Shown: piece by piece, positions 1-64,000 of the stretch | Numbering within the stretch: position 1 is the first letter of the stretch | Layout: each line of letters starts with the position of its first letter | Source: Candidatus Kuenenbacteria bacterium | Lineage (GTDB): Bacteria; Patescibacteriota; Patescibacteriia; UBA11705; JABHMO01 | Direction: 5' to 3' | Assembly: GCA_013202715.1 (NCBI GenBank) | Contig: JABMRF010000040.1 | Span: 4,376-68,375 of the forward strand | DNA: 64,000 nucleotides | Position numbers and translations under genes: made by a program | Notes under the pieces: generated by a model | What the model saw: the letters and a program-made list of their open reading frames with translations, nothing else | Database searches by the model: none | Told to the model about the DNA's origin: nothing

Positions 1-1213
1 CCTGAGCGCTCAGCTCGGAAAACTTCTGCTCAAGCGAATTGCCCTGAACGGTCGAATCCTTGCTACCGACATTGGAAAACTCATTGTAGAGCTCTCCGAG
101 GGTTTCGACATGAATGATCCGGTACGGATCTTCATTCGGCAGTGGGTTTTTGTCAAAGTCACCGCTCTTGATCAGCACATCCGTGGTGCTCTCGATCACT
201 TCCACGAGCATTTCATTTGACACTTCATTTGGCGCAGATACGCCGAGCCACTGCAGGCAGTTGTCCGAAAGCGTCTGCCACTTCACGCCCTGAACCATTT
301 TTTCCACTTGGGCCTTGGTCAGACCGGTCTCCTTGACCAGCTCCTGGACCAATTCCACCGGGTTGTCCCGGTAGTACTTCAGTGAGCGGAAATAATTGGA
401 CAGGTACTTTTTCGTAAGCGCTTGATTTTCGTTGTACCACTTGATATTCACAACCAGGATATCAACGATATAGCGCTCAGTCTGCTCAGTTCCCAGAATT
501 TTGACGATACCTGGAGTTGAAAGCGCCCTCGAAACCTCAGGTTCCCAGAGAACTGCAACATCCACGGTGCCAGCCAAAAGCTTTTTCAGCGCATCTTCGG
601 ACCCGTCAGTTTCTACGCGAAACCTACCCGGAGCCGGAAGAAGTTCCGGTACATTGAAGTGATCCTTGGCCAACTTCAGCAAGTGATGACTTGGCGAATA
701 CGGAGTAAATCCGACCACCACGTCTTTGCCCTGGAAATCATTGAAGCTTTTGCCAACTTTTTCCAGAGCAACAATTGCATCTCCGCCCTTCGACTCATCA
801 ATGACCATGAAGATGAGGCCAGGAAAATCGTGCACAGCGGCATTGAGAACATACGAATCCACGGTCGCGACGACCATGTCGAATTCTCCGTCTGCCAGCT
901 TTTGCATTCGCACTTTGTAGTCAAGCTCTTCCACGACAGTGATCTTGCAACCAGAATTCTTCATTTTCTTTCTCTGAACATCAGAGAAGAGAATGTAATA
1001 TCCCGGCCAGGGATCCACTGCCATGACGATTTCGTCCGTTATATCTTTCGCCGCACTTGTATTTACCTTCTCCTGCTCTTCGGCAGCTTCTTCTGCCTGC
1101 GCTGCCAGCTCTTCCTGCTCAGTAGTATGATCAGAGAACAGCCTATAGGCACCAAAAGCAAGGAGCAAGACAACGACAATCGCGCCTAATGCAATCCCTT
1201 GGCGTTTGCTCAT
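1..1213 (-). CDS. membrane-anchored periplasmic substrate-binding protein, NMT1/SsuA-like (ABC-type nitrate/sulfonate/bicarbonate family); N-terminus in window, C-terminus beyond window start
   Basis: ATG at 1213 preceded by AGGAGG 7 nt upstream; manual translation MSKRQGIALGAIVVVLLLAFGAYRL (TM anchor) then ...AVDPWPGYYILF...GGDAIVALEKV... SBP-like motifs; open to position 1 (not in ORF track because there is no stop inside the window). Confidence 0.6.
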   Translation of the reverse strand, partial: MSKRQGIALGAIVVVLLLAFGAYRLFSDHTTEQEELAAQAEEAAEEQEKVNTSAAKDITDEIVMAVDPWPGYYILFSDVQRKKMKNSGCKITVVEELDYKVRMQKLADGEFDMVVATVDSYVLNAAVHDFPGLIFMVIDESKGGDAIVALEKVGKSFNDFQGKDVVVGFTPYSPSHHLLKLAKDHFNVPELLPAPGRFRVETDGSEDALKKLLAGTVDVAVLWEPEVSRALSTPGIVKILGTEQTERYIVDILVVNIKWYNENQALTKKYLSNYFRSLKYYRDNPVELVQELVKETGLTKAQVEKMVQGVKWQTLSDNCLQWLGVSAPNEVSNEMLVEVIESTTDVLIKSGDFDKNPLPNEDPYRIIHVETLGELYNEFSNVGSKDSTVQGNSLEQKFSELSAQ

Positions 1214-1281
1214 CCGTACCTCCTTTGTTTTTGAGCGGTTAAAAAAGGGGCAAGAGCAATTGTCCTGCCCCCTTGATGTAC

Positions 1282-2088
1282 CTATTCCTCGAAATCCATG
1301 ACTTGGAAATCTTCGGATTCAGCCAAAACGCCCTTCAAGGCGCTTGCGAGCTCAGCCGGGTCGCCAGCTTCACGATAAACCAGGTCTTCCCGATTCAGAG
1401 TGTGCTGACCACCAATACAGAATCCAATCGTGTAGACCACAATCGGGGTATTGTCGGCAATGAATGAGACATGGGTGGCAAGTGGACCTACATGGTCTGC
1501 AGCACCATCGGTAACGATGACCATCGTGTACTCACCATAACCAAGCTGTCTTTCAGCCTGCGCCGTCAGTTCAGCATAGGCGCCGGCAACAGCCTCAGTC
1601 AGAGGCGTACCTCCCTCCGGGGTCATGCTGTTTGCGTGGTCCAAAAACATTTGCCTGTTTCTGGTTCCCAAAGGAACCAATACTGAATACTTGTCGTTAG
1701 TGAAAACAGGGAACTTTATCAAGCCAAGATTGGCGTCATCCGGAACGTGCTTCACAAATTCCGCCAAGGCGACCTTGCCCGCATCGGACTTGGTATTTCC
1801 TCCAGAACATTTCGACTGCTCCATACTGCCGGAATTGTCCATGACCACGATGTAATTCTTGGTCAGGATGTTTTCCGCAACGTTGTCATCGGCAAGTCTG
1901 GGTGGCCAGACGAATTCCACGTCTTCCGCGGCTGACTCATCTCCACCGGCCCGCTCTACAGCGGCCTGCTTCTTCAGCTGATGCTCCTTGGCCCCGGGAA
2001 TCTTCTCCGGAACTGGATCCTTGCAACCGAGTGCGAAGAAAAAAATGAATACTGCAAAAATTGTGATGATCTTTTTCATGGTATTCAC
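1282..2088 (-). CDS. von Willebrand factor A (vWA) domain lipoprotein
   Basis: signal peptide plus lipobox FFALGC; MIDAS motif VVMDNSGSM (DxSxS); GAGGTGA RBS. Confidence 0.7.
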   Translation of the reverse strand: MNTMKKIITIFAVFIFFFALGCKDPVPEKIPGAKEHQLKKQAAVERAGGDESAAEDVEFVWPPRLADDNVAENILTKNYIVVMDNSGSMEQSKCSGGNTKSDAGKVALAEFVKHVPDDANLGLIKFPVFTNDKYSVLVPLGTRNRQMFLDHANSMTPEGGTPLTEAVAGAYAELTAQAERQLGYGEYTMVIVTDGAADHVGPLATHVSFIADNTPIVVYTIGFCIGGQHTLNREDLVYREAGDPAELASALKGVLAESEDFQVMDFEE

Positions 2089-2094
2089 CTCTCC

Positions 2095-3810
2095 CTACAG
2101 CAGTTCGAATTCAGAAGCTTCGGTTTCCACCTGAATGATCCTGAACTCGACCTTCATGTTGCTGAGCCACTCCTGCTCGCTCTTCGGAGCGCAGGGATGC
2201 GCACCGCACATGCCGCCGGCCGACTTCTCAAAGCCGTGGCCAACCACAGTGAACTGCGACTTGTCGAGCGTAATCCCCTTGGATGCTGCGTAGGCAACAA
2301 TGCTGTTGCGTACCGCATTTCCACGAGTCACACTCAGGTTTCTTGCGCCCTGCCGAATCTGCTTCAGCTTGGATGCCGGAGCACCGGCCTTCTTGGCCTT
2401 CAGGTAACCGAGCGGATCCGAGTGGCCTTCGACCACCATCACCGCGCCACCGAACGTTGACATCACATCGATTGCTTTGTCATATTCGGAAGCATACATG
2501 TTTGCCGTGAAATCGTTCTTGTTCGACTTGAAGAAAATCTTCAGCGTCGGAAAAATCTGCCCTGAAGACAGAGTTCCCTGACGCTGCTTTTGCGTTACGA
2601 CCGCAGCCAGCTTTTTCTCGTCATACTTCGGAGACTCGGCATGGTACTGCAGCTTTCCGCCGGAACGCATCACGGCATAGTCCCACTCAGCGTGCATCAG
2701 CGGGTAGGTCTTGTTCATCAGACCGAGCTCGGTAAACGCGGTCTGGATTTCGGCATTGACGTTCTGAAAGCTCCTCGCCTCGCTGGACTTGGTGAAAAAG
2801 GTTTCACTGTAAGCCAGCATGGCCGGGGTGCAGTCGAAGTACATGCCCTCAGAGTCGGCGAACGCCGCCGGATCCTCGATGATGTACTTGGCAAAAAATT
2901 TCACCGTTGCATTGTAAGTTTTCTTGTCCTTGTCCTTTCCATCGAAAACCTTGGCCATTGCTTCCTGCGCCTGAATGACGCCCTTGGCAAGCTCGAACAT
3001 CGCTGCCTTGTGAGCATTGAAATAATCGGACCGTACGACAAAGACATCGAAGATGACCTTGTCACCCGACTTGGTAGTCATCAGGATACGCGCACCCTTG
3101 CGAGTGCATTCCTGCATTTTGCACACCGTATCGGTGCCACCACCGGCCGCGCGAAGCGCGTCGGGGATGATCATGAAGGCCACATCGATCGACTTGTCCT
3201 TCTCGAATGCATCTGCCGGCGAATTTGTTCCGTACAGGTTGTCCTGCCAGACAAGAGTAACATCCTTGAATGAGAGGCCGACCGTTTTCAGAACTCGCCA
3301 CAGGAAATACAGGTGCGGACCATAGGCCTGAATGGCAATCCTCTTGCCATTCAGGTCTGCCGCGGTTTTGATACCTTCACGTACGACAATTGCGTCACCG
3401 CCCGTCGAACGGGTCAGGAGACCGGCAATCACCGGCTGAGTTCGCGGATCCTTGGCCATGATCGGCAGAGCCGCATTGACCATTCCGAGAGTTCCACGGA
3501 AGGTCGGGTTCTTGCCGGACATGTAGTCGTTCAGCATCTGCTGCGGATTGTTCTGCAGCTTGATGTTGAAACACAGGCCCAGCTTGTCGAAAATCGACCC
3601 CTTTGCGGTTCGCAGAGCATTGCCGTTACCGAAGGTAAAGGCATACTCCCCGCCCCAGGAAATCACGTGCAGGTCAATGCAACTGTTGTCAGTCACATTG
3701 CCCACCGGCGAATCCTTGAACGGCTTGAGCATCTGAGCGTTGGCAACGCCAGACCACATGAAACAAACTGCGAAAACGACTACGAGAATCTTGGCGGTGA
3801 AAGTCCTCAT
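2095..3810 (-). CDS. secreted NMT1/SsuA-like substrate-binding domain fused to C-terminal OmpA-like peptidoglycan-binding domain
   Basis: signal peptide ...GVANAQ; GGDAIVVREGI motif shared with the CDS at 1-1213; C-terminal VVEGHSDPLGYL...NLSVTRGNAVRNSIVAY resembles OmpA/MotB C-domain; AGGAGG RBS. Confidence 0.65.
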   Translation of the reverse strand: MRTFTAKILVVVFAVCFMWSGVANAQMLKPFKDSPVGNVTDNSCIDLHVISWGGEYAFTFGNGNALRTAKGSIFDKLGLCFNIKLQNNPQQMLNDYMSGKNPTFRGTLGMVNAALPIMAKDPRTQPVIAGLLTRSTGGDAIVVREGIKTAADLNGKRIAIQAYGPHLYFLWRVLKTVGLSFKDVTLVWQDNLYGTNSPADAFEKDKSIDVAFMIIPDALRAAGGGTDTVCKMQECTRKGARILMTTKSGDKVIFDVFVVRSDYFNAHKAAMFELAKGVIQAQEAMAKVFDGKDKDKKTYNATVKFFAKYIIEDPAAFADSEGMYFDCTPAMLAYSETFFTKSSEARSFQNVNAEIQTAFTELGLMNKTYPLMHAEWDYAVMRSGGKLQYHAESPKYDEKKLAAVVTQKQRQGTLSSGQIFPTLKIFFKSNKNDFTANMYASEYDKAIDVMSTFGGAVMVVEGHSDPLGYLKAKKAGAPASKLKQIRQGARNLSVTRGNAVRNSIVAYAASKGITLDKSQFTVVGHGFEKSAGGMCGAHPCAPKSEQEWLSNMKVEFRIIQVETEASEFELL

Positions 3811-4081
3811 TTTTTCCTCCTAAAGGATTGAGTTAATGGACCACCGTACTACGGAACAGGACACCGAAAAAATAACTATTAAAAAAAAGAAACAGCAAAC
3901 TTAATCTGCTCTTTTTCCTCCTTCCATATACAAATTGTCAAAAAACACAAATGAAACAATCTTAATACAAATTTAATATTTTGTCAAGTTTTTTATGTAA
4001 CTTTTTGCAAAAAAAAGCAAGCCAATTTTTCTTGACTTAATTTACTACACATAACAACACAAATACTATTTTTACGCAAGT

Positions 4082-4117
4082 AAAAAAGAACATTGAGTTC
4101 AATGTTCTTTTTTTTGA
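4082..4117. terminator. bidirectional rho-independent terminator
   Basis: A-run, 11-bp stem aagaacattga/tcaatgttctt, T8 run. Confidence 0.7.
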
Positions 4118-4119
4118 AA

Positions 4120-5532
4120 TTACCGTTGGAACGGCCGGCAAACCTTTGCTTTCGCGCCATAGAAACTCAATCTAAACCTCTGGACAACCTTTCTTCCAGT
4201 TCCGCCAAAGGCGTCAGGCATATTCCCAAGATCGACCTTCTCTCCCATCCTGTCTGCTACCATATTTTCCTGTAACCAAAGTTTGTATTGTTCTGCTCTG
4301 CTCAACTTGTCACTTTCAAACCTTTCAAATACTCCATTAATCACACCTTGGATTGCTCCACTGATACGATCATCCAGAGCAGTCATCGTTTGGCCAATCT
4401 TGCCGGGAACACGTCCCAGCATAACCATCACAATCATGATTCCCAGAACTGCCAGAAGAGGAGAAAGGACCCACAGTAAAGCGCTGAGCATCCACCAAAG
4501 CTCTCCAGCCAAGACCAGCTTGAACAGATAGTACGCACCTACCAAAAATACGACGACACTCAAAACTTCGATTGGTGCAACACGGAGATATTTATCAGCC
4601 TCACCTTCTTTTTTACCTCGTTTCCAAAGCAAAAATTCAGGAGTACTGTCCAAGCAAACACTCCACTCTTTTTCATCTCGCTCATGCATAAAACCAAGAT
4701 ACATTTCTCTGAGCACAGGTCGCGGTCGAAAACCGCAAAACGCTGTTGCAATACTGGCCAGCAAGACATAGAGCGAGTGGAATGTGCCACCAATCAAATA
4801 GACAATGATCAAGTACCCCAGCCCCACAAACGGCTTCAGGGAATAAGCGAGCATCTTCCTCTGGCGATACACGCACTCATCGCGCGGATTTCCTGGATGC
4901 AACCAGTTTGCCCAGTCCCAAAGACGACTGGCAAACTTCGTCTTTGGCCTCTGGGCAAAAAGCTCCGTTGGCACTTCAAATTCCATCACCTTGCATGCCA
5001 GTGCGCGACCATCAAAATCGGACAAATCGCCTTCCTCAAGATTTGAAAATGAAATAGAATTTGAGCTACGTGAAAAATGATCATCACGCAGGAGATTCTC
5101 CATAAAACGTTTCGAACATCTCTTTCCATCCAGCGCAACAACTGCCAACCGGTGGTAGCCGGGTGAAAATACCTGCATGAAATGAACGACTTGCTTCAGG
5201 TCATAGAGGCTTCGCCGACCCATTGTCATTGAATGATAAACATTTTCTGTTTCGTCCTTCGTTTGTTCAATGACCAAAATATGAGTCGGAGTGTTGTCCT
5301 CATCCATCAGCCACTGCTCATCAAACCCAACCTTGATAGGAACGGTGGCGCTGTCCATCTCATTGGTACCGCCATTGAGCACAACTTTCATAGCTGAAAG
5401 CGCCACCTCACGCCGCAACTCTTCTTCCTGCCTTTCACGTTCTTCCTGCGCTTCACGTTCTTCCTGCGCTTCACGCTCCACACGCTCATTTTCCAATTGC
5501 TCAGCTGATTTCTTGGTTTTTTTCTTTGACAT
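4120..5532 (-). CDS. hypothetical protein: acidic repeat-containing N-terminal domain plus C-terminal multi-TM region
   Basis: long ORF; GGAGGAG RBS before second ATG (MSKKKTKK); 18-nt tandem DNA repeat encoding REAQEE x3; several hydrophobic helices; GC higher than genome. Confidence 0.55.
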   Translation of the reverse strand: MSKKKTKKSAEQLENERVEREAQEEREAQEERERQEEELRREVALSAMKVVLNGGTNEMDSATVPIKVGFDEQWLMDEDNTPTHILVIEQTKDETENVYHSMTMGRRSLYDLKQVVHFMQVFSPGYHRLAVVALDGKRCSKRFMENLLRDDHFSRSSNSISFSNLEEGDLSDFDGRALACKVMEFEVPTELFAQRPKTKFASRLWDWANWLHPGNPRDECVYRQRKMLAYSLKPFVGLGYLIIVYLIGGTFHSLYVLLASIATAFCGFRPRPVLREMYLGFMHERDEKEWSVCLDSTPEFLLWKRGKKEGEADKYLRVAPIEVLSVVVFLVGAYYLFKLVLAGELWWMLSALLWVLSPLLAVLGIMIVMVMLGRVPGKIGQTMTALDDRISGAIQGVINGVFERFESDKLSRAEQYKLWLQENMVADRMGEKVDLGNMPDAFGGTGRKVVQRFRLSFYGAKAKVCRPFQR

Positions 5533-5750
5533 TTGCTCCTCCATGTTGAGCGAAAAAGTTTAACGAAGTCAACCCAATACTTATCTAATTGTAAGGTTCA
5601 GAACTAACATATCATGATAACAAACTTTTTTCAATTTGTCAACCTTCGAGAACCCTTCGATAAACTCAGGACAGGCCTCAGGTTGACACAAAAAATACTT
5701 ATTTTACGCAAAAAGAAAGGATTTCACTCCCCTCTTTTTATATAATTTGC

Positions 5751-7604
5751 TTATTCTAAAATAGCTTTAATCCTTCTCACACCTGCTGAGCTGGATTCTT
5801 CTTTTTTGATTCGGAACTTACCAAGCTCTCCAGTTTTTTGGGCATGCGGTCCGCCACACATTTCACAAGACACGTTTCCAATTGTGAAAACTTTTGCAAC
5901 GTGACCATACTTGTCTTCAAACAATCCAATTGCTCCTTTTTTCTTCGCATCATCAACTGCCATTTCCGCACAGCCAACTTCAAGATCATCTTTGATCCAA
6001 CCATTAACTAATTCTTCAACTTCTTTTTTTTGTTCGTCAGTCATTTTATCTAGATGTGTAAAATCAAATCGCAATCGGTCAGCGGTAATATTGCTACCCT
6101 TTTGCAGTGCATGAGGGCCAAGAACTTTTTGTAATGCGGCCTGGAGTAAGTGAGTTGCTGTGTGAAGTTTACAAGTTTCTTCCGATGCGTCAGCCAGTCC
6201 GCCTTTGAATCTTTGACCAGCGCCTTCTCGCGAAAGAGCCTGATGTTTTTCAAACTCAGCATCAAATTCTTTTTTGTCAAATTTAATTCCTTTTTCTTCT
6301 GCCAACTCTTCGGTCATTTCATATGGAAAACCATAAGTTGAAAACAAATCAAACGCTTCAGTTCCGGAAATATTATTGTCCTTGGACATTTTTTTGAACT
6401 CACGCAATCCTTTTTCCAGAGTTGTGGCAAATTTTTCTTCTTCTTTTGTTAATTGTTTCAAAATAAAATCTTTATTCTTCTTGAGTTCAGGATAAGTGTC
6501 CTGCATTATTTTAATAACAACTTCGGCAACCTTGTGAGTAAACACGCCTTCAATTCCAATTTGCTTGCCGTGCCTGATTGCTCTTCTAATTAAACGTCGC
6601 AAAATATATCCCTGGTCAACATTTGACGGTTCAATCCCCTTTTCATCACCAAGAATAAAAGTGGCAGCGCGAACGTGATCTACTATTACTCGAATTGATT
6701 TTTTTTCTTTTTCATAATTTGGATCATCTTTTTTTCCGTAAATGTCTGTATTGTCTACTCCTTCTTGACCAAGATATTTATATTTTCGGAGCATGTTAAC
6801 TTCTGCCACAATCGGTTCAATGTGCGGGCAATGATAATTATCAGGAAAGTCATTCAAAACTGAAACTGTTCTTTCCAATCCCATACCCGTATCCACGTTC
6901 CTCTGCTTCGCTTTTACATATTCATATTCTACTTTATCTGATTGGCTCTTGACTTTTGACTCTTGACTCTTGACTTTATTATATTCCATAAATACGTCGT
7001 TCCAAATCTCAACGTATTTACCACAACTGCAACTTGGCTGGCAGTCTTTGCCGCAAGCTTTTTTATCGGAAATATAAAACATTTCTGAGTCCGGTCCGCA
7101 TGGTCCTGTTTTTCCAGCCGGGCCCCACCAGTTTTCTTTTTTATTATATTTATAAATACGATCCTCGGGCATGCCAAGAGATTTCCAAGTATTGTAACTT
7201 TCTTCGTCAAAGGGAGCATCGTCGTCACCTTTAAAAACGGTCACAGCCAATCTGTCCAAAGGAATATCCAAAACATTTGTTAAAAATTCATAGCTCATTT
7301 CAATTGCTTCTTTCTTCCAGTAGTCGCCAAGTGACCAATTGCCCAGCATTTCAAAACAAGTAAAATGCCATTGATCTCCGACATCATCAATATCGCCAGT
7401 TCGAATACATTTTTGGAAATCAACCAATCGCGTTCCGGCTGGATGCTTTTCGCCCAATAAATATGGGACAAGAGGATGCATTCCGGCAGTTGTAAAAAGA
7501 CAGGTTGGATCATTTTCTGGAATCAAAGAAGCAGAAGGGATTATGGCGTGGCCCTTGTCTTTGAAAAAATTTAGGAATTTTTCACGAAGTTCGTGTGCGT
7601 GCAT
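5751..7604 (-). CDS. alaS: alanyl-tRNA synthetase (short form with catalytic and editing domains, no C-Ala domain)
   Basis: N-terminal class II AlaRS motifs (FTTAGMHPLVPY, WHFTCFEML), editing HxxxH...CGGPH; 617 aa. Confidence 0.85.
   Translation of the reverse strand: MHAHELREKFLNFFKDKGHAIIPSASLIPENDPTCLFTTAGMHPLVPYLLGEKHPAGTRLVDFQKCIRTGDIDDVGDQWHFTCFEMLGNWSLGDYWKKEAIEMSYEFLTNVLDIPLDRLAVTVFKGDDDAPFDEESYNTWKSLGMPEDRIYKYNKKENWWGPAGKTGPCGPDSEMFYISDKKACGKDCQPSCSCGKYVEIWNDVFMEYNKVKSQESKVKSQSDKVEYEYVKAKQRNVDTGMGLERTVSVLNDFPDNYHCPHIEPIVAEVNMLRKYKYLGQEGVDNTDIYGKKDDPNYEKEKKSIRVIVDHVRAATFILGDEKGIEPSNVDQGYILRRLIRRAIRHGKQIGIEGVFTHKVAEVVIKIMQDTYPELKKNKDFILKQLTKEEEKFATTLEKGLREFKKMSKDNNISGTEAFDLFSTYGFPYEMTEELAEEKGIKFDKKEFDAEFEKHQALSREGAGQRFKGGLADASEETCKLHTATHLLQAALQKVLGPHALQKGSNITADRLRFDFTHLDKMTDEQKKEVEELVNGWIKDDLEVGCAEMAVDDAKKKGAIGLFEDKYGHVAKVFTIGNVSCEMCGGPHAQKTGELGKFRIKKEESSSAGVRRIKAILE
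6946..6976. repeat. AGTCNNN heptamer tandem array inside alaS (in-frame, encodes KSQESKVKSQ-like insertion)
   Basis: ctcttgacttttgactcttgactcttgactt seen directly. Confidence 0.8.
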
Positions 7605-7611
7605 AGAGTTA

Positions 7612-7688
7612 AGTCTTGAGTCTAGAGTCTAGAGTCAATAGTCGGTAAAATAACTCTAGACTTTTGACTCTTGACTTTTGACTTGTAG
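7612..7688. repeat. two inverted arrays of AGTCNNN/TCTAGAC-type heptamers upstream of alaS
   Basis: agtcttgagtctagagtctagagtcaatagtc ... ctctagacttttgactcttgacttttgacttg. Confidence 0.8.
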
Positions 7689-7775
7689 TTTATGCTTCCA
7701 TAATAACCAAATTTAACCGAATTTGCAACCTCAATATTAACATTTATGTAAATTGAGACCAGAACCCAACAGCCA

Positions 7776-7804
7776 TTGACAAAATTCGAAAAGTATGCTA
7801 TAAT
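7776..7804 (+). promoter_or_regulatory. sigma70-type promoter TTGACA-17-tgcTATAAT
   Basis: TTGACA at 7776-7781, 17-nt spacer, extended -10 tgcTATAAT 7796-7804. Confidence 0.7.
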
Positions 7805-7858
7805 GGTAAAATTGAGAAGTTCGTTTTCGTGACACATAAATCCAAAAAGGAGAGCGCA

Positions 7859-8218
7859 ATGAGTACCTACGAAAATCGCCTGGCAAAGGCAAAAGTCGAA
7901 GCAGAACAAACGGCGAGGGAAAAGGCTAGCAAGGAAGCATCCCAACTCGCCAACGCCGCAAGGTGTGGTATCCACAGCGACATTTATGAGGATAAATACG
8001 AAGATACCTTCGAGATCGTCTACAGAGATGAGATGATGACGTTCGAAGTCAACGAGATGGACAGCGAACCCGACATTCCGGAAGACGAAGACAATCCTCA
8101 TCTTGAAGAGCCGGAATTGATGGACGACCTCCTCTATGATCTCGATCGTCTTGATGAGGAGTACGAGGAGATGGAAGCACGCATCAGCGCCGAGGACCCC
8201 ATTTTCGACACAGCCTAA
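7859..8218 (+). CDS. highly acidic hypothetical protein (120 aa)
   Basis: AGGAG RBS before ATG 7859; Asp/Glu-rich C-terminal half; GC about 50%; consensus promoter upstream and terminator downstream. Confidence 0.6.
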   Translation: MSTYENRLAKAKVEAEQTAREKASKEASQLANAARCGIHSDIYEDKYEDTFEIVYRDEMMTFEVNEMDSEPDIPEDEDNPHLEEPELMDDLLYDLDRLDEEYEEMEARISAEDPIFDTA

Positions 8219-8287
8219 AACGACGCCTCCACGAACAAGACCTCGACGCCATGTGACTCGAGAGTCAACAACACTAAACCCCAAGCC

Positions 8288-8322
8288 CCCACCATCCGAA
8301 ATCGGATGGTGGGAATTTTTTT
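8288..8322 (+). terminator. rho-independent terminator
   Basis: cccaccatccga-aat-cggatggtggg followed by aattttttt. Confidence 0.75.
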
Positions 8323-8447
8323 AAATATTTTCTATTTTTGATTTTGACTGTGGTTTTACATTTTTCATTTTGCATTATCACTTGACATATCCTCACAAAA
8401 CATCTAAACTAATTTAATACATTGTTAATCAGACAAGGAGGATAATA

Positions 8448-8822
8448 ATGCGAGATAATCAATACGACAAAGACGCTATTGAAAAAGCGGCGGAGTTTAT
8501 TCACAAAATTGCCAGAAAAGAAGCAAGAATGGGAACAAAAAGGTATCAGGGAATCTACCTGGATCTTTACTGGCCGGCCTACACTGCTGCCTGCAAAGGC
8601 GATGATGAATGGATGCAGTTTTGTGCAATACTTGAAGAGCACGGCCCAGACGCGGAGCTCCCGAAGTATGAACCGCCTATTACACAAAACGAAATTGCCT
8701 GGCAGGAACTGGTTGCCATCTTGCGCTCTGGGATAACACAAGGAATTTTTGCCGGCGTAATCGGAACGGCTTTCCTCATTGTTATTGTTAAGAAACTGAT
8801 CAGACAACTGAAAAAGAACTAA
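8448..8822 (+). CDS. hypothetical protein with C-terminal TM helix
   Basis: AGGAGG RBS (caaggaggataataATG); terminator immediately downstream. Confidence 0.55.
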   Translation: MRDNQYDKDAIEKAAEFIHKIARKEARMGTKRYQGIYLDLYWPAYTAACKGDDEWMQFCAILEEHGPDAELPKYEPPITQNEIAWQELVAILRSGITQGIFAGVIGTAFLIVIVKKLIRQLKKN

Positions 8823-8834
8823 AGAAAAATAAAG

Positions 8835-8868
8835 GAACGAATCATTGTAATTCGTTCCGTTTTTTTTA
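8835..8868. terminator. bidirectional terminator
   Basis: ggaacgaat-cattgta-attcgttcc plus T8. Confidence 0.7.
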
Positions 8869-8869
8869 T

Positions 8870-9160
8870 TTACAATTCAGCAATCAATTCATTGACCCTG
8901 CCGAGCGAATCGTAAAACTTAATGTACCTGGAAATTTCTAGCGTTGATGCAGATTGCTCAATTGCATTTTTCAATGCACCTTTTTCTTCGACAGTCAGAT
9001 CGCCAATCATCTCCTTGAAAAGGTCGACGAGAAAAACCAATTTGAGCGCGTTGTCCCTGTAGTAGGTAACGCCCTTCATGGTATCATTTTCTGCCAATGC
9101 TTCACACAAATCCTGAAATTTTTCAAAAAGTGCTTTCAGTACTGGATTCAACGTTGCCAT
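8870..9160 (-). CDS. hypothetical small protein (96 aa)
   Basis: ORF with GAGGT upstream; no recognisable domain. Confidence 0.45.
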   Translation of the reverse strand: MATLNPVLKALFEKFQDLCEALAENDTMKGVTYYRDNALKLVFLVDLFKEMIGDLTVEEKGALKNAIEQSASTLEISRYIKFYDSLGRVNELIAEL

Positions 9161-9243
9161 TTTTACCTCTCAATGTTATATGCTTCTTGCCAAGCGCAAG
9201 ATATTCATATTACTTTACAAAATAAATTGAAAGTTGTCAATAG

Positions 9244-9285
9244 AAAAACCGCGCTTGTCAAAACAAGAGCGGTTTTTTCTTTTTA
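9244..9285. terminator. bidirectional terminator downstream of mnmA
   Basis: aaaaaccgcgcttgt-caaaa-caagagcggtttttt. Confidence 0.6.
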
Positions 9286-9293
9286 AAGTATAA

Positions 9294-10400
9294 TTATTCA
9301 ATTTCACCGCCCCCTAAACATTCATCTCCATTATAAAAAACACAATACTGGCCGGAGGTAATGGCTCGCTGGGGTTTTGGAAATTTCACCAGAAATTTGT
9401 TTGAAGAACGATTGTCAGGCGAACTTCCGGAAGTTCGCCTGACAATCTGACAATTTACATTTTCAGATCGATATCGGATTCGGCATTCGCATTTAAATGG
9501 CAATGTTGGAGCCGTGCCGGAAATCCAATTAACTTTTTTAACTATTAATTCTTTGGCTAAAATATCATCTTCGTTTTTACTCACCCAGAGGGTATTATTT
9601 TTTTTATCCAATCGAGAAACATACCACGGACCATCGGCAAGGCCAATCCCCTTTCTTTGCCCAATTGTGTACATTGGTAAACCGTCATGCTGGCCAAGGA
9701 TTTTACTGTCAGGCGCGACGCCTTCTCGAATAGGCCCTTTTTCAAATTTGATATATCTTTTCAAAAATTCACCCACCTTTCCATCCGCTACAAAACAAAT
9801 TTCCTGTGATTCTTTTTTGCTGGCAGTTGACAGTCCATGTTTCTTGGCCAATTTTCGAACTTGTTCTTTTGTATAATTTCCAACTGGGAACATAACATGA
9901 GCCAGATCCTTTTGCTTGATCTGATGAAGGAAATATGACTGGTCTTTGTTTTTGTCCCGTCCCACGCGTAGGGAACGGTCGCGACCGTTCCCTACGCGAG
10001 CGAAATGCCCGGTCGCGACAAAATCAACGCCCATTGGTTTTAATTTTTTCCACAACTCACCAAATTTGATATATTGATTGCAACGCACACATGGATTTGG
10101 TGTACGACCACACTCATATTCATTAACAAAATTATCTACAATTTTTTCCTTGAACGGAGCCTTCATATCAATCACATAAAACGGAATTCCGAGCTTATTG
10201 CAAACCCGGCGGGCATCTTCTGCAGATTCCAGCGAACAGCAAATGTTTTCACGAATTTTGCCCTTGATATTCTCATTCCAGAATTTCATAAAAACACCAA
10301 TGACTTCATAGCCTTGTTCTTTTAATAATACTGCGGCAACTGACGAATCCACTCCGCCGGACATGCCGACGGCCACCTTTAATTGTTTGTTTTTATTCAT
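9294..10400 (-). CDS. mnmA: tRNA-specific 2-thiouridylase MnmA
   Basis: PP-loop VGMSGGVDSS, ...NPCVRCN..., ...KDQSYFL; TATAAT 6 nt upstream of ATG and no SD. Confidence 0.9.
   Translation of the reverse strand: MNKNKQLKVAVGMSGGVDSSVAAVLLKEQGYEVIGVFMKFWNENIKGKIRENICCSLESAEDARRVCNKLGIPFYVIDMKAPFKEKIVDNFVNEYECGRTPNPCVRCNQYIKFGELWKKLKPMGVDFVATGHFARVGNGRDRSLRVGRDKNKDQSYFLHQIKQKDLAHVMFPVGNYTKEQVRKLAKKHGLSTASKKESQEICFVADGKVGEFLKRYIKFEKGPIREGVAPDSKILGQHDGLPMYTIGQRKGIGLADGPWYVSRLDKKNNTLWVSKNEDDILAKELIVKKVNWISGTAPTLPFKCECRIRYRSENVNCQIVRRTSGSSPDNRSSNKFLVKFPKPQRAITSGQYCVFYNGDECLGGGEIE
9965..9998. repeat. 34-bp perfect GC-rich palindrome inside the mnmA coding sequence
   Basis: cgcgtagggaacggtcg|cgaccgttccctacgcg; reverse complement identical. 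Confidence 0.9.
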
Positions 10401-10450
10401 AAATTCATTATATCAAAAAAAACGCCTTTTGCGTCTTTTTTTATATCATA

Positions 10451-10816
10451 CTATCCAGCTTTCTTCAAGGTCACCATCACCTCCGGCACATATTTGTTAT
10501 CTTTGTCATCAACAACTTCAACTTTATTATTTTTCATCAGCTCATTCCACATTAGATCTGACAAAACTTGCTTGGTGTCTTTTATATCCATTTTCAAATC
10601 ATCCAAGTCGTTGAATTCAGAGGCATAATCTCCTCGAATCGCGACTTCAATTTGTTTTTTCTTAGCTTTCAAGGAATTCATTTCATCTAAAATATCCTGA
10701 TATTCTTTTGTCTGGTCATAAGCTTCCTTGACAACTACTTTGATTTCTTTTTGTTTAGCTTTTGCATCCTGGATTTCCAAGTGCAAATCTGTAATTCTTT
10801 GTGCATTGTCGGACAT
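10451..10816 (-). CDS. hypothetical coiled-coil protein (121 aa)
   Basis: charged, heptad-like composition. Confidence 0.5.
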   Translation of the reverse strand: MSDNAQRITDLHLEIQDAKAKQKEIKVVVKEAYDQTKEYQDILDEMNSLKAKKKQIEVAIRGDYASEFNDLDDLKMDIKDTKQVLSDLMWNELMKNNKVEVVDDKDNKYVPEVMVTLKKAG

Positions 10817-10923
10817 ATATAATAGGGCGAAAGAAGGCGAAAGAAGATAACCTTGCCTTCATAACTTTATTATTAAATACAAAATTAAGTATAACAAACA
10901 TTCCCTTAATTAACAATTGTGGA

Positions 10924-10951
10924 TAAATAAAAACCACCGTCAATCCGGTGG
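10924..10951 (-). terminator. rho-independent terminator
   Basis: ccaccg-tcaatc-cggtgg followed by T-run on minus strand. Confidence 0.6.
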
Positions 10952-10959
10952 AGTCTTTG

Positions 10960-11253
10960 TTATTTTTCAATTCTAGCTTCTAATACATCGAGATGACTCA
11001 ATACTTCCTGTCTCAGCGCTTGAAGAGCATGAAACAGTTGAAATATTGGAACGTCCTGATCAGCATCTTGGTCAGCACTTCGATGTAATGCAACCATAAT
11101 AGAGATTTTTTCCTTTTTAGCATAAGGAACAATCTGTGTTTTTAACCATTCGCGCAAAGCATCTAGATCATTAACAAACGGGCAAGAAAAACCAGCTGCT
11201 ATGAGTTCTCTAGCTACTACATTCAGAAATCTGTCTGAAGTCATTTTTGCCAT
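10960..11253 (-). CDS. hypothetical small protein (97 aa)
   Basis: GGGGGA RBS-like sequence upstream of ATG. Confidence 0.5.
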   Translation of the reverse strand: MAKMTSDRFLNVVARELIAAGFSCPFVNDLDALREWLKTQIVPYAKKEKISIMVALHRSADQDADQDVPIFQLFHALQALRQEVLSHLDVLEARIEK

Positions 11254-11280
11254 TTATTCCCCCTAGACAAAACATTGCAA

Positions 11281-11314
11281 CCTCAAGTGAAAAATATAAA
11301 AAAAGAACATGCAG
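11281..11314 (-). terminator. rho-independent terminator
   Basis: gaacatg-cagcta-catgttc with T-run on minus strand. Confidence 0.6.
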
Positions 11315-11350
11315 CTACATGTTCCTCACATTACCATACAACACTTTTAT

Positions 11351-12583
11351 TTACAAATATTTTTTCAGTAAATTATAAACTTCCTCATAATTCATCCGGA
11401 TCTTGGCGCCCATTACCAAAGCGATTAATTCCCTGGTGGAACCCTTTGCCTGCATGACAAGATTGTAGCCTGCCTCATCTGTCCAGCCGGTTTTGCTGCC
11501 AGTCACATAGAGATCGCGATCGAGAAGCTTTATGCTGGTATTTTTCACCCAGTAAACAACATCTTTGTTGACCGGTACAACTTTGTACCACTTTGTGGTT
11601 GTGGCCTTGAGAATATCAATATTTTTAAATGCTCTTTTGGAAATAGCGGCCATTTCAAAAGCGGTGGAAACATTATTTTCATTCAATCCGGTGGGTTCAA
11701 CAAAGTGAGTGTTTGTTAGTCCAAATCCTTTTACTTTTTCATTCATCTTCTGAACAAACTCATCCAGAGTCAATCCGCTAGCGCGAACCAAAGAGTGAGT
11801 GGTATTATTTTTCGAGCCAACCAAGGTCGCATAAAATAAATCTTTGACTGTAATCTGATCGCCTTCTTTTGCCCAAAGTGAGGCGCCACCAACATAGTCG
11901 GACTTTTGCATGGTAATGATCTTGTCCCAACCAGGATTGTGATCAAGAAAAACCAAAACTGAAACTAATTTTGTCATGCTGGCAATCGGTCGAACATCAT
12001 TCATGTTCTTTTGGAAAATGATACTGCCGGAATTTTTATCAACCACTATTGCGGACTGCGCTGTCAAAGCCTCCGGATCATTTTCCAGAACAGCCACTTT
12101 CGCGTATGGAAAAATTGTTTTCGCTCGAATTAGTTTATTTTCATAATCTATTTCAGAAGGAAGCTCTCGCCATTTTTGCTGATGATTGTCGTAAAAATAA
12201 ATTGCTTTGTCCAGCTCATTATCACTTTCATAAGCCATGGAAATCAGCTGAGCACGCTCCATAAAGCCGGGGTTTTCTTTTCTAATGTCAAAAGTATAAA
12301 AACCTGAAACTGCTCTTTTCGTTTCAGGTAAATCATCAAAATTATCATTCCTGGAAATTTTTACTAATAATTTCCCTTGGTGAAAATTTGGAAAAATCGG
12401 CACCCAAAGTTGTTTGTCAACACTTTTTACTGTAAAACCGCGCTCTAAAGTTTGCTCATCAAAATCAATTATAACAGTATCAAACGTTTTTGCGTCTGCT
12501 GCTTGATATAGTGCGAAAAATAACACAAAAATCGAAACTAAAATTAGCCAACGTTTGAGATCCATACAATTAACAATTGACAT
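11351..12583 (-). CDS. D-alanyl-D-alanine carboxypeptidase (PBP5/6 family, peptidase S11) with N-terminal extension
   Basis: SxxK (ASMTK), SxN (GSKNN), KTG (GSKTGWT) motifs. Confidence 0.8.
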   Translation of the reverse strand: MSIVNCMDLKRWLILVSIFVLFFALYQAADAKTFDTVIIDFDEQTLERGFTVKSVDKQLWVPIFPNFHQGKLLVKISRNDNFDDLPETKRAVSGFYTFDIRKENPGFMERAQLISMAYESDNELDKAIYFYDNHQQKWRELPSEIDYENKLIRAKTIFPYAKVAVLENDPEALTAQSAIVVDKNSGSIIFQKNMNDVRPIASMTKLVSVLVFLDHNPGWDKIITMQKSDYVGGASLWAKEGDQITVKDLFYATLVGSKNNTTHSLVRASGLTLDEFVQKMNEKVKGFGLTNTHFVEPTGLNENNVSTAFEMAAISKRAFKNIDILKATTTKWYKVVPVNKDVVYWVKNTSIKLLDRDLYVTGSKTGWTDEAGYNLVMQAKGSTRELIALVMGAKIRMNYEEVYNLLKKYL

Positions 12584-12624
12584 TTAACATTTGACCTTTG
12601 ACGTGTCAGGTGTCAAATGTTTTT

Positions 12625-13122
12625 TTAGAGCTTTGTAATTCCAAGCGGTGTTACCTTATAACATCCCTTGCTCTTGAATTCATCAATTCCTTTTTCTAAA
12701 TGAAAATACACTTCAAAATCATTTTCATCAAGTTTTGTAAACGTGTAATTACAGCCTGAATCATAACACGCTTTTGCGCTGGTACAGGCTACATTCATAA
12801 CATCAGGATCATTCACCTGAGCGAGTTCTGGTAAAATTTTAAGCAGTTCTGAATTCTCATTTTTACTACATAAACTTACAAATGTCAAATCACAATATGC
12901 CCGTTCATAACTGCCAGTTTCATTTTTTACTACCTGAAGGGCGTCTTTGATTGTATTCACATCAGTAAGTCTTTTTGCATCTCGGAGCTGTTTTTGTTTT
13001 GAATTCAAAGAGAGAACCAAGCCGGTCAAGATAAGCCCTATGACTCCTACGACAATTAATATTTCAACTAAAGTAAAGCCATCGCGCTTAGTACCAAAGC
13101 GGGCTCTTGTGTTTTTGAACAT
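12625..13122 (-). CDS. type IV prepilin/pseudopilin
   Basis: class III signal KRDGFTLVEILIVVGVIGLI. Confidence 0.8.
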   Translation of the reverse strand: MFKNTRARFGTKRDGFTLVEILIVVGVIGLILTGLVLSLNSKQKQLRDAKRLTDVNTIKDALQVVKNETGSYERAYCDLTFVSLCSKNENSELLKILPELAQVNDPDVMNVACTSAKACYDSGCNYTFTKLDENDFEVYFHLEKGIDEFKSKGCYKVTPLGITKL

Positions 13123-13149
13123 ACTAGATTTTGTTATTGAAAATTCTAA

Positions 13150-13608
13150 TTAATCCTTGAAAATTCCTTTTTCAGTTAAAGCATAACATCCTTCTTCCTT
13201 GAACGTACCTGCCCCCTTTTCAAGATAAAACTGAACCATATATGCATCAGCAGTTAAAGCACGAACAGCATATTCACAACCCTGAACACAACTCGTACTA
13301 CAAAGTCCTGCTGTTCCAAGAGGATCAATAACAGTTTTAATGCTGGTTAAAACTTCTTCCAGCTCACCGCCAACACAATCTTTTATCGCTTTTCCAGCAG
13401 CACAATTTGCATCAGGTTTGTATGTGCCAAGCTCCTGATTGACCATGCCCATTGCTTTTTGCACGGCAGAAATGTCATTGATACGTTTTGTGTCACGTCC
13501 TTTTTCACGAATGTTTCCCAAGGAAACAACTGCTAGAGCTGACAATAAACCAATAATGGCAATTACCACAAGTAGCTCAATTAAAGTAAACCCTTTTTGT
13601 TTTCTCAT
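13150..13608 (-). CDS. type IV prepilin
   Basis: KGFTLIELLVVIAIIGLL prepilin leader. Confidence 0.8.
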   Translation of the reverse strand: MRKQKGFTLIELLVVIAIIGLLSALAVVSLGNIREKGRDTKRINDISAVQKAMGMVNQELGTYKPDANCAAGKAIKDCVGGELEEVLTSIKTVIDPLGTAGLCSTSCVQGCEYAVRALTADAYMVQFYLEKGAGTFKEEGCYALTEKGIFKD

Positions 13609-13744
13609 AATTTTTTTAAGTTAATTTCCGCCATAGGCGGATCAGCCTATGGCTGAAATTTTTTATATTTCTAAACAGGGCTATATAGGGCTAGACAAGA
13701 GGACAAGATAGAGATTATCCCGTTGACTTGTTTAGCCATGTTTC

Positions 13745-13770
13745 GCCTTATTAATTATATCACATATTCG
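13745..13770 (-). promoter_or_regulatory. extended -10 promoter (TGtGATATAAT) overlapping the pilC stop codon, with a structured roughly 130-nt leader before the pilin gene
   Basis: minus-strand atatgTGATATAATtaa; identical TGTGATATAAT reappears at 53785. Confidence 0.4.
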
Positions 13771-14965
13771 ATGAAATTTCATACATTGGTAAAATAATTG
13801 AAATAATCATTGCGCCAACAGCTACACCAAGAATAATCATAATAAATGGTTCCAATAATGCCATTAAGTTTGCAATCAAATTATTTGCTTCGCGGGTATA
13901 GAACTCACTAACCTTTTCAAGTACCTCCTTTACTTTTCCTGTATTCTCGCCAGTTTCTAGCATTTGAGAAAGCATTTTCGGAGCATATTTACTTTTACTG
14001 AAAACTAACCCCAGTTCTCCACCGTCTTTTACAACGTTCACCGTTTCCAAAATTAAATCTTCATAAACTGTATTGCTCATCATCCCAGAGCTTATTTCCA
14101 AAGCCTCTACCATATCCACGCCACCAATAAGTAATGTTCTAAAACTTCGAGAGAATCTGATTACTGCGGTATAATTAATTAATTTTCCAAAAACCGGTAA
14201 TTTTAAGGCCACTTTGTCAATTACTCTTTTTCCCGCCGACGATTCATTAACTTTATAAACAACAAAGCCAAAAACTGCAACCACAATAATTAACACCCAC
14301 CAATATCCAATCAGAAAATCACTCGTTCCAATCAACATTCGAGTTGTAAAGGGTAGTTTCGCTCCAGTTTGAGTTAGCATTTCCGTTAATTTCGGTACCA
14401 CGAAAATCATCATCAAGACACCCACCACTACCAACCCGCAAATCACAAATACCGGATAAATCATGGCTCCTTTTATTTTTGCCCGTAAATCATAATCTTT
14501 TTCCAGCTGATCTGCCAAATATACTAAAACTTCCTGAAGGCGTCCGGAAACTTCCCCTGATTTGATTATATTAATAAAAAAGCCGTCAAAAACTTTTGGA
14601 AAATGTGCCAGAGCTTCAGAAAACTTAACCCCACCCTCCACTTCACTGGCAACTTCAGCAATGGTTTTTTTTAATTTTGGGTTATTTGTCTGCCCTACTG
14701 CGTCTTTCAATGCCTCAACTACTGGGACTTCAGCAGAAATTAAAATAGAGAGTTGGCGAGAAAAAATCACCAAGTCTTTAATCTTTACCCGGTCAAAACT
14801 AATTTCTAGAGCAGCTAGGCCGGTTTTCTTTTGTTCCAATGAAAGGACAATATATCCTTTGTCTTCAAGAATATCAACCGCCAAACTTTCACTTTCTGCC
14901 TCAACCACTCCCTCCAACATTTCATCGTTTTCGGTTGTTTTCGCGCGATAATTATATAAACTCAT
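13760..14965 (-). CDS. pilC: type IV pilus assembly platform protein PilC (GspF family)
   Basis: polytopic membrane protein with two T2SSF-like repeats. Confidence 0.85.
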   Translation of the reverse strand: MSLYNYRAKTTENDEMLEGVVEAESESLAVDILEDKGYIVLSLEQKKTGLAALEISFDRVKIKDLVIFSRQLSILISAEVPVVEALKDAVGQTNNPKLKKTIAEVASEVEGGVKFSEALAHFPKVFDGFFINIIKSGEVSGRLQEVLVYLADQLEKDYDLRAKIKGAMIYPVFVICGLVVVGVLMMIFVVPKLTEMLTQTGAKLPFTTRMLIGTSDFLIGYWWVLIIVVAVFGFVVYKVNESSAGKRVIDKVALKLPVFGKLINYTAVIRFSRSFRTLLIGGVDMVEALEISSGMMSNTVYEDLILETVNVVKDGGELGLVFSKSKYAPKMLSQMLETGENTGKVKEVLEKVSEFYTREANNLIANLMALLEPFIMIILGVAVGAMIISIILPMYEISSNM

Positions 14966-14971
14966 ATTGCT

Positions 14972-16732
14972 TTACTCTTGCTCCTCAACTTCTTTACTGA
15001 CTCTGAATATTTCTTCAAGCGAAGTAAATCCTTGTAGTGATTTGATAATTCCATCCTGTAATAGACTAATCATCCCGATTCTTTTTAGCTCTTCGAGAAC
15101 TTCAGGTTTTTTAAACCCGTTGGAAATTATAATTCTCATTTTTTCTGTAATTGGCAACACTTCGGAAATTACAATTCGTCCACTGTAGCCTGTGTTCTTA
15201 CATATTGCACAACCTTTTCCCCGATATGCTTTTAATTGACCTGTTAAATCAATTTCTTTGGGTAATTTCTTCGGATCGACTTTTTGCAATTCTCTTTTTA
15301 CCTTTTCTGCAACGTCATTTGGTAAATCGTAACTTTCTTTACACTTGGAACAAATACGACGACCCAGGCGTTGTGCAATTATTAAATTCAAGGTTGAAGC
15401 AAGGAGAAAAGGCTCCACCTTCATATCCATCAAACGTGGCACAGCACCAATTGAATCATTGGTATGCAAAGTTGAAAATAATAAATGTCCGGTGAGTGCA
15501 GCATGCACGCCCATCTCGCCAGTTTCATGATCACGAATCTCTCCGACCATAATAATATCCGGATCCTGTCTCATCAAAGCGCGAAGTCCGGCTGCAAAAG
15601 TAAACTTAACTTCAGGCCTGACCTGAGCCTGATTAATTCCAGGAATATTATATTCCACCGGGTCTTCCAGTGTGCTAATATTGATCCCTTCTTTGTTCAT
15701 GCTACTCAAAATTGAAAATAAAGTAGTAGACTTACCCGAACCTGTCGGCCCGGTAACTAAAATCATGCCGTAAGTCTGCTTCAACGCTGTGGCAATTACA
15801 TCTCTCAGCTCCTTGCTAAAGCCCAGTTGCTCAAGTGTCAAAGCTTTACTACCAGTATCTAAAATACGAATGGTGATTTTTTCTTTTCCCGCCAAAGGCA
15901 TCACTGAAATACGCAAATCATAATCTTGTTTTCCAATATGAATTTTTGATCTGCCATCCTGCGGAACCCGAGTTTCATCAATTTTTAAATTTGATAAAAC
16001 TTTAATCCTGGAAATTACTGAATCATGAATATAGGACGGTAATGTTAAAACTGTATTTAAAATGCCGTCTATTCGAAAACGAACCCGCGAACTTTTTTCA
16101 AAAGGTTCAATGTGAATATCGGAAGCCCGGCTTTCAACCCCGTGCTTGATAATCATGGAAACTATCTGAGCTACCGGCGCACTTTTGATAACCTCCTCAA
16201 TATTATCAGTAGAAATATCTTCTTCTAATTTTTTTTCTTCCTGATCTTTTTCAACCTCACCGAGAGCAGTTGCCACGTCGTCTCCAAAGGCGCCGTAACG
16301 CTTTAGTGCTTCTTGCCAGGCATATATTGAACAAAGATAATATTCAACTGAAAATCCTTTGCTGGAAGCCCAAAAATCAATTGCTTCTCGGGCATCATAA
16401 TCTTCCGGTTTAGCTATAGCAATCTTTAGTTTTTGGCCCTGTTGGTCAAAACAAATTGCACTGTGTTGCTCAGCTAAATTCAGGGGCATTATTTCCTGAA
16501 TATCCGGATTTACTTTGCGCTGCATCAAATTTTCATAAGGATAATTAAAAAACTCTGCCTCAAACTGAGCCAACTTTTCTGCATCAACAAATCCTCCTTT
16601 TATTAGGATGTCTCTTAGACTTTTCTCTTCGGAGCTCTTTAGGATATTTTTAACTTCCTCAACCTGCTTCTCTCTGAGTGCTCCCTTTTGTAACAAAAAG
16701 CCCAATAATTTTTTATGTTGTTCTTTTATCAT
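14972..16732 (-). CDS. pilB: type IV pilus assembly ATPase PilB (GspE family)
   Basis: Walker A GPTGSGKSTT, CxxC tetracysteine, GspE signature; ORF-track start at 16744 is TTG, ATG at 16732. Confidence 0.9.
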   Translation of the reverse strand: MIKEQHKKLLGFLLQKGALREKQVEEVKNILKSSEEKSLRDILIKGGFVDAEKLAQFEAEFFNYPYENLMQRKVNPDIQEIMPLNLAEQHSAICFDQQGQKLKIAIAKPEDYDAREAIDFWASSKGFSVEYYLCSIYAWQEALKRYGAFGDDVATALGEVEKDQEEKKLEEDISTDNIEEVIKSAPVAQIVSMIIKHGVESRASDIHIEPFEKSSRVRFRIDGILNTVLTLPSYIHDSVISRIKVLSNLKIDETRVPQDGRSKIHIGKQDYDLRISVMPLAGKEKITIRILDTGSKALTLEQLGFSKELRDVIATALKQTYGMILVTGPTGSGKSTTLFSILSSMNKEGINISTLEDPVEYNIPGINQAQVRPEVKFTFAAGLRALMRQDPDIIMVGEIRDHETGEMGVHAALTGHLLFSTLHTNDSIGAVPRLMDMKVEPFLLASTLNLIIAQRLGRRICSKCKESYDLPNDVAEKVKRELQKVDPKKLPKEIDLTGQLKAYRGKGCAICKNTGYSGRIVISEVLPITEKMRIIISNGFKKPEVLEELKRIGMISLLQDGIIKSLQGFTSLEEIFRVSKEVEEQE

Positions 16733-16767
16733 TGAATTATACAATTCATGGAAGAGATCGATAAGAC

Positions 16768-17091
16768 CTATTCCACTTCTTCAATATTTTCAAATGGATT
16801 TTCTTTAAATTCCTGTCCTTCTTCATTTATTACTAATGGCCAATCACCCACTTTTTCCAAGCCAAGAAACTGCTCATCTTCCAAAAGCGCTTGTTTTACT
16901 TTTTCAAACTCACTATTACTATCTGAATCAGAATCTAAATTTAGTAACTGAATAGGCCCCTCGTTATCAATATTTTCTTGAGGCTTGAAGTAAATTAAAT
17001 CAACTGCCATTAAAGCAGCTATAATTATGACAATTAATATTACAATAATAATTGAATTTCTAATTTGGTTACTCTTCATCTGATTCTTCAT
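16768..17091 (-). CDS. small membrane protein, pilus-operon associated
   Basis: N-terminal TM segment, acidic C-terminal half. Confidence 0.45.
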   Translation of the reverse strand: MKNQMKSNQIRNSIIIVILIVIIIAALMAVDLIYFKPQENIDNEGPIQLLNLDSDSDSNSEFEKVKQALLEDEQFLGLEKVGDWPLVINEEGQEFKENPFENIEEVE

Positions 17092-17755
17092 AAATATTCT
17101 CCCCCCAATAATAGGTATTCATGGTTAAATTGTATGAACCAGCCAACGGCTCATAAATTAGAGCCTTTACATCAAGTAAGCGCAAATTTTTCTCGACATC
17201 AATAAGGAAGTTCTTCAAAGTATAATAATCACCGCCCGTAAGACTCAATGTCAACGCCAATTTTTTAAGAGTCGGTTTTTGGGATTTTATATTTTCTCCG
17301 TCAAGTTCCTGTGATTCAGCAATATCAACCGTATCTAAAGATAAATTATTTTTGTAAGCAAGAGCATCCAGCTGAACAAAGATGCTGGAAAGTTCTTTTT
17401 CAGACGGCAAGACCATAAGCATTTTCTGTACTGATTCTTCGATACCTTCATAATTCACTTTGGCCGATTTTAATTCACTTAATTCATTTTCTTTTTCAGC
17501 CAAGACCTGTTGTTTTTGCTGAACAATCAATTTCATTTCATTAATATTAACGTCATAAACATTGTAAACACAATATGCAAAGGCTAATATTAAAATGACT
17601 AGGCTAAGAATAAAAATCATCTGGAAGTATTGAATAAAACTTTCTGCAAATCCTAAAAATCTGTTTTTCTTGACTTTATTTCCTGAATTCAAAACGTGAT
17701 CAGATTTTTCAAGTCCAACCATTTTCCCTGTTTTTATTTTTTTGTGCTCTTTCAT
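17069..17755 (-). CDS. PilO-like pilus assembly protein
   Basis: short cytoplasmic N-terminus, one TM, coiled-coil, C-terminal domain; sits between the PilN-like gene and pilB. Confidence 0.55.
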   Translation of the reverse strand: MKEHKKIKTGKMVGLEKSDHVLNSGNKVKKNRFLGFAESFIQYFQMIFILSLVILILAFAYCVYNVYDVNINEMKLIVQQKQQVLAEKENELSELKSAKVNYEGIEESVQKMLMVLPSEKELSSIFVQLDALAYKNNLSLDTVDIAESQELDGENIKSQKPTLKKLALTLSLTGGDYYTLKNFLIDVEKNLRLLDVKALIYEPLAGSYNLTMNTYYWGENIYEESDEE

Positions 17756-17758
17756 AAC

Positions 17759-18946
17759 TTATTCCTTGCTTTTTAATAACGCGACTGGTACTAATTGTAA
17801 ATTAATATCAAAACTGACCATTGTATCTAGGGCAACTGGCTCCTCCGGCTCCTCAATTCCAAGTTCAAGATCAAATTCTGACTCAAATACTTCCGGGGCA
17901 GCCTTGCTTGCTGCGTTCAAATCAACCAATTCTACAAAATCTGCTTCCTGAAAAACTGCCAACTGCCTGGCTACGTCCGTATAATTTTTTGCTTTTGCTG
18001 ACAAAACAATTTTCCCGGTATCCTCTGCGGTAATGCCGGTATAATATACATTTTCAACTGTGTTATGTTCCAGTTCAGTTAGAAATTCAGTCCAGTAAAT
18101 ATGATTTTTTAGTAAAATTTGTAAAACCTTGGCGCGTTCTTTTAGTTTTTGCACCTGCAGTTTCCCTGTGCCGTATAAATTTATTTCCGCTTGAGTCTGA
18201 CTAATCAACCCGTCTAAGTCATTGTATTCTTTGACTAAATCTTTTTTATAAAATTTGATCCCAAAGTATGCGCCTGAGAACAAAAGGACAAAAACTAAAA
18301 CAAGAATTAAAATATATTTGACGCGCAACCAAAACTGGCCAAGCACAACCTCCTGATAATCTTCTGAAATTAAATTAACTTCTGCTGGCGGTTTTTTAAA
18401 ACGTAAAACGGCCAGTCCTTTTTTGAAATAATCAGCTAATGGTTTTGATTTCCGCGCCCGCTCTACTTTGTCTGATGTTTCCTGAATGATTTTTTTGCCT
18501 GTTCCGTTTAGCTCACGTTCATCTTGTGGAAACCTCATTTTCAACCCTTTGTTTGATTTTTTTTCCGGAGGCGGTGGCGGTAGTGGCGTTTCAACCTTTG
18601 GAGGTGGTGACAGGGCCGGCATTTTAATCTTTGGAGGCGCTGGCGGAACCGGCCTTTCCCCTCGACTTCGCTCGGGATCTGCGACTACTTTGGGGGGTGG
18701 TGGGGGTGGAGTAGGCTTTTCTTTTTGCTTCAATCGAAAAATCCCACGCTTTTTCTTTGGCGCCAGTTCTTGACCTTCCAGCTTTATCCATTCTTCAGTC
18801 TCCTGCTTAACTTCCGCCTTTTGCACTTCGTCTTTTTTCTCTGGCAAATGCATTTTAAAATCAGGTAAACCCATTCCCTCCTTTGTTTTTTGTTTTTCTT
18901 CTTCCTCTTTGTCTCTTTGAGACTTGGGAAGTAAACTTATTGGCAT
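17759..18946 (-). CDS. PilN-like protein with Pro-rich N-terminal extension
   Basis: PPPPPPK/PPPPPE low-complexity stretch then TM helix and coiled-coil. Confidence 0.5.
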   Translation of the reverse strand: MPISLLPKSQRDKEEEEKQKTKEGMGLPDFKMHLPEKKDEVQKAEVKQETEEWIKLEGQELAPKKKRGIFRLKQKEKPTPPPPPPKVVADPERSRGERPVPPAPPKIKMPALSPPPKVETPLPPPPPEKKSNKGLKMRFPQDERELNGTGKKIIQETSDKVERARKSKPLADYFKKGLAVLRFKKPPAEVNLISEDYQEVVLGQFWLRVKYILILVLVFVLLFSGAYFGIKFYKKDLVKEYNDLDGLISQTQAEINLYGTGKLQVQKLKERAKVLQILLKNHIYWTEFLTELEHNTVENVYYTGITAEDTGKIVLSAKAKNYTDVARQLAVFQEADFVELVDLNAASKAAPEVFESEFDLELGIEEPEEPVALDTMVSFDINLQLVPVALLKSKE

Positions 18947-18952
18947 AAACTA

Positions 18953-18990
18953 CCGCAGATTATGCGGATCTAACGCGGATTTGGCGGACT
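18953..18990. repeat. ATCCGCG-family repeat cluster (copy a), contains GCGGATCTAACGC
   Basis: ccgcagattatgcggatctaacgcggatttggcggact. Confidence 0.8.
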
Positions 18991-19377
18991 TTACTGCAAC
19001 GTCCAGCTTTTTTCATGGACCCTGCGTACAATCTCAAGGTTCTTTGCGCCAAAATTCACAATAAATCCTAACTTATATTCTGATGTTGTTAAATATTGAT
19101 ATAATTTCTTTATAAATACTTCAGGGATAAACAATACTGATTTAAATTCAACAATAATTTTTCCGAATGGTACAAAATCTGGCTTATAATAACCTACAAC
19201 TTTTCCCTCCATCATTAAATGAAGTGTTTTTTCTCGTTCGTATAATATACTTTCCCTTTTCAATAATTCTTCAAACGCATTCCCATAAACTTTTTCTTTA
19301 TGACCTGGCCCAAGTGTATTGTAAATTTCCATCCATAAACCGCGGAGTATATATGATGATTCATCTTCATAAATCAA
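18991..19377 (-). CDS. GxxExxY-family protein (PD-(D/E)xK-like)
   Basis: ...TLGPGHKEKVYGNAFEELL... EREKTL... GYYKPDFV... LGFIVNFG pattern typical of the family; TTG start. Confidence 0.65.
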   Translation of the reverse strand: MIYEDESSYILRGLWMEIYNTLGPGHKEKVYGNAFEELLKRESILYEREKTLHLMMEGKVVGYYKPDFVPFGKIIVEFKSVLFIPEVFIKKLYQYLTTSEYKLGFIVNFGAKNLEIVRRVHEKSWTLQ

Positions 19378-19431
19378 TGGCTATCCATCTTTCGTTATTA
19401 TTCCCATATACACGTCACTTTTAATTCCGTT

Positions 19432-19492
19432 TTATCCGCCGTTCGGCCACGAGCTCACGGCCGAGTGGCGTTAGATCCGCTTTATCCGCGCC
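19432..19492. repeat. ATCCGCG-family repeat cluster (copy b), contains GCGTTAGATCCGC, inverted relative to copy a
   Basis: tttatccgccgttcgg...ggcgttagatccgctttatccgcgcc. Confidence 0.8.
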
Positions 19493-19493
19493 A

Positions 19494-20612
19494 CTATTCT
19501 ATGTCTCGCATTGCTAACCCAATGGAAGTAGCAAGACGAGGGCCTATAGACTCCAAGATTGGTTCCAAATCCTGTGGATAAATAATTCTGGCCCATGGAT
19601 TACCGATAAATGATCGTATTCCTAATTTATCTGTAAAATATTCCGATAAATTAAACAAACTTGCTGTCCCACCGGACAAGACAATTCTTTCTATTTTTTT
19701 ACCTTTATTATCAGGTTGTTCTAGATAAAAATTCTTTGTGTATTCAATTTCATCAATAATTGATTGGATTGGTCGCTCTATAATTTCCGGTAAAGTTTTT
19801 CCCTCTCCTAATGCTTCCGGATTGCTGGCCAAATCCCTTTTGAACTGTTCAGCCTGTTCAATAGAAATATTCAGAGTCTTAGAAATTTCATTGGTAATGG
19901 AAAGTCCGCCGACTCCGAGACTTCGGTTCAACAGAGGAATTGCATTTTCAACCACAGAAATATCTGTTCCCACAGCGCCAATGTCAACCAAAACCACAAC
20001 TGATTTATCTTTTCCAACCATCGATCGAGCCAAGGCAAATGATTCTGTTTCTAAACTGATTAAATCCAAACCTGCTTTCTTGAAAATTTGAATATATTTT
20101 TGCACAACTTCCTTTGCCGCTCCGGTCAACAAAACCTGTAGGTTTTTGATTTTGGCACCATCTCCTTTTGCTCCTTTGTCCTCTTTTAAAATATCTTCAT
20201 TGCCAATAACTTTCCAGTCCAAAATCATTTCTTCCAGTGGAAGCGGTAAGACTTTTTTTGCTTCCCATTCAACTGCAGCTGTCACTTTCTTTGGTGAAGC
20301 CAAATCCTTTTTGCTGATTTCAGACAAAGAAATAATTGAACTAAAAACTGCCGGCGCCGGGAGTGCGGTAATGGCTCTCTTTGTGATAACTTTTGATCGT
20401 TCCAAAACTTTCTTAATCATTTCCGCAGTTTTCTCCGGCTGATCAATCAATTTGGATCCCTCTCCAGACAAAGAACGCTCCAAATAACCATATGTTACCA
20501 ACTGCGCACGTCCATTGTTGTTAGTTAATTCAACCAACTTAATACTACTCCCACCGATGTCTACGCCAAGATAATTTGTATCTGCTGTTCCTTTTTTTGA
20601 AAATAAGCCCAT
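19494..20612 (-). CDS. pilM: type IV pilus assembly protein PilM (actin-like ATPase fold)
   Basis: YLGVDIGGSSIKLVEL..., actin/Hsp70 fold motifs; ORF-track start 20651 is TTG within a low-complexity CAAAG repeat. Confidence 0.85.
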   Translation of the reverse strand: MGLFSKKGTADTNYLGVDIGGSSIKLVELTNNNGRAQLVTYGYLERSLSGEGSKLIDQPEKTAEMIKKVLERSKVITKRAITALPAPAVFSSIISLSEISKKDLASPKKVTAAVEWEAKKVLPLPLEEMILDWKVIGNEDILKEDKGAKGDGAKIKNLQVLLTGAAKEVVQKYIQIFKKAGLDLISLETESFALARSMVGKDKSVVVLVDIGAVGTDISVVENAIPLLNRSLGVGGLSITNEISKTLNISIEQAEQFKRDLASNPEALGEGKTLPEIIERPIQSIIDEIEYTKNFYLEQPDNKGKKIERIVLSGGTASLFNLSEYFTDKLGIRSFIGNPWARIIYPQDLEPILESIGPRLATSIGLAMRDIE

Positions 20613-20722
20613 ATTTTTAGAAAAATTCAAAGCCCAAAATCCAAAATTCAAAGGAAATCTAAAGCTCCAAATTTAAATATAAAATATACCTTGGAATCTT
20701 AAATTTTTATTTTCGAATTTCC

Positions 20723-20756
20723 TTTGTGCTTTGTGCTTTGTATTTTGTATTTTATT
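20723..20756. repeat. TTTGTGC/TTTGTAT heptamer tandem array
   Basis: ctttgtgctttgtgctttgtattttgtatttt. Confidence 0.8.
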
Positions 20757-20804
20757 CAATGATATTATATCACTTTTTACGTAAATATAAAAACATTTAT
20801 CCAC

Positions 20805-22358
20805 TTATTCCCAACTTGGTAAAGCTTTTGCTAAATCAGCGAATCCAGGTGGCGGATTTACGATGACTCGACCATCGTAAATAACTTGTTCAGAAGGAGC
20901 CAAAGTTTCCAAATCTGAAACTTGTCGTTCAAATCTAAATTTTCTGGCAATCATTAGTCCATTAACCTGCAACGTTTTATCAAATTTATTATTAACAATT
21001 GTTTTTGTGCCGGTGTAAATTGTATTTTCAGCGTAAAAATTCCCATCCAGTCGATCAACATCCGGACTGATGTAAATATTTCCACCGGTGCCATCATCAT
21101 TCTTCAAAACGATCCAGCCGATCGACGGCAACTGTTTTGCTTTTTTAACTGAACTTGTTAAATATTGATGATAACCATTTAAATATAGATCGCCCCGAAC
21201 AACAATCGTTCCAGAAGCATTTTCATGATTGGTGTAACCGGTACGATATTTTTTGTGATTTATTTTAAAATCTGTATTTGAATAATATACTTTGCCGTCT
21301 AAAATTGAATACAAGGAAGAACTAAATCCTTGATTGACACTTTCAACTTTTCCATACTGGCCGGCCAACAAACCCTTGATATCTAATGTTCCGATATTAC
21401 TGCGATAATCATTTTCCTGACTCGGTAATGTTAACACGCCGATGTCATCGCTAACCCAACCCAAGCCTTCACACTCGCCTGCCACTTCACATTCTGAAGA
21501 AAAGTGAACAATAGAGCCGTTACTTTGCAACATGAAAGTAGCGTTATATTGTCCTTCTGGTGCCACATTTTGATAAAGAGAACCAATCCCCCTTTGGGCG
21601 TAAATATCTCCGCCAACAGTTTGCACGTAAGGCGCATTTACTTTAACTATATTTTGTTCAGGATGAAAGCCCAGCCAACCAAACCCAGTGTCGTCTCCAT
21701 TTCCATTCCAACTCCAGCCAACTAAAGAATTATTTTTGTAATCGATCCCAACTCCGTGTTTATAACACTTACTACAAGCGTAACATGTCCCGTTACTGCA
21801 ACTCGAACAGTCCTCGCAAATTTCTTTACTGCCTTCATATTGATTTGAATTAAAGCACAAGCCGCATCGATCTCGATTTTCATCTTTTAATCTGGCGCAA
21901 TTTCTACAAGAATATTTTTTCCCGGAAGAACTAACTTCGTTTCCGGTTAATTTACTCCAGCCGTCCATTCCAAGTACAGTCCAGTTTGTCCAGCCAAAAA
22001 GTATTCCATGTTCAGAAATTCTAACTTCAGGCGTAAATCCGTCAGGTGCGTTTCCAACACTGGAACAAGATTCACCAAAACAAACCCAGCCACCGTATTC
22101 TGACCAAGACCAGCCATCCATCTTTCTGGTTTCATTATTATAATCAACACCGTAATCACTTTGGATACATTTGTTGTTAATGCCGTCGTTGTAACAATTC
22201 AAAGACAACCAGCCGATATTTTCTGACCAGGCCCAGCCGGTAATTTTGTGATTCTTGCTTGCGTTAACGTTGGAGTCGTAAGAAATCAAAAAAACAAAAA
22301 AACAAGAAACCAATAACAAAAAAATTGTGGTTACTTTTTTGTTCATAACTGGGTTCAT
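20805..22358 (-). CDS. large Cys-rich secreted protein with repeated GWxWSExxGW motifs; putative pilus-associated adhesin
   Basis: N-terminal hydrophobic segment; GWAWSENIGWLSLNC, GWSWSEYGGWVCF, GWSWNGNGDDTGFGWLGF; many Cys pairs; directly upstream of pilM. Confidence 0.55.
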   Translation of the reverse strand: MNPVMNKKVTTIFLLLVSCFFVFLISYDSNVNASKNHKITGWAWSENIGWLSLNCYNDGINNKCIQSDYGVDYNNETRKMDGWSWSEYGGWVCFGESCSSVGNAPDGFTPEVRISEHGILFGWTNWTVLGMDGWSKLTGNEVSSSGKKYSCRNCARLKDENRDRCGLCFNSNQYEGSKEICEDCSSCSNGTCYACSKCYKHGVGIDYKNNSLVGWSWNGNGDDTGFGWLGFHPEQNIVKVNAPYVQTVGGDIYAQRGIGSLYQNVAPEGQYNATFMLQSNGSIVHFSSECEVAGECEGLGWVSDDIGVLTLPSQENDYRSNIGTLDIKGLLAGQYGKVESVNQGFSSSLYSILDGKVYYSNTDFKINHKKYRTGYTNHENASGTIVVRGDLYLNGYHQYLTSSVKKAKQLPSIGWIVLKNDDGTGGNIYISPDVDRLDGNFYAENTIYTGTKTIVNNKFDKTLQVNGLMIARKFRFERQVSDLETLAPSEQVIYDGRVIVNPPPGFADLAKALPSWE

Positions 22359-22488
22359 TATACCATGCAGACGCAAAACCGCAAAATTAAAAAAAGCGCA
22401 AAACTTGAAGTTTTTACGCTTTTGCAAATTATTTTGCGTTTTTACGACTTTTGCGTTTTTGCGTTTACAATTCTGACGATTAACTTCG
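22359..22488. repeat. array of CGCAAAA/TTTTGCG repeats overlapping the promoter of the 22358 gene
   Basis: cgcaaaaccgcaaaatt...gcgtttttgcgtttac; TATAAT 10 nt before ATG. Confidence 0.6.
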
Positions 22489-22764
22489 CTAAAACTTATC
22501 GGTCGGATCGTAATCTTCGATTTTCGTACCACTACCTTGAACTAACGCCTCTTTTCCCAGAGATATAGACAAAACGCCAATAATGACAACAACCAACGCT
22601 ACAATATTACTGATCAAATATGAAAATTCAGATATGCCCAAGACATTATGAAAAGAATCTTCCCAAATCGCCCAACTGAGCAAAATCATCACAAAAGTAT
22701 TTACTGTCCATAAAAAACAAATTCCCCATATTGCCACTATTAACCCAAGTAAAACTTTTTTCAT
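22489..22764 (-). CDS. small membrane protein (91 aa)
   Basis: three hydrophobic helices. Confidence 0.45.
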   Translation of the reverse strand: MKKVLLGLIVAIWGICFLWTVNTFVMILLSWAIWEDSFHNVLGISEFSYLISNIVALVVVIIGVLSISLGKEALVQGSGTKIEDYDPTDKF

Positions 22765-22794
22765 TTTATCCTCCCTGCCGGAACTTCCAAAAAC

Positions 22795-23019
22795 TCACCC
22801 CCGACATCTCCACCCTCCATTCGGCTCAAACATGCCCATCTTATACATAACTTTCAAAGAAAAGGAAATAATTAATGCCCCAACGACGAACGCTTGCCCG
22901 TGAGAAAAAACTCCGAACAAGGGATAATCGACAAAAAAGGGAACAACTATAAAGATAAGTCCACTGAGGAAAAAAAGCATCAACAAGGAAAACTCTATCA
23001 TTATAATCAGAAACCACAT
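22795..23019 (-). CDS. small membrane protein (74 aa)
   Basis: hydrophobic throughout. Confidence 0.4.
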   Translation of the reverse strand: MWFLIIMIEFSLLMLFFLSGLIFIVVPFFVDYPLFGVFSHGQAFVVGALIISFSLKVMYKMGMFEPNGGWRCRG

Positions 23020-23030
23020 GGTATCCCCTC

Positions 23031-23213
23031 TTATTGAAAATCCTTCGGCACTTCAGGAATTGGCCATAAATTCAACCGGGCGCCAAGAATAACTGAAACT
23101 GCGAAAACTGCCAAACCTAAAAACATTGTTCCGCCTTCGCCCAAATAGCCAAACAGCGGCGCAACCATCATCACTATTCCAGTCAAAGCACCCAATACAG
23201 CCAGAAGTTGCAA
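23031..23213 (-). CDS. small membrane protein (60 aa)
   Basis: GGAGG RBS; TTGACA...TATAAT promoter upstream. Confidence 0.45.
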   Translation of the reverse strand: MQLLAVLGALTGIVMMVAPLFGYLGEGGTMFLGLAVFAVSVILGARLNLWPIPEVPKDFQ

Positions 23214-23324
23214 AAATTTTATGATTAATCAAATCACCTTTTCCATGTTGGCCTCCATTTGTAAAAGAACTGAATATATGATCTTATTATAATTTAAATG
23301 GATTGTCAAGTATTCTTAATCAAC

Positions 23325-23358
23325 CGTGAAGGCGACACGTCGACGTGTCGCCTTCACG
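23325..23358. repeat. 34-bp perfect GC-rich palindrome 2 nt downstream of the rnhA stop
   Basis: cgtgaaggcgacacgtc|gacgtgtcgccttcacg; SalI-like GTCGAC at centre. Confidence 0.9.
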
Positions 23359-23359
23359 A

Positions 23360-23770
23360 TTAATTCCCACTCCTTTTCTCATCAAGCGCCTCATTGACCA
23401 TCGCATCCGCCTCGGTATTATCTTCACGATAAATATGCTTGTATTCAATCTTTTTGAAATGACCTTGCAGATTGTGAATTTTTAAAAACTGTTGAGCTAA
23501 ATCCTGATTTTTAACCTTGTACTCGCCTTTGAGCTGTTTCACAACCAGCTCGCTATCTAATTTGAATTCCAATTCCGTTCCGCCAAGTTCTTTTGCTTTT
23601 TCCATCGCAAAAACAACGGCCTGATATTCAGCCTGATTATTTGTAGTTTCGCCAATGCATTTTCCTTCACTGAACAAAACTTCTTCTTTTTCATTTTTAA
23701 TGACAATGCCGATTGCAGCGGGTCCCGGATTTCCTCTCGCTCCCCCGTCGCAGTTTATTGCTAATTTCAT
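23360..23770 (-). CDS. rnhA: ribonuclease HI
   Basis: DGGARGNPGPAA, NNQAEY, REDNTEAD catalytic motifs. Confidence 0.85.
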   Translation of the reverse strand: MKLAINCDGGARGNPGPAAIGIVIKNEKEEVLFSEGKCIGETTNNQAEYQAVVFAMEKAKELGGTELEFKLDSELVVKQLKGEYKVKNQDLAQQFLKIHNLQGHFKKIEYKHIYREDNTEADAMVNEALDEKRSGN

Positions 23771-23782
23771 ATTGTGTTTATT

Positions 23783-23829
23783 ACTTTTAACTTTTACATT
23801 TTACATTTTACCTTTTACCTTTTACCTTC
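23783..23829. repeat. GGTAAAA-family heptamer tandem array (7 units) spanning the recJ stop and rnhA start
   Basis: cttttaacttttacattttacattttaccttttaccttttacc. Confidence 0.85.
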
Positions 23830-25544
23830 ATATCCACAGCCTTGAATTCAAACTCCCGATTTCCGTTCCATTCGTTGATTCCAAGTTCGCACACCACGTC
23901 TATTGTATCACCAACCCTTAACTTTTCCAACCATTCTTTCGCTTTTCCAAACCAAAGCATTTTATACAATTGTGGACCATCTTGTTTGAAATTAATTCGC
24001 AAATGAGTTTTGTCTTTTCCGATCGCATCCATGGCGACAACTTGTAAATTATTGATAATAAAGAGCGGCTTAGGATTTCTTTCACCAAATGGAGAAAATT
24101 TTTCAAGCTGGGCCAAAAAATCGAAATCAATTTGACTTGTCTTTACCTCAGCGTCAACTTCCAAGACAGGTTGCAAATCAAGATCAGCAAGTTCTTTTTC
24201 AGCATGCAAGGTAAAATCATTTTCAAATTGCTCGCGAACTTCTACTTCATTCAAAGTAAATCCACATGCGCCAGGATGGCCACCGAACCGAGCGAGATGA
24301 TCGCTGACTGTGCGCAGCCCTTCAGTAATATTAAATTCATCAATTGAACGACCGGAGCCAGTTACGTTTCCATTGCAAAGCGTCATCGCCACAGCCGGCC
24401 GATAATACTTGTCCGCCAGTCTTCCGGCGATAAGGCCGACAATTCCCGGTAACCAATTTTCATTATAAACAAAGATAATCTTTTTCTTTTCTATTTCCTC
24501 GAGCTGAGCAGTCGCCTCTTCCAGGGCGCCAATAATCACCTGCTGGCGAGCCTGATTATTTTCCTGCAATTCCTGAGCAATTCTCTCTGACTCCAGGGCG
24601 TCATCAGAAACTAATAATTCATAAGCCACACTGGCATGATTCATTCTCCCTGCGGCGTTGAGCCGAGGTGCAAGTTGAAAACCGATTGTAAAAGAATTGA
24701 TCCCCTTTGAACCAATTGATTCCAATAACTTTTGTAAACCGACCCAGCGCGTTTTCTCGAGAACTTTCAATCCCCACTTTACCAGGACTCTATTTTCGCC
24801 GATAATTGGTGAAACATCCGCAACAGTTCCAATGGCCACAATATCAAGCAACCATTTTTGAAAACCTGCCACCCCGCCGAACGTCATGAATTCATTTTCA
24901 TATTTACTAAGTTTCTCCGTATCACTCAAAATTGCTTGAACCAGCTTATATGCCACTCCAGCTCCAGCTAATTCCTGGAATGGGTATCCGCTGCCCCCCA
25001 CTTTTGGATCTAAAGTTGCAAAAGGTTTAGGTAAAACTTCCGGTGGTTCATGGTGATCTGTAACGATAACGTCAACACCCTTTTCGGTTAAATAAGCAAT
25101 TTCGTCCACATTTGTGATACCACAGTCAACTGTGATTAACAGTTTAGCTTTTTGAGCAATAAATGTGTTCAAGTTGTTCATGTTCAATCCATAGCCGTCC
25201 GTTTCTCTGTGCGGGATAAAGACCTGAGCATCAGCTCCAAGTAACTTCAAAGTACGAAATACGATAGCGGAACTGGTAACTCCGTCTGCATCATAGTCGC
25301 CGTGAATCAAAATCTTTTCTTTTTTTTCAATCGCCTGCCATACCCGCTCAACTGCCTTCTTCATATCTCTGAATAAAAAAGGATCATGGATCTTTTCGTA
25401 TCCAGGATCAAAAAAATCATCAATCTCTGATTGACTTTCTAAGCCTCTATTGTATAATAGTTGTGTAACAATTGGATGCTGGCCCTCAAATTTGTTTTTG
25501 AACTCGTCCGGTGGGGCATCCTTTACTTTCCAATTTTTAATCAT
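23808..25544 (-). CDS. recJ: single-stranded-DNA-specific exonuclease RecJ
   Basis: DHH motifs (HGDYDADGVTS, DHHEPPE), DHHA1 region; TAAAAT 6 nt before ATG. Confidence 0.85.
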   Translation of the reverse strand: MIKNWKVKDAPPDEFKNKFEGQHPIVTQLLYNRGLESQSEIDDFFDPGYEKIHDPFLFRDMKKAVERVWQAIEKKEKILIHGDYDADGVTSSAIVFRTLKLLGADAQVFIPHRETDGYGLNMNNLNTFIAQKAKLLITVDCGITNVDEIAYLTEKGVDVIVTDHHEPPEVLPKPFATLDPKVGGSGYPFQELAGAGVAYKLVQAILSDTEKLSKYENEFMTFGGVAGFQKWLLDIVAIGTVADVSPIIGENRVLVKWGLKVLEKTRWVGLQKLLESIGSKGINSFTIGFQLAPRLNAAGRMNHASVAYELLVSDDALESERIAQELQENNQARQQVIIGALEEATAQLEEIEKKKIIFVYNENWLPGIVGLIAGRLADKYYRPAVAMTLCNGNVTGSGRSIDEFNITEGLRTVSDHLARFGGHPGACGFTLNEVEVREQFENDFTLHAEKELADLDLQPVLEVDAEVKTSQIDFDFLAQLEKFSPFGERNPKPLFIINNLQVVAMDAIGKDKTHLRINFKQDGPQLYKMLWFGKAKEWLEKLRVGDTIDVVCELGINEWNGNREFEFKAVDMKVKGKR

Positions 25545-25680
25545 ACATATATTTTACAACAAATATGAGAAAAGCACAAAGAATAACCTGGGGAATTATC
25601 GTTATAATTATGATTCTTTCAATGGTAATGTGGACAATGGGATCATTTTTTTACTTTTAATAGTTACCATTATCTCAAAC

Positions 25681-25710
25681 AAAAAAAGCTGTGTTCAAGG
25701 ACACAGCTTT
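25681..25710 (-). terminator. rho-independent terminator
   Basis: aaagctgtgt-tcaagg-acacagcttt with flanking A/T runs. Confidence 0.65.
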
Positions 25711-25719
25711 ACGTATTGT

Positions 25720-26397
25720 TTAGATTACATCCCAGCTAACGCCGGTAATCTTCAAGCCAACTTCTTTCAGCCCGGGATTAATCTTTTCCTGAAGAAGCTC
25801 CAGAAAAGCCTGTTTTTGCTCAGGCCGCTCGGGATTATGAAAATGAGCCAGTTCTTTTGAATAGGAATCATTGAAATCGTACAAGTAATATGAGATCCTT
25901 TTTTGCAATACCTCTTTTGACTCATCTTTTGTTATTGCGACTGGCAATTGCCGTTTATCCTGATGCTCTTCTTTATAGCATTGAGCAACATATGCCACAG
26001 CCAGTTCTGGGTCAATTATTTCAAAACCAACTGTATAGTTCAGCACACGAACCTTGGGATTGTCAGTGATCGGCCGAACCATTGATTCAACTTCTGCCGC
26101 TACGAGGTAGTTTACGCAATCCTGTCCGGTACAAAATACAAAATATTCACTTGTATCAACAACTTTACCATTTTCAATTTGCGCTACCCGATCTTCATCT
26201 GGTTTATTTGATAAAAACCGTGTATATTCCATGAATAAAGGTGAAAAAACCACCAGCGCTGTAATCGCGAAAGATAGCACAGTCGAAATTCTTAAAAAGC
26301 CTTCCAAGCGCTGATTTTTTACTGGTTTAACTTTTAGCATTACAAACGTCAAGACAACACAAACAACACACGCGCAAATCCATAGAAGTCCACCCAT
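25720..26397 (-). CDS. membrane-anchored hypothetical protein
   Basis: N-terminal TM helices; GGAGGTGA RBS. Confidence 0.5.
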   Translation of the reverse strand: MGGLLWICACVVCVVLTFVMLKVKPVKNQRLEGFLRISTVLSFAITALVVFSPLFMEYTRFLSNKPDEDRVAQIENGKVVDTSEYFVFCTGQDCVNYLVAAEVESMVRPITDNPKVRVLNYTVGFEIIDPELAVAYVAQCYKEEHQDKRQLPVAITKDESKEVLQKRISYYLYDFNDSYSKELAHFHNPERPEQKQAFLELLQEKINPGLKEVGLKITGVSWDVI

Positions 26398-26680
26398 GTC
26401 ATCACCTCCATTTAATTAAAGAACTACCCTTTTGGGATATACTCAACTTTAACAATTTGAAATTGTTTTGTCAAGACCTCGAGCCTGCCTACCGCAAGCA
26501 GGTGTAGTCGAAAGGTCAATAGCTTGACAATTCCGTTCAATAAATATAACATTAAATCTAATCCCCGGAACGTTTCCGGGTTGTCCAAAGCATATGTTTT
26601 GGATAAAGGTGCTGAGTGGCCTGTGCCAACCAAAGGCCAAGGTTCATTACAAGCCTTTCGAGGCAAAAAGGAGGTGTCAT

Positions 26681-27976
26681 ATGACGCCGGAAGAAAGACC
26701 AAGGATTGAAGTAGCAGGAAAAGGACCAGGGAAATGGGAAATTCTCATTGAGGCTTCTCAACACCCTAACCAGGCCTTTCCTTTTCAAAGGAAGGGATTG
26801 GCCAACGCATTTGTTGAAGCCAAGATCCACGGCGCACATTGGATCTCTGACACGACACAGTTTACTGTTTGCCCAGAATTAGAGAGTGATGTTGTGATTC
26901 TTTGGGGACAATTTGTAGATCGAATCAAAATTCTTGACATTCTTGAGCTTGACCAAACCATGCTTGAAATCTATCCCAATTGGCATGGCGCATTTTGGGG
27001 CAGTTATGACTATAGACTACGCCGCGGGGTTTTGGAGCCAATATTCAAGCCAATTGAACTGAGCTCAACGATGAACCCAAGGCTTGCCAAGGCTCTACCT
27101 CTGCACTTTATTCAGGCACAAGAAGCGGTACCGTCTCGCCTGGCCAAGTACTGGGAGCCAACCGGTCCCACACTGGAACAAAAACTGGAAATTCTCAAAC
27201 GCTTTATCGAGGATCAAAATATTAGCCAAAGCACAAAACGTGTCTTAGCCTGGCTAATTGATAGATCAGACAAACTGCAAAAAGATGTTGTTCTGCATTT
27301 TGAAGATGACATGCTTGAACTTGGCAAAACAGTTACCCGGGAGACACATAGACTGAACAGCTCCTCACATGATTTTGACTTACATGGATTTCTCAAAGAA
27401 CTTGTGCTTGATTGCCACTTTGGTGATGGCGGATATAAAAACAGAATATCTGTTTTTCTTACGCCTGGATTCTGTTCACTTGGTGATTGCAAAAGCAAGC
27501 CGATCATTCTGCGCTCAGAAACTGATCTGGTCAAAAGAGAAATCACTACGACCAGCATGACCCATGAAGAAAAAATTCAGACGCTAAGACGCTTTATTAT
27601 TGAAATGGAAGATGTTAGTGATTTTTGCAAAAAGGCTTTGCTGTATTTGATTAAAAGATCAGATGGATTAAAAAATGATACTTGCCTTGTAATGACCGGT
27701 CAGAATGAAGATATCGGCAGACAGATCGCAGTAGCTGTAGAAGAGATGAACTCCTCAAGCGGCAGAATAAGAGTTGATCTATTTCTCAAAAAAATGGGTA
27801 TGAACAATTGGTTAGCTTGCCGGCAACAAGACTTTGGCACTGCAAATAGATATGCCTATTTCATCTTCTGCTCTCAAGGCCATTACTATCCTGAAGAAAA
27901 AAACTTGCATGACCAAATTGTGTATATAAGCAAAGAAGACCTTGAACCAATTTATGATATGGAATTAACAGTTTAA
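26681..27976 (+). CDS. hypothetical protein with two internal ~55-aa repeats
   Basis: AGGAGG RBS before ATG 26681 (ORF-track start 26594 is an in-frame upstream extension); repeats EQKLEILKRFIEDQ.../HEEKIQTLRRFIIEME...; GC about 45%. Confidence 0.55.
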   Translation: MTPEERPRIEVAGKGPGKWEILIEASQHPNQAFPFQRKGLANAFVEAKIHGAHWISDTTQFTVCPELESDVVILWGQFVDRIKILDILELDQTMLEIYPNWHGAFWGSYDYRLRRGVLEPIFKPIELSSTMNPRLAKALPLHFIQAQEAVPSRLAKYWEPTGPTLEQKLEILKRFIEDQNISQSTKRVLAWLIDRSDKLQKDVVLHFEDDMLELGKTVTRETHRLNSSSHDFDLHGFLKELVLDCHFGDGGYKNRISVFLTPGFCSLGDCKSKPIILRSETDLVKREITTTSMTHEEKIQTLRRFIIEMEDVSDFCKKALLYLIKRSDGLKNDTCLVMTGQNEDIGRQIAVAVEEMNSSSGRIRVDLFLKKMGMNNWLACRQQDFGTANRYAYFIFCSQGHYYPEEKNLHDQIVYISKEDLEPIYDMELTV

Positions 27977-27984
27977 AACCAAAA

Positions 27985-28020
27985 CCCCGCGCTCAACTGA
28001 GCCGGGTTTTTTTATTTTAT
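27985..28020. terminator. bidirectional terminator
   Basis: cccgcgctc-aact-gagccggg plus T7. Confidence 0.65.
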
Positions 28021-28095
28021 TAATTTTCTACCTGACTTCAAGTCAGTTCAACTGCAAAGGGCGGTGAGCCCACTGGAAGTGGGGCAGAATTTTTT

Positions 28096-29925
28096 TTAAC
28101 GCTTCATAACCGCCAAAAACGCCTCAGGCGGAATATTTACTTTTCCTTTGCCCAGAGCCATCATCTTCTTCTTACCCTTCTTCTGCTTGGTTAAGAGCTT
28201 CTGACGACGAGAGTAGTCACCACCATAGAGCTTCGCTGTTACATCCTTTCGAAGAGCGCTGATTCGCTCACCCGCAATAATCTTACCGCCGAGAGCGGCC
28301 TGGAGTTTGATTACAAACTGCTGACGAGGAATAGTTTCCTTCAGACTTTTTACTATTTGTTTACCTATTTTAAATGATGAATCTTTGTACACAATGGTAC
28401 CAAAGGCTTCAACTATTTCTTCGCCAACCAAAACATCCATTTTGACAAGTTCAGCAGTTTTGTATTTATCAAAGTCATAGTTCATTGAGCCATATCCTGA
28501 AGTTACAGTTTTTAATTTATCGTAAAAATCCACGATGAGCATTGCCAATGGAATTCGATAGTGAAGGATCACGCGAGTTTCGTCAATAAATTCAGTTGTT
28601 AAATATTCACCACGAGAATCCTGAACTAGAGTCATCACATTGCCCATAAAATCCTTTGGGCAAACAATATCAACAGTCATCAATGGCTCTTCCATATGAG
28701 CAATAACGGTCGGATCTGGAAATTCATTCGGGTTTTTGATTAAATATTCTGTATCTGAAACAATTTGTTCAACTTTTATATTTGGTGGAAAACTTTTCGG
28801 ACTTCTCAAAACAACTTTGTAAGCAACGCTCGGTACAGTTACAACTAGATCTAAGCCAAACTCACGTCTGAGCCTTTCCTGAAAAATTTCCAGATGAAGC
28901 ATTCCCAGAAATCCGCAACGAAAACCAAGCCCGAGAACTGGAGAGCTTTCTGGTTCAAATGCTAGAGCTGCGTCATTCAACTTTAATTTACTAATGCCTT
29001 CACGTAGCTCGGTATATTCATTTCCTTCCTGACAAAAAATACCGGCATACACCATTGGCTTTACTTCCTTGTAATCTGCCAGAACCTCAAAATTACCTCT
29101 GTCTTCAATGCGTGAAATAGTATCACCGACTCGACATTTTTCAATTTCTTTTAGTCCTGTCACGATATAGCCAATTTCTCCGGTGCCGACTGTATCGCGC
29201 GAAACTAGATTTGGCTTCAATACTCCGCAATCCAATACTTCACCAAGAGCGCCGGATCCGGCCATAAAAATCTTATCTCCCTTTTTCACAACTCCGTCAA
29301 CAACGCGGACATACGCAACCACTCCCTTGTATTCATCAAAAAATGAATCAAAGGTCAATGCCCGAAGCGCGCTGTCTTCCACTCCCGTTGGAGCAGGAAC
29401 ACATTCGATAACTTTATCAAGGATAGGTTCAATGCCCATGCCTGTTTTCGCACTACAAGTCAGGATATCTTCCTTTTTGCAACCAATCAAATTGATAATT
29501 TCCTGGGACACTTTTTCAACGTTCGCAGCCGGAAGATCAATTTTATTTATCACAGGAATTATTTCCAAATCCTGTTCAATTGCCAGGTATAAGTTTGCCA
29601 AAGTCTGGGCCTGCACTCCCTGTGCTGCGTCAACGAGCAGGATTGCGCCTTCAACTGCGGCCAAAGACCTCGAAACTTCATAATTAAAGTCAACATGACC
29701 GGGCGTATCAATTAGATTCAAAACATGATCATTGTATTCCATCTGCGCAGGCTGAAGTTTGATCGTAATCCCCCGCTCGCGTTCCAAATCCATGGTATCG
29801 AGAAGCTGTTCTTTCATGTCTCTTTTTTCAACAGTTCCAGTAAATTCCAAAAACCGATCAGCCAGGGTACTTTTCCCGTGATCTATATGTGCGATAATGC
29901 AAAAATTTCTGATTTTGTTCATCAT
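28096..29925 (-). CDS. lepA: elongation factor 4 (LepA)
   Basis: IIAHIDHGKSTLADR G-domain, LepA C-terminal domain; start re-assigned to MMNKIRNF after a TATTAT box. Confidence 0.9.
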   Translation of the reverse strand: MMNKIRNFCIIAHIDHGKSTLADRFLEFTGTVEKRDMKEQLLDTMDLERERGITIKLQPAQMEYNDHVLNLIDTPGHVDFNYEVSRSLAAVEGAILLVDAAQGVQAQTLANLYLAIEQDLEIIPVINKIDLPAANVEKVSQEIINLIGCKKEDILTCSAKTGMGIEPILDKVIECVPAPTGVEDSALRALTFDSFFDEYKGVVAYVRVVDGVVKKGDKIFMAGSGALGEVLDCGVLKPNLVSRDTVGTGEIGYIVTGLKEIEKCRVGDTISRIEDRGNFEVLADYKEVKPMVYAGIFCQEGNEYTELREGISKLKLNDAALAFEPESSPVLGLGFRCGFLGMLHLEIFQERLRREFGLDLVVTVPSVAYKVVLRSPKSFPPNIKVEQIVSDTEYLIKNPNEFPDPTVIAHMEEPLMTVDIVCPKDFMGNVMTLVQDSRGEYLTTEFIDETRVILHYRIPLAMLIVDFYDKLKTVTSGYGSMNYDFDKYKTAELVKMDVLVGEEIVEAFGTIVYKDSSFKIGKQIVKSLKETIPRQQFVIKLQAALGGKIIAGERISALRKDVTAKLYGGDYSRRQKLLTKQKKGKKKMMALGKGKVNIPPEAFLAVMKR

Positions 29926-29966
29926 AGTAATGGTATAATAGACCATTTTCAATAAAAAATCAAGGA

Positions 29967-29992
29967 CAAAAAAAGACGCTCGCTGAGCGTCT
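29967..29992 (-). terminator. rho-independent terminator
   Basis: agacgct-cgctg-agcgtct with T-run on minus strand. Confidence 0.65.
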
Positions 29993-30003
29993 ATTGTTTT
30001 TCA

Positions 30004-30795
30004 CTATTCTTCACTCCCATCTTCAACGGGCTCTTTCAGCTCATCTGGTAAGCATTCTGCGATTGCGCAGGGGGTGCCCCTTTCCTCAGCTCCTGCTTCC
30101 ATTTCATCAAGGCCCTGGCGAACTCGATCAACATGCTCCAGGGCCTGTTCAGCTACCTCTGGCGGAGCCTCTACTCCGTCCAAATGAGGAGGTGGGCCTT
30201 CATGCGGAATCTCATTCTGAAGTGCCCCCACACTATGAAGTAAACCACCTACTGAAACACAACCACCAGCCTCTTTTGCTGCTAATTCCAGCATACGCTC
30301 AGCAGTCATCATGGGTTCTACTTGAGAACCTTGATAACTTTGTACTAAAGCTAAATCTCTCTTCGTACGTAAGGCAAGATTTTCGTGATATTCGAGGCCC
30401 AACTGAGATTTTTCCTCTGGACCAACAAAACATATTTCTGCATAAACATACGTTTTTGAATGAACCGATCTCGGTTCAGTAGAATCAACCAGTGTCAGAA
30501 CGAAATCAGTGGCTGTGGCCCGCAAGTAGTTAAACATTGTGCTGTCAAACTCACACAACAACACATCGGACAAAGCAGCTTGTGCCGCAAAGCACTCTTC
30601 CATGCTCCCATACTGCTCGCTATACCAACGCATTGGCATGCACTTTGCAAGTGGCACACCAGCTGCGTTAATAATTACAACATACCGATTTGAGAGGATA
30701 ACACCCTTAAGGTTTTGAAAAAAATCGCTTTGCTTGAGAAACAGTCTTTGATCTGTTTCTCTAGCCGACGCTGTCCTAATTTTTTGTTCTGTCAT
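30004..30795 (-). CDS. hypothetical protein (GC-rich, about 50%)
   Basis: AGGAGG RBS before ATG 30795; no recognisable motif. Confidence 0.5.
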   Translation of the reverse strand: MTEQKIRTASARETDQRLFLKQSDFFQNLKGVILSNRYVVIINAAGVPLAKCMPMRWYSEQYGSMEECFAAQAALSDVLLCEFDSTMFNYLRATATDFVLTLVDSTEPRSVHSKTYVYAEICFVGPEEKSQLGLEYHENLALRTKRDLALVQSYQGSQVEPMMTAERMLELAAKEAGGCVSVGGLLHSVGALQNEIPHEGPPPHLDGVEAPPEVAEQALEHVDRVRQGLDEMEAGAEERGTPCAIAECLPDELKEPVEDGSEE

Positions 30796-30954
30796 CACTT
30801 CCTCCTTGGCAGATGAACACAAAATTTGTTCAAATGAGAATAAACAAACGAAACTGAACACGTACATTGTTCAATGAATACCATATTTCAACTTATCATA
30901 TAAAATTGAATATATCAACAATATAGAAGATATTAACTAAATGCACACTAAGCA

Positions 30955-30983
30955 TTGACAGGCTTATTACACCATGCTATATT
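30955..30983 (+). promoter_or_regulatory. sigma70-type promoter TTGACA-17-tgcTATATT
   Basis: TTGACA 30955-30960, extended -10 at 30975-30983. Confidence 0.65.
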
Positions 30984-31093
30984 GAACAGTTATCCGCTAA
31001 TTTAACAATCCTTTTTCTCTCTATTGAATAACAAAAACAAAGCCCTTCTTCGCTCTGTACTTACTCAGAGCTTCGAAGGACAAGGAGGAAAGC

Positions 31094-31492
31094 ATGCTGA
31101 AGTACTGTCTTGGTGGAATTGGATTTTTGTTCTTTGTTCTCATCGTTTCAGCAAAAGCCCAGGTTTTTCTGGAACAACTGATTGACCTGCCCAACGTTCT
31201 CGAATTCGGAATTTGTGCAATCCCTCTCGTCGCAATTCTCGTTTCCATGATCCATGATGTGGTCAATAGAACCAAGGGCTTTAAGAACGCTTCCCTGTCA
31301 ACTCTTGCGGGAATCGGTGTACTGTTCTTTTTCATGATGGTTGCAAATAACGGAGCAAACTTCATGGATATTCTGGCCAAGCTCTCACCTTTTGAACAAG
31401 GGACAATCGTTGCTATTCCGATTCTTGCCCTTGTCGCATCCACTGTCGTGGATATTGCATTGCCAAGAAAAACAAAAAAGGCCTCAAGCTAG
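31094..31492 (+). CDS. small multi-TM membrane protein (132 aa)
   Basis: AGGAGG RBS, promoter, terminator; four hydrophobic helices. Confidence 0.6.
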   Translation: MLKYCLGGIGFLFFVLIVSAKAQVFLEQLIDLPNVLEFGICAIPLVAILVSMIHDVVNRTKGFKNASLSTLAGIGVLFFFMMVANNGANFMDILAKLSPFEQGTIVAIPILALVASTVVDIALPRKTKKASS

Positions 31493-31502
31493 TCTCAACA
31501 AA

Positions 31503-31535
31503 AACCCCAGCCCTCTTCGGCCGGGGTTTTTCAAT
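31503..31535. terminator. bidirectional terminator
   Basis: ccccagccc-tcttc-ggccgggg plus T5. Confidence 0.65.
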
Positions 31536-31551
31536 TAAAAAATCATGATAA

Positions 31552-33183
31552 CTATAATGAATCACGAATCCCCTCTTTTTCAATTTTGACTTTCTTGAAC
31601 ATCTTTCGCTTCAAGCTGGCCATAAAGCTAAGTAACTCTTCAGTCTTCAATAAATAGCCAACCAAGACGAAAACAGCGATTCCGACAATTCCTGCGACAA
31701 ATCCTTGCGTCAAAACCCCCCAGAACCTCTGCATGTCAACTGATAACCCAATCCAAGTCTTGATATATTGCGCCGCGACTCCCATTAACAAAGACGCAAA
31801 AGAAATTTTTGCCAGAGCGATTAGAATTCCATTGTGTCCGATATCTTTTACTTTTATTTTTAACCAAACAACAAGTAGTATAAAGTTTATAATTGAGCTA
31901 ATTGAAAATCCGAGAGCGAGTCCGAGTACACCAATTTTTTGCACAAGAAACCAAGTTAAAAATATATTAACAACCAGACTCACAAACGCCGCGTAAAAAG
32001 GCAACTTTGTATTGTGCCGAGCATAAAAAGTGCGCGCCAATAGTGGCAATAACGCTTGGGCGAATAAACTCATTGCAAACAAGCCAAGTGAATTCGCAGT
32101 TAACTCCGTAGCATTCCAGTCAAACTGTCCCGCACCGAGAATTACACGTACAATCTGCGCTCGCAGAATAATTAGTAAAATTGAAAACGGAATAACAAAA
32201 AATAAAATTTGCTTGAATGTGCGATGAAAGGTTTTCCTGAACTGCACCTCGTCTTTATTTGCAAAAGCCTTGGATAGCACAGGAAAAGCGGCCAGCGCAA
32301 AAGAAACACCAAAGAGTCCAATTGCAAAACTTTGTAAATTATTAGCCAAATTAAATACCGTCAAACTTCCAGCGGCCAAAGTCGAAGCAAAGATCGTAAT
32401 TACAATTAAGTTTAACTGAGTACTGGCTAAACCAAGAATTCTCGGCCCCATCATTTTTACAATTTTGACAAAGTTCGAATCCTTAAAATTCAAAAGTAGG
32501 CGATAACCAAAGCCCAGCCGAAAAACTGTTGGAATCTGAATCAGCAAATGCAGACCAGCGCCAAGTATGACACCAAATGCCAGTCCGTAAATATTATATC
32601 TTTCAGTTAGAAACAAAGCGCCAAAAATTATTCCCAGATTATACATTACCGGAGCCAAAGCAAAAACAAAAAATCTTTTGTACGATTGCAAGACTCCGCC
32701 AAAAACTCCACTAAGACCAAGAAGTATCGGACTAAAAAACATTAATCGAGTCAAATTTATTGTCAGCTGAAGTTTATCACCACTAAATCCGGGCGTAATT
32801 AACGGTACAAGCCAAGGACTCAAAACTGCCAATATCAAACAGGCACCAAACAAAAACAGGGCAATAATATTCAAGATATTGTTAACCAAATTCCAAGCCT
32901 GCTCATTTGCTTTGTAAAGTGGGCTTTCTTCATTTTTTATTAATCCAATGAAGACAGGAATAAAGCCTGCGGATAAAGCGCCGAGGACAATCAGATTATA
33001 AACTAAATCAGGAACACGAAAGGCAGCATAATAAATATCAAGCTCGTTTCCAGCTCCAAACTGACCGGCCAAAATTCGGTCACGTACGATTCCCAAAACT
33101 CGAGAAAGCAAACCCGCCGCGGCGATGACCACTGCGGCTGAAGTTATTGAATTGAATTTGGTAGCAAGAAGTTTTTTGAACAT
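31552..33183 (-). CDS. murJ: lipid II flippase MurJ
   Basis: LSRVLGIVRDRILAGQFGAG, MviN/MurJ multi-TM pattern; start set at MFKKLL. Confidence 0.85.
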   Translation of the reverse strand: MFKKLLATKFNSITSAAVVIAAAGLLSRVLGIVRDRILAGQFGAGNELDIYYAAFRVPDLVYNLIVLGALSAGFIPVFIGLIKNEESPLYKANEQAWNLVNNILNIIALFLFGACLILAVLSPWLVPLITPGFSGDKLQLTINLTRLMFFSPILLGLSGVFGGVLQSYKRFFVFALAPVMYNLGIIFGALFLTERYNIYGLAFGVILGAGLHLLIQIPTVFRLGFGYRLLLNFKDSNFVKIVKMMGPRILGLASTQLNLIVITIFASTLAAGSLTVFNLANNLQSFAIGLFGVSFALAAFPVLSKAFANKDEVQFRKTFHRTFKQILFFVIPFSILLIILRAQIVRVILGAGQFDWNATELTANSLGLFAMSLFAQALLPLLARTFYARHNTKLPFYAAFVSLVVNIFLTWFLVQKIGVLGLALGFSISSIINFILLVVWLKIKVKDIGHNGILIALAKISFASLLMGVAAQYIKTWIGLSVDMQRFWGVLTQGFVAGIVGIAVFVLVGYLLKTEELLSFMASLKRKMFKKVKIEKEGIRDSL

Positions 33184-33193
33184 GAAGTAAGTT

Positions 33194-33270
33194 CCCCCCA
33201 GTGGGGGTGTAAGGATACGCGCAGGCGCGTTGAAATTAAGGGTGATTGCGCCCCCACTCAAGTGGGGGGA
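33194..33270. repeat. GC-rich hairpins with CCCCCACT/AGTGGGGG stems
   Basis: ccccccagtggggg ... cgcgcaggcgcg ... cccccactcaagtgggggg. Confidence 0.6.
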
Positions 33271-33285
33271 ATGGAAGGATTGGGC

Positions 33286-35367
33286 TCAAACTAGGATTCG
33301 CACATCCACTACACTTAATCCCTTTTCATCTACAAACGCGGGATTAATATCCATTTCCTGAATTTCTGGGAAATCTACAGCTAACTGGGAAAGTTTTAAA
33401 ATTGTATTTACAATTGAATCTGTATTCGAAGCTTTTTCTCCGCGAACTCCGGTCAACAGCTTATATGATTTTATTTCTTTTACCATCATCTCAGCCTGCT
33501 GCTTACTGAGGGGAGCTAAACGGAATGCCACATCCTTCAAAACTTCGACGTAAACGCCTCCCAAACCGAACATGAAAAGCGGACCGAACTGCGGATCTCT
33601 TTTCAGACCGAGAATTATTTCTTTTCCGCCCTTGGCCATTGGTTGAAGCAAGACTCCGTCAATCTTGGCGTTTTTCTTATATTTTTTACAGTTCTTAAGT
33701 ATTTCATTGAAAGCTACCATCACCTGCTTTTTGTCCTGAAGTTTGATCTTTACTCCGCCCGCATCTGACTTGTGAATGATATCTTTTGAAATCACTTTCA
33801 TGGCAATCGGATAGCCGAGCTTGCCTGCAAGCTGACCCGCCTGAGCTGATGACTTTGCCAGGCCTGAACTGACAACAGGAATATTGTAAGCTTTCAAGAT
33901 ATTTTCACAGTCCAGAAAATCAACCGATTCGCCAGCGGAATTCTTGCTTAACAATTTTTTGATCTGCTCTTTTTTTGCTCCGCTGACTTTAATTTTTGGA
34001 AAACTATCTTTTGCTGTCTTGTTTTTGTGATATAAATAAAATTTTTCTAATGACTTGACCGCGATTTCCGGATACAAGTAGTGCGGAATGTTATTTTGTT
34101 CTAAAATTTCAATCCCGGATTTAACTTTTTTCCCGCCAATAAAACTGGCCACTACAGGTTTTTTCATTTTCTTGGCATAATTAACGACCATCTGTGCAGT
34201 CTTATCAATTTCAGTTACAGTTTGCGGAGTTAAAATTGTGATGAGAGCGCCGACATTTTTGTCTTTCAATACTGCATTCATGGCTACTTCATATCTGTCA
34301 GCGCGCGCATCGCCAATCACGTCCACCGGATTGTGAATATTGGCAGTAGCTGGAAGATTTTTTTTCAAAATTAAAGAAGTACCGCTTTGGAATTTTGCCA
34401 GCTCTAACGCTGACTGGGCAATCGCGTCCGTTGTAAGAACTCCAGGTCCGCCGGCATTGGCCACAACCGCAACCTGATTATTTTTCATTTCATAATCACT
34501 TGAAAAAAGTTTTATTAGATTAAACAGCTCAGCCAACCCCTCGGCTCGCAGAGTGTTTGTCTGCGTAAAAGCTGCTTCAACCGCTTCATTTGCGCCGGCA
34601 AGAGATCCGGTGTGAGAGGCAATTGCCGCCTGGCCAGCTTCAGTTTGACCAGATTTAATTATGATCAGCGGTTTTTTGGCTGATAACTTTTTGGCCAACT
34701 TCAAAAACTTTTGACCGTCGGCAAATCCTTCCAAATAAGCGAGAACTACTTTTGTCTTTTTATCGTTAATAAAAAACTGAATCAGATCATTTTCATTAAT
34801 ACCACTTTTGTTTCCAAGACTGATAAACCGAGAAAAGCCAAAATTCTTTAGGTTTGCCCAATCGAGCATTGCGGTACAAATTGCGCCTGACTGGGACATG
34901 AAAGCCACAGTGCCCGGCATAATCATCCCTTCTGCAAATGAAGCATTCAAACTGATCGTTGAATCCAAAAGCCCAAGGCAGTTCGGACCCAAGACATTAA
35001 TCTTGTATTTTTCAGCAACTGCAATTAATTCATCTTCCATCTGTTTTCCTTGTTTACCAACTTCTTTGAATCCTGCGGTAATAATAATTGCATTTTGGAT
35101 CCCCTTTTCCCCGCACTCAACCAAAACCGGTTTTACAAAAGGCGCGGGAATAACAAAAACAGCCAAATCAACTTTGCCTGGGATGTTTTTCACAGATGGA
35201 TAGGCTTTCAAGCCCTGAATCTTTTTACTTTTTAGATTAACTGGATAAATTTTCCCTTTAAATTTGAAATCAATAATGTTTTTCAAAATCGTGTATCCCA
35301 ATTTTTCTTTTTCGGGCGACGCACCAATAACTGCAATTGACTTGGGACTAAAAAAAGAATCTAACAT
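33286..35367 (-). CDS. acetyl-CoA synthetase, ADP-forming (fused alpha/beta)
   Basis: CoA-binding N-terminus (SIAVIGAS), succinyl-CoA synthetase-like flavodoxin domain, C-terminal ATP-grasp. Confidence 0.8.
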   Translation of the reverse strand: MLDSFFSPKSIAVIGASPEKEKLGYTILKNIIDFKFKGKIYPVNLKSKKIQGLKAYPSVKNIPGKVDLAVFVIPAPFVKPVLVECGEKGIQNAIIITAGFKEVGKQGKQMEDELIAVAEKYKINVLGPNCLGLLDSTISLNASFAEGMIMPGTVAFMSQSGAICTAMLDWANLKNFGFSRFISLGNKSGINENDLIQFFINDKKTKVVLAYLEGFADGQKFLKLAKKLSAKKPLIIIKSGQTEAGQAAIASHTGSLAGANEAVEAAFTQTNTLRAEGLAELFNLIKLFSSDYEMKNNQVAVVANAGGPGVLTTDAIAQSALELAKFQSGTSLILKKNLPATANIHNPVDVIGDARADRYEVAMNAVLKDKNVGALITILTPQTVTEIDKTAQMVVNYAKKMKKPVVASFIGGKKVKSGIEILEQNNIPHYLYPEIAVKSLEKFYLYHKNKTAKDSFPKIKVSGAKKEQIKKLLSKNSAGESVDFLDCENILKAYNIPVVSSGLAKSSAQAGQLAGKLGYPIAMKVISKDIIHKSDAGGVKIKLQDKKQVMVAFNEILKNCKKYKKNAKIDGVLLQPMAKGGKEIILGLKRDPQFGPLFMFGLGGVYVEVLKDVAFRLAPLSKQQAEMMVKEIKSYKLLTGVRGEKASNTDSIVNTILKLSQLAVDFPEIQEMDINPAFVDEKGLSVVDVRILV

Positions 35368-35404
35368 ACTGGTGAGTAGAGATTAGTTATTAGAGATTAG
35401 TATT

Positions 35405-35968
35405 TTAAACAATGACTTCGCCTTCACCTCCACTTGAAATTCCGGAAGCGTTCGCCTCATCGGTATCAATAACAATAGCAAAATCATAATCCTCTTTTAC
35501 CCTTACTTCAACTTCATCAAAAATTAAAGCTCTTGGTCCTTCAATTTTAACTTTAATCTTCTGAGCATTATTTAGATTCAATTCTGAAGCTCGATCCGGA
35601 TCAACTTTTAGGTGACGCATTGGAACAATAAGCCCTTCTTCAAGTTCTAACTCGCCTTTTGGTCCGACAACCTTGACCGGGCCGGAGCGAATAACTTTTC
35701 CGGACAATCTAAGCGGTGCATTCAAGCCAAGTCGATAGGCATCACTTTTTGAAACTTCGATTTGGGTGTGAATCTTGCACGGCCCGACAACTCTGACATT
35801 TTCCAGGGTTGTCTTTGATCCGACCAATTTAACAACATCCGAGCTGGTATATTCACCTGACGATAAATCTTTTTGTTTTTTCAGATCATAACCCTCCCCA
35901 AACAAGACCTCCAAATCATGTTGAGTAAAATGCGCATGTCGAGCTGATACTTCAATTTTTACATTCAT
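35405..35968 (-). CDS. PduL-type phosphate acetyl/propanoyl-transferase
   Basis: SARHAHFTQHDLEVLFG and PMRHLKVDP duplicated PduL motifs. Confidence 0.7.
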   Translation of the reverse strand: MNVKIEVSARHAHFTQHDLEVLFGEGYDLKKQKDLSSGEYTSSDVVKLVGSKTTLENVRVVGPCKIHTQIEVSKSDAYRLGLNAPLRLSGKVIRSGPVKVVGPKGELELEEGLIVPMRHLKVDPDRASELNLNNAQKIKVKIEGPRALIFDEVEVRVKEDYDFAIVIDTDEANASGISSGGEGEVIV

Positions 35969-35975
35969 ATACTTA

Positions 35976-36068
35976 TAAATTAGAAATTAGAAACTTGAAA
36001 CTAGGGTTAAGACTGGATTTTACATCCATTATTCCTACCCTAATTTCCAATTTCCAGTTTCCAGTTTC
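35976..36068. repeat. inverted pair of heptamer arrays (AAATTAG/AAACTTG vs GGAAATT/GGAAACT) in a divergent promoter region
   Basis: aaattagaaattagaaacttgaaactag ... ctaatttccaatttccagtttccagtttc. Confidence 0.75.
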
Positions 36069-36144
36069 TTCTTTCATTTACATTTTATCATATTTTACAG
36101 AAAAATGAAAACCCAACTGTTAAAACTGGTTGATAACTATAATA

Positions 36145-36173
36145 TTGACAAAACAAAGGCAACTTGATATATT
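36145..36173 (+). promoter_or_regulatory. sigma70-type promoter TTGACA-17-TATATT
   Basis: TTGACA 36145-36150, TATATT 36168-36173. Confidence 0.6.
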
Positions 36174-36214
36174 AGAATGAAACATTGTTCATTTAACTAA
36201 ATTTGGAGATAAAA

Positions 36215-36868
36215 ATGCTTAAAAACAAGGTACCGCCAAGAAAAGAGTTTTTTGCAGAAGTAAGAAGGCAAATTTCCGATGAAAGATGTATTACCGCAAT
36301 TGAAGTGGCTTATAATATAGCCAAAGAAGCGCATCGCCAACAAAGAAGAGAAGATGGTGAACGCTATTTTGATCATGTGAAAGCAGTTGCTTGGATTTTA
36401 CTCACAGAAACCAACATTACTGATCAGCTACGTTTAACTATCATGCTCTGCGCAGCTCTTCTTCACGATATCATTGAAGACACTTTTGTCGCTAAAAGAA
36501 AACACCTCAAGTTTATGTTTGATCAGCTTTCACCTGATATCACTTCCGTTGCGTGGGAAGTTACAAAGGTAAGAACAAGTGACAAAAATAAAAAGTTTAA
36601 AAAGCTCCTGGCCAGTAATCGTGCCGCGACAAAACTGGTCAAGCTTGGAGACAGGTTACACAACCAAAGAACATTACTCGCCTGCTCACGGAAAAAAATA
36701 CGGAGAAAGAATCGTGAAACCAGAGAAATAATTATCTCTTGGGCGCAAAGTAATTTGCACTTGGTTGATGAAACCAGTCGACAGGAAATTCTTTCCTTGG
36801 CTGAAAAAGTTGAGTTACAGACTACCGAAAATGAACAGTGGCTACTAATGCCCCGCAAAAAAAAATAA
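36215..36868 (+). CDS. HD-domain (p)ppGpp-hydrolase-like protein (RelA/SpoT N-terminal HD fold, small alarmone hydrolase-like)
   Basis: REDGERYFDHVKAVAWIL ... LLHDIIEDT; ATG 36215 after GGAG (track start 36203 is TTG). Confidence 0.65.
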   Translation: MLKNKVPPRKEFFAEVRRQISDERCITAIEVAYNIAKEAHRQQRREDGERYFDHVKAVAWILLTETNITDQLRLTIMLCAALLHDIIEDTFVAKRKHLKFMFDQLSPDITSVAWEVTKVRTSDKNKKFKKLLASNRAATKLVKLGDRLHNQRTLLACSRKKIRRKNRETREIIISWAQSNLHLVDETSRQEILSLAEKVELQTTENEQWLLMPRKKK

Positions 36869-36872
36869 CAGC

Positions 36873-36903
36873 CCTTGCAACCAAGGAGCTGTTTTTTGTT
36901 CGG
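36873..36903 (+). terminator. rho-independent terminator
   Basis: acagcccttg-caac-caaggagctgt plus T6. Confidence 0.65.
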
Positions 36904-36999
36904 AACTAGACGTAAAAAATCAATAAATCAACAAACCAATAAAACAAATTCGGGGATTCTTATCTTTATGATTTCTTTTTTTCTTGTTTTTTTGTTTTC

Positions 37000-37977
37000 T
37001 TACAACTTAATCTTCAACAGTCCGTTCTGAGCGCCAATTCGATACAAAACATGGGCGCTGTTTCTAATTGCCAGCTTTAACGCTTTATCAAAATCATTTT
37101 TTTTAACCAAGCCGGCAACTAATCCTGAAGAAAATGAATCCCCTGCGCCAACCGTGTCAACAATTCTTCTTTTTTCGCCAACCGCGCGGTGATAATAATA
37201 TTTTTCATTGTCATCAATTGCCACAACGCCATTTGAACCCTGAGTAATAACAACTTTTTGCGAGCCAAAATTTTTTAACTCAGTAAGTAAATATTTTGAA
37301 TCATTTAGATCTTTTTTGGTAGTTCTTGGGCGAGCTTTTTTCACAAGCTCAATTGCTTCGTCTTTATTCAAAATCAAGACTTCAATTGATGGTAAAAAAT
37401 GTAATACTTTTTTGAATTCTTGAAGTTGAAGTGAGCCCGGATTCCAAGCGATTTTAACATTGCGTCTTTTTTGTCTGGCAATTTTGTCAAATTCCAAAGC
37501 CCAGCTCTTGCTGGTCAGAGAAGAAACATAAAACCACTTTGTTCGGAAATTTCTCAGATTATGAACTTCCAGATTATTACTGGCGCCTTTGTAAGTAAAA
37601 ATTGTGTGCTCTTTGTCTTTCAGCGCGGTCATGACAATTGAGAAACCGGTTCTCTCTGTTTTGTCGACTCTGATCAATGATGTATTGATCTTTTGATTTT
37701 TCAAGTAAGTAAAAATCTCTTTGCCCACCTGGTCACGGCCAACATTTACCATTGGCGAAACATCCAGTCCGAAGTTTTTCAATCCGACCGCAGTATTCAA
37801 AGCCCCGCCACCATAATTAACAAACACTTCACTAATTGGCAGTTTTGCACCGTATTCAACCGCCATTAATTTCTGACGGGTGATATCTTTTTCATTTTTT
37901 ATAATTGAAATCTCATCACTGTAAAACATTATATCTTTTAATGCGCTACCAACAGTGACTACATCGAATAGTTTCAT
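37000..37977 (-). CDS. pfkB-family carbohydrate kinase (ribokinase-like)
   Basis: N-terminal VTVGSALKD, C-terminal DTVGAGDSFSSGLVAGL signature. Confidence 0.8.
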   Translation of the reverse strand: MKLFDVVTVGSALKDIMFYSDEISIIKNEKDITRQKLMAVEYGAKLPISEVFVNYGGGALNTAVGLKNFGLDVSPMVNVGRDQVGKEIFTYLKNQKINTSLIRVDKTERTGFSIVMTALKDKEHTIFTYKGASNNLEVHNLRNFRTKWFYVSSLTSKSWALEFDKIARQKRRNVKIAWNPGSLQLQEFKKVLHFLPSIEVLILNKDEAIELVKKARPRTTKKDLNDSKYLLTELKNFGSQKVVITQGSNGVVAIDDNEKYYYHRAVGEKRRIVDTVGAGDSFSSGLVAGLVKKNDFDKALKLAIRNSAHVLYRIGAQNGLLKIKL

Positions 37978-38049
37978 ATTTTTGTTTGTATTTTTCTTAA
38001 ATTTATTATACCATAAAAGAACAACGATTAGCAAAATAATTATCACCAT

Positions 38050-38637
38050 ATGGCCAATCTCGAGGAAGTACAACCAATTGCACAGGAAAATATTCCGGAA
38101 ACAGCAGAAAAAAAGTCACCGCCTGAAACGAAAAAAGCAGAACAGCCAAACTCATTAGAAAAGATTAATGAAAACTATGGAGCAGTTCTTGATCACCGTG
38201 AGGCTCAATATGACAAAGACATTGAAGCAAAACCGGAAATGGGCGCAATGCGTTCAAATTTAGAAATGCACAACAAAATTGTCCTTGGGTACGCTGGCGA
38301 ATTGGTAGAAGCCATGAATTTGCCTGATGAACAGCGGGTGGCGGCTATTATTGCGACAATTGAACATGATTCCGGTAAATTGGCTTCTGGACTGCTGGAT
38401 CATCATGAACAAGGAACTGAATATGCTGGCCAAATGCTTGACGGACTTGAAGGACAAGAGTTTGAAGGAGTAACAATAACACCGGAAATAAAACAAAAAG
38501 TAATGGAAGCAATTGAGCGCCACATGAATCATCCCTTCTTAGTAATGCTAAACAAAGGCGAGAGATTTCCAGAACCAAAAGATGATGTTGACCGGGTTGT
38601 TTTTGACGCTGACATGATGGCCAATGCTGGATTTTAA
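38050..38637 (+). CDS. HD-domain phosphohydrolase-like protein, ends at an in-frame TAA
   Basis: H..HD..H..D pattern (EMHNK, IEHDSGK, DHHEQG, FDADMM). Confidence 0.5.
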   Translation: MANLEEVQPIAQENIPETAEKKSPPETKKAEQPNSLEKINENYGAVLDHREAQYDKDIEAKPEMGAMRSNLEMHNKIVLGYAGELVEAMNLPDEQRVAAIIATIEHDSGKLASGLLDHHEQGTEYAGQMLDGLEGQEFEGVTITPEIKQKVMEAIERHMNHPFLVMLNKGERFPEPKDDVDRVVFDADMMANAGF

Positions 38638-38670
38638 AATGTTGCTTTTCGTCTAACCAGTGAACAGTTT

Positions 38671-39027
38671 TTGACTCAGGACGCGGCCGCAGCTGCCGAA
38701 AAAGGAATTTCAGTTTTACAGGAATCTTTTGAAAATGTAATGCAGGGTGTTGTTTCATTGCCTGGCACAGTTTTGTCTGAGCAGGCGCAGGAGATTACCG
38801 GTGGCATTGTTAATGATGTCGTAGAGATTAAAAAATATTTTGAAGAGCAACAAGTCTTCACTCAAATTCAAAAACAATTTTCTGATCCAGAAGGAAATTT
38901 CAACATGATGACTATTAATGAACATGGCGGGTTTTCGTTAATCAAAAAACTCATTAACGAGGAAATTATAAAAGCCGGTGCAAAATTAAACCTGACGCCC
39001 GCAAGAGTAGCTAATTTCCAGATATAA
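38671..39027 (+). CDS. ORF in the same frame as 38050-38637, separated only by TAA 38635-38637; no ATG start (possible continuation or pseudogene remnant)
   Basis: frame continuity seen directly; TTG is the only start candidate. Confidence 0.3.
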   Translation: MTQDAAAAAEKGISVLQESFENVMQGVVSLPGTVLSEQAQEITGGIVNDVVEIKKYFEEQQVFTQIQKQFSDPEGNFNMMTINEHGGFSLIKKLINEEIIKAGAKLNLTPARVANFQI

Positions 39028-39085
39028 CCGAAAAATACAGGCTCAAAATTTAATTTGATACCGCCAAAGGCGGTAATAAAAAAAA

Positions 39086-39112
39086 AGCCCGGCTTGTGCA
39101 CAGGGCTATTTT
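39086..39112 (-). terminator. rho-independent terminator
   Basis: agccc...tgtgcaca...gggct followed by T9 on minus strand. Confidence 0.6.
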
Positions 39113-39115
39113 GTA

Positions 39116-39352
39116 CTACTGAATTTCAGTAATCGGTAAACTCTGGTAAACAGGATGATCTTCCCCTTCCTGAAATACGACCAAAATCTGGCCGACTTTT
39201 GGCTCAGTTCCTTTTGAATCAAGATGGAAAGTGCTGTCTGCCGTCTGATCTGTAAAAAAATGAGTGAACTTTCCACGGACAACACTCTGACCATCAACCA
39301 GAACTGAATCTTCCTGCAAATCAATTGCGTTTTTCTCTGTTTTGAGAATCAT
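39116..39352 (-). CDS. hypothetical protein (78 aa)
   Basis: GGGAGG RBS before ATG 39352; TTGACA-17-TAATAT promoter upstream. Confidence 0.5.
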   Translation of the reverse strand: MILKTEKNAIDLQEDSVLVDGQSVVRGKFTHFFTDQTADSTFHLDSKGTEPKVGQILVVFQEGEDHPVYQSLPITEIQ

Positions 39353-39465
39353 ATTTACCTCCCTTAATTTATGATTTATTATATTATCAAGCATTCAATA
39401 ATCTGTCAAGGGGCTGTATTCGGCGACAGCCCTTTCATGTCCATTATACTGGAAAAACAAAAAAG

Positions 39466-39490
39466 GAACAACGTTGTTGTTCCTTAAATT
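39466..39490 (-). terminator. strong rho-independent terminator
   Basis: ggaacaac-loop-gttgttcc plus ttttttgttttt on minus strand. Confidence 0.75.
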
Positions 39491-39722
39491 CTGCATTTTC
39501 ACCGAACTATTGCCGTCAACCTTTTCAAAAGCCGCAAATCGTCATCAGTCAATTCGCTGATCGGCTTTCTTACATCAATCACTGTTTTCCCTTTTCCAAC
39601 ATTCAAGATGACTTTCATGACTCAAACCAACTTTTCAAGAAGGCACTCGGCCAACCAGGAAAGTCCATGACGCAAACCCGCAGAAACAAAATACACACCC
39701 GTACCAACGACTACCACCTCAA

Positions 39723-39926
39723 TCATTTTTCCTCCCCGTTATTGTCCCTTTCTTCTCCCATATTGCAATTACAGACATGGCCGGAAACCTGGTTCATATC
39801 GAGGTTGACACGACGTCTATTTATTACAATCAAAACACCAAGAAACAGGAAAAGAACACTTAAGGTTATCAATCCCCACGTCTCAAAACTGAAATGAGCC
39901 TGTCCACAATGCGCTAATAGGTCCAT
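39723..39926 (-). CDS. small membrane protein (67 aa) with CNCN motif
   Basis: AGGAGG RBS; one TM helix; stop overlaps the downstream ATG (ATGA). Confidence 0.55.
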   Translation of the reverse strand: MDLLAHCGQAHFSFETWGLITLSVLFLFLGVLIVINRRRVNLDMNQVSGHVCNCNMGEERDNNGEEK

Positions 39927-39942
39927 TTTTACCTCCTGGCAA

Positions 39943-40317
39943 TTATGCCAAACGTTTTACTTTCTTTATAGTTATCAAAAGAGCTCCCTTACAAGGTTCA
40001 TCTATATTTTCAGGTAATTGTTTAACTTTATCATACCACTCACCTGATGTAAAGTATTCAGCAATACCAATAAACTCAAAACCACAACAATTTTCTTCCC
40101 AATCCTTATTCCAAACAGCCAAAGCAACCTGCTTGTTTTTCTGAATATTTTCAATTGTTGTATTCATGTAATTATTGGTAACTAAAATCTTATCCTCTGC
40201 TACAACTTTAACAAAAGCTGCCGCAACTACGTGCGGAGAACCATTAACATTAACACTTGCCAGGGCTAAAGCATTATTTTCAATTACTTGTTTTTGTTTA
40301 GAATCAAATTTAAGCAT
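39943..40317 (-). CDS. pyridoxamine 5'-phosphate oxidase-like FMN-binding family protein
   Basis: split-barrel-like composition (NGSPHVVAAAF..., LAVWNKDWEE); family assignment tentative. Confidence 0.5.
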   Translation of the reverse strand: MLKFDSKQKQVIENNALALASVNVNGSPHVVAAAFVKVVAEDKILVTNNYMNTTIENIQKNKQVALAVWNKDWEENCCGFEFIGIAEYFTSGEWYDKVKQLPENIDEPCKGALLITIKKVKRLA

Positions 40318-40323
40318 ATTTTA

Positions 40324-40944
40324 TCAAGATTTCAAACTTTCATAATGTTTTTTTCGTTCCTGTTCTGTGATAATTTTCATGAATTTTTCGTTCTCAATAT
40401 CTTCTCCCCATTTTTTTATATTGTTTTTAATGTATTTGCGGATTGATTGCAATTCATGTTCGTTGCGGATAATGCGATCGTAAAAATTTCTTTTCCAACG
40501 ATAATATCCAAATTTATCATGATTCACACACCATTTACGGACGCCAATTTTATAACCACGCACAATTGAACCCAATGATTTGGGGATTATATGCTGATAT
40601 TTGTTCTTAAAAACTCCCGAATGTAAGGGTTCAAAATCTTGAACCCTTACATTCGGATCCTGTTTATTATCAGAACAAATACGAATAATCCCATGCACAT
40701 GATTTGGCATCACCACATATTCCCACAATTGTGCATTTGGATAATGTTTTGGGATTTCTAACCAACATTTATTGGTAACGTTCCCAATCTCCGACAACCT
40801 CATTTCCCCATCAACAATTTTCCCAAAATCATGGTGCCCACGTTCCTTGGCGCAAATTGTTACAAAATAAAACCCCGACTGTGCATAATCAAATCCTGGC
40901 AATCGGATTGATTGACGATTATGGATATCGGGATTATAAATCAT
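40324..40944 (-). CDS. REP-associated tyrosine transposase (RAYT / IS200-like Y1 HUH transposase)
   Basis: HUH motif VVMPNHVHGII, catalytic region SIVRGYK, C-terminal WKRNFYDRII...IRKYI; start set at MIYNPDIH. Confidence 0.8.
   Translation of the reverse strand: MIYNPDIHNRQSIRLPGFDYAQSGFYFVTICAKERGHHDFGKIVDGEMRLSEIGNVTNKCWLEIPKHYPNAQLWEYVVMPNHVHGIIRICSDNKQDPNVRVQDFEPLHSGVFKNKYQHIIPKSLGSIVRGYKIGVRKWCVNHDKFGYYRWKRNFYDRIIRNEHELQSIRKYIKNNIKKWGEDIENEKFMKIITEQERKKHYESLKS
40617..40656. repeat. REP-like 18-4-18 perfect palindrome embedded in-frame in the RAYT gene
   Basis: ccgaatgtaagggttcaa-aatc-ttgaacccttacattcgg; encodes DPNVRVQDFEPLHSG. Confidence 0.85.
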
Positions 40945-40970
40945 AATAAATTCCGTAATGCAGCGCAGAT

Positions 40971-41010
40971 ATTTGTGTAAGGGTTCAAGATTTTGAACCC
41001 TTACACAAAT
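40971..41010. repeat. REP-like 18-4-18 perfect palindrome between the glyQS stop and the RAYT start
   Basis: atttgtgtaagggttcaa-gatt-ttgaacccttacacaaat; core GTAAGGGTTCAA shared with the internal copy. Confidence 0.85.
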
Positions 41011-41026
41011 ATCTGCATCCCTGTTT

Positions 41027-42412
41027 CTACACGAACTTCTTCTCAAACCATTTTTCCAAATCCTTGATCTTAACCCGCTCCTGTTTCATCGTATCGCGAT
41101 CGCGAACTGTAACTGAATCATCTTTTTCAATAGTTTCAAAGTCAACGGTTACGCAATACGGAGTTCCGATCTCATCCTGCCGACGATAACGCTTACCTAC
41201 ATTTCCATTGTCATCAAATTCACAAACCCACTTGGTTTTCAAATTATCAAATATTTTCTTGGCAATTTTGACAAGCTCAGGTTTATTTTTCAAAAGTGGG
41301 AAAACGGCAATTTTTACCGGTGCTAATTCTTTCTTTAACTTCAGAACAACCCGCTCATCATCGCCAACCTTCTCTTCGGTGTAAGCATCACACAAAACGA
41401 CAAATAAGGTTCGGGTCAATCCTGCTGAAGTTTCCACAACCCACGGAGTAAATTTTTTATTTGTTTTTGGATCGTTATAATTAAGTTCGCAACCGGAATG
41501 TTTTGTATGCTGGGTCAAATCATAATCCGAACGGTTGTGAATACCTTCCACTTCTTTGAATCCAAACGGGAATTCATACTCAATATCCCAAGCTTCCTTG
41601 GCATAAAACACTAGGTTTTCATGTTCATGCCAACGAAGTTTTTTCTCAGTAATCCCGAGGTCGTTAACATAAAACTCCCAACGTTCTTTTTTCCAACGCT
41701 TATATTCTTTTGTCGCATCTTTTTCTTCCACAAAATACTGCATTTCCATCTGTTCAAACTCACGAGTTCGAAAAATAAATTGACGAGCGGTGATTTCATT
41801 TCGAAAAGCTTTTCCAACCTGAGCAATTCCAAAAGGAACTTTAACGCGTGAAGAGTCCATTACATTTTTGAAATTAACATAGATTCCCTGACAAGTCTCA
41901 CCACGCAAGTAAGTTGGCTCTTCGTCCCATTTACCTGTAAAGTTCCCTAAGTTCGACTTAACCAAAAGGTTGAAGCTCTTCGCGTCCGTAAAATCTTTTG
42001 ATCCACAACTCGGGCACTTGATCTTGTCTTTATTTTTCTTGAAAATTTTATTAATCTCATCTTCAGTCATGTTTTCGTCTGCAAAAACATCAATCTCTTC
42101 GAGTAGATGATCCACTCGAGAACGGGTGTGACACTTTTTGCATTCAGAGAGTGGATCGGAAAATCCACTGACATGGCCACTGGCTTCCCAGACTTTTGGC
42201 GACATGAAAATTGCTGAATCTAGGCCAACAATATTTTCCCGATCCTGAACCATATTTTTCCACCAGACACCCTGAATATTGTTTTTCAATTCCACGCCGT
42301 ATGGGCCGTAATCATAAACTGCAGCAAACCCGCCGTATATTTCACTGGATGGATAAACAAATCCCCGCCTTTTGCAAAGGCTGATAATTTTCTCTAAATT
42401 TTTTTCACTCAT
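41027..42412 (-). CDS. glyQS: glycyl-tRNA synthetase (alpha2 dimeric type)
   Basis: class II motifs, GlyRS insertion domains, anticodon-binding C-terminus. Confidence 0.9.
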   Translation of the reverse strand: MSEKNLEKIISLCKRRGFVYPSSEIYGGFAAVYDYGPYGVELKNNIQGVWWKNMVQDRENIVGLDSAIFMSPKVWEASGHVSGFSDPLSECKKCHTRSRVDHLLEEIDVFADENMTEDEINKIFKKNKDKIKCPSCGSKDFTDAKSFNLLVKSNLGNFTGKWDEEPTYLRGETCQGIYVNFKNVMDSSRVKVPFGIAQVGKAFRNEITARQFIFRTREFEQMEMQYFVEEKDATKEYKRWKKERWEFYVNDLGITEKKLRWHEHENLVFYAKEAWDIEYEFPFGFKEVEGIHNRSDYDLTQHTKHSGCELNYNDPKTNKKFTPWVVETSAGLTRTLFVVLCDAYTEEKVGDDERVVLKLKKELAPVKIAVFPLLKNKPELVKIAKKIFDNLKTKWVCEFDDNGNVGKRYRRQDEIGTPYCVTVDFETIEKDDSVTVRDRDTMKQERVKIKDLEKWFEKKFV

Positions 42413-42420
42413 ATAATTTT

Positions 42421-42518
42421 CCGCGGATTTAACGGATCAAATGCGGATAATGCGGAATTTACTAACTCGTTTCCCTTTATATCCGACAAATCCACGTTAA
42501 ATCCGCAGTATCCACGTA
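42421..42518. repeat. ATCCGCG/ATCCACG-family repeat cluster (copy c), units on both strands
   Basis: ccgcggatttaacggatcaaatgcggataatgcggaattt ... atccgacaaatccacgttaaatccgcagtatccacgt. Confidence 0.8.
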
Positions 42519-42571
42519 TTATTAAACTGTCATAATTTATTTTTATCTACCTTGCTAACCTGAAAACCATT

Positions 42572-43504
42572 TTACATATAATCTGCATCAAGTTTCTCCA
42601 AATCACCAATACTTCTCTCTGAAAATCCCTTTACCCTGCTTTTGCCATCGCCACTATAATACCAAATACTACCACTTTTTAGTTGATGCTTTGCAAGACT
42701 ATCCACAATACTACCATCTTCTCTGGCTGAATCATCATACTCCTCTTCAAGTGTTCTTAGCAAAGTTCCATCCTCTCTGTACGTAAACTTCGTAATTTTA
42801 TCAACGGTCCCATCAGGACGATATAATTTTTCTACAGCCGGACTTCCCTGACCATCAAACTTAACCATCTTTTCTTCCCCATCATCACCAAACTCTGACC
42901 TAGAAATCACTACTTCTTGACCATCTACAACTTCCAAAGCCTCTGAACTCACAACCTTACCAGATTCATCATAAGCAATTACAGATTTCCTAAATGGTTT
43001 ATCATATTTTGTTTTTCCAACTAATTTCCATAACCCAGAAGTCATACTCTGTTCGCTCCGTTTGTGATCAGCCCCAACAACTCGACCAGCTTCATCCCGA
43101 ATAATATCAATTACATAATCCTTACTACGTATTTCATGTTGATCAGCACCTGCATTCTGATACTCAAAATGAGTCTTTTCCAAATCAAAAACCAAACTCT
43201 CCTTTCCAGCTTTTTTTACAGTTTCAGATTTTCTCATCTGCATTGGATCCGGTCTTTCCCTAACCAATTGTCTCATTACAATTTCTTCATTTCTTTCAGC
43301 TAATTGTTCAGGAGATATCACAATTTTTTCCTCGTCCATTGCCTGCAATTCAGTAACAGCAGCTTCAAGTGCCACCGATGTTTCTTTGTCTATCTGTGCT
43401 TTTGTCTCTGCACCTTTGGCTAAATCATCTTCAGTTAATGGTACAGTTTTAATTCCCTCTCTCTTTCCTTTATTAATCTTTTCCAAAGTAAGTTTTTCAT
43501 TCAT
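42572..43504 (-). CDS. hypothetical protein with degenerate YD/YwqK-like repeats in the C-terminal half
   Basis: repeating Y(D/R)xDG(T/K) units (VIAYDESGKVV, LYRPDGTVDKI, TYREDGTLL, WYYSGDGKS). Confidence 0.5.
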   Translation of the reverse strand: MNEKLTLEKINKGKREGIKTVPLTEDDLAKGAETKAQIDKETSVALEAAVTELQAMDEEKIVISPEQLAERNEEIVMRQLVRERPDPMQMRKSETVKKAGKESLVFDLEKTHFEYQNAGADQHEIRSKDYVIDIIRDEAGRVVGADHKRSEQSMTSGLWKLVGKTKYDKPFRKSVIAYDESGKVVSSEALEVVDGQEVVISRSEFGDDGEEKMVKFDGQGSPAVEKLYRPDGTVDKITKFTYREDGTLLRTLEEEYDDSAREDGSIVDSLAKHQLKSGSIWYYSGDGKSRVKGFSERSIGDLEKLDADYM

Positions 43505-43528
43505 ACTTTTATTTTAATTTAAAATGAT

Positions 43529-44086
43529 TTATACTGACATTATTTCCTTTTCCTTACTCTCTGCAATCGATTGCAAGTCTTTGTTCAATTCGCCAACCTT
43601 TTCATCCAAATCTTTCACATATTTATACTTGTCATCCTCAGTAATGTCACTGCTTTTTTCTGCACTTACAATTTCTTCCTTAGTCTTCTCTCGAATTGAT
43701 CGAACTGAAATTTTAGCTGCTTCCAGCTTTTCATTCATAGTTTTCACCAAATCCTTCCGATTTTCTTCAGTCATTTGAGGCACACTTAGACGAACCAAAG
43801 TACTTTCGACCGAGATCGATAATCCTAAATCTGCATAAGTAAGAGCCTTTTCAATTTCTTTGAGCAAATTTTTGTCCCACGGATCAACTGTCATGGATCG
43901 GGCCTCAGGTACAGCAATACTACCCAGCTGAACAATCGGGGTTTTGATTCCATACGCATCAACCAGGACATTTTCAATCATGGCCGGATTGGCTCGACCG
44001 GCTCGAATAGTAGCTAGTTCTTTTTTAAAATGCTCAAGTGTTTTATTAAATTCCTCCTCGTGTTTTTCAATGAATTCATTGCTCAT
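43529..44086 (-). CDS. frr: ribosome recycling factor
   Basis: RRF family sequence throughout; TATTAT 6 nt before ATG. Confidence 0.9.
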   Translation of the reverse strand: MSNEFIEKHEEEFNKTLEHFKKELATIRAGRANPAMIENVLVDAYGIKTPIVQLGSIAVPEARSMTVDPWDKNLLKEIEKALTYADLGLSISVESTLVRLSVPQMTEENRKDLVKTMNEKLEAAKISVRSIREKTKEEIVSAEKSSDITEDDKYKYVKDLDEKVGELNKDLQSIAESKEKEIMSV

Positions 44087-44098
44087 ATTAATATAATA

Positions 44099-44176
44099 CG
44101 TGATCAACGTGATTTACTACTGATCTACATGAGATATCCATCAGTAGATCATGTAGAAAATCAGTAGATCATGTAT
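44099..44176. repeat. ~80-bp palindromic repeat element (family shared with 59181-59267)
   Basis: acgtgatcaacgtgatttactactgatctacatga...atcagtagatcatgtagaaaatcagtagatcatgta. Confidence 0.8.
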
Positions 44177-44199
44177 TCCTTTATATTCTTTTTAAAAAC

Positions 44200-45264
44200 C
44201 TACTGTGTAATTGTTTTCACACCAACGAAAATATTATTTCCTTTTTCAGGATGAACTGCAATTTCTCCTGCAATCCTCGCTGTTGGCATTTTCTTGACAA
44301 CCCAATTTTCGCCACCGTCCAGGGTTTTGTAAATCGCTTTATCGGTACTGTAATAAACATGGCTAGCGCTACTCGGATCAATGTCCAGAGAATAAATCCG
44401 CTCTTCGCTTGGCTGAGTTAATAATTTAACTTCTGACCAAGTTGTTCCACCGTCTAAACTTTTTAGCATGCCAAATTTATTCGCATATAAAACTAAATTC
44501 TTCTGACTCTTGGAAACGACAAAGTCAAAATAAATTTTAGAACTACTAAAATCCTTCATCTGCTTATTCAGATCCTCCCATTTATCACCTTTATCTACTG
44601 TTTTATAAAGTCCTCCGTTCATAATTCCTGCGTAAAGAACCCTACTGTCATTAGGGTCAACGATAATTTTAACTACGCGATTGGGAAATTTATTTGACAA
44701 CTTCCAGCTCACTCCATAATCTGAACTCTTTAACAAAGACCCATCTGATAAACCGGCGTAAACAATATTTGAATCAAACCAATCATGACCAAGCGAGCTG
44801 ACATAAACTCCAGCTTTATCGGCCATGAAGACGCGTTCCCAATTTCTGGTGCAGTCTTCACTTCTGTACACCTTACTGCCAACTGCAGCATACGACGTAC
44901 ATTTATCTTTGGAATCAATAACTAAATCGCGAATAAATCCCTCTGGTAAATTTTTCGACTTTGTCCAACCATTTCCACCAGTATATGAATAATACAAACC
45001 ATTTGCTTTTGTTCCTAAATAAATCGCGCTTGAATCACTTGGATCAAAACGTATAAAATAGGCGTTAACATCACCGATTGTACCCGGAGTATCACTTGGA
45101 GTCATTAATTTTGAACGATGGCTCCAATTTTCAAATCGGTCATCAGTAAAAAATACGCCGCCAAGATTTGTGGTTGTTGTTGTTTTCTTATTTAAAGTGA
45201 TACAACCCGTAGCTCCGAAAAGAAGTACGAGCAAAACCAGGACAACTGAAAATTTTCTCAACAT
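44200..45264 (-). CDS. BNR/Asp-box repeat beta-propeller lipoprotein (Ycf48-like fold)
   Basis: lipobox LFGATGC; SxDxGxTW motifs (SSDYGVSW, TVDKGDKW, SLDGGTTW, TLDGGENW). Confidence 0.7.
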   Translation of the reverse strand: MLRKFSVVLVLLVLLFGATGCITLNKKTTTTTNLGGVFFTDDRFENWSHRSKLMTPSDTPGTIGDVNAYFIRFDPSDSSAIYLGTKANGLYYSYTGGNGWTKSKNLPEGFIRDLVIDSKDKCTSYAAVGSKVYRSEDCTRNWERVFMADKAGVYVSSLGHDWFDSNIVYAGLSDGSLLKSSDYGVSWKLSNKFPNRVVKIIVDPNDSRVLYAGIMNGGLYKTVDKGDKWEDLNKQMKDFSSSKIYFDFVVSKSQKNLVLYANKFGMLKSLDGGTTWSEVKLLTQPSEERIYSLDIDPSSASHVYYSTDKAIYKTLDGGENWVVKKMPTARIAGEIAVHPEKGNNIFVGVKTITQ

Positions 45265-45292
45265 AAGATTTTTTTTATTTTTAATAAATTAT

Positions 45293-46345
45293 TTATAAAT
45301 TTAAGATGAGATTTTCTAATACTAATCTCGGGTTAATATTTTTTCGGAGAAGATCTTTGGTTTCTTCGATTCGCACAGCGAAATTTTTTAATCTTGTCTG
45401 AGAATAATCAGCCGCCGCTCTTTCCAATTTATTTTCAAGATAAGCATTAGCGATTAATTCATTTTTATAACTTGAAATCATGAGCACATCACGCGTCAAA
45501 GAGCTTAAATAATCCAACTTTTTCAACAAAACATCTTTTGATTTATTTTTATTAACAAAACCCTCAATAAATTTAAATTTTTCAACCGTTGACTGCGTAA
45601 AAACATTAAATAGTTCTAAATTGTCATTTTTATACTCCAAAAATCTGTTACTATCATTAAAAAATTTCATTGCCACCGTGGGTCTACCGCTGGCCACATT
45701 TGACAATTCCTTGGCGTAACTCCGATTTGCGCCCTTTCCAATCAGGTATTCATAAATATCCTTTTTTGTAACTGCTAAAAACTTGAAAGCCTGGCTACGT
45801 GACAAAATAGTTGGCAATAGCAACTCTTTGCTTGGGCTGATTAAAATTATAATTGTGCGCGGAGACGGCTCCTCGAGTGTTTTGAGTAAACAGTTGCTGG
45901 CTTCTTGATTTAATTTCTGCGCTTCAGGAATGATAACGATTTTATAGGAATTGAGAAATGCTCTTTTGCTTATTTTTTCAAGCAAATCACGAATCTGGGC
46001 AACGCTGATTAAACTCTTTTTTTTGCCCGTCTTTTCATCCACTTCCCTCTCCACTATGTAAAAATCCGCATAGATATTTTTTTCAAACTGATGACACGAA
46101 CTACATTCACCACAAGGAGCAATTAGATTGCTCTCCACTGTGCTCGCGGTCGGGCTGGAATAAGTCTGATATTTTTCACACAAAATCGTATTCGCAAAAG
46201 TTTTCGCAGTCAATGTTTTCCCGACTTTTTCAGGACCATAAAAAATATAAGCATGTGCTAATTTGTCATTAACAATACTGGTCTGCAAAAACTGTTTAAT
46301 TTTATGATGTCCAATAATTGGCCAGTTGAATTGGAGGCCGTTCAT
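45293..46345 (-). CDS. holB: DNA polymerase III delta' subunit
   Basis: HAYIFYGPEKVGKT, CGECSSC zinc module, LLKTLEEP, SRSQ sensor. Confidence 0.8.
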   Translation of the reverse strand: MNGLQFNWPIIGHHKIKQFLQTSIVNDKLAHAYIFYGPEKVGKTLTAKTFANTILCEKYQTYSSPTASTVESNLIAPCGECSSCHQFEKNIYADFYIVEREVDEKTGKKKSLISVAQIRDLLEKISKRAFLNSYKIVIIPEAQKLNQEASNCLLKTLEEPSPRTIIILISPSKELLLPTILSRSQAFKFLAVTKKDIYEYLIGKGANRSYAKELSNVASGRPTVAMKFFNDSNRFLEYKNDNLELFNVFTQSTVEKFKFIEGFVNKNKSKDVLLKKLDYLSSLTRDVLMISSYKNELIANAYLENKLERAAADYSQTRLKNFAVRIEETKDLLRKNINPRLVLENLILNL

Positions 46346-46388
46346 ATGGTTATTATAGCAAATATTAATTTTTCAGTAAAATAGGAAA

Positions 46389-46432
46389 GTAATTGGGTAA
46401 TTGGGTAATTGGGTAATTGGGTAATTGGTAGT
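46389..46432. repeat. GGGTAATT octamer tandem array (5 units)
   Basis: gtaattgggtaattgggtaattgggtaattgggtaattgg. Confidence 0.9.
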
Positions 46433-46444
46433 AATTACAATCAA

Positions 46445-47566
46445 TTACAGCGAAGCCAAATTACTAATAATTTCCAGAGTTTCTATTGCGCACTTTTCCC
46501 AAGAAAAGTTTTTCACATGTGAAAATCCTTTAATTTTCAATGATTCTTGAACCTCTGGGTTTAACAAAACCTGTTCTATTCGGGATACGATCTCATCCAC
46601 ATTTTCAGGATTAAACATTAGCGCGGCTTCACCTGCAACCTCTGGAAGACTTGTTGTCTTTGAACAAATGACAGGACAGCCTGTTGCCATTGCTTCTAAA
46701 ACTGGGATCCCAAATCCTTCGAATAAACTTGGAAAAATAAACAAATCTGCTCCGTTCAACCAAATTGGCAGCTCTTTGTCTTCGACCCAACCAGGAAAAA
46801 CAACTTGGTTCTGTAAATTATACTTATTTATATTTTCTTCAACTTTTTCGAACCCGAATCCTTTTTTCCCGATCAAAACCAGTTTATGTTTATCATCTGG
46901 ATTTTTTTGTTTAAATTTGCCAAAAGCTTCAACCAAGCGGGCTGTATTCTTCTTTTCCTCCAGCCGACCAATGAATAACATATAAGGCTGGTCAATCTTT
47001 TTTTCTAAATTTTCAATTGGTTTGTACTGTTTGTTGTTGAATCCATTCAAGATCACTTTTACTTTATCCTCTGCAATTTTATAAAACTGACAAATATCTT
47101 CTTTTGAATAGTTTGAAACTGTAATTATTTGATCAGCATGTTTTTTTATAAATCGAATTGTAAAGCGGTGGTAAAGTTTATCAGCCCAATGATAAAGTTT
47201 CGGGAAATGCTCAAAACCAATATCGTGGACTGTGACCACAACTTTTTTTGGATTTAATAATGGAATCGTATGCGCTGGAACAAACAGGACGTCCGGAATT
47301 CTTTTTCCAAACTTCATTTCCCAGCTTAGTCTTCCCAAAGTCCAAAATCGCGGTAACCACCATTTTAAAACCCGCTCTTCAAAATTATCAGGGCAATTTG
47401 CCAGATTGCCTTGCAGGGGTTTATCTGTATATAAAAAATAGTGGTTCTCCTTATCAATTTTTTTTAATTCTTCAATCAAATGATAAGAATACCACTCCAC
47501 ACCGGTCTTTTTTGGTTTGTTTGCGCGGGATGCGTCTATTCCAATTAACATATTACTTAGTCGCAA
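46445..47566 (-). CDS. family 1 (GT4) glycosyltransferase
   Basis: C-terminal GT1 motif FPSLFEGFGIPVLEAMATGCPVICS. Confidence 0.8.
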   Translation of the reverse strand: MRLSNMLIGIDASRANKPKKTGVEWYSYHLIEELKKIDKENHYFLYTDKPLQGNLANCPDNFEERVLKWWLPRFWTLGRLSWEMKFGKRIPDVLFVPAHTIPLLNPKKVVVTVHDIGFEHFPKLYHWADKLYHRFTIRFIKKHADQIITVSNYSKEDICQFYKIAEDKVKVILNGFNNKQYKPIENLEKKIDQPYMLFIGRLEEKKNTARLVEAFGKFKQKNPDDKHKLVLIGKKGFGFEKVEENINKYNLQNQVVFPGWVEDKELPIWLNGADLFIFPSLFEGFGIPVLEAMATGCPVICSKTTSLPEVAGEAALMFNPENVDEIVSRIEQVLLNPEVQESLKIKGFSHVKNFSWEKCAIETLEIISNLASL

Positions 47567-48560
47567 GTACTGACCGTTTATACATTTCCAAATTATCTAA
47601 AGCAATACCCGTTCCCTTGGCAACACACAAAAGGGCATCATCAGCTACGTAAACTGGGACACCGACTGCTCGGGAAATCAACTGATCAATATCGCGCAGC
47701 AAGCTGCTTCCTCCGGACATGATGATTCCCTTGTCAATCACATCGGCAGACAACTCCGGCGGGGTTTGTTGCAAAACTTCCTTCACAGCATCGACAATTC
47801 CCTGCAAGTCTTTTTGCAGAGCTTCGGTCGCGTCATTTGAACTGATACTGATCGTTTTCGGCAAACCGGTAATCATATCTCGACCACGAATATCAATTAT
47901 GGCTGGCCCCTCCGAGTACATGGCTGCACCAATTTCAATTTTAATATCTTCAGATGTTCGCTCTCCGATTGCCAAATTGTATTTACGACGAATATATTCT
48001 GAAATTGAATTATCAAATTTATTTCCGCCGATTCGCACTGAAGATGAGGCCACAATTCCACCCAAAGAAATAACCGCAATTTCTGAAGTTCCGCCACCAA
48101 TATCAATAATCATATGTCCGGAAGCACTTCCAATCGGAATATTCGCCCCGATTGCAGCGGCAATCGGCTCTTTGATAATATATGCGGCTCTGGCTCCGGC
48201 AGCAATAGTCGCATCAATAACTGATCTTCTTTCTACAGACGTAATGCCGGCCGGTACAGCAACCATAACCTCCGGTCGGAACAGTTTAATTCCGCCGAGC
48301 GCCTTATTAATAAAATAACGAAGCATCGCTTCAGTTGTTTTATAATCAGCAATCACGCCGTCTTTTAGCGGTCTGCTGGCAACAATCGTATCCGGAGTTC
48401 GGCCGATCATTTCCTTTGCTTCATCGCCAACTGCTAAGATCTTTTTGTCGGTCATCGAAATAGCAACAACAGAGGGCTCGTTGATCACGATCCCCCTTTT
48501 TGGCAGATGAACTAAGGTGTAAGTTGTGCCAAGATCAATTCCAATCTTTCGGATAAACAT
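47553..48560 (-). CDS. mreB: rod shape-determining protein MreB
   Basis: IGIDLGTTYT ... actin-fold ATPase motifs; 335 aa. Confidence 0.9.
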   Translation of the reverse strand: MFIRKIGIDLGTTYTLVHLPKRGIVINEPSVVAISMTDKKILAVGDEAKEMIGRTPDTIVASRPLKDGVIADYKTTEAMLRYFINKALGGIKLFRPEVMVAVPAGITSVERRSVIDATIAAGARAAYIIKEPIAAAIGANIPIGSASGHMIIDIGGGTSEIAVISLGGIVASSSVRIGGNKFDNSISEYIRRKYNLAIGERTSEDIKIEIGAAMYSEGPAIIDIRGRDMITGLPKTISISSNDATEALQKDLQGIVDAVKEVLQQTPPELSADVIDKGIIMSGGSSLLRDIDQLISRAVGVPVYVADDALLCVAKGTGIALDNLEMYKRSVLATK

Positions 48561-48581
48561 AATTTAATAACAAGTGACTAA

Positions 48582-49103
48582 TTACACTCCTCCTTTTTTC
48601 TGATCTTCTTTATATTCTTGCAATCGGTCAGCTTTTATTTTTGATGATTGCTCCAGAAAATATTTATTTACACCTGGAATCATTTTTAACCAGGATTTAA
48701 TCATATCAACGACTTTGTTCATCTTAACCTTAGCAGAATTTAATAAACTTTCAATACCCCTGGCTGTTTCCTCGCCTTTTTGTTTAAATTCAGTCTGCCG
48801 ATTTTCTGGTAATTCTTTATATAAATCTTCAAGTCCCTCTGATAAGATCGTCTCAATTTGAACCAAATCTTCACTTTTTGGTTCAGCTTCTGGAGCAGTT
48901 GGAACTGCTTGGTCCTCGGTTACTTGAACTGGGGCTACCGCCTGTACTTGTTCTGCCTGTTCGTCGGCAACCGCTTTTTCCGGTGCGTTTTCAACTTGTG
49001 GCTGTTCTTCTACCTTTATTTCTTTTTCAACATCAACCGGAACAACTTCTGGTTGTGGTAAATTAGCTTCCGGACTTGTAGCTTTTGTTTGTTTTGACTG
49101 CAT
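48582..49103 (-). CDS. hypothetical acidic/Pro-Glu-Gln-rich protein
   Basis: low-complexity N-terminal half; TACAAT 7 nt before ATG; sits directly downstream of mreB. Confidence 0.5.
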   Translation of the reverse strand: MQSKQTKATSPEANLPQPEVVPVDVEKEIKVEEQPQVENAPEKAVADEQAEQVQAVAPVQVTEDQAVPTAPEAEPKSEDLVQIETILSEGLEDLYKELPENRQTEFKQKGEETARGIESLLNSAKVKMNKVVDMIKSWLKMIPGVNKYFLEQSSKIKADRLQEYKEDQKKGGV

Positions 49104-49253
49104 ATTTGTTATTGTATCTTACTTTTAAAATCCAAAATAAGCAAATTACTTATACACTTATATTATACACTATTTATTAGTAAGTTGTAAGCTAAAAGGG
49201 AAAAGTTAAAAGCAACAAAAAAAACCCCTAATTTTACGGGAATAGACTCACCA

Positions 49254-49282
49254 TTGACTTTTCGCAGAAAGTATGCTATAAT
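49254..49282 (+). promoter_or_regulatory. consensus promoter TTGACT-17-tgcTATAAT
   Basis: TTGACT 49254-49259, TATAAT 49277-49282 with TGn. Confidence 0.7.
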
Positions 49283-49308
49283 ACTATGAACATTAAATGG
49301 AGGAAACC

Positions 49309-49572
49309 ATGGTAGATGCAATTGCAAGCCTTTGCATTTCACTCGGACTGATGCTGCTCCTGCTCCACGCAATCTGTTACATGGCCGGAGCAAAAAAGTT
49401 CGTGCCGAACATGATCAAAGGCTTCTTTCGGAGCCTCGGAGACATGGCCAGCTCGACCGTCCGAGGAGGATTTGGCGTTCTTGGAGCAATTCTGAGAGAA
49501 GGCCTTTTCGCCATTGGTCGCGGCTGCAGATGGGTCGTCGTTTCTCTCTGGAACAAGGCTCTCGGGCGATGA
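49309..49572 (+). CDS. small hydrophobic protein (88 aa), GC-rich
   Basis: GGAGG RBS before ATG 49309; hydrophobic N-terminal segment; terminator downstream. Confidence 0.55.
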   Translation: MVDAIASLCISLGLMLLLLHAICYMAGAKKFVPNMIKGFFRSLGDMASSTVRGGFGVLGAILREGLFAIGRGCRWVVVSLWNKALGR

Positions 49573-49591
49573 ACAAAAACATTCCAACTGG

Positions 49592-49625
49592 CACCGCTAT
49601 CTTATATAGCGGTGTCTTCTCTTTA
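49592..49625 (+). terminator. rho-independent terminator
   Basis: caccgctat-ctt-atagcggtg then U-rich tail. Confidence 0.6.
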
Positions 49626-49674
49626 CCCCGCGTCTTTAGACCGGGCTCGCGACAAAGAGTCCTGTCCTCCCTGT

Positions 49675-50628
49675 CTAAATCCCCTGCAAAACCTTTTTGA
49701 TATCCTGAACGGTCTCAACTCGAACCAACTTTTGTCTCAACTTTGTAGCTTGAGGAAAGCCACGAAAATACCAACACAAATGTTTTCGCATTTCTACAAT
49801 TCCGTGTTCCCCTTTTGTCTGAAAATTATATTCAGCGTGCTCGAGCACGATTTTTTTTATCTTTTTCAAATCAGGATGAGAATATTTTCCTTTTTTTATA
49901 TAATCTTTTGTTTGCTGGAAGATCCACGGCCGGCCGTAAATTGCTCTCGCAATTCCAATTCCATCCACACCGGTCAATTCCAACATCTTTCCTGCATCTT
50001 CTGGTTCACTGATTCCTCCATTGCCGATCACTACGCCTTTGAACTTTTCCTTCGCGGCCTTCATCATTTCATAATCAATTTCTCCACTGAACGCCTGCTC
50101 ATAAGTTCGGCCGTGAAGCATCAAGCATGATACCGGTAGATCTTTTATTTTATCAAGAAAATCAAGAACTGTAACTTTGGCTTTTCCTTTTCCAATTGAA
50201 ACTCGAGTTTTAACTGAGACCGGAAGTTTTGTTGATTCGCAAACTGCCTGAACTAATTCGTGGCACAAGTCCAGATTTTTCAAAAGGGTAATTCCTCCTT
50301 CGTGCGCCACAACTTTCTTCGCCGGACAGCCGAAGTTGAGGTCAATCCCGTCATAGCCAGCCTGCTCAACAATTTTTACGGCTTTTGAAATTAATTCTGG
50401 ACGCTTTCCAAATAATTGAAGAACTACGGGTTTTTCTTTTTTATTAAACTCAATCATCTTCAAAGTTTTTTTTGAATCATAGTGCAATGCGTCAATGGAA
50501 ATCATTTCCGTGTAAACAACATCTGCGCCATTTTTTCGACAAATTGTGCGATAGGCTGAATCGGTCAGACCAGCCATGGGCGCAAGCGCCAAAAATGGTG
50601 GTTTTAGTTGTTTCCAAAAATTTTTCAT
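49675..50628 (-). CDS. dus: tRNA-dihydrouridine synthase
   Basis: LAPMAGLTDSAYR..., TIM-barrel Dus motifs. Confidence 0.85.
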   Translation of the reverse strand: MKNFWKQLKPPFLALAPMAGLTDSAYRTICRKNGADVVYTEMISIDALHYDSKKTLKMIEFNKKEKPVVLQLFGKRPELISKAVKIVEQAGYDGIDLNFGCPAKKVVAHEGGITLLKNLDLCHELVQAVCESTKLPVSVKTRVSIGKGKAKVTVLDFLDKIKDLPVSCLMLHGRTYEQAFSGEIDYEMMKAAKEKFKGVVIGNGGISEPEDAGKMLELTGVDGIGIARAIYGRPWIFQQTKDYIKKGKYSHPDLKKIKKIVLEHAEYNFQTKGEHGIVEMRKHLCWYFRGFPQATKLRQKLVRVETVQDIKKVLQGI

Positions 50629-50651
50629 AGTCTTTATTCAAAAAACCAGCT

Positions 50652-50690
50652 CCGTTTCGAGTAACATCGAGAAGCGGAGCTTTTTTATTT
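50652..50690 (-). terminator. rho-independent terminator
   Basis: agctccg...cggagct with T-run on minus strand. Confidence 0.6.
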
Positions 50691-50706
50691 TACAAGATTG
50701 TTAAAC

Positions 50707-51036
50707 TTATTGCGCTAATTGTTGCAAAACTGTCGTTTCACTTTCATCAACTAACTTATTTCTTTGTAAAATTGATAAAAGTTTTAATTTGTATGCTTTG
50801 TCTCTTTCCTTTTCTCCACGAAAAACAGATACAATTTCAGAATGATGAACTGCTAACTTTCTATCAATATAATCTTTTATTTCATGACGTTCTTTAGCAA
50901 ACTTCAAATCTATTCTTTCCTCAAAGCTGTCAAATTTACCATCCAGCTTTGTATCGATAATATTTTCTATTGCCGGTAATAAAACAGTATCTGTAAATTC
51001 ACCAAGGTCATTTTTTGTTAAACCATTATTTTCCAT
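50707..51036 (-). CDS. hypothetical protein (109 aa)
   Basis: ORF with TATAAT close upstream; no SD. Confidence 0.45.
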   Translation of the reverse strand: MENNGLTKNDLGEFTDTVLLPAIENIIDTKLDGKFDSFEERIDLKFAKERHEIKDYIDRKLAVHHSEIVSVFRGEKERDKAYKLKLLSILQRNKLVDESETTVLQQLAQ

Positions 51037-51069
51037 ATATTCTAATTATAAATTATATAAACACAATTA

Positions 51070-52449
51070 TCAATCTTTTTTCCTCAATCGACTTGTATCC
51101 GCCGTATCTTCCAGAAGCCAGCCCGCTTTTTCAATTTCCTTTCTCAATTCGTCTGACTTTTCCCAGTTTTTATTCACTCGCGCTTTGTCTCTCTCGGCGA
51201 CAAGTTTTTTAATTTCTTCTGGAACTTCAACTTCATCTTCATCTACATTTCCCAGGCCAAGACCAAAGACTTTATCAAATTCAAGGAGCGTAGCTCGTTT
51301 ATCAAAATCATTTATATTAGACTTAAATACATCCCACATCACAACCAACGCTTGTGGCATCGACAAGTCATTGTTAATTGCGGTTTTGAATTTTTCTATA
51401 AACGCCTCATCCGGAGTTCCGTTTTGTTGGCCTAGATCCAAGAACTTTCCTTTTAATTTTTCCCAGGAATTTTTTGCGCCTTGAAGAGCTTCCCAAGTGA
51501 AATTTAATTTACTGCGGTAATGAGATGATAAATTAAAAAACCTGTAGACGATCGGATCAAATCCTTTTTTTTCCAATTCTTCAACTGTGATGAAGCCACC
51601 TTCTGATTTGGCCATCTTGCCACTGTTCATTAACAAAAATTCATTGTGCGCCCAAAAACGAACAAACTGCTTTCCAGTTGCCGCTTCGCTCTGCGCAATC
51701 TCATTTGTATGATGAACTGGGACATGATCAATTCCGCCGGTGTGAATATCAATTGTTTCACCAAGATATTTCATACTCATAGCCGAACACTCTAGATGCC
51801 AACCAGGAAAACCAATCCCCCATGGCGATTCCCATTCCATCTGGCGTTTCTGATCTTTTGGTGAAAATTTCCAGAGCGCAAAATCTGATGGATTTTTCTT
51901 TTCCGGATTTTTTTCAACTCGCGCGCCCTCTTCCTGTCCTTCGAGATTGAGCTTTGCCAGCTTGCCGTAATCCTTCGTCTTGCTGGTATCAAAATATATT
52001 CCATCTGAGGTTTGATAAGTGAATCCTTTTTTTTCTAAAACTTTTATTAAATCAAGCTGTTCTTTGATATGATCGGTTGCCTTGCACCAAATTTTCGGTT
52101 CGATAATATTTAACTTTTTCAAATCACTTTTAAATGCCTCAGTATAATGGTCTGCAATTTCAGCTGCACTTTTTGATTCCAGTCGGGCGCTTTTTTCAAT
52201 TTTGTCTTCACCTTCATCACTATCACTTGTCAGATGTCCAACATCCGTAATATTCATGATATGCAAGACATTAAAACCATCAAAGCGTAAAGTTCTTTTC
52301 AAAATGTCATTAAAAATATAGGCCCGATAATTACCAATATGAGCATAATCATACACTGTCGGCCCGCAAGTATAAAAACTAACCTCATCTGGGTTTTGAG
52401 GTTTAAACTCTTCTATTTTGCGAGACATTGTATTGAATAGCCTTAACAT
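51070..52449 (-). CDS. cysS: cysteinyl-tRNA synthetase
   Basis: [13 protein letters not shown] (HIGH region), Zn-binding Cys, KMSKS-like GKMAKSEG. Confidence 0.9.
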
Positions 52450-52470
52450 ATCTATTTTTTCTTTTTTTAC

Positions 52471-52503
52471 CCTTAAATACTTTTAACTTTTACATTTTAC
52501 CTT
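52471..52503. repeat. GGTAAAA-family heptamer array immediately upstream of cysS
   Basis: cttttaacttttacattttaccttttaacttt. Confidence 0.8.
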
Positions 52504-52579
52504 TTAACTTTATTTTTCGCAAGCCCCACCTTTCAACTCCGCTACGCTTCGCTCAAGACGTTACTTTTTCCTTTTATTT

Positions 52580-53725
52580 TTATCTTTTACAGGTTCCGCC
52601 AAACCAACCTAAATCAACAAAAATTTTGATCTGTCCTTGCCTTGAATCAAGAGCCTCCAACGCCTTGCCAACCACTGTGCCCGAATCAACAGCTTTCATT
52701 CCAAATCCGGGGACTGATGAAGCAGTTATAAAATCGCCGGCCTCAATCGATCCGTTTTCATTGTTCACATTTACCGGCACAATCCCGCTTAGCGCTACTG
52801 GCGCACTGTCAACTTCTGTATTTTGATTCAAAGTCATTGACGGATTGGAAGAAATAATTCCGATTACAGTTTTATGTCTGCTACTTGCTTTTATTAATTT
52901 TAAATCAGAATCAGTTGCCACAATATCACCAGCTTCAACTCGCCCGCTTTTCGCCATTTCTTCGGCCAAATCACCATCACAACCGGTACAGTCCTGATTC
53001 ACAATGAGTTTATCAGTAGTTAACGTATCGTAAACTCTGACCGGACCGTAAAATTTTCCAGCGAAATATTTTCCACCGGCTCGAATTCCTGTTCCGTCCA
53101 GACCAAGTTCAGCATACCCTTCAACATTTCCTTTTTTGTTATATGCGCCCACCGCAATCGGATTTGTTCCTGATTCGAAAAAATTTAATTTTGTTTCTGA
53201 ATAAAGTATGTTTGATTTTTTTAATTTTGAATACAAACCAACTTTTTCCGCCTCAACCACCAAACCGTATGAATCTCCGAACATTGTAGCGGCGGCGGCT
53301 TTTCCGATAACATTAATTCCCACTCCGTAAAAATTATCATTTCTAAAATAGCCCGGATAAGAATTAATTCCGTCAATTTGCGAGTTGATGCCCTTGAATG
53401 ATGACTTGTTTCCTTCGATAAAAATCGCATCTGTATTATCATTTAAATTTACTTCCACGTTTGTTTTACTGTTCAAAGTTTTAATCGCCCCAGTCGTACC
53501 ACTTCCAACTGCTAACCCGTAACCGACTCCCGGATCAATATCTAGAATACCTAAACCGCCTTGCTTGACCTGATTATTAACGCTAACATTAATCGGCGCT
53601 TCAACATTTCCTGCTGGCGGAGAGGCAGACGGTTCGGTCCAAGCAAAAACCTGATTGATCATCAAGACACAACCAAATAAGCTAACTAAAATTACAAAAT
53701 TCAAAAACATTATTTTGTGTTTCAT
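52580..53725 (-). CDS. secreted hypothetical protein with WTEPSASPPAGNV N-terminal motif
   Basis: signal peptide; Gly/Asn-rich beta-type composition. Confidence 0.55.
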   Translation of the reverse strand: MKHKIMFLNFVILVSLFGCVLMINQVFAWTEPSASPPAGNVEAPINVSVNNQVKQGGLGILDIDPGVGYGLAVGSGTTGAIKTLNSKTNVEVNLNDNTDAIFIEGNKSSFKGINSQIDGINSYPGYFRNDNFYGVGINVIGKAAAATMFGDSYGLVVEAEKVGLYSKLKKSNILYSETKLNFFESGTNPIAVGAYNKKGNVEGYAELGLDGTGIRAGGKYFAGKFYGPVRVYDTLTTDKLIVNQDCTGCDGDLAEEMAKSGRVEAGDIVATDSDLKLIKASSRHKTVIGIISSNPSMTLNQNTEVDSAPVALSGIVPVNVNNENGSIEAGDFITASSVPGFGMKAVDSGTVVGKALEALDSRQGQIKIFVDLGWFGGTCKR

Positions 53726-53804
53726 ATCGTTTTTTATTAATTTTTGTCTAATTAAATTATAACATTATTTAACATCAATGACAATTTGTGATATAATTAT
53801 TTTG

Positions 53805-54317
53805 ATGAAAAGCGCACCTACAATTATTGTTGTCATTATTTTAATGCTCCTAATCGGGATGATTGGTTTTGTAATTGGTTTATATGTTGGCAAAGGAAAT
53901 TCGTTTGAATCTAAACTAAAACAAGAAAAAGCAGAGGTTATTCAAAATCTGAATAAAAACATTGAATCAATCCCGGGCGTTTCCGTTCTCGAGCAACCTG
54001 AAGATTATCTCATCGGTTCAATTAAAAAAATTGAAAAAAATGTTCTAACAATTTCTTCTGCTCCGGCAACCGTTGAAGATTTGCTCGAGGGAGAGGAAAA
54101 AATATATGAAATCAAAATTTCCTCACAAACAAAAATCTTTTATCAGGAAATTGGAGAAGACCCAGTTTTAACTGAGGATGAACCAGGCCAACTTGTAACG
54201 GAGCATCTGCTAACTATTCAAGACTTGCAGGTTAATGAACAAGTCTCCATCTTCATTAATATTAAAACCAAAAATCAACCGTTGGTTGAAGCGCTGGAAA
54301 TTAAAGTAAATAGGTAA
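53805..54317 (+). CDS. membrane-anchored hypothetical protein
   Basis: TGTGATATAAT extended -10 ends 7 nt before ATG 53805; N-terminal TM helix. Confidence 0.5.
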   Translation: MKSAPTIIVVIILMLLIGMIGFVIGLYVGKGNSFESKLKQEKAEVIQNLNKNIESIPGVSVLEQPEDYLIGSIKKIEKNVLTISSAPATVEDLLEGEEKIYEIKISSQTKIFYQEIGEDPVLTEDEPGQLVTEHLLTIQDLQVNEQVSIFINIKTKNQPLVEALEIKVNR

Positions 54318-54341
54318 AATGTAAAAAGTAAAAGTATAAAA
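54305..54341. repeat. GGTAAAA-family heptamer array at the 3' end of the 53805 gene
   Basis: agtaaataggtaaaatgtaaaaagtaaaagtataaaaaa. Confidence 0.8.
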
Positions 54342-54369
54342 AAGACAGCCTTTAATCGGCTGTTTTTTT
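54337..54369. terminator. bidirectional terminator
   Basis: gacagcc-tttaatc-ggctgt plus T7, A-run upstream. Confidence 0.7.
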
Positions 54370-54409
54370 ATCCGCGTCAATCCGCGTTAGATCCGCGTTT
54401 ATCCGCGTT
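54368..54409. repeat. ATCCGCG-family tandem repeats (copy d): four units at 10-11 bp period between convergent genes
   Basis: ttatccgcgtcaatccgcgttagatccgcgtttatccgcgtt. Confidence 0.9.
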
Positions 54410-55504
54410 CTATTCAAAATCCTCTAAAAGTTTCCTCTGCTTCCGACTAAGTTTTTTCGGCACCGCCACTTCAATAACAACATACATATCGCCTCGAGTG
54501 GAACCGTGAAGCTGCGGCATGCCTTTTCCTTTCAACCTAAACTTGGTCCCGGGCTGAGTTCCTGCTGGAATTTTCAAACTAACTTCAGATTCAAGAGTTC
54601 CCACATCAATCTCGCCACCGAGCGCAGCCTCAACAAATGAAATATTATTCTGCATGTAAATATCTTTTCCATGACGCTGAAAAACTTTATCAGATCTAAT
54701 CCGGACACGCACATAAAGATCTCCAGCTTCGCCTCCAAATGGAGCAGCATTTCCTTTTCCGGTCAGGCGAAGGGTAGAGCCATCTTCGATTCCAGCTGGA
54801 ATTTCAATATTAATTTTTTCTTTTTTCTTGGTAACTCCCTGGCCTGAACATTTGGAACACGGGGTTTCTGCTTTTTTTCCACTACCGTGACAATCTGTGC
54901 AAGTTGAACTGCTTTGAAATGCGCCGAGCATCGTTTGCTGAACTCGAGTGACACGTCCCTGACCATTGCAGGTCGAGCAAGCATTGATAGGAGTTCCAGG
55001 TTCCGCCATATTACCGTGACAATGTTCACATTTTACAGTTTTATACAATTCAACTTCTTTTTTGATTCCATTAATAACATCTTTTAATCCAATTTCAAAA
55101 TCAACCTGAATATCTTCGCCACCGCCTCGGCTTCGCCCATTTCTTCCACCGCCAAAACCAAACATGTCGCCAAATATATCGCCAAGGTCAAGTCCGCCGA
55201 AGTCAAACTTTGCTCCGTTTGCACCGCCACCTCCGCCTCTAGCTTGGCTCATAAAATCGCTCCAGTTCATCCCCCCACCAAATCCACCCATTTGGTCAAA
55301 TGAAGATCCAAACTGGTCATACTGTTTTCGTTTTTCCGGCTTGCCAAGGACCTGGTAGGCCTCATTAATTTCTTTAAACTTAGCTTCATCACCAGTTTCT
55401 TTGTCAGGATGGTACTTATGAGCCAGTTTACGAAAAGCACGCTTGATCTCGTCTTGATCAGCGCCTTTTTCTACGTTTAATATTTTATAATAATCTTTAG
55501 ACAT
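54410..55504 (-). CDS. dnaJ: chaperone DnaJ
   Basis: J-domain HPD (KYHPDK), G/F-rich region, four CxxCxGxG zinc-finger repeats. Confidence 0.9.
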   Translation of the reverse strand: MSKDYYKILNVEKGADQDEIKRAFRKLAHKYHPDKETGDEAKFKEINEAYQVLGKPEKRKQYDQFGSSFDQMGGFGGGMNWSDFMSQARGGGGGANGAKFDFGGLDLGDIFGDMFGFGGGRNGRSRGGGEDIQVDFEIGLKDVINGIKKEVELYKTVKCEHCHGNMAEPGTPINACSTCNGQGRVTRVQQTMLGAFQSSSTCTDCHGSGKKAETPCSKCSGQGVTKKKEKINIEIPAGIEDGSTLRLTGKGNAAPFGGEAGDLYVRVRIRSDKVFQRHGKDIYMQNNISFVEAALGGEIDVGTLESEVSLKIPAGTQPGTKFRLKGKGMPQLHGSTRGDMYVVIEVAVPKKLSRKQRKLLEDFE

Positions 55505-55557
55505 AAGGGAAATAAGGCGGAATAAGGCGAAAGAGGATAACTCTCGACTTCCTGTTA

Positions 55558-55983
55558 CTACGATTTAAAATTATTGTATTCTTTTAATTGAGCGACAACT
55601 TCACTGTCTGTTATATGAAAATCAGAACGATCATCTTCATCTACTTGAGGAGCTGTCGGAACTTCAAAATTATATTCCTCAACTTTTATTGTTTTGATCT
55701 TTTTTTGTCTGGCGAGATATCGTAATTCTTTGTCAGATGAGACAAGAACATAATATGAAGGATTATCGCACGTTTTGATTATTTCAGCAATACGCTCGTC
55801 CGCATCACCCGCGAATTCGACCTGAACAAATTCTGTGTTCAAGTCTTCCTCAGAGTAGCCATCAAAGATGATTTTTGCACTCTTTTTACAGTAAACAAAA
55901 AATGTGTTCAGAGCAGAAAGCAATTGTTCTCTAGTCTCAAATTCAGTTGCATATAGTAGGTTGTAGCCGTCGATGAGGTACAT
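55558..55983 (-). CDS. YacP/NYN-domain ribonuclease-like protein
   Basis: MYLIDGYNLLY N-terminus typical of YacP (Rae1) family. Confidence 0.65.
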   Translation of the reverse strand: MYLIDGYNLLYATEFETREQLLSALNTFFVYCKKSAKIIFDGYSEEDLNTEFVQVEFAGDADERIAEIIKTCDNPSYYVLVSSDKELRYLARQKKIKTIKVEEYNFEVPTAPQVDEDDRSDFHITDSEVVAQLKEYNNFKS

Positions 55984-56079
55984 AAATGAATACTGATGAT
56001 ACTGATATACTGATTAAGAGAAATTTGATTTAGGATAACAATAAATTACGTAAAATTAGCAAAAACCGTTACCAACCTA

Positions 56080-56108
56080 TTGACTTTTATTTAAATATAT
56101 GCTATAAT
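56080..56108 (+). promoter_or_regulatory. consensus promoter TTGACT-17-tgcTATAAT
   Basis: TTGACT 56080-56085, TATAAT 56103-56108 with TGn. Confidence 0.7.
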
Positions 56109-56153
56109 ACAACAATCGAACAAAAATGAGATGAACCTTAATAATCTACTTTC

Positions 56154-56217
56154 GGCAGCTATGCCAGGGACGTATGTGCCCATAATAGCAAAGGACAAAA
56201 CATGAATCTGATCAACA
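56154..56217 (+). repeat. duplicated 5' block, copy 1 (leader plus first codons MNLINK)
   Basis: ggcagctatgccagggacgtatgtgcccataatagcaaaggac...ATGaatctgatca identical to 56539-56602. Confidence 0.9.
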
Positions 56218-56456
56218 AGGCCTGGAACGTGACCGTGACCTACAACACCAAGCTGGCAATCAGCTGGGGCGTTTTCGCCCTGTTCCTCATCTGTGCCTCG
56301 ATCTGCATCCCGCCTGCGATCGCTCTGATCGAGGAGGGAGTGTATCACTCGAGGAGCTTCGTCACCGAAACGGTATTCGCCTACACCGCCACGGCGGGGT
56401 TGGTCAGCACCTTCGCCGATTGGCGCTACAAGCTCATCTTCTTCAATCGCAGCTAG
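56202..56456 (+). CDS. small 2-TM membrane protein (84 aa), GC-rich
   Basis: ATG 56202 after AAGGA; two hydrophobic helices; GC about 58%. Confidence 0.55.
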   Translation: MNLINKAWNVTVTYNTKLAISWGVFALFLICASICIPPAIALIEEGVYHSRSFVTETVFAYTATAGLVSTFADWRYKLIFFNRS

Positions 56457-56538
56457 GGACATCATCACGCTCGTGATCAGATGATTCCCCCGTCCATTCC
56501 TGCCATTCGGAAAAGACTCAAATCACAATTTAATCTGG

Positions 56539-56602
56539 GGCAGCTATGCCAGGGACGTATGTGCCCATAATAGCAAAGGACCAAAAATGAATCTGATCAG
56601 CA
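56539..56602 (+). repeat. duplicated 5' block, copy 2 (leader plus first codons MNLISK)
   Basis: 43-nt perfect identity to copy 1 plus identical first 13 coding nt. Confidence 0.9.
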
Positions 56603-57156
56603 AAGTCTGGGACAGGACCTTCAAGATGGCAGTCGTGTTTTGCTTGGTGTTGTTCGCGATCGCGATCACCGGCTGCGATTTCGGAGGAGACGATACTCCG
56701 GAAGAAACCACCATGGAAGCGACACAGTCGCAAGGAGAAGTGCTCGAGGAAACGGTAGTCTCGGAAACAGAGCTCTATGTGTCCGTCATGGGATGCTTCC
56801 CGGTGCCCCAGTCGGACTTCGAGAACGGCATCAAGCCGGACTGGACCGGTACGATTTCCTACATCACACCCAATCCCGAAATGACGAGTACAAAAGTCAT
56901 CACGATCACCGACATTCCGGTAACCCTGGGAGGATGCTTCGTCACCCTCTACGTGCCACTGAAGGACATCGAACTCGGGTTCTGGATCAACACCTCCGAG
57001 GGGTGGGAGAACTCCCAAAGCCCCTATCTTGCAGAGGTCCGATTCCTCACGACCACTTACGGTCAAGAGGGCAATCAGATCGAAACTCGAAAGGTCAATA
57101 TCGGAGAAGAAGAATCTGCCGGCTTCCCTATCTGGGATGCCAACACCTACCAGTAA
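56587..57156 (+). CDS. lipoprotein (189 aa), GC-rich
   Basis: signal peptide plus lipobox AITGC; terminator downstream. Confidence 0.6.
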   Translation: MNLISKVWDRTFKMAVVFCLVLFAIAITGCDFGGDDTPEETTMEATQSQGEVLEETVVSETELYVSVMGCFPVPQSDFENGIKPDWTGTISYITPNPEMTSTKVITITDIPVTLGGCFVTLYVPLKDIELGFWINTSEGWENSQSPYLAEVRFLTTTYGQEGNQIETRKVNIGEEESAGFPIWDANTYQ

Positions 57157-57185
57157 GCCCACACTTGGGCATACTTCAGACATCA

Positions 57186-57225
57186 AAGGGCTCAACCTTA
57201 TCTCAGGTTGGGCTCTTTTTCTTTT
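57186..57225. terminator. bidirectional terminator (for the 56587 gene and dnaK)
   Basis: gggctcaacct-tatctc-aggttgggct then ctttttcttttt. Confidence 0.6.
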
Positions 57226-57229
57226 TAAA

Positions 57230-59161
57230 TTATTTCTTTTCTTCGAAGTCAGCATCCTGCGTATTCGAATCATCATCAGCTTTTTTTTCTTCAGTTTCAT
57301 TACTATCGCCTTTATCTCCTGTTTCCCCTGCTTCTCCTGTCTTCCCTTGTTCCGCCGCCTGTGCCTTGTACATTTCTTCCCCAGCCTTCATCGCAATCTT
57401 ATTAATCTCTTCCAATTTCGCTTTGATCGCTTCTGTATCTTCTCCGTCTTTAATTTTTTTAAGCTCTTCGACTTTTTCAGTTAGATCTTTTTTGATATCT
57501 TCTGAAATTTTATCACCGGACTCTTTCATCATTTTTTCTGTTGTATAACAAACTGAATCAGCCTGATTTTTAATTTCAATCGCGTCTTTCTTTTTCTTGT
57601 CTTCATCAGCATGTTCCTCAGCATCCTTTTTCATTTTTTCAATTTCTTCTTTACTTAAACCGGACGAAGCGGTAATTGTAATTGCCTGTTCTTTATTGGT
57701 AGCTTTATCTTTGGCTTTAACGTTCATAATACCGTTGGCATCAATATCAAAACTAACCTCAACTTGCGGTACGCCGCGTGGCGCTGGTGGAATTCCGTCA
57801 AGAATAAAACGACCCAAGGTTTTGTTTCCCTCAGACATCTCACGCTCACCCTGAAGCACGTGAATTTCAACTGTGTTCTGATTATCAGCTGCAGTTGAAA
57901 AGACTTGTGACTTTGAAGCTGGGATAGTCGTATTTTTTTCAATAAGTTTTGTCATCACACCACCCAGAGTTTCAATTCCGACTGAAAGTGGAGTTACGTC
58001 AAGTAATAGAACGTCTTTAACATCACCCTGTAAAACACCGGCTTGAACTGCGGCGCCGGAAGCAACAACTTCGTCAGGATTAACGCCAACGTGCGGTTTT
58101 TTTCCGAAGAATTCTTCCACTTTTTTTAATACCAATGGCATACGGGTCATTCCCCCAACCATGATAATTTCCTCAATATCTTCAACTTTGAATCCAGCAT
58201 CAGCTAAAGCTTTTTTACATGGTTCAAGTGTTTTATCAACTAAAGGAGTAACTAATTCTTCAAGTTTTGCCCGAGTCATTTTTTTAACTAAATGAACAGG
58301 ATTACCTGAAGGATCCTGAGCAACAAACGGTTGATTAATTTCAGTTTCCTGCGCAGTTGATAATTCAATCTTTGCTTTTTCCGCAGCTTCTTTAACTCGC
58401 TGTAAAGCCATTTGATCTCCACTTAAGTCGACACCGGTTTCAGTTTTAAATTCTTTAATTATCCAGTCGATGATTACTTTATCAAAATCATCACCACCAA
58501 GATGGGTATCGCCATTAGTGGATTTAACTTCAACGGTATCTTCGCCAACATCTAAAATTGAAATATCAAAAGTACCGCCACCCAAATCATAAACTGCGAT
58601 CTGTTCCCCTTTTTTCTTATCAAATCCGTAAGCTAGGGCCGCAGCAGTTGGTTCATTAATAATTCGACGAACTTTTAGTCCGGCAATTTCACCGGCATCT
58701 TTTGTGGCTTGTCTTTGTGCATCGTTAAAATAGGCTGGCACAGTAATTACAACTTCATCAATTTTCTCACCAATTTTTTCTTCCGCATCTGCTTTCATTT
58801 TTTGAAGTAGCATTGCTGAAATCTCTTGCGGAGTATATTCTTTATCCGCCATTTTGACTTTGACGCCATCACCTGATTCAACCAATTCATAAGGTAATGT
58901 TTCTTTGTCTTTTTGAACTTCGTCATCTGAATAACTGAGCCCAATCAATCTTTTGATTGAAAAAACTGTGTCTTTTGGATTAGTTACTGCTTGCCGCTTT
59001 GCAGGCAATCCTACCAATCGCTCACCGGTCTTGCCAATCGCAATTACTGACGGAGTTGTTCGGCTCCCCTCTTTATTTTCTAAAATTTTTGGCTTCCCTC
59101 CCTCAACAATTGCCATGCAACTGTTTGTTGTTCCTAAATCAATCCCGAGTATCTTTGACAT
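57230..59161 (-). CDS. dnaK: chaperone DnaK (Hsp70)
   Basis: [19 protein letters not shown], full Hsp70 architecture. Confidence 0.95.
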
Positions 59162-59180
59162 ATTTACTATTTGTTAATAA

Positions 59181-59267
59181 TACATGATCCACTGATCTTC
59201 TACATGATCTACTGATAAACACTTAATAAATCATGTGGATCAGTAGCAAATCACGTAGATCAAGTAT
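59181..59267. repeat. ~85-bp palindromic repeat element (same family as 44099-44176, inverse orientation)
   Basis: tacatgatccactgatcttctacatgatctactgat...atcatgtggatcagtagcaaatcacgtagatcaagta. Confidence 0.8.
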
Positions 59268-59289
59268 TAAAACGTAATTCTTATAAATG

Positions 59290-59436
59290 TTATTTATTTG
59301 TATTAATTTCTTTGTCATTATTTTCCTCATCAACACTGTCTAATCGTCCGACACTAGAGGCAATTCCCTTTAATGTACCGGCCAGCCAAATAGATATGAT
59401 AAGTAGTATCTTTCTAATAATTTTAGGTAATTTCAT
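59290..59436 (-). CDS. possible small secreted/hydrophobic peptide (48 aa) translationally coupled to grpE
   Basis: ATG 1 nt after grpE TAA; MKLPKIIRKILLIISIWLAGTLKG... signal-like; below the ORF-track size cutoff. Confidence 0.3.
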   Translation of the reverse strand: MKLPKIIRKILLIISIWLAGTLKGIASSVGRLDSVDEENNDKEINTNK

Positions 59437-59437
59437 A

Positions 59438-59989
59438 TTATTCTTCTTTACCAACAATTACTTTTGCAACTTGAACACATTTATTGTTCAAAGTATATCC
59501 AGCTCGCACCTCTTGAACAATTATATTGTTCGCCTTTACTTCTTTTTTTGAAGGGGGCTCCATAGTTCTGCCAGAGGCAGACTGTGGAGTCCTTGTAGGG
59601 ATCTTTGAATCTTCCACCGCTTCATGTAAATTTGAGTCAAACTTCTCCCCTACTGTTTTCACGGCCTCAACACCATTTTGACTTAAAAAATCCTCAAGCT
59701 GCTTCTTGATATACCCGAAACCAACCACCCACGGACTATCTTTTTCGTCTTCAGGGATCTGATTAAAGGCAGCTTTGAAATTATCCAAAACCGGTAAAAT
59801 CTCCATGATCAAGTTCGCATTTGCATACTTAACGTAATCATTTCTCTTGCCATCAAATTCTTTTACCAGGTTCTGATAATCAGCTTGTGCCCTTTTCCAA
59901 CCGTTAAGGTATTCTTCACATTTTTGTTTGAGGTCTTCTTCTTTACTTTTACCTTTTACCTTTGACCTTTTAACTTTTTTTTCTGCCAT
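59438..59989 (-). CDS. grpE: nucleotide exchange factor GrpE
   Basis: GrpE coiled-coil and C-terminal beta domain (DYQNLVKEFDGKR..., GVEAV...GEKFDSNLHEAV). Confidence 0.85.
   Translation of the reverse strand: MAEKKVKRSKVKGKSKEEDLKQKCEEYLNGWKRAQADYQNLVKEFDGKRNDYVKYANANLIMEILPVLDNFKAAFNQIPEDEKDSPWVVGFGYIKKQLEDFLSQNGVEAVKTVGEKFDSNLHEAVEDSKIPTRTPQSASGRTMEPPSKKEVKANNIIVQEVRAGYTLNNKCVQVAKVIVGKEE
59942..59982. repeat. GGTAAAA-family heptamer array inside the grpE 5' coding region (encodes KVKRSKVKGKSK)
   Basis: tttacttttaccttttacctttgaccttttaac. Confidence 0.8.
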
Positions 59990-59995
59990 ATATTT

Positions 59996-60688
59996 TTATG
60001 TTAACAATTTAACAGATTCCCTCACCAGCGCATAATTCTTCTGATAGTTCATGCGCATTGGTCCGATCAGCGCGATTATTCCTTTATATTTTCCCAATTG
60101 ATATTTAAACACAACTAAACTACAATCACAGCCAATCGGATTTTTTGAACCGATAAATACCTCCGGCTCATCAAAATCTTTTTCATCAAGCTCAAAAACT
60201 TTCGTATCCAGTCGATCAATCACTGATGACAGATTAACAACCAAATCAGAATTCTGGAATTCCGGTTGTGAAAATATATTCGATAATCCAGTGTAATAGT
60301 TATCACACTCGGCAAATGTAACCATCACTCCCTGCTTTGAAAGCGCGGCAATTTTCTTGGCAAAGTTTTTGATTTTTACTCGGTCTTCAGTTTCCTGTTT
60401 TTTTATTTCTTCGAGCAAGTTTTTTTCCATTGCATTTAATTCTTTTTCTTTGTCCAAATAATTTTCCACATAAAACTGGTAAGCTTTCTCCGTCGGAACT
60501 CTACCCGCTGAAGTGTGGGGTTGAAAAATGTAACCTTCGTTTTCGAGTGCTACCAATTCGTTCCGAATAGTGGCCGGACTGATTTTCTCTTTCATTTTTC
60601 CCACCAAAAAGCTGGAAGCAAGTGGTTTTGCATCCTTTATAAAGGCGTCGATGATTCTTTTTAGAAGTTGTTTTTGCCTCTCGTTCAT
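59996..60688 (-). CDS. hrcA: heat-inducible transcription repressor HrcA (short form)
   Basis: N-terminal wHTH (QLLKRIIDAFIKDAKPLASSFL), HrcA C-domain; operon hrcA-grpE-dnaK. Confidence 0.8.
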   Translation of the reverse strand: MNERQKQLLKRIIDAFIKDAKPLASSFLVGKMKEKISPATIRNELVALENEGYIFQPHTSAGRVPTEKAYQFYVENYLDKEKELNAMEKNLLEEIKKQETEDRVKIKNFAKKIAALSKQGVMVTFAECDNYYTGLSNIFSQPEFQNSDLVVNLSSVIDRLDTKVFELDEKDFDEPEVFIGSKNPIGCDCSLVVFKYQLGKYKGIIALIGPMRMNYQKNYALVRESVKLLT

Positions 60689-60693
60689 ATGAA

Positions 60694-60740
60694 ATCATTT
60701 TAACACACCTCTTAGCACTCGTCAAGAGGGACTGCCAGTT
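60694..60740 (-). promoter_or_regulatory. hrcA promoter (TTGACG-17-TAAAAT, 8 nt before ATG) overlapping a partial CIRCE-like inverted repeat
   Basis: TTAGCACTC-N9-GACTGCCAG on plus strand (left half perfect CIRCE, right half 6/9). Confidence 0.5.
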
Positions 60741-60763
60741 GTTTTTTAGAATAAAAAAAGACG

Positions 60764-60792
60764 CGATTTCGTAGTTACGAAATCGCGTTGTG
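60764..60792 (-). terminator. rho-independent terminator
   Basis: 13-bp stem acgcgatttcgta/tacgaaatcgcgt then T-run on minus strand. Confidence 0.75.
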
Positions 60793-60801
60793 TTGTTTTC
60801 T

Positions 60802-61200
60802 CTAAAACAATCTAGGAAACTGAGCGTCTGTGCAGTCCAGACCTTCATCAATGAGTCCATCGCAGTCATTGTCGTAAAGGTCACCACAAATCTCAACCCC
60901 ACCATTTGACTCTGTCTTGCAGGAATACTCTCCACATCCCGGAATGGAATCATAAGTGAGCGGATCGCCGTCCAAATCAACCAGCCAAGACGGACACTCC
61001 CCCTCCGCCACCTCAGCACCGGGAACTTCTGCTTGAGCGCCCTGTTCCTTCTTGAGTGCTTCAACAGTTTTTTCCAGCACTTCAATTCGCGCCAGCATAG
61101 CCTCGTCTGCTTCCGTCCTTTTTTGAATACCATACCCCAAACACGCAAACCCGAAAGCTACAGCCACACACAGAAACGTAACTCTTCTATTTAGACTCAT
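60802..61200 (-). CDS. secreted Cys/Asp-rich protein with putative metal-binding repeat
   Basis: signal peptide; DLDGDPLTYDSIPGCGEY...CGDLYDNDCDGLIDEGLDC; GC about 52%. Confidence 0.55.
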   Translation of the reverse strand: MSLNRRVTFLCVAVAFGFACLGYGIQKRTEADEAMLARIEVLEKTVEALKKEQGAQAEVPGAEVAEGECPSWLVDLDGDPLTYDSIPGCGEYSCKTESNGGVEICGDLYDNDCDGLIDEGLDCTDAQFPRLF

Positions 61201-61242
61201 GTGCTCCTCCTTTTCAGTTTAAGTTATACTATTCCACTTTAC

Positions 61243-62223
61243 TCACTGTTCATTCATACTCATCATCTGTTCACGCCAAACAATCTTGGCGGACTTGGGA
61301 ACAAAGTGAAGTGTACCACTCGGGCAAACCACACCAGTTCCGGAGACCGGGATTGTATAACGAACCAAATATTCATCGTCAGTTTCACCGATCAACTCCA
61401 GCTCCCCTCGTCTATCTTGCATACACCGACGAGAGTATTCAAAGCTGATGTTGCCGTTGAAAATCTTTTCCGGATTCACAACGGTCACGTATTGCCAATG
61501 AAACGAATCCGCTACCGGCCCAGGGATTCCCCAACTCTGATATCGTTCCATCAAACTGGCGACCAATTGCTTTCGCTCTTTTTCCTGTTCTTCTTCCAGG
61601 AGGAAGCGAGCAATGTCGTCCGCTGCCATAAACGTACGAGTTCCCGTAGGGCAATCATCGCTGTAAGCCTCTTCGGGCGCTGTGTACTCCACGTAGTAAG
61701 TACCCTCATAGGAAAGTCGAACTCTCAACTCTCCATGACGATTGAAGCCGCACCTGTCCCGAAACACGAATTCGCGATTGCAATTACTCAGAATCTCCAG
61801 GTTGGCTATCACAGTTCTCTCCCAATGAGTCAAACGAATTGGGGCGCTGGGCTCGATTTCGTCGATGATTTTGTCCAGATCAGCAATCAGTTCAATCTCA
61901 ACGTCTGATCGCATCCTCGATTGAGCAACCTGCTCTTTAGAAGGTTGCTCGACAACTTCCGGCTGAACTGCCTGATCATTATAAACAATGTTATTTATCT
62001 GGTGAACAAGCTGGTTCATTCCATAAACATACAGAACCAAACTGGCTTCTGCTACAAACTTGAACTCCTGGTCATACTCACCTTGCTCACAAACGGACTC
62101 AGTTTCTCCTGCTACAAAATCTTGACTCTGAGCATTCTCATAGCCAAAAAGTCCATAGCTCAGAAGGCACACAGCAACGCAAATCAAGACAATCCCGCTC
62201 GCAATTTGAAGTGCTTTCTTCAT
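61243..62223 (-). CDS. secreted hypothetical protein with internal duplication
   Basis: GGAGG RBS; signal peptide; two related segments (R.RCG..R.GEL...Y.V.YT.P...CPTGT). Confidence 0.55.
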   Translation of the reverse strand: MKKALQIASGIVLICVAVCLLSYGLFGYENAQSQDFVAGETESVCEQGEYDQEFKFVAEASLVLYVYGMNQLVHQINNIVYNDQAVQPEVVEQPSKEQVAQSRMRSDVEIELIADLDKIIDEIEPSAPIRLTHWERTVIANLEILSNCNREFVFRDRCGFNRHGELRVRLSYEGTYYVEYTAPEEAYSDDCPTGTRTFMAADDIARFLLEEEQEKERKQLVASLMERYQSWGIPGPVADSFHWQYVTVVNPEKIFNGNISFEYSRRCMQDRRGELELIGETDDEYLVRYTIPVSGTGVVCPSGTLHFVPKSAKIVWREQMMSMNEQ

Positions 62224-62415
62224 GATAATCCTCCGTAAGAGTTTATTGTCAATTTACACTATAACAGAAGATTATAGCACTCATTTATAAAAAAGTCAAG
62301 TTTCAAAGGAGAAAATGACAACAAATTATTTAAATTTACATAAAAAAGAAGCTCATCACCTCGTTTTTATTTACTTACCCTAGATTGAATTGATGATTTT
62401 TATATTTAACAAAAA

Positions 62416-62446
62416 GGCTCTAGGTTGAAAACCTAGAGCCTACCGC
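62416..62446 (-). terminator. rho-independent terminator
   Basis: ggctctagg-ttgaaaa-cctagagcc followed by T-run on minus strand. Confidence 0.7.
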
Positions 62447-62460
62447 TTGATAAGCGGAGT

Positions 62461-62751
62461 CTATGAAAAAATGGCCATTCCAGCACCTGCTGAAGCAAAA
62501 AGAAGAATAGCCCAGTAGAGAACTGACAAGAACCACACACCCACACTGGGAAATCCCTTCCTACTTAAAGGCAGAAGAAAACTTGCCGCACAACCGATAA
62601 GAATGCTCCCAGTTAAGAGCTCATTGAGATTGTGAGGACCAACAATACCTCCAGGGTGAAAAGTGGCCCAAACAGCAACAAGAAAAGCAGACAAAGCTAC
62701 AAGCAAATCTCTCCACGAATGCTCTTCCCAAAACTTTTTCAAAGTACTCAT
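62461..62751 (-). CDS. membrane protein (96 aa, 3 TM)
   Basis: hydrophobic helices; terminator downstream. Confidence 0.5.
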   Translation of the reverse strand: MSTLKKFWEEHSWRDLLVALSAFLVAVWATFHPGGIVGPHNLNELLTGSILIGCAASFLLPLSRKGFPSVGVWFLSVLYWAILLFASAGAGMAIFS

Positions 62752-62855
62752 TGAAACCCCTTTTTGGTTTATTATCTCAAATTACACCATAACTGAGAAG
62801 TATAGCACAATTTTAATAACCCGTCAATACCCAATAGCTAATTTTACACAAAAAA

Positions 62856-62880
62856 TGAGCAAAATTGCTCATTTTTGACT
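62856..62880. terminator. bidirectional terminator
   Basis: atgagc-aaaatt-gctcat with flanking A and T runs. Confidence 0.6.
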
Positions 62881-62927
62881 TATGCGGTCCTGTTAAATGG
62901 GGTTTACCAAATGATGGGACAGAGTCC

Positions 62928-64000
62928 CTACTTCACGGGGCCGTCCTTTATTTTCCCTTTATCATCATAAATCAATTTAGTTGTAATTGTGCCCAAAGAC
63001 TTTACAATCGTTTGGCCGGTAACATTATCAGTTCCAGTTATTTTCAGATCTGTTAATAATGGCGGATATGTTCCGATTTGGCCGGCAGTTGGAATTATGC
63101 CCACCTCGAATGCAAACCCGATGTTAGCCGGATCAACTGGGACTTTGGAAATCTGCCAAGTTAAAGTTTTTGTTCCTGCATCATATTTAATCGGATCGCC
63201 GACCGGCACGTTGCTCTTATCATTCCACGAGACGTTGAACGGAAGTTTACCAGAGACCGTTACATTTTCTACATCATTGATGTCGTTAATCATTTTCGCA
63301 AATATCCAATACTTATTTTCTTTGGCAACGCGCGGTGGCAATGGTCCACGCCCGAGCTGATCACCAGTCTTTGCATAATACATTGAATAAGCCTGAACTG
63401 ACAGATTGCTATTCAATTTTAGAAACTGATCATGCCCCACTACCTGAACTTTCTGCTCGTCCAGCTTGTAAGAGTAATTCAATTGAGTACCAAGCCCGAG
63501 CGCGTTAGAGCCAGGAACATATTCTCTGGTTTTGACTTTGAATTTAATTTCTCCAGACTCGCCCGGTTGCAATAATGCCAGACGTGCAATTTCCTTGAAA
63601 TCCCAAATCAACTTCTGGTTTTCCAGTCGGCCATTTTCCTTTTCAATAACCCCAGTATTCCAATAATCTGAGCTAAGATCCAACTCCATTTGAATATTTT
63701 CAATTGTATACTTGCCCTTGTTTTGATAACTAAGAGTCATTGGCACATAGTCGCCAGGAGTAACCGCTTCACCATCTATTTCAAGATCATAGTCAACGAT
63801 AAATTTTGACTCAACGATCTGACCCTTTTTTAGCCAATGAGTTTGAGTTAGCTGCTCCCCGTCTCTGGTCCAAAAAACATCAAAGCTAAAATCTTGATTG
63901 CCCTCTCCGGCATCAATTCGAAGCGGGATTACAAAGTCGGCACTATCGCCCGGCCCGAAATTAAACGACTCCAAGCCATCGTGCATACCGTGATAAACTT
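62928..64000 (-). CDS. large secreted beta-rich hypothetical protein; N-terminus likely beyond the window end
   Basis: open in frame to position 64000; no stop upstream of the listed Met. Confidence 0.55.
   Translation of the reverse strand, partial: VYHGMHDGLESFNFGPGDSADFVIPLRIDAGEGNQDFSFDVFWTRDGEQLTQTHWLKKGQIVESKFIVDYDLEIDGEAVTPGDYVPMTLSYQNKGKYTIENIQMELDLSSDYWNTGVIEKENGRLENQKLIWDFKEIARLALLQPGESGEIKFKVKTREYVPGSNALGLGTQLNYSYKLDEQKVQVVGHDQFLKLNSNLSVQAYSMYYAKTGDQLGRGPLPPRVAKENKYWIFAKMINDINDVENVTVSGKLPFNVSWNDKSNVPVGDPIKYDAGTKTLTWQISKVPVDPANIGFAFEVGIIPTAGQIGTYPPLLTDLKITGTDNVTGQTIVKSLGTITTKLIYDDKGKIKDGPVK

Follow-up and report, generated by a model that had tools for sequence, protein, structure and literature searches.

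The 64,000-nucleotide stretch of Candidatus Kuenenbacteria DNA analysed here (the window) carries short tandem arrays of a seven-nucleotide unit, GGTAAAA and its variants TGTAAAA and GTTAAAA, at four gene ends, and the question is whether these arrays act as signals in gene expression or are simply tolerated where they lie. A sequence-only reading of the window had offered both possibilities, an enhancer of translation resembling a Shine-Dalgarno (SD) sequence or a selfish microsatellite tolerated in coding regions. We consider it rather probable that the four sites form one heptanucleotide microsatellite family of Candidatus Kuenenbacteria (CPR/Patescibacteria), which would change by whole-unit slippage at gene ends.

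Four arrays of one heptamer at gene ends

All four arrays that had been proposed are present, both in the sequence itself and as rows of Tandem Repeats Finder. The arrays, further members of the family, a neighbouring hairpin and the adjoining genes are:

Array 1, 23783-23829, minus strand: sense (GGTAAAA)x3 (TGTAAAA)x2 GTTAAAA GTAA, at the recJ-rnhA junction
Array 2, 52478-52511, minus strand: sense GTTAAAA GGTAAAA TGTAAAA GTTAAAA GTA, in the 130-nt spacer upstream of cysS
Array 3, 54303-54342, plus strand: AAAGTAA ATAGGTAAAA TGTAAAA AGTAAAA GTATAAAA as read on the plus strand, at the end of the 179-aa gene
Array 4, 59942-59982, minus strand: GTTAAAA GGTCAAA GGTAAAA GGTAAAA GTAAAG, inside grpE, at about codons 4-16 (KKVKRSKVKGKSK)
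Weak fifth member, 52571-52589, minus strand: TGTAAAA GATAAAA ATAAAAG, spanning the stop of the 381-aa gene; also a Tandem Repeats Finder row
Looser family relative, 8354-8376, minus strand: sense TGCAAAA TGAAAAA TGTAAAA, in an intergenic spacer
Looser family relative, 12566-12602, minus strand: sense GGTCAAA TGTTAAA TGTCAAT, at the start of the gene at 11351-12583
Terminator-like hairpin, 54345-54363, no strand assigned: ACAGCCGATTAAAGGCTGT, with T-runs on both sides, -14.5 kcal/mol, z -2.4
recJ, 23808-25544, minus strand
rnhA, 23360-23770, minus strand: ATG at 23768-23770
cysS, 51070-52449, minus strand: ATG at 52447-52449
179-aa gene, 53778-54317, plus strand: stop TAA at 54315-54317
grpE, 59438-59989, minus strand: ATG at 59987-59989, in the hrcA-grpE-dnaK-dnaJ cluster

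Tandem Repeats Finder placed the four arrays at 23784-23828 (period 7, 6.4 copies, 92% matches), 52479-52511 (4.7 copies), 54303-54333 (4.3 copies) and 59942-59978 (5.4 copies), all of them imperfect, with 75-92% matches. With up to three mismatches, a 24-nt sense core, GGTAAAATGTAAAAGTTAAAAGTA, matched at the four array sites only, giving five overlapping matches where none was expected. An exact copy of this core lies in array 2 (52478-52501), whose degenerate tail, GGGTAAAAAAAG, extends to about 52464. In addition, the order of the variant units (GGT-TGT-GTT-GTA) is common to three loci, namely sites 1 (in its ancestral form), 2 and 3. Strong arrays of period 7 numbered six in the window, compared to none in 20 dinucleotide-preserving shuffles, and a scan of every other period from 4 to 15 gave none or one.

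The arrays are not distributed at random with respect to gene boundaries. Each of the four has a gene start or stop no more than 25 nt away, and since a random 41-nt segment falls that close to a gene end with a probability of 0.154, random placement would produce this arrangement with p ~6e-4. Their supposed common orientation along the DNA did not hold up: at site 3 it is the plus strand that carries GGTAAAA, and this array is inverted relative to the other three, sharing their orientation only relative to its local gene (53778-54317, plus strand).

The names given to recJ, rnhA, cysS and grpE were confirmed, as were the peptides encoded by the arrays, RecJ ...DMKVKGKR* (the array-encoded end being KVKGKR*) and GrpE MAEKKVKRSKVKGKSK. 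Array 1 had been described as spanning the recJ stop and the rnhA start; it does span the former, but ends 12 nt short of the rnhA ATG. Over its first 2.7 units it codes for the RecJ tail KVKGKR and the stop TAA (23808-23810), the recJ 3' end reading AAG GTA AAA GGT AAA AGG TAA, while the remainder occupies most of the 37-nt recJ-rnhA spacer. The corresponding distance from array to downstream ATG is about 21-28 nt for cysS; site 3 has no gene downstream, and at site 4 the array comes after the ATG. Arrays 1-3 are non-coding over the largest share of their length.

A repeat unit supplies the stop codon in three genes. Besides recJ, these are the 179-aa gene, which ends AAT AGG TAA with the stop inside a GGTAAAA unit of array 3, and the 381-aa gene upstream of cysS, which ends TGT AAA AGA TAA (tail ...TCKR*, stop 52580-52582). 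Because each unit carries TAA and 7 mod 3 = 1, three GGTAAAA units stop all three reading frames, and the 3' end of a gene can therefore overlap an array by no more than two units plus four bases (about 18 nt) before the array provides the stop. Within grpE, in-frame TAA is escaped through variant units, GGTCAAA yielding TCA and a shortened unit yielding AGT AAA. The hairpin immediately follows array 3, where the 179-aa gene and dnaJ converge, and is the only structured element beside any of the four arrays.

The GGTAAAA family is one of several in the window, where some 15 further period-7 arrays have other units. Tandem Repeats Finder returned 23 period-7 rows, with units including TTGACTC, TAGAGTC, AAAATCC, CTTTGTG, TAGAGAT, TTAGAAA and AATTTCC, and arrays of period 8 and period 10 occur likewise. 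Period-7 arrays cover 3.3% of intergenic bases compared to 0.42% of coding bases, and arrays of periods 7-10 cover 6.1% and 0.68%, respectively, amounting to an intergenic density 8-9 times the coding density. We rejected the idea that nearly every spacer holds an array, as the count is 12 of 51, about a quarter.

Turnover of the arrays between lineages

At the recJ-rnhA junction, the relative L092 (RecJ 75% identical) reads GAA GGTAAAA TGTAAAA GCTAAAA GTAATAAGCACAATATG, and the window reads GAA (GGTAAAA)x3 (TGTAAAA)x2 GTTAAAA GTAATAAACACAATATG. The junction holds three units in L092 and six in the window, a difference of exactly three units, or 21 nt, and once the extra units are taken out, the two sequences match at 39 of 41 positions (2 mismatches). 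To judge from these aligned junctions, a 3-versus-6-unit difference between conserved flanks reads as a whole-unit expansion. RecJ is of equal length in both (KVKCKS* in L092, KVKGKR* in the window) despite the differing unit number, since the third unit always places its TAA in frame, and all RecJ relatives retain a tail after D[LM]K that is short and basic. Between the two species, the site-1 array and spacer are 95% conserved, compared to approximately 80-89% for the flanking coding DNA, while their other spacers cannot be aligned.

In other lineages, the junction carries arrays of other units. In Falkowbacteria (L099), it has six NNTAGAA units, GGTTAGAA GTTAGAA TCTAGAA AGTAGAA AATAGAA TTTAGAA, one of which contains the recJ stop (TAG), and L093 and L095 have TAATTAAC-type repeats. 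In L094, rnhA does not follow recJ and there is no array. Four or five lineages have a tandem array at the recJ-rnhA junction, with lineage-specific units.

The grpE array is of equal length in three species (GrpE 100, 80 and 72% identical). Between the window and L088, five of its codons have changed, three of the five synonymously, and the period-7 self-identity across the three species declines from 0.74 to 0.66 to 0.57. On this comparison, it is the protein tail that is kept and not the DNA repeat, which is decaying through mostly synonymous changes. The N-termini of more distant CPR GrpE proteins are unrelated, hypervariable and of differing length. At site 2, the orthologous spacer of L088 is unalignable and holds (GTGAATTA)x4.9, of period 8; at site 3, L088 has the same protein end (EIKVNR*) and the terminator hairpin, and no array. 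Other junctions shared by the two species are rewritten.

Comparison of copy number across strains, which had been suggested as a check, showed no variation within near-identical contigs, a trivial invariance given that these are consensus contigs of one strain. We located the assemblies through exact matches to RNase H, GrpE and CysS; exact RecJ returned nothing on record. The near-identical consensus contigs of the window strain (JGI 3300032731, 3300032738; SRR28106059, SRR28106066) are identical at the arrays, with no difference in array length, and four assemblies of the relative, again consensus contigs of essentially one strain, are 100% identical. In the single divergent contig (L006), the differences are confined to 48049-48165 and one SNP. 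This lack of copy-number polymorphism in near-identical assemblies, of the window strain or the relative, counts against slippage.

Scanning GTDB representatives with CysS turned up no close relative, the best reaching 61%, and the scan was reused as a background set. Across 80 unrelated genomes (1.3 Mb), tandem repeats of period 7 are again the most frequent, at a density approximately 8-fold below that of the window. The relatives and other CPR genomes are also dominated by period 7, with recurring units of their own: AGTATCG in L049, L064 and L083, TACATTT/CCATTTT in L031, and AATTTCA-type units in L067. A Chloroflexota locus (L018) is very dense in period-7 arrays. The gene order of the window matches that of Patescibacteria MAGs.

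Slippage, leader, promoter and protein readings

The whole-unit difference at site 1 leads us to infer slippage as the generating process, and near-neutrality of the arrays is likewise the reading we draw from these comparisons. Slipped-strand mispairing by whole units, in the A-rich DNA of gene ends, would make and resize the arrays, which would diverge by point mutation and, between lineages, be replaced or have their units homogenised. Inside genes, arrays would survive only in tolerant protein ends whose variant units avoid in-frame TAA; the grpE array would persist because its variant units do so and because the GrpE N-terminus tolerates it, and it would evolve afterwards as ordinary coding sequence. 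Array placement would reflect tolerance, not a demonstrated function. The proposal of a microsatellite tolerated in coding DNA is thereby largely borne out, through the three versus six units, the unit turnover between lineages and the restriction of coding overlaps to tolerant protein ends. Heptamer SSRs are over-represented in bacteria, and polymerase slippage has been hypothesised as the cause, according to PMC4692102, which cites Mrazek 2007. Against this reading, the arrays are imperfect and hence not highly active at present.

We rejected the enhancer proposal, as neither geometry nor SD usage fits it. A 4-nt SD core lies 7-17 nt upstream of 10 of 65 genes, compared to 14.5% of random positions, and none occurs in the -17 to -7 windows of rnhA, cysS, grpE, dnaK or dnaJ. 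An SD-like enhancer is defined by anti-SD complementarity about 5-13 nt upstream of the start codon, and the AGGT/AAGG cores of the arrays are farther off, 27-52 nt before the ATGs. A terminator follows site 3, and the units of orthologous arrays in relatives (GTGAATTA, NNTAGAA and TAATTAAC) lack an SD-like core. In this SD-poor genome, the arrays are probably not ribosome-binding signals of the Shine-Dalgarno type.

A different role in translation would be that of an unstructured, A-rich mRNA leader, or of multivalent sites for S1 or a cold-shock protein, which would aid SD-independent initiation at rnhA and cysS or keep the grpE start open. We regard this as possible but unlikely. MacGregor proposed such a leader role for the TAACTGA repeats (PMC4679880), to which the present arrays are analogous, and the scarcity of SD sequences in this genome, including at rnhA, cysS and grpE, agrees with it. 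On either strand, array RNA has folding energies of 0 to -2.7 kcal/mol (z >= 0), no better than shuffles, which is compatible with an 'open leader' role and no demonstration of one. The recurrence of arrays with differing units at the recJ-rnhA junction in several lineages and the 95% conservation of the site-1 spacer also fit a leader. GGTAAAA is on the sense strand at all four sites, but this has p = 0.125, and there is no orientation rule over 44 period-7 arrays with a defined transcription direction (25 A-rich versus 17 T-rich); in L031, TTTTACA/TTTTACC arrays are on the sense strand, so that a like unit type stands in the opposite sense. A leader is further at odds with site 3, where no gene lies downstream and the array adjoins a terminator, with the 12 and ~21-28 nt that separate the arrays from the ATGs of rnhA and cysS, which is off the ribosome-binding position, and with the presence of arrays in only 12 of 51 spacers. 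In addition, synonymous changes erode the grpE repeat, implying that the DNA or RNA repeat is not under selection there, and neither site 2 nor site 3 is conserved in the closest relative.

We rejected a structured RNA family, as the GGTAAAA arrays have no Rfam match and no stable fold. Across the whole window there are no tRNA genes and no Rfam families at gathering threshold, and the CIRCE consensus, sought upstream of hrcA, has no match in the window at up to two mismatches.

At the DNA level, the arrays could be parts of promoters, the junction of GGTAAAA with a following T giving a -10-like TAAAAT, or UP-like A-tracts, or sites for a transcription factor or nucleoid protein. This seems improbable to us. 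The A4 tracts recur every 7 bp in all four arrays, yet this spacing is out of phase with the helix. The sense strand of site 2 does contain TTGCGA-17-TAAAAT, a weak match (9/12) and the sole promoter-like one among the four arrays, but better promoter matches lie elsewhere, among them TTGACG-17-TAAAAT with an upstream TG, before hrcA. Promoter-like matches overall are near the shuffle expectation (29 versus 22.7; 25 versus 14.3), and with one weak match at site 2 we rejected the promoter reading. The completely different units at orthologous junctions are a further difficulty for any such site.

Still less likely is selection on the proteins, with Lys-rich tails (KVKGKR on RecJ, KKVKRSKVKGKSK on GrpE) being useful and the DNA periodicity a by-product. 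The conservation of the GrpE tail in three species through mostly synonymous change is in keeping with this, as is the basic tail of all RecJ relatives; however, it would cover at most the coding fraction, arrays 1-3 being mostly non-coding, the distant GrpE N-termini are unrelated, and the genome-wide dominance of period 7 would be left unexplained. We give the least credence of all to contingency (phase-variation) loci, in which changes in unit number would switch or tune expression as at the Haemophilus hmw promoters. The 7-nt unit length is not divisible by 3, the site-1 unit number differs between species, and heptanucleotide phase variation is known in Haemophilus (PMC8262952, PMC2651432). 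Against this, the genes are housekeeping genes (recJ, rnhA, cysS, grpE), the arrays are short and imperfect, assemblies from four samples do not vary, the grpE array is of fixed length in three species, and the site-1 expansion leaves RecJ unchanged because TAA appears in all frames.

Three observations sit less easily with independent local slippage. The variant order shared by three loci suggests that the composite sequence is copied from locus to locus or selected for, the 95% conservation at site 1 hints at constraint, and the recurrence of arrays at the recJ-rnhA junction could mean that the array as such is selected. On these grounds a functional or mobile reading retains a small share of our confidence, somewhat under that given to the leader. 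One form of it, which we put at the lower end of that share, is that the genome-specific heptamer arrays of CPR would be a functional punctuation system for SD-poor operons, the 24-nt composite (GGTAAAA-TGTAAAA-GTTAAAA-GTA) being copied by a templated mechanism or held by a specific single-strand nucleic-acid-binding protein. Punctuation would explain the variant order, the site-1 conservation and the recurrence at the recJ-rnhA junction across Kuenenbacteria and Falkowbacteria.

Known heptanucleotide repeats

The arrays belong to the general class of bacterial heptanucleotide SSRs, showing head-to-tail tandem 7-nt units, whole-unit change between related genomes and intergenic enrichment, and they fall outside the named families because unit and host differ. 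We read them as a CPR equivalent of the STRR, TAACTGA and GGGAATC repeats described below. Searchable literature contained no report of heptamer arrays in Patescibacteria. The closest match is to the TAACTGA direct repeats of marine Beggiatoaceae, some Cyanobacteria and Bacteroidetes (PMC4679880), for which MacGregor 2015 derived the all-frame stops and the ORF overlap limit of ~18 nt. Both have a 7-nt unit in sets of 2-6 copies that are 'split' by related heptamers, and both are dispersed over many loci, mostly intergenic, with a few copies inside ORFs at protein ends. Both also stop three frames in the forward direction, limiting the overlap of the upstream ORF to ~18 nt or less and supplying its stop, and involve housekeeping genes, the downstream genes mostly lack an SD sequence, no RNA structure is predicted, and the function is unproven. 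In contrast to the TAACTGA repeats, the present family has GGTAAAA / TGTAAAA / GTTAAAA units and a CPR host, and whereas TAACTGA arrays most often end 1 nt from the start codon, replacing the SD sequence, the arrays here end 12-28 nt from the ATG. This genome also has several unrelated heptamer families, not one, and a single forward array inside a gene (grpE), with units mutated to avoid TAA.

The STRR heptanucleotides of heterocystous cyanobacteria have the units CCCCAGT, TTGGTCA and CAACAGT. Like the present arrays, they are tandem, comprise several unit families and are dispersed and mostly intergenic, with a function described as not known (Mazel et al. 1990, as cited in PMC4692102). Unlike them, STRR arrays can be much longer, and the units and the phylum are different. 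We rejected a cyanobacterial or STRR origin: the cyanobacterial marker HIP1 is rare (only 3 copies in the window), the units differ, and both synteny and the NCBI name of the identical GrpE and RNase H (Candidatus Kuenenbacteria) indicate CPR.

The GGGAATC / GGGGA(C/T)T repeats of Xanthomonas and Nostoc (Rehm et al. 2015, PMC4692102) resemble the present arrays in their extensive length and sequence variation between species, in including some inverted pairs and in not being tied to pathogenicity genes. They are G-rich and form G-quadruplexes, unlike GGTAAAA, which cannot form G4 and is unstructured. The promoter repeats of Haemophilus influenzae hmw1A/hmw2A likewise have 7-nt units near gene starts and slippage-driven unit change, but are long perfect tracts at surface-protein genes and polymorphic within populations (PMC8262952, PMC2651432). 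Here, in contrast, the arrays are short, imperfect and beside housekeeping genes, with no polymorphism in the consensus contigs of one strain.

Many bacteria have an excess of heptamer repeats, and orthologous CPR junctions show the dynamics of such repeats directly, as expansion, lineage-specific units, and capture into coding ends followed by freezing. If functional, the arrays would bear on translation start and operon punctuation in the SD-poor, reduced genomes of the Candidate Phyla Radiation; if neutral, they would still be useful strain markers and a known cause of assembly breaks. Automated gene calls at such sites call for caution, since repeat units provide the stop codons of three genes in this window.

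Heptamer families and inverted heptamer pairs

Genomes other than that of the window have recurring heptamer families of their own at several loci. AGTATCG/CGATACT heptamers are common to three syntenic MAGs, one labelled Patescibacteria (L064) and two labelled Gammaproteobacteria (L049 and L083), and another genome carries TACATTT/CCATTTT heptamers in 6.6 and 8 copies (L031). A Chloroflexota contig of 61% GC (L018) holds about seven period-7 arrays in 12 kb, among them a perfect (GGATTTT)x5.4.

Inverted pairs of heptamer arrays, together with one possible inserted hairpin, were located at the following sites.

Window 7600-7690, minus strand: inverted heptamer-array pair, hairpin-forming
Window 35965-36075, minus strand: inverted heptamer-array pair, hairpin-forming
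L088 (contig of a related species) 10598-10700: inverted heptamer-array pair, hairpin-forming
L095-L097, recJ-rnhA spacer of a third species, 90 nt: holds the GC-rich segment CGTCCGATGCCGAAAAGCGGATACGGACTCCGCACTTTCGTCGGAG

Computed folding of the three array pairs gave long hairpins with periodic bulges, with energies of -29 to -34.5 kcal/mol and z-scores of -5.4 to -6.0. Two of these elements, at window 35965-36075 and between grpE and dnaK of the relative, have in common GAAACTG/CAGTTTC arms and a GGGUAG...CCCU core and occupy loci that are not orthologous; the armed hairpin looks like a dispersed element common to members of the genus. In the L095-L097 spacer, CGTCCGATGCCGAAAAGCGGATACGGACTCCGCACTTTCGTCGGAG is flanked by two AT-rich repeat blocks and, judged by eye, looks like a putative inserted hairpin.

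Further repeats and their counterparts in relatives

Period-10 arrays are a second class of repeat, distinct from the heptamers, and the window additionally contains a perfect period-8 array.

Window 54370-54409, 55503-55532 and 10826-10846, and L088 12630-12660: period-10 arrays with a high content of CGCGGAT or GGCGAA
Window 46389-46428: perfect period-8 array, (GTAATTGG)x5, intergenic, flanked by genes 45293-46345 and 46445-47566
Window 20722-20753 and L092 (contig of a related species) 10466-10489: compared regions 5' of a gene with orthologs in both species (19494-20651 in the window)

In the window, a period-10 array of the form (ACGCGGATNN)x4 lies immediately 3' of the dnaJ stop and another shortly upstream of the dnaJ start, while in the relative (L088) dnaK is followed by a similar GCGGATTTAAC array. 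The independent contig L005 terminates inside the period-8 array, which may therefore disrupt assembly or differ in length between copies of the locus. Upstream of gene 19494-20651, the extended -10 motif TGATATAAT is kept in both species; on the sense strand, the window has (CACAAAG/ATACAAA)n next to this motif and L092 has the reverse-complement type, TGTGATT TGTTGTT TGTGGTT, at the orthologous site. L092 carries a unit resembling that of the window, in the opposite orientation.

Strain boundary, gene starts and the hrcA operator

Contig L006 shows no difference from the window across 48166-55957 apart from a single SNP at 53940, differs by 34 substitutions in the 117 nt of 48049-48165, and loses homology beyond 48049. 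This pattern looks like a strain-level recombination boundary at 48049-48165, adjoining mreB and glycosyltransferase genes.

The genome is poor in Shine-Dalgarno (SD) sequences: an SD core is in position at 10 of the 65 window genes, no excess over random sites. Strong GGAGG sites occur in a few window genes, for example upstream of 2095-3810, 25720-26397, 60802-61200 and 61243-62223.

In the relative, hrcA is preceded by a perfect CIRCE operator, TTAGCACTC-N9-GAGTGCTAA (L088 9255-9281). Allowing up to 2 mismatches, we found no CIRCE match in the window, which within 60689-60790 retains the right arm alone (GAGTGCTAA), overlapping a TTGACG-17-TAAAAT promoter.

Window 60760-60789: inverted repeat with a 13-bp stem, separate from the CIRCE arm

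The window HrcA is only 230 aa long.

Follow-up and report, generated by a model that had tools for sequence, protein, structure and literature searches.

Is a REP palindrome that is translated in frame within the gene of its own RAYT transposase an unusual insertion of recent date, or is it a regular part of such genes? The question is raised by a locus of Candidatus Kuenenbacteria that lies in a stretch of 64 kb (the window, meaning the whole stretch of DNA that was analysed). A preliminary description of this DNA had regarded the in-gene REP as unusual and as a signal of recent insertion or REP activity. Neither view was upheld, since in-frame REPs are a published hallmark of TnpA_Y1 subclass 2.4 (PMC6006769) and 68 of the 84 family genes compared, which come from many phyla, have a perfect palindrome in this position. 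The features of the locus are listed below by their positions in the window.

40324-40944, minus strand: RAYT (TnpA_Y1) gene, 206 amino acids plus stop codon, intact; based on the open reading frame, homologues and predicted fold.
40693-40701, minus strand: codons of the HuH motif H83-V84-H85 (within MPNHVHG); NHVH fits the subclass 2.4 motif NH[IFV]H.
40420-40434, minus strand: codons of the Y motif Y172-I-K-N-N176; catalytic Tyr, with Asn at Y+4 being the third metal ligand in TnpA_REP.
40617-40656: internal REP, perfect palindrome 18-4-18 with the shared core at 40622-40651; in frame, coding for D97-G111 (DPNVRVQDFEPLHSG).
40965-41016: upstream REP, perfect palindrome 24-4-24 with the shared core at 40976-41005; inverted relative to the internal copy.
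40598-40681: outer imperfect stem around the internal REP (40598-40612 pairs with 40667-40681), from the MFE structure and an inverted-repeat search.
41027-42412, minus strand: glycine-tRNA ligase gene (glyS), directly upstream; NF003211 (628.8 bits), Pfam tRNA-synt_2b and HGTP_anticodon.
39943-40317, minus strand: PNPOx-like gene (PF01243, 50.2 bits), starting 6 nt past the RAYT stop codon.

The upstream REP is located between the stop of the glycine-tRNA ligase gene (41027) and the ATG of the RAYT gene (40944), as had been described, beginning 11 nt past the former and ending 20 nt short of the latter. The internal REP is translated in frame between the HVH motif and the catalytic Tyr, and the open reading frame gives the peptide originally proposed (D-P-N-V-R-V-Q-D-F-E-P-L-H-S-G). 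Both palindromes had been reported as perfect with a shared core and arms of 18 nt on either side of a 4-nt centre; they are indeed perfect, the core is shared and the internal arms are of this length, but the upstream arms extend to 24 nt. The shared core is 30 nt long (TGTAAGGGTTCAA-N4-TTGAACCCTTACA), and over these 30 nt the two REPs, which are spaced 324 nt apart, are exact reverse complements (100%) including the asymmetric loop (AATC vs GATT), so that they represent identical copies in inverted orientation. Identity over 30 nt and perfect palindromy over 18 and 24 bp, in a region of 32-39% GC, indicate recent copying, homogenisation or strong constraint. The two identical inverted copies are best read as the nearest substrates of the enzyme, kept alike by recent copying or by a presumed homogenisation.

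Searching the 64-kb window for GTAAGGGTTCAA-N4-TTGAACCCTTAC with up to three mismatches gave exactly two matches, while 100 dinucleotide-preserving shuffles gave none at the same threshold. Further degenerate REP copies (up to three mismatches) were absent from the window, and a 12-nt half-site was not found in the 64 kb outside the four arms of the two REPs, in agreement with the claim that no other copy of the core is present. As to many REP copies dispersed in the genome, the 64 kb surveyed contained only the two gene-linked ones. RNA folding compared with shuffled sequences resulted in z = -6.6 for the internal REP region, for which such folding had been proposed as a check, and z = -6.4 for the upstream one. 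Read on the sense strand, the internal hairpin precedes a T-run (GAGTTTTTAA) and has a terminator-like score; no T-run was found after the upstream hairpin.

The palindrome had been recognized as a REP, and its identity as one of the GTAG-foot type was borne out. The foot in the window is GTAA...TTAC, not GT[AG]G/C[TC]AC, and its fourth base, A, still pairs with T; the GTAA foot was also found in two family loci (L033 and L044). The exact 28-nt core of the window REP is present in 37 JGI metagenome stretches with a GC content of 0.29-0.54, mostly at places where there is no long open reading frame, and in four of these stretches it lies beside or inside RAYT homologues. The window REP is thus a genuine REP type which also exists outside the Kuenenbacteria genome. 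A foreign composition of the RAYT gene was considered and dismissed: its GC content of 0.32-0.39, vs 0.32-0.43 in neighbouring sequence, reveals no anomaly and no sign of recent transfer.

The RAYT protein is 100% identical to NCBI HQ571_04475 (206 amino acids), a hypothetical protein from a Candidatus Kuenenbacteria MAG. The transposase had been given a length of 207 amino acids; counted from the ATG at 40944 it has 206. A longer, TTG-started open reading frame of 240 amino acids, which would translate the upstream REP, was rejected as an artefact, as the start of the homologues coincides with ATG 40944 and NCBI annotates 206 amino acids; it arises from the upstream REP happening to stay open in that frame. 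Homology searches resulted in 989 homologues, the best of which, besides its own entry, had an E value of 2e-59 and identities of 50-57%. The homologues are of the COG1943/RayT type, several are labelled "REP element-mobilizing transposase RayT" by their source, and the best carry NH[VI]H, WQ and YIxNNP together with in-frame REP peptides.

Matches to curated models were below threshold. Pfam PF01797 (Y1_Tnp) scored 19.9 bits against a gathering cut-off of 23, and only a minority of the listed homologues have a precomputed match to this family; NCBIfam NF047646 (REP_Tyr_transpos) scored 31.7 bits against a curated cut-off of 80. Judged from the latter score, the protein is related to the NF047646 family without being an equivalog. 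A single-sequence phmmer search against the PDB gave no match and a profile search was needed: profile A1 (37 members) matches E. coli TnpA_REP (4ER8) at the HuH block and at the W/Y block. The same structure was the top PDB match (rmsd 2.1 A) when the AlphaFold (AF2) model of the protein (pLDDT 80, pTM 0.75, confident outside the loop) was searched with Foldseek, followed by ISDra2, IS608 and IS200 transposases, and all of the top 30 PDB fold matches were TnpA_REP, IS608, ISDra2 or IS200 transposases. In alignment A1 the window protein retains 20 of 20 invariant columns; H83, H85, Y172 and N176 are all present, Y172 being a nearly invariant and N176 an invariant position. The earlier assignment to a RAYT-type HUH/Y1 enzyme is therefore supported by the weak Y1_Tnp and REP_Tyr_transpos matches, by 4ER8 through both profile and fold, and by the four catalytic residues. 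The gene is intact and its product is a RAYT-type HUH/Y1 enzyme, the activity of which is presumed by analogy.

Two signature positions deviate. The W block of the window protein reads WKRNFYD, with K in place of Q (WQ was found in 56 of the 57 family genes where the block could be found), and the Y motif reads YIKNNI, in which Tyr and the Asn at Y+4 are kept while I replaces P (NP in 78 of 80 family genes). Among the 84 family genes the window protein is alone in having WK and alone in having NNI. In the E. coli enzyme Q95 touches GTAG. Together with the GTAA foot, WK and NNI could mean that the activity of the enzyme is altered or lost. Co-variation of the GTAA foot with the change from WQ to WK was considered and discarded, because L033, L044 and several "VR" (GTAAGG-type) homologues in A1 keep WQ.

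Quentin, Siguier, Chandler and Fichant described TnpA_Y1 subclass 2.4 in 2018 (PMC6006769), the equivalent of what Bertels et al. (2017) call RAYT group 4. According to Table 1 of PMC6006769 its motifs are NH[IFV]H (HuH), WQ (W motif) and YIxNNP (Y motif), the class 2 signature being Y-x3-NP; the rule that the residue at Y+4 is a metal ligand is from the same paper. The median length is 194 amino acids, the median HuH-to-Y distance is 88 amino acids, there is a variable insertion between beta3 and alphaC, and "long" and "double-foot" REPs (5' GT[AG]G, 3' C[TC]AC) are associated. Double-foot REPs and in-frame REPs, generally between HuH and Y, are considered there a unique feature of this subclass, and the hosts named are Cyanobacteria, Bacteroidetes and "various phyla". 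For group 4, Bertels et al. found flanking 16-mers of low abundance (about 14 per replicon).

Based on its motifs and closest relatives, the window gene is placed as a probable, slightly divergent member of subclass 2.4 / RAYT group 4. It resembles the subclass in NHVH, Y-x3-N, a HuH-to-Y distance of 87 amino acids (H85 to Y172), a length of about 200 amino acids and the absence of a C-terminal domain, and also in the enlarged beta3-alphaC insertion, the foot at both REP ends, the in-frame plus flanking REPs and, as far as the 64 kb show, the low abundance of REPs. It differs in having WK instead of WQ, NNI instead of NNP and GTAA/TTAC as foot, and in its host, a CPR bacterium (Kuenenbacteria). 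With E. coli TnpA_REP (YafM; REP/BIME, subclass 2.2, 4ER8) it shares the fold (2.1 A), the HuH, W and Y blocks and a hairpin substrate with a tetranucleotide foot; however, the E. coli gene is without an internal REP, has about 30 fewer HuH-to-W positions and is accompanied by hundreds of extragenic REPs in E. coli, which are bulged and have a single foot. The TnpA proteins of IS200/IS605 (IS608, ISDra2) have the same HUH/Y1 fold and recognize subterminal hairpins on single-stranded DNA, but these are true insertion sequences with left- and right-end hairpins outside the gene, Y-x3-Q and many identical copies, whereas the gene described here is single-copy in the window and has one hairpin within its coding sequence. 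Di Nocera et al. (2013; PMC3733652) reported that GTAG REPs occur within unrelated ORFs and that REPtrons exist in species lacking REP families. Like the palindrome described here, those intragenic GTAG REPs and the Rickettsia palindromic elements (PMC3733652) are in-frame palindromes translated as extra surface peptides, of which only stop-free frames survive; they are, however, scattered over unrelated genes at non-conserved sites, while here the gene is that of the cognate enzyme and the site is family-wide.

The in-gene REP was compared among 84 family genes, consisting of the window gene and 83 genes from 80 genomes of many phyla. The 80 fetched loci belong to Bacteroidota, Chloroflexota, Desulfobacterota, Cyanobacteria, Nitrospirota, Proteobacteria (including Histophilus somni) and several CPR lineages. 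In 68 of these genes (81%), a perfect palindrome with a stem of 8-19 lies no farther than 300 nt 3' of the HuH codons. Most of the family units are 28 nt long, of the form GTAG-GGGC-x6|x6-GCCC-CTAC or GTAGAGAC...GTCTCTAC, and their central stem bases vary among lineages with complementarity being kept. Many homologues have two to four tandem copies in the same loop, and a few have copies at other sites. The intragenic copy was the only REP near the gene in 45 of the 68 loci, an upstream copy was also present in about 20 and a downstream copy in 10; based on these counts the layout of the window (upstream plus internal) is the second most common. The distance from the upstream copy to the HuH codons is near-constant (-264 to -304 nt), and is -288 nt in the window. 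A strictly inverted, REPIN-like orientation of the upstream relative to the internal copy was not established as a family rule, there being six inverted and four direct cases. Distal REP copies in the flanks numbered 18 in 921 kb, or about one per 51 kb. With two copies in the 64-kb window and distal copies rare throughout the family, there is little sign of active REP dissemination. Protein identity outside the loop was 59% within a REP core type vs 50% between types, a difference which none of 1000 permutations matched; the REP core type thus tracks protein similarity outside the loop.

The REP-coded residues (97-111) lie in the loop that connects the HuH strand (83-90) with the helix at 125-142. 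In the AF2 model, residues 91-124 are without secondary structure and pLDDT falls below 50 at residues 99-110 and 113-117. Compared with 4ER8, the profile has a HuH-to-W stretch about 30 positions longer than that of E. coli TnpA_REP. The family alignment which had been suggested as a check on the palindrome-encoded residues being an insertion gave a divided answer: the longer HuH-to-W stretch and the low-confidence loop are in line with an insertion relative to TnpA_REP, but by the refuting condition set along with that check the residues are conserved within the subfamily (consensus ...HGIIEL-x7-VGVQNFEPL-x6-N-FQKIIP..., with the variants VGVENFQPL and VGAENFQPL). This conservation is attributed to the DNA hairpin and not to a core role in the protein. 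According to the model, the 15 residues encoded by the REP probably belong to a loop and have no evident catalytic role, the loop being predicted with low confidence and as unstructured.

The constraint on the REP unit was analysed by synonymous-codon shuffles and by comparison of third positions. The longest stem had a median of 11 in the 84 genes vs 5.7 in their synonymous shuffles; the stem of 47 of the 84 genes was unreached in 200 of 200 shuffles, and 0 of 200 attained the stem length of the internal REP of the window. At sites encoding the same amino acid, third-position identity was 0.89 in the REP unit vs 0.44 in the HuH block and 0.55 in the WQRNYYE block, the best conserved blocks of the protein. 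Palindromy is a property of the DNA, and it is the hairpin that is maintained at the DNA level, not the peptide. The frame GTA-GGG (V-G-...-P-L) was used in 48 genes and the frame one base over, xGT-AGG (C/R-R-G...APT), in 10; another 10 genes had an odd-length centre and could not be assigned to a register, their peptides also opening with V-G or V-R. The frame containing TAG was used by none of the family genes with a palindrome. L020 and L034 translate one REP (GTAGGGGCACGGCATGCCGTGCCCCTAC) into VGARHAVPL, while L036 and L075 translate it into GRGTACRAPT. The use of the same REP in two frames speaks for turnover or renewed insertion at a single site and against one frozen event.

Based on these observations, the locus is very probably a REPtron of TnpA_Y1 subclass 2.4 / RAYT group 4, consisting of an HUH/Y1 enzyme and two cognate double-foot REPs. 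The locus would encode an HUH/Y1 single-strand DNA nuclease-ligase, with one REP just 5' of the start codon and the other in the region coding for the predicted loop between the HuH strand and the next helix. Most likely the enzyme works as TnpA_REP of E. coli does: it would bind the REP hairpin when the DNA is single-stranded, read the foot, and then cut and rejoin the DNA there with the help of Tyr172 and of a metal bound by His83, His85 and Asn176. Such binding and cleavage are predicted on the basis of fold and motifs and of what has been published on the biochemistry of the E. coli enzyme, an analogy with subclass 2.2; among the papers cited in PMC3733652 and PMC6006769, as far as these go, binding and cleavage of single-stranded REP DNA are known only for E. 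coli TnpA_REP. With a copy inside the gene, enzyme and substrate would be inherited together, which may be the benefit of the intragenic position.

For the locus and its internal copy, four further explanations were weighed besides that of an obligatory component. The suggestion that V-G/R-x-x-N/D-F-x-P-L is a functional protein motif, the palindrome being a by-product of its codons, is hardly credible. VGVQNFEPL does appear in the alignment consensus and L108 is conserved in more than 90%, but the stems are not reproduced by synonymous shuffles, the other frame yields unrelated peptides at the same site in 10 genes (GRGTACRAPT, CRDVACNVST), changes among the central residues come as complementary pairs (VQ..E, VE..Q, AE..Q) and the segment is predicted to be disordered. 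Selection of VGVQNFEPL at the peptide level was consequently ruled out by the shuffles, the two frames and the low pLDDT. It is quite possible, if short of probable, that the internal REP is a neutral passenger which a flexible loop allows, as suggested by Quentin et al., and which has no function there, owing its palindromy and its identity to the upstream copy to recent insertion or to gene conversion from a genomic pool of REPs. A loop predicted to be disordered, one to four loop copies across homologues with REPs at other sites in some genes, and two frames, which suggest repeated insertions, all agree with this, and the exclusive use of stop-free frames is expected from simple survivorship. 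Such a passenger is difficult to reconcile with a perfect palindrome at one site in 81% of genes from many phyla when potential donor copies are as rare as one per 51 kb, with the 45 loci where the intragenic copy stands alone near the gene, and with the almost frozen synonymous sites (0.89) of the REP unit. A tentative proposal, possible but somewhat doubtful, is that the intragenic REP is not a tolerated passenger but an obligatory, DNA-maintained part of subclass 2.4 genes. It would be a "home copy" of the substrate in the same DNA, and the in-gene copy and the fixed upstream copy may serve as seed or reference for REP propagation or as a site of self-regulation of the enzyme. On the obligatory-component reading, the two reading frames and the tandem copies are accounted for by repeated turnover at one site. 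Conservation at the DNA level could also result from repeated re-insertion instead of selection on the intragenic copy.

That the hairpins act in cis on expression is unlikely, though not without points in its favour. The intragenic hairpin would attenuate the RAYT mRNA at the level of transcription or of translation, and the upstream one would insulate the gene from glyS read-through, so that the enzyme is kept low. Both hairpins are very stable, the internal one in the window is followed by the terminator-like T-run, in about 20 loci the upstream copy lies 5' of the ATG at a constant distance, and hairpins limit tnpA expression in IS200 according to work cited in PMC3733652. Against it, a T-run after the internal hairpin was found in only 2 of 68 genes, which is below the gene background of 6.8%, the upstream hairpin has none, the upstream copy is missing in 45 of the 68 loci, and no Rfam family was above noise, the search giving only sub-threshold matches to generic miRNA hairpins. 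An intragenic intrinsic terminator was accordingly rejected as a family mechanism, despite the T-run in the window. It is more doubtful still, and indeed improbable, that the window RAYT is an inactivated gene in the course of being lost, with its REPs as fossils. The unique WK and NNI at two signature positions, the GTAA foot, the lack of more REP copies in 64 kb and the below-threshold scores against curated models would fit such a relic, but the open reading frame is full-length and lacks none of the invariant or catalytic residues, the model is a confident one except for the loop, and decay would not yield two copies that match exactly over 30 nt and have palindromes without a mismatch over 18 and 24 bp. 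The GTAA foot, moreover, also occurs in L033 and L044, both of which have WQ.

The arrangement itself has been known since 2018, and the locus mainly adds a CPR (Kuenenbacteria) example without changing the picture. What goes beyond PMC6006769 is the constraint at the DNA level, the use of both open frames, and the placing of the peptide in a low-confidence, unstructured loop. The literature search found no later paper on the function of in-gene REPs. For the biology of REPs and RAYTs, points that may be of interest are the near-frozen synonymous sites, both open frames at one site, a palindromy not confined to the shared core, an intragenic copy more constant than any other REP of the locus, and the fixed upstream copy. 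A functional in-gene hairpin would be compatible with the constraint on the DNA and with the conserved architecture. In PMC6006769 the in-gene insertions are thought to have probably little effect on the protein and are treated as probably neutral. If instead the hairpin is selected in place, subclass 2.4 would represent a compact system with enzyme and substrate encoded by overlapping DNA, and this would offer a way into the question of how RAYTs serve their hosts.

Exact copies of the 28-nt REP core of the window were present in 37 JGI metagenome stretches (L081-L117), the host GC content of which ranged from 0.29 to 0.54. The majority of these copies did not lie within long ORFs. In stretch L099 a RAYT homolog was flanked by two copies of the REP, while in L116 one copy was located within a RAYT homolog. 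Stretches L093 and L105 proved to be the same 440-kb contig, on which the REP copies adjoin a RAYT homolog.

In the loci of Nitrosomonas halophila (L036) and Fluviicola chungangensis (L026), 20 kb of sequence encompasses two or three RAYT family genes per locus. The gene pair of L036 shares 98% nucleotide identity. The pair of L026 is only 74% identical, yet its 28-nt REP is the same in both genes. Across L001-L080 the upstream REP copies occupy a near-constant place, -264 to -304 nt from the HuH codons. Based on copies with an asymmetric center, to which the orientation counts are confined, the upstream copies were inverted relative to the internal copy in six cases and direct in four, while the downstream copies were direct in eight cases and inverted in one.

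The window RAYT protein carries WK for WQ and NNI for NNP, and is alone in this among the 84 family genes. In E. coli TnpA_REP the Q of WQ touches the GTAG foot (PMC6006769). The codons concerned are:

40489-40494, W151-K152 of the window RAYT
40417-40422, N176-I177 of the window RAYT

Directly 3' of the internal REP, the coding strand reads GAGTTTTTAA (window 40605-40616, sense strand), and together the two were scored as intrinsic-terminator-like within the RAYT gene. This terminator-like feature after the internal hairpin is not conserved, being found in two of 68 family genes.

Three further perfect palindromes were located in or beside other genes of the window:

9294-10400, minus strand, mnmA (tRNA 2-thiouridine synthase gene)
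9965-9998, inside mnmA, GC-rich 17-0-17 palindrome CGCGTAGGGAACGGTCGCGACCGTTCCCTACGCG
9410-9447, inside mnmA, in-frame 19-0-19 palindrome GATTGTCAGGCGAACTTCCGGAAGTTCGCCTGACAATC
23360-23770, minus strand, RNase HI-like gene
23325-23358, GC-rich 17-0-17 palindrome CGTGAAGGCGACACGTCGACGTGTCGCCTTCACG

The first mnmA palindrome is of the GTAG...CTAC double-foot type, with a core which differs from that of the RAYT-linked REP. Its in-frame product is RVGNGRDRSLR; since the aligned segment of the solved MnmA structure 9HLN is of similar length (two residues shorter), this palindrome represents no net insertion. The second lies in the part of mnmA encoding the C-terminal domain and coincides with an insertion of approximately 8 aa relative to 9HLN. 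CGTGAAGGCGACACGTCGACGTGTCGCCTTCACG, present once in the window, begins 2 nt after the stop of the RNase HI-like gene.

Palindromy was found to overrun the REP foot in the window copies and in loci L009, L012, L020, L026, L032, L035 and L048. The window copies are extended by +6 and +12 bp, respectively:

40617-40622/40651-40656, extension arms of the internal REP
40965-40976/41005-41016, extension arms of the upstream REP

Among 93 double-foot units, extensions of at least 4 bp were observed 12 times, against an expectation of 0.36. For the window copies, as for L026 and similar loci, the sequence beyond the foot is copy-specific; in the L026 gene pair, the extensions of the shared REP differ. 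Possible explanations for this palindromic extension are that older palindromes were hit by insertion, or that the arms arose through hairpin-templated correction.

Follow-up and report, generated by a model that had tools for sequence, protein, structure and literature searches.

In the 64,000-nucleotide stretch of Candidatus Kuenenbacteria DNA analysed here (the window), copies of one imperfect palindrome stand immediately upstream of both frr and dnaK, which raises the question of whether the two genes are controlled through this element and, if so, at what level. Patescibacteria (CPR) have tiny genomes in which few regulators can be recognised, and how their genes are controlled is, to our knowledge, almost unknown. 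A preliminary description of the locus had proposed either a MITE-like insertion that carries a promoter or an operator shared by the two genes.

The two segments are present as first described, each an imperfect palindrome, and they are indeed reverse-complement copies of one element: the minus-strand reading of the frr copy aligns with the plus-strand reading of the dnaK copy. Since these two readings have the same polarity and both genes lie on the minus strand, the dnaK copy is inverted relative to dnaK, and the element faces frr and dnaK in opposite orientations. It is palindromic and found in either orientation. On the minus strand, the first letters of the frr copy are AATACATGATCTACTGAT. 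With the terminal AATAC and GTATT included, the frr copy ends 8 nt and the dnaK copy 17 nt from the ATG (12 nt and 19-20 nt under the limits of the preliminary description); the frr copy starts 22 nt past the stop codon of a BNR-repeat gene, and the dnaK copy 21 nt past the stop of a small conserved ORF of 48 aa. As shown in Table 1, each copy consists of two arms around a loop. The best and longest match between the copies is 38 nt at 95% identity, and the arms together are 92% identical; the loops differ in length by 7 nt (8 versus 15) and cannot be aligned. The asymmetry of the right arm, with its imperfections, is common to both copies, and because these imperfections are shared, both copies descend from one sequence and are not independent inventions.

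The 16-mer TACATGATCYACTGAT occurs exactly four times in the window, two per copy. Allowing up to three mismatches gave five matches, of which the fifth has three mismatches; the chance level was 0.67 per shuffle, and five was reached in none of 100 shuffles. The earlier account of the element as repeated units in inverted halves describes the left arm well, as two TACATGATCYACTGAT units with a 20-nt period made of 9-11-nt TAC(N)TGATC sub-units, but not the right arm, which is not an exact complement of the left and reads ATCATGTRGATCAGTA and ATCACGTWGATCAMGTA.

Table 1. Positions of the element, its parts, neighbouring genes and promoters, and other repeat arrays in the window.
Feature	Position	Strand	Remarks
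frr copy of fold-back element	44095..44177	-	83 nt, including terminal AATAC/GTATT; R1 102 bits
frr copy, left arm	44141..44177	-	two TACATGATCTACTGAT units, 20-nt period
frr copy, loop	44133..44140	-	8 nt, not alignable with loop of dnaK copy
frr copy, right arm	44095..44132	-	TCATGTAGATCAGTAG-TAA-ATCACGTTGATCACGTATT
dnaK copy of fold-back element	59179..59268	+	90 nt, including terminal AATAC/GTATT; R1 111 bits
dnaK copy, left arm	59179..59215	+	36/38 nt identical to left arm of frr copy
dnaK copy, loop	59216..59230	+	15 nt
dnaK copy, right arm	59231..59268	+	35/39 nt identical to right arm of frr copy
frr, ribosome recycling factor	43529..44086	-	185 aa, starts MSNEF, without Shine-Dalgarno
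dnaK	57230..59161	-	643 aa, without Shine-Dalgarno
BNR/Sortilin-like gene	44200..45264	-	upstream of frr; no terminator between them
Small conserved ORF	59290..59436	-	48 aa (...LAGTLKGIASSVGRLDSVDE...), between grpE and dnaK
holB promoter	46352..46380	-	TTTACT-17-TGCTATAAT, 6 nt before ATG, so leaderless
hrcA promoter	60697..60738	-	TTGACG-17-TGTTAAAAT, overlapped by CIRCE-like site
CIRCE-like site	60712..60738		3 mismatches
RayT-family HUH transposase gene	40324..40944		about 3 kb from frr copy
GCGGAT-type arrays	18947..18990, 19378..19493, 42421..42508, 54370..54409		last array in a convergent 3'-3' spacer
Array in convergent 3'-3' spacer	36869..36999
GGAAACT-type hairpin	35973..36068		before phosphate propanoyltransferase gene
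AATTACCC x5 array			just upstream of holB -35
TTCGCC-type arrays			before dnaJ and before another gene
GACTCTT-type fold-back			before alaS
CTTTTAC-type arrays			three sites

Whichever strand is taken, each copy folds into one hairpin of about 33-40 pairs (z -4.3 to -7.2), with pairing from arm to arm only. At both genes the start codon and the 8-17 nt before it lie outside the hairpin and are predicted to be unpaired. Six arm positions differ between the copies, and four of these are among the nine arm positions that are unpaired (binomial P=0.0025, in a post hoc test on six substitutions only); of the remaining two, one turns U-A into U.G and the other disrupts a pair. These substitutions within the window point to pairing as the conserved property. 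Comparison with Rfam covariance models gave nothing at gathering score and only chance-level matches at E up to 1.

Further copies were sought with nhmmer (one arm) and a covariance model, R1. Both find only the two copies in the window, where the next-best R1 scores are at most 20 bits and belong to generic hairpins (the copies score 111 and 102 bits). A third copy was not found among about 100 related or control loci or in public collections, nor did the arm search and R1 detect one over ten loci from relatives, and blastn against phages and plasmids gave nothing significant. The junction pattern GATCYACTGATNNNNTACATGATC had no match in genome contigs and none in viral contigs; its one metagenome match (L001, upstream of a clpP-like gene) was set aside as a chance match, partial and in unrelated DNA of higher GC content. 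A Logan contig from another run (L002) begins inside the element, and its first 3,000 nt match the window exactly.

The elements had been thought to sit where the promoter of the downstream gene must be. This is not borne out, as both spacers are intercistronic. A promoter scan of the gene strand (-35/-10 and extended -10) finds nothing in either spacer, and the same scan detects the holB and hrcA promoters, both of the strong extended -10 type. These are the nearest upstream promoter matches for holB-BNR-frr and hrcA-grpE-small ORF-dnaK, respectively. No terminator-like site was found on the gene strand of either spacer. The simplest reading places both elements between cistrons of these two gene series, and the proposal that they carry promoters is left without support. 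The CIRCE-like site reported with the hrcA-grpE operon was confirmed, and it overlaps the hrcA promoter. CIRCE (TTAGCACTC-N9-GAGTGCTAA) has this single match in the window, before hrcA, and the element bears no similarity to it; the CIRCE/HrcA operator is likewise an inverted repeat, in the same heat-shock operon as the dnaK copy, but it occurs once, at the hrcA promoter. Leaderless promoters 6-8 nt before an ATG were seen at holB, at hrcA and in the spacer 10401-10450. A missing Shine-Dalgarno sequence at frr and dnaK says little because most genes here lack one: it is present in only about 13 of the 64 genes of the window (~80% without). The idea that arrays substitute for it was dropped as not significant, with so few genes (~13/64) having one.

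The element belongs to a larger population of repeats. Spacers of the clade contain arrays of units 7-20 nt long, and often the inverted complement of an array comes directly after it. Short arrays were counted with TRF (period 6-12 nt, at least 2.9 copies), with controls that include distant taxa from a CysS search of genome contigs (at most 61% identity). Spacers held 2.10 arrays per kb in the window and 2.46 in seven loci of close relatives, against 0.18 in other Patescibacteria, 0.27 in Chloroflexi and 0.17 in other taxa; coding DNA held 0.04-0.2 per kb. Short-period arrays are thus about 10-fold enriched in spacers of the clade, and the class is real and clade-specific. At least eight unit families occur within the 64 kb (examples in Table 1), and ACGCGAAAC repeats precede the hrcA promoter in a relative (L014). 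Since some arrays lie in convergent 3'-3' spacers, the class is not tied to start codons. Independent samples of a given species carry identical elements and arrays, which are therefore real as well as stable within the species; the turnover is between species. The frr/dnaK element is one instance of this clade-wide class, with no special link to the two genes.

Frr and GrpE of the window are 100% identical to proteins that NCBI lists under Candidatus Kuenenbacteria bacterium. The frr and dnaK sites were then compared in relatives, the next closest of which are Falkowbacteria-like (71-80% identity). The gene order GT4-holB-BNR-frr-glyS is kept, and the surroundings of dnaK are likewise conserved; the spacers are not. 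At both sites the relatives carry unrelated fold-back or tandem short-unit arrays. The frr spacer contains two perfect hairpins in L003/L004, a CAAGCAAGA/CGAGACC-unit fold-back in genome C (L005-L007), a CGTGAT-unit fold-back in L016 and AATTGGG direct repeats only in genome B (L010/L011). In L015 it is 21 nt long and almost empty, with no element. Homology of the L016 array to the ACGTGAT units of the frr copy was considered and not adopted, being suggestive only (R1 11 bits). A hairpin precedes frr in four of six species, and given the missing element in L015 and the direct repeats of genome B it is dispensable there. Upstream of dnaK, one long hairpin is found in all six species and ends 6-17 nt before the ATG. 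These hairpins are of four unrelated families, namely TACATGATC in the window, GGAAACT in B, C and L097, GGTTGAT in L014 and ATCTTGTA in L099. Their MFE ranges from -18.6 to -37.8 kcal/mol, with z between -4.1 and -5.6 in four species and weaker values in C and L097, at -1.6 and -2.4; loops in the GGAAACT family are about 12-25 nt long. By a crude count, a strong long hairpin occurs in about 3 of 24 co-directional spacers of the window. A GGAAACT-type hairpin is also present in the window, before the gene for phosphate propanoyltransferase, and families therefore move between sites.

A sister pair allows the dnaK site to be examined for constraint, in another sequence family and lineage than the window's own element. 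The dnaK-upstream spacers of genome C and L097 are 91.2% identical (83/91 nt), compared with 66.5% and 72.4% at third codon positions of grpE and dnaK. Pairing on the sense strand survives all eight substitutions, two of which change pairs to or from G.U. In the hrcA-upstream spacer of the same pair, used as control, the promoter and CIRCE core alone are conserved and the rest is unalignable. Between genomes B and C, the hairpins are 71% identical versus 57% for third positions and 57.5 +/- 5% for shuffled sequences. On this evidence, at least the GGAAACT-type fold-back before dnaK is under purifying selection. Covariation in this family was discarded as evidence, as four sequences with two double-change pairs are too few to count.

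Loop length, orientation and sequence all vary, and the hairpin alone is constant, so that the element fits a single-stranded form, either RNA or single-stranded DNA. For RNA in particular the evidence is weak. The frr copy folds better as antisense than as sense (-37.8 versus -33.5) and the dnaK copy better as sense, and of ten hairpins, five fold better as sense and five fold worse; a sense-strand G.U bias was rejected as evidence for RNA, with no consistent bias seen.

The MITE-like character proposed for the element holds in part. Its arms share imperfections, as expected of copying, it is palindromic and occurs in either orientation, and the frr spacer of L015 is nearly empty; however, it lacks a target-site duplication, only two copies were seen, and the RayT-like gene nearby is flanked by an unrelated palindrome. 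Over its full length the element forms an imperfect palindrome, its AATAC...GTATT ends being the terminal inverted repeats, and the flanks are GA/TA at the frr copy and TA/TA at the dnaK copy, with no consistent duplication. The RayT-like gene matches NCBIfam REP_Tyr_transpos (E=1.7e-7) and Pfam Y1_Tnp (E=8.5e-4), both below cutoff, and has 4,132 homologues, several of them called RayT by JGI. Relative to genome B it is inserted between glyS and a PNPOx gene. A 24-bp perfect hairpin precedes it, and an 18-bp perfect palindrome inside it encodes a conserved motif. The flanking palindrome, TGTAAGGGTTCAA-N4-TTGAACCCTTACA, is unrelated to the frr/dnaK element (R1 at most 20 bits). Elsewhere in the window, a GxxExxY (PDDEXK_3) gene inserted between pilM and a pilN-like gene has inverted GCGGAT arrays on both sides. 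The interval from hrcA to grpE in L099 contains a decayed ORF, also enclosed by inverted arrays, whose translation resembles that of a four-helix-bundle gene. Inverted arrays around these two genes are hints that arms can behave as ends of small insertions.

Several known repeat systems resemble the element. REPINs are REP doublets that form hairpins and are mobilised by RAYT tyrosine transposases (PMC3116915, PMC3337134), and their arms are conserved while their spacers are not (PMC3116915). In architecture they come closest, with two inverted arms, a less conserved spacer, one long hairpin and preserved pairing; like the element, they are intergenic, occur in either orientation and make no target-site duplication, and a RayT-family gene lies within the 64 kb here. 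They differ in that REPs are self-palindromic whereas each arm here is two direct 16-mers, and in that here two copies were seen, the RayT-like gene has an unrelated palindrome and many unrelated families coexist. Correia/NEMIS elements are also MITE-sized palindromes in spacers just upstream of genes; they are co-transcribed, bound or cut by RNase III, and alter adjacent gene expression in Neisseria (PMC2649163). The element here has internally repetitive arms and lacks the TA duplication, conserved core, IHF site and end promoter hexamers of Correia elements, and its co-transcription and likeness to an RNase III substrate are suggested by analogy. The intergenic TAACTGA heptamers of marine Beggiatoaceae and STRR-type heptamers of Nostoc (PMC4679880; bioRxiv 10.1101/2022.06.06.494920) are tandem short units, enriched in spacers, that lie upstream of essential housekeeping genes without a common function and end a few nt before start codons that lack a Shine-Dalgarno sequence. 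The repeats here share these features, the last of which is weak evidence in a genome where most genes lack such a sequence. There, one dominant heptamer occurs in fixed orientation and as direct repeats only, while here many families of 7-20-nt units are commonly fold-back and not fixed in orientation. Full-text literature searches, which were not exhaustive, returned no account of elements like these in Patescibacteria. With two copies seen in the window, the element forms a family within a previously undescribed variant of intergenic repeats that is specific to the clade.

Taken together, the reading we tentatively favour is that of a REPIN/MITE-like fold-back repeat that is transcribed within operons, in which the hairpin is the constrained feature and the effect is probably post-transcriptional. 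The element would belong to a small, species-specific family of fold-back intergenic repeats, copied in either orientation into two intercistronic spacers. It lacks its own promoter and would most likely be transcribed within the putative holB-BNR-frr and hrcA-grpE-small ORF-dnaK operons. The mRNA would then contain an imperfect hairpin of some 35 bp, connected to the start codon by a short A/U-rich linker without Shine-Dalgarno. The constrained property appears to be base pairing, not a binding motif common to other genomes, and the hairpin may act as a determinant of processing or stability that sets the downstream cistron apart from its upstream neighbour while keeping the start region free of structure. 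The data show the two copies with their common descent, opposite orientation and intercistronic position, as well as the class found across the clade, the recurrence of hairpins at these sites and the constraint on pairing. Transcription through the element, a role at the RNA level and the copying mechanism are what we infer. By analogy with known systems, the role in mRNA could be processing, segmental stability or insulation of the A/U-rich start region. Precedents for an effect on mRNA come from the Correia elements (PMC2649163) and from the Bacillus dnaK operon, which undergoes segmental mRNA decay with the hrcA segment cleaved off and decaying faster (PMC3446304).

It is also conceivable, though we consider it rather unlikely, that the element is selfish or neutral DNA with no host role, generated by slippage and template switching or mobilised as single-stranded DNA by a RayT/IS200-type enzyme, with the palindrome self-corrected. 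Self-correction through template switching could also keep the arms paired with no function needed. Such an origin would agree with the rapid turnover between species at both sites, the empty-like frr site of L015, the many unrelated unit families and their presence in 3'-3' spacers too, and the lack of sense-strand bias. A RayT-family gene inserted relative to a relative's genome and the inverted GCGGAT arrays around the inserted GxxExxY gene also speak for it. However, the dnaK hairpin of the sister pair is conserved far above synonymous sites while a neighbouring non-functional spacer is unalignable, and a hairpin precedes dnaK in 6/6 species compared with about 1 in 8 spacers generally. 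Substitutions between the copies also avoid paired positions, and the palindromes of the RayT-like gene are unrelated to the element.

A further and improbable idea is that the fold-back arrays are an undescribed class of mRNA leader device, placed before internal start codons in a genome that is poor in Shine-Dalgarno sequences and has leaderless first cistrons. The arrays would then be processing or docking signals for initiation at internal cistrons, their hairpins continually resupplied by a repeat-generating or mobilising mechanism. Such a device might work through RNase III-type cleavage, which would leave a near-leaderless 5' end, or as a platform for an S1- or Csp-like protein.

Could the element instead act as duplex DNA, an array of phased TGATC sub-units bound by a regulator or nucleoid protein that controls frr and dnaK together? 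The TGATC-like cores on each arm are spaced 9, 11 and 9 bp apart, about one helical turn, and the sequence, not pairing alone, is 92% conserved between copies. Arrays of direct repeats only also lie just upstream of promoters, such as AATTACCC x5 ahead of the holB -35 and ACGCGAAAC ahead of the hrcA promoter in L014. Against such binding, the arm-to-arm distance differs by 7 bp between copies, the orientation to the genes is opposite, and there is no nearby promoter to regulate. Orthologous spacers carry unrelated units, so that a regulon would not be conserved, and at least eight unit families in 64 kb would call for too many regulators in such a genome; units of other families have periods of 7-8 nt with no helical phasing. 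Neither of two known duplex signals stood out: TTATCCACA-like DnaA boxes are not enriched (22 versus 18 +/- 4 expected; the dnaK copy has one box with a single mismatch, the frr copy no box), and Dam/GATC sites occur at the expected frequency (243 versus ~240). We regard the binding array as very doubtful, and the shared operator of the preliminary description is unsupported on the same grounds: loops that differ by 7 nt, flipped orientation, unrelated units in relatives' spacers and at least eight unit families within the 64 kb.

We give little credence to a promoter-carrying MITE in which an outward -10-like GTATTAT at the ends drives leaderless or short-leader transcription of frr and dnaK. 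Leaderless promoters 6-8 nt before the ATG do occur in this genome, the frr geometry TATTAT-ATTAAT-ATG fits that spacing, and Correia elements create promoters at their ends (PMC2649163). However, unlike every clear promoter in the window, these ends have no -35 and no TG extension, and the promoter scan was empty in both spacers. At dnaK the spacing differs, with 15 nt from TATTAT to the ATG, relatives have no fixed -10 position in the last bases before the ATG, and there is no target-site duplication. A heat-shock RNA thermometer for dnaK, suggested by the position of a long, imperfect and periodically mismatched hairpin right in front of a heat-shock gene, is scarcely credible, as the start codon and the preceding 8-17 nt are predicted to be unpaired outside the hairpin, the same element precedes frr, the GGAAACT dnaK hairpin of relatives here precedes the phosphate propanoyltransferase gene, and no Rfam family matches.

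For annotation, these results advise caution against taking such elements for operators of a shared regulon. Spacers of this clade contain many arrays folded into long hairpins before start codons that lack a Shine-Dalgarno sequence, among them those of the core genes dnaK, frr, glyS and alaS. If the repeats are selfish, genomes regarded as streamlined would harbour a new population of miniature repeats. If, as we tentatively favour, the hairpins act on mRNA, an uncultivated phylum would have in them a major layer of post-transcriptional control that is easy to recognise.

Fold-back hairpins, in which an array of short units is followed by its own inverted complement, also stand ahead of other genes in the window (see the table). 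The GGAAACT/AATTTCC hairpin ends ~14 nt before the ATG of the phosphate propanoyltransferase (PTAC) gene and is 72-75% identical to the hairpins found upstream of dnaK in three related genomes: relative B (L010/L011), relative C (L005-L007) and L097. Because its kin precede dnaK in those relatives, this hairpin family occupies a position at a different gene in the window. The glyS ATG lies 8 nt past the end of the GCGGAT/GTGGAT hairpin. The opening bases of that hairpin (TAATACGTGGAT...) are similar to the + strand start of the palindromic repeat before frr (TAATACGTGATC...). An array of 4.9 TTGACTC units within the alaS reading frame (6942-6975) is related to the fold-back upstream of alaS.

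Coordinates of features in the window
Feature	Position	Strand	Details
GGAAACT/AATTTCC-unit fold-back hairpin	35973-36068		-34.8 kcal/mol, z -5.9
GCGGAT/GTGGAT-unit fold-back hairpin	42421-42508		-36.8 kcal/mol
GAGTCTA/GACTCTT-unit fold-back	7604-7684		stops 6 nt short of alaS ATG
Leaderless/near-leaderless promoter regions (three)	46346-46444; 60689-60801; 10401-10450		holB, hrcA, third gene
GxxExxY / PDDEXK_3 nuclease-family gene	18991-19377		128 aa; bordered by inverted GCGGAT-type arrays
Small conserved ORF	59290-59436	-	48 aa; between grpE and dnaK
310-aa ORF	42572-43504	-	between frr and glyS
RayT-family (IS200-like, HUH) transposase-like gene	40324-40944	-

When the junction pattern, a sequence query derived from the frr/dnaK element, was run against public genome, viral and metagenome collections, the sole match was at L001 806-853, directly upstream of a clpP-like gene. 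As a candidate further copy of the element this match was treated as chance, being partial, confined to one arm and located on an unrelated metagenome contig of higher GC.

Additional short-unit arrays, some of the CTTTTAC type, were found in the window at 10826-10846, 23784-23828, 52479-52511, 54370-54409, 55503-55532 and 55990-56014. TTCGCC-type arrays occur at two places, ahead of dnaJ and ahead of the gene at 10451-10816; four copies of ACGCGGAT at 54370-54409 immediately follow the dnaJ stop inside a convergent spacer, and an NYN-domain gene is preceded by three copies of CATCAGTAT. Two adjacent + strand ORFs, both lipoprotein-like, have their starts marked by an 81-nt direct repeat (56154-56234 and 56539-56619, 90% identical). 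The regions at ~56.1-57.2 kb and 60.8-62.2 kb appear, judged by eye, to be higher in G+C and to contain long ORFs overlapping on both strands.

A Shine-Dalgarno 4-mer was present in only ~13 of the 64 genes in the window. The three leaderless or near-leaderless genes have promoters with an extended -10 that ends 6-8 nt before the ATG; the third reads TGATATAAT-GAATTT-ATG, and the holB -35 is directly preceded by five AATTACCC repeats. At the hrcA promoter of L014 (40-140), the closest relative by GrpE, a perfect CIRCE, the HrcA operator inverted repeat (TTAGCACTC-N9-GAGTGCTAA), overlaps the -35, with ACGCGAAAC-type direct repeats upstream; the window CIRCE has a decayed left arm with 3 mismatches.

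The 48-aa ORF, which has a hydrophobic N-terminus and includes ...LAGTLKGIASSVGRLDSVDEENNDKEINTNK, has homologues at the equivalent position in L012 (3539-3676), L097 and L098, and is absent in relative B. The 310-aa ORF gave no match in Pfam or NCBIfam, and in relatives B and C, which lack it, frr adjoins glyS. With relative B as reference, the RayT-family gene is an insertion between glyS and the PNPOx gene. A 24-bp perfect hairpin (40965-41016) lies directly upstream of it, and an 18-bp perfect palindrome inside the gene (40617-40656) has an identical core and encodes the conserved motif VRVQDFEPLH.

Short-unit arrays also border what may be inserted material. The GxxExxY / PDDEXK_3 gene, positioned between pilM and a pilN-like gene, is bordered by arrays (18947-18990 and 19378-19493) that are inverted to each other, with an exact complement of 13 nt (GCGGATCTAACGC) in common. 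In relative L099 (9540-10000), ~400 nt between hrcA and grpE are likewise bordered by inverted arrays (CATAGAGCATGGAGCATAGAACATGG... and ...ATGCTCTATG); judged by eye from its translation, this segment looks like a decayed ORF of four-helix-bundle type. The GxxExxY / PDDEXK_3 gene together with its arrays looks like a small insertion of which the arrays are the boundaries.

Follow-up and report, generated by a model that had tools for sequence, protein, structure and literature searches.

Short stem-loops lying close to the Shine-Dalgarno (SD) sequence form a generic class of 5' leader elements, which includes ribosomal-protein operators, phage coat-protein or RegA-type operators, and 5' stabilisers of the ompA/aprE type. 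A conserved 5' untranslated region together with a signal-peptide block is likewise a feature of the variable lipoprotein gene families of the Mycoplasma vlp/vsp type. The B. subtilis yrzI (spyTA) small-peptide operon is controlled by Rae1, an RNase of the YacP family that acts at stalled ribosomes inside ORFs and not at a leader hairpin (PMC12067863, PMC10351889, PMC12407103). Here, we describe an operon of an uncultivated Patescibacteria (CPR) bacterium, located between the heat-shock genes yacP/dnaJ and dnaK on the opposite strand to them, in which one leader is repeated ahead of different genes (Table 1). The term window denotes the whole 64-kb stretch of DNA that was analysed. The segment is best read as a strongly promoted, terminator-bounded operon for lineage-restricted envelope proteins, namely small membrane peptides and a lipoprotein, and its slot between yacP/dnaJ and dnaK as variable within a small Patescibacteria clade. 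Members of this clade carry the NCBI labels Kuenenbacteria or Falkowbacteria.

Table 1. Features of the operon and its flanks (positions in the window)
Feature	Position	Strand	Remarks
dnaJ	54410-55504	-	beyond yacP as seen from the operon
yacP (NYN_YacP; NYN-domain RNase, Rae1 family)	55558-55983	-	divergent from the operon, then dnaJ
Operon promoter	56080-56108	+	TTGACT-17 nt-(TGC)TATAAT; 11/12 match, TG upstream; kept in relatives as TTGACTTTTTATTAAAAATATGCTATAAT
Leader copy 1	56154-56201	+	GGCA; P1 5' strand GCUAU 56158-56162; internal loop GCC; inner hairpin GGG 56167-56169 : CCC 56179-56181
Leader copy 1, 3' part	within 56154-56201	+	P1 3' strand AUAGC 56185-56189; SD AGGA 56192-56195; ORF84 ATG at 56202
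Mini-uORF in leader 1 (MPGTYVPIIAKDKT*)	56161-56205	+	TGA overlaps ORF84 ATG (ATGA); possibly incidental
ORF84, orphan small membrane protein (84 aa)	56202-56456	+	GC1/2/3 = 0.41/0.44/0.86; first 11 codons common with the lipoprotein gene
Probable 3'-end relic of an orf75-like gene	56459-56483	+	..IITLVIR* vs ..IITLVVI* in L004; out of frame with ORF84
Leader copy 2	56539-56586	+	P1 56543-56547 / 56570-56574; SD 56577-56580; lipoprotein ATG at 56587
Mini-uORF in leader 2 (MPGTYVPIIAKDQK*)	56546-56590	+	TGA overlaps lipoprotein ATG
Lipoprotein gene (189 aa)	56587-57156	+	GC3 0.70; lipobox ITGC at residues 27-30
Intrinsic terminator of operon	57185-57228	+	14-bp stem and T-run, also delimited as 57185-57218; kept in relatives; 2 nt from dnaK stop codon
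dnaK	57230-59161	-	convergent with the operon

The original prediction, made from the letters of the window, had described a GC-rich two-gene segment on the opposite strand with a promoter and a terminator, and all of these parts were located. The promoter had been called perfect; the TTGACT-17-TATAAT elements and the TG are present, but the match is near-consensus. The GC-richness also holds, although the figures of 58% against 37% do not: GC content is 53.4% over 56154-57156 (56.9% in ORF84 and 53.5% in the lipoprotein gene), compared with 40% on average in the window. The two ORFs are genuinely coding, because their GC content is strongly 3-periodic and third-position GC (GC3) reaches 0.86 and 0.70, respectively, compared with ~0.3 in host genes. 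Across all lineages, the corresponding values are 0.47-0.86 for operon genes versus 0.21-0.32. Genes within ~6 kb encode Dus, CysS, two hypothetical proteins, DnaJ, YacP, a GIY-YIG protein, DnaK, GrpE, and HrcA. Two independent assemblies, L012 (JGI) and L013 (Logan), are identical to the window through the 3' end of ORF84, the leader, the lipoprotein gene, and the 3' end of dnaK; the junctions are therefore no assembly artefact.

The proteins of the operon are orphans. ORF84, expected to span the membrane twice, has one strong hydrophobic segment (about residues 16-47), whereas the second proposed segment falls below the Kyte-Doolittle threshold of 1.6; it was seen in the window lineage alone. 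The second gene encodes a lipoprotein as anticipated, in which the lipobox is followed by an acidic linker and a beta-rich domain with conserved Cys70/Cys117, ending in GFPIWDANTY at the C-terminus, and its orthologues occur in only two lineages besides that of the window. Outside these three lineages, no homologues of the operon proteins were detected in 5.8 billion clustered proteins or 1.84 billion representatives, using word-index searches and a full HMM search over the 1.84 billion representatives. Searches of Pfam, PHROGs, NCBIfam, PADLOC, and PDB sequences likewise gave no significant match beyond noise at the level of signal peptides and lipoboxes. An AlphaFold2 model of an operon protein had a mean pLDDT of 42, and a fold search on it would therefore be meaningless. 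The suggestion of a polymorphic toxin/immunity system is not supported, since the proteins (31-229 aa across lineages) showed no toxin, immunity, or defence domain in Pfam, NCBIfam, PHROG, or PADLOC.

The duplicated leader and start block of the original prediction were confirmed and extended. An identical 43-mer occurs at 56154-56196 and 56539-56581, with exactly two copies in the window and no match in 100 shuffles. It forms the start of a direct repeat of 81 nt at 90% identity (56154-56234 / 56539-56619), which includes the first 11 codons of each gene (MNLINKAWNVT in ORF84 and MNLISKVWDRT in the lipoprotein). Tandem duplication of a whole gene was rejected, as the bodies of the two genes lack colinear similarity (local score 27 versus 19.2 +/- 2.4 for shuffled sequences, not in register). 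The leader proper is ~45 nt long and stops 1-3 nt short of the SD, and the distance from its lower stem P1 to the AUG is 9-12 nt in every copy. A covariance model matched the two window copies at 56146-56207 (76.8 bits) and 56531-56592 (72.2 bits), within a range of 63-79 bits for all leader copies.

The original prediction had considered that further cassettes might carry the block, but none was found beyond the locus. Apart from the leader copies, no covariance-model score exceeded 15 bits across the window and ~70 kb of related loci, and no site followed the lipoprotein gene or a 229-aa gene found in a relative. The exact leader 24-mer was absent from 185,579 species genomes and from IMG/VR and occurred once in JGI metagenomes, in the related locus L001; a degenerate gapped pattern of it had no match in IMG/VR. 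Rfam 15 yielded no match at gathering score in the window or related loci, and relaxing E to 10 on 55950-57300 gave only four noise matches, which at 10-18 bits lay far below the gathering scores of 40-60 bits and none of which fell on the leader hairpin. A literature search on the leader motif and on Kuenenbacteria returned nothing relevant. A plasmid or phage origin was also rejected, with no blastn match.

Comparison of the dnaK-dnaJ interval in relatives (source metagenomes: JGI 3300032737, Ga0233437; SRR28106059/66; ERZ2479464x; GCA_018665965.1) showed that all three lineages found share the yacP|dnaK site of the operon as well as its orthologous lipoprotein, promoter, and terminator, and that the more distant relative L002, in which yacP still adjoins dnaJ, lacks the operon. 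The L014-type lineage was deeply covered, with 66 index blocks of the contig collection and 23 contigs read. Behind the common promoter stand ORF84 and the lipoprotein gene in the window, orf31, the lipoprotein gene, and the 229-aa gene in L014, and orf75, orf31, and the lipoprotein gene in L004. The leader occurs twice in the window, twice in L001/L014, and three times in L004, each time before a different protein; in the relatives these are a 31-aa TM peptide, a 75-aa protein, and the orthologous lipoprotein. A one-off local duplication, named at the outset among the outcomes that would refute the original prediction, is not what was found, as the leader also precedes 2-3 ORFs in two related lineages. 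The 229-aa gene of L014 is third in its operon and has no leader, which is therefore not needed for every cistron. L001 and L004, at 84-87% identity, are set apart by exactly one unit of leader plus orf75, and the probable relic behind ORF84 matched orf75 weakly (19/21 nt by local blastn, E=0.003). Between the window and L001, DNA identity is 73% in yacP, 69% in dnaJ, 72.5% in cysS, and 61% in the lipoprotein coding sequence, as against 90% in the leader and 100% in its 38-nt core (38/38), which makes the leader the most conserved stretch of the locus. Synonymous sites are nearly saturated between lineages, and the raised GC3 persists all the same.

The leader has a recurrent predicted layout, consisting of a U-rich tract, GGCA, P1 (GCUAU:AUAGC), a 3x3 internal loop that does not vary (GCC / A[U/A]A), the inner helix P2, and the GGA of the SD. 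P1 pairs in all seven leader copies, while P2 is variable, with 3-4 bp and a loop of 7-9 nt, and includes two pairs altered on both sides (C-G/U-A and G-C/A-U). Paired cells amount to 87%, versus 27-65% in slid registers, and the covariation score was reached by 0/500 shuffles, a signal based on two base pairs in 5-6 distinct leader sequences from three lineages. Helix length differs by 1 nt among the variants, which fits RNA better than a DNA site of fixed spacing, and the sole change in the 5' GGCA (C to U) retains a G.U pair on the plus strand only. P1 and an alternative hairpin, GGCA-GCUA-UGCC, are mutually exclusive pairings and both are invariant. Thermodynamic stability is no better than that of shuffled sequences (z-scores -1.0 to +0.6). 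Five of the seven contexts leave the SD unpaired in their MFE or centroid folds, and a competing helix that pairs it appears only in the two L001/L004 lipoprotein mRNAs; since the SD is not sequestered in the predicted folds, no on/off mechanism is visible. An RNA thermometer of the ROSE or fourU type, in which the SD or AUG lies in a temperature-labile hairpin, was rejected on the same grounds. Inspection of the leader alignment by eye also dismissed the CIRCE/HrcA operator, sigma-54 promoter, and sigma-70 internal promoter, as well as guanidine-II, preQ1-I, hammerhead-like cores, and the CRISPR I-F repeat, owing to wrong spacing or missing conserved nucleotides. What the leader does share with structured cis-regulatory leaders in general is a covarying conserved structure at a fixed position relative to the start, with support that is thin at 5-6 distinct sequences.

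On this comparative evidence, we consider it somewhat more probable than a coin toss that the leader is a cistron-specific cis-acting RNA element for translation or stability in a fast-evolving envelope-protein operon. The original prediction had offered a conserved cis-RNA element before each gene as its alternative, and it is this alternative that is favoured by the occurrence of the same, most conserved stretch before different ORFs in three lineages, by the covarying stem, and by the fixed distance to the SD. The duplicated block would be a modular 5' leader ahead of each upstream cistron, acting in the mRNA as a cistron-autonomous element that sets translation initiation and/or transcript stability, and probably offering a common, putative site at which a trans-acting factor would bind to co-regulate the cistrons. 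In the window lineage, the upstream gene probably received its copy of the lipoprotein-type leader and first 11 codons through duplication or gene conversion, an event that would have given rise to the 81-nt repeat. Recombination between leader copies would lead to the gain and loss of whole leader-ORF units among lineages. The idea of a leader and N-terminus recombined onto different ORFs thus survives in part, for the upstream gene of the window with its lipoprotein-type leader and 11 codons and for the single unit by which L001 and L004 differ.

The closest parallels are the cis-regulatory 5' leader hairpins, which the element resembles in its short conserved stem-loop at a fixed SD-proximal position, in a lower stem and internal loop that are invariant in sequence below a covarying upper stem, and in its repetition on several cistrons, which would thus be co-regulated. 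It differs from them in that it belongs to no Rfam family, does not occlude the SD in predicted folds, and is confined to one operon in three lineages. As in the Mycoplasma vlp/vsp loci, a conserved 5' non-coding region and first codons are common to otherwise unrelated genes at a surface-protein locus. However, a single gene here encodes a lipoprotein, the copies number 2-3 and make up no large family, neither a homopolymer tract nor an invertible promoter was seen that could act as a phase-variation device, and the N-terminal codons are common to the genes only in the window lineage. With yrzI (spyTA), the locus shares a polycistronic arrangement of very small ORFs, here divergent from a Rae1-family yacP gene, although no sequence similarity was found. 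This Rae1 parallel is a lead only, and the adjacency may be incidental because yacP also adjoins dnaJ in L002, which lacks the operon.

The turnover of genes behind one promoter, the L001-L004 difference of exactly one unit, and the orf75 relic behind ORF84 would also suit a DNA-level explanation, in which the leader is a single-strand hairpin recombination site, leader and ORF form an exchangeable cassette of a miniature integron-like platform with one promoter, and the high GC stems from a foreign cassette pool. The locus does recall integron cassettes, with one promoter, short ORFs of varying content between relatives, and an imperfect hairpin for each ORF whose conserved base, unpaired spacer, and variable top resemble attC, and the extreme GC3 of ORF84, an ORF unique to the window lineage, points the same way. 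Nevertheless, we regard this explanation as unlikely, given that no integrase or other recombinase (including the intI-type tyrosine recombinase) lies within ~6 kb of the operon in any lineage, that the attC cores R''(RYYYAAC)/R'(GTTRRRY) are missing from the leader alignment, and that neither the leader nor cassette proteins occur in other contexts in metagenome, genome, viral, plasmid, and phage collections. Moreover, unlike attC (57-141 nt), the site measures 31-45 nt and lies 5' of each ORF, abutting its SD, with none behind the last ORF. Recombination leaves this fixed SD-proximal position unexplained, and homologous recombination between 45-nt repeats accounts for unit loss without a dedicated system. 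A little less likely again is a gene-capture platform of CPR bacteria not known before, either recombinase-independent or trans-encoded, for which the hairpin would be the signal of both recombination and expression and by which GC-rich ORFs such as ORF84 would be captured behind the resident promoter through leader-to-leader exchange; if true, ORF turnover and foreign codon usage would both be accounted for. It is highly improbable that the segment as a whole is a foreign island of recent acquisition, with the repeat being a functionless neutral local duplication. Its atypical composition (GC 53-57% versus 40%; GC3 0.70-0.86 versus ~0.3), orphan proteins, and absence from L002 are in favour, and it is this foreign-looking composition that stands of the horizontally acquired module originally proposed. 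Against it, the orthologous lipoprotein, promoter, terminator, and leaders occupy one and the same site in lineages whose housekeeping DNA is ~70% identical, GC3 is kept near synonymous saturation, and neutrality cannot be reconciled with a non-coding core that is 38/38 identical next to a coding sequence of 61% identity. Patchy presence, a donor family or donor homologues, and mobility genes or scars were not found, and the operon borders carry no mobility genes, flanking repeats, or tRNA. The island explanation is largely refuted for the lipoprotein and leader, and recent horizontal transfer is not supported.

Other explanations place the function in different parts of the leader. An invariant AUG inside GCUAUGCC, present in all seven copies, could open a short uORF (MPG.../MPR...) whose translation would open the hairpin and couple termination to reinitiation at the main start. 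Both window copies hold a 14-codon uORF whose TGA overlaps the main ATG (ATGA), the classical coupling arrangement, and in leader variants Vb-Vd the uORF stops after 6-7 codons, just 5' of the SD. However, no SD precedes the uORF AUG, which itself lies within P1 or the alternative hairpin. In the lipoprotein leaders of L001 and L004, this frame continues for 42 and 31 codons, respectively, and enters the gene out of frame, so that the stop is not conserved in position. As peptide conservation ends after MP(G/R) and coding leaves the compensatory stem changes unexplained, a functional uORF appears improbable. An internal promoter or operator acting at the DNA level seems very unlikely, even though every copy carries a -10-like hexamer, NA(T/A)AAT, with A2 and T6 conserved (CATAAT, AATAAT, GATAAT, GAAAAT), and the locus lies inside an HrcA-type heat-shock region. 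The hexamer would serve as a -10 box, or a repressor would bind to the inverted repeats, and the genes would be transcribed separately; yet no -35 element lies at 16-18 nt (at most 1/6 match), and a promoter scan reported the upstream operon promoter as the sole promoter. Additionally, transcripts begun ~7 nt downstream would start inside the SD or immediately 5' of it and have virtually no 5' leader, the half-sites are variably spaced (21-22 nt), and a stem with compensatory changes is needless for a promoter.

The significance of a cis-acting RNA leader at this locus is modest, as the element is putative and known from only three lineages. The operon also poses an evolutionary puzzle, being vertically retained with a GC3 two to three times the genomic level despite near-saturated synonymous sites. 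This pattern points to a persistent force, for example selection acting on the mRNA or, if the locus recombines, biased gene conversion, and not to a simple recent transfer. Regulatory RNAs of CPR/Patescibacteria are almost unexplored, and the leader provides a concrete and compact candidate of ~45 nt with clear boundaries. Furthermore, it is tied to orphan surface-exposed proteins, which are plausible players in the cell-cell contact needed by these episymbionts.

Between yacP/dnaJ and dnaK, the window carries a GC-rich plus-strand operon encoding an 84-aa protein (ORF84) and a 189-aa lipoprotein. Each cistron is preceded by a leader whose 43-nt core, GGCAGCTATGCCAGGGACGTATGTGCCCATAATAGCAAAGGAC, has exactly two copies in the window and none in 100 dinucleotide-preserving shuffles; at 90% identity the repeat spans 81 nt, reaching the first 11 codons of both genes. 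The duplicated block, promoter, terminator and gene setting of the original prediction are all borne out. Over the 3' end of ORF84, the leader, the lipoprotein gene and the 3' end of dnaK, an assembly from JGI (3300032737) and an independent one from Logan (SRR28106066) agree base for base, so the arrangement is no assembly chimera. The operon is indeed GC-rich, but at 53.4% (positions 56154-57156; 56.9% in ORF84 and 53.5% in the lipoprotein gene) against 40% for the window rather than the proposed 58% against 37%. The lipoprotein call is upheld by an ITGC lipobox, whereas of the two transmembrane (TM) segments claimed for ORF84 one is strongly hydrophobic and the other falls under the hydropathy threshold. 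Short-read assemblies of the same population (L012, L013) break in or beside the leader, and such repeats may fragment the locus in many metagenome assemblies, hiding more relatives.

Positions of features in the window and in related contigs
Feature	Contig	Position	Strand	Remark
Operon promoter, TTGACT-17-TATAAT	window	56080-56108	+	TG upstream
43-mer copies	window	56154; 56539	+	
Operon intrinsic terminator	window	57185-57218		
yacP (NYN_YacP) and dnaJ; dnaK	window		-	one flank; other flank
VWA lipoprotein	window	1282-2088	-	larger GC-rich island
571-aa protein	window	2095-3810	-	larger GC-rich island
Likely degenerate HrcA operator	window	60712-60738	-	upstream of hrcA
326-aa/132-aa gene unit	window	60802-62296	-	upstream of hrcA
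Lipoprotein mRNA, alternative pairing	L001	12940-13000		
Lipoprotein mRNA, alternative pairing	L004	990-1050		
Terminator hairpin, two copies	L004	1590-1630; 1935-1975		
176-aa ORF	L002	5353-5883		
200-aa ORF	L002	6426-7028		
GC-rich island	L002	9600-10500		
Contig start inside leader	L013	1-60		
229-aa orphan TM protein, third operon gene	L014	6562-7251	+	leaderless; GC3 0.54
Small GIY-YIG nuclease	L014	7404-7733	-	between operon terminator and dnaK

Chance ORFs of 125, 256 and 302 aa occupy other frames of the GC-rich segment. GC at the three codon positions (GC1/GC2/GC3) is 0.41/0.44/0.86 in ORF84 and 0.49/0.41/0.70 in the lipoprotein gene, with C and G both elevated at third positions; GC3 of the host genes yacP, dnaK, dnaJ and grpE is 0.28-0.35. 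By this composition, the annotated frames are therefore coding and their codon usage is foreign to the genome. In sequence comparison, the body of ORF84 shows no relationship to that gene. Both proteins matched only themselves in a database of 5.8 billion protein clusters (NQT49940.1 and NQT49941.1, 'Candidatus Kuenenbacteria bacterium'), and no additional lipoprotein homologue emerged when 1.84 billion representatives were searched exhaustively by HMM. The suggested toxin/immunity analogy found no support, as neither protein has a match above signal-peptide noise in Pfam, PHROG, NCBIfam, PADLOC or PDB.

A leader 24-mer, absent from 185,579 species genomes and from IMG/VR, matched a single JGI metagenome contig, L001 (Ga0233437_1000021, 448 kb). 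Its gene order is that of the window (cysS, 387-aa gene, 172-aa gene, dnaJ, yacP, operon), and the same promoter precedes a leader variant with a 31-aa TM peptide, then a window-type leader with a 182-aa lipoprotein, 50% identical to that of the window. Profile search with these two lipoproteins recovered one further lineage (P0003, P0004; fetched contigs L003-L010), in which L004 reads yacP, promoter, leader-orf75, leader-orf31, leader-lipoprotein (181 aa), terminator, orf72, dnaK. Here orf72 is a separate AT-rich gene with its own promoter and terminator copy; the duplicated terminator hairpin flanking this 72-aa TM gene (promoter TTGACA-17-TATACT) suggests insertion via recombination at the terminator. 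L014 and L015, of the L001 lineage (labelled Falkowbacteria at NCBI; HN643_00535, GCA_018665965.1), carry leader-orf31, leader-lipoprotein, the 229-aa gene starting 13 nt past the lipoprotein stop (L014), terminator, the GIY-YIG gene and dnaK. L002 (Falkowbacteria UBA11705; YacP 44% identical), which is more distantly related, has dnaK, the 176-aa ORF, yacP, the 200-aa ORF and dnaJ on one strand, and neither operon nor leader.

Between the window and L001, DNA identity is 73% for yacP, 69% for dnaJ, 72.5% for cysS and 61% for the lipoprotein coding sequence (third codon positions just 41-59%), compared with 90% for the 51-nt leader and 100% for its 38-nt core, which takes in the loop of the lipoprotein-type hairpin. 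Because these identities exceed those of flanking and coding DNA, the leader is the most constrained sequence of the locus, and neutral duplication is thereby excluded. Leader type Va accompanies the lipoprotein gene in all lineages; in L001 and L004, variants Vb-Vd stand before the ORFs upstream of it. The window has Va at both sites, and the shared block runs on through 11 codons; the lipoprotein orthologues in L001 and L004 begin MKLINALL, without the 10-residue extension. The simplest history would be that the window lineage copied the lipoprotein leader and first codons onto the upstream gene, after which the coding part diverged by 8 differences in 38 nt, with the 43-nt core still identical.

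Seven leader copies were aligned. The consensus comprises a U-rich tract, GGCA, GCUAU, GCC and a variable hairpin, followed by A(U/A)A, AUAGC, A, (A)(A)GGA, 5-8 nt and AUG. In RNAalifold, an invariant outer helix P1 (GCUAU:AUAGC) encloses an inner helix, P2. On this structure 87% of cells are paired, compared with 27-65% when the register is slid; two pairs of the inner helix show double-sided changes (C-G/U-A and G-C/A-U), and none of 500 shuffles reached the observed covariation score. Folding energies are no better than those of shuffled sequence. A 5' hairpin, GGCA-GCUA-UGCC, is also fully compatible, its sole variant (GGUA) retaining a G.U pair possible on plus-strand RNA only; the two folds are mutually exclusive, and the choice between them is beyond the data. 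The Shine-Dalgarno (SD) sequence is mostly unpaired in predicted folds, with 1-3 nt from helix end to GGA and 9-12 nt from P1 to AUG in every copy. The seven copies score 63-79 bits with their covariance model, which found no other site above 15 bits in the window or ~70 kb of related loci; Rfam gave no family match. In L001 and L004, the SD region AAUAGCAAGGAA of the lipoprotein mRNA can pair with codons 7-12 (CCCUUCUCAUUGCUGUU) in competition with P1, a candidate switch that could operate there; this pairing is not conserved in the window.

GC3 is raised in every gene from promoter to terminator, including the leaderless 229-aa gene, in all lineages (0.47-0.57 in L001, L004 and L014; 0.70-0.86 in the window), compared with 0.21-0.32 in the flanking genes and in orf72, which has a promoter of its own. 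Synteny marks the lipoprotein genes as orthologues, and their synonymous sites are near saturation, so that a single ancient transfer should by now be ameliorated. No donor family was found in the databases searched. We conclude that some force holds GC3 high in this transcription unit; ORF84 (GC3 0.86, no relative) may be a more recent arrival. A larger island (50-53% GC) with the VWA lipoprotein and 571-aa protein genes (GC3 0.57-0.69) covers positions 1-4000 of the window and continues into L011 with OmpA-domain and TelA genes, and this genome therefore holds several GC3-rich envelope-protein islands. L002, which lacks the operon, has its own island (58-66% GC) with adjacent same-strand 244-aa and 188-aa ORFs that, judged by eye, may be related; GC-rich islands are thus recurrent in these AT-rich genomes. 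Upstream of hrcA lies a second GC-elevated two-gene unit, without the leader motif, whose promoter TTGACTTTTTTATAAATGAGTGCTATAAT is almost identical to that of the operon. Its 326-aa and 132-aa products have N-terminal hydrophobic segments, the latter with a weak MopE-like Cys motif. Nearby, CTGGCAGTC-N9-GAGTGCTAA, overlapping a TTGAC -35, is likely a degenerate HrcA operator, its right half a perfect CIRCE half-site and its left half matching 6/9.

The original prediction preferred a horizontally acquired module recombining leaders onto different ORFs. This reading is only partly supported: foreign codon usage and unit turnover agree with it, but the databases searched gave no donor family, and relatives have an operon with an orthologous lipoprotein in the same place. 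One complete leader+orf75 unit separates L001 from L004, which are 84-87% identical, and a probable relic of the orf75 3' end lies behind ORF84; leader repeats therefore mediate unit turnover. That the leader itself serves a cassette platform as an attC-like site of recombination is unlikely. Coupling through a uORF from the invariant AUG in GCUAUGCC is slightly less likely again: it is appealing in the window, where an ATGA overlap closes both 14-codon uORFs, but relatives do not conserve the position of the stop. Leaders serving as internal promoters or operators are improbable, and a neutral foreign island, given the constraint on the leader, is the least probable account.

The alternative that the prediction had ranked second, a conserved cis-RNA element before each gene, is supported by this constraint and by copies before different ORFs. 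On balance, the leader is probably, if by no means securely, an RNA element acting in cis on its own cistron, within a rapidly evolving operon for envelope proteins that are orphans; its role would be that of a translational operator, of a 5' stabiliser or processing signal, or both. The operon adjoins a yacP gene of the Rae1 family, and Rae1 of B. subtilis is known to control an operon of small peptides (PMC12067863, PMC10351889, PMC12407103); this is a lead only, and against a meaningful adjacency, yacP lies beside dnaJ even without the operon (L002). The locus offers a new candidate structured 5' leader, of modest taxonomic reach and with an unexplained compositional anomaly.
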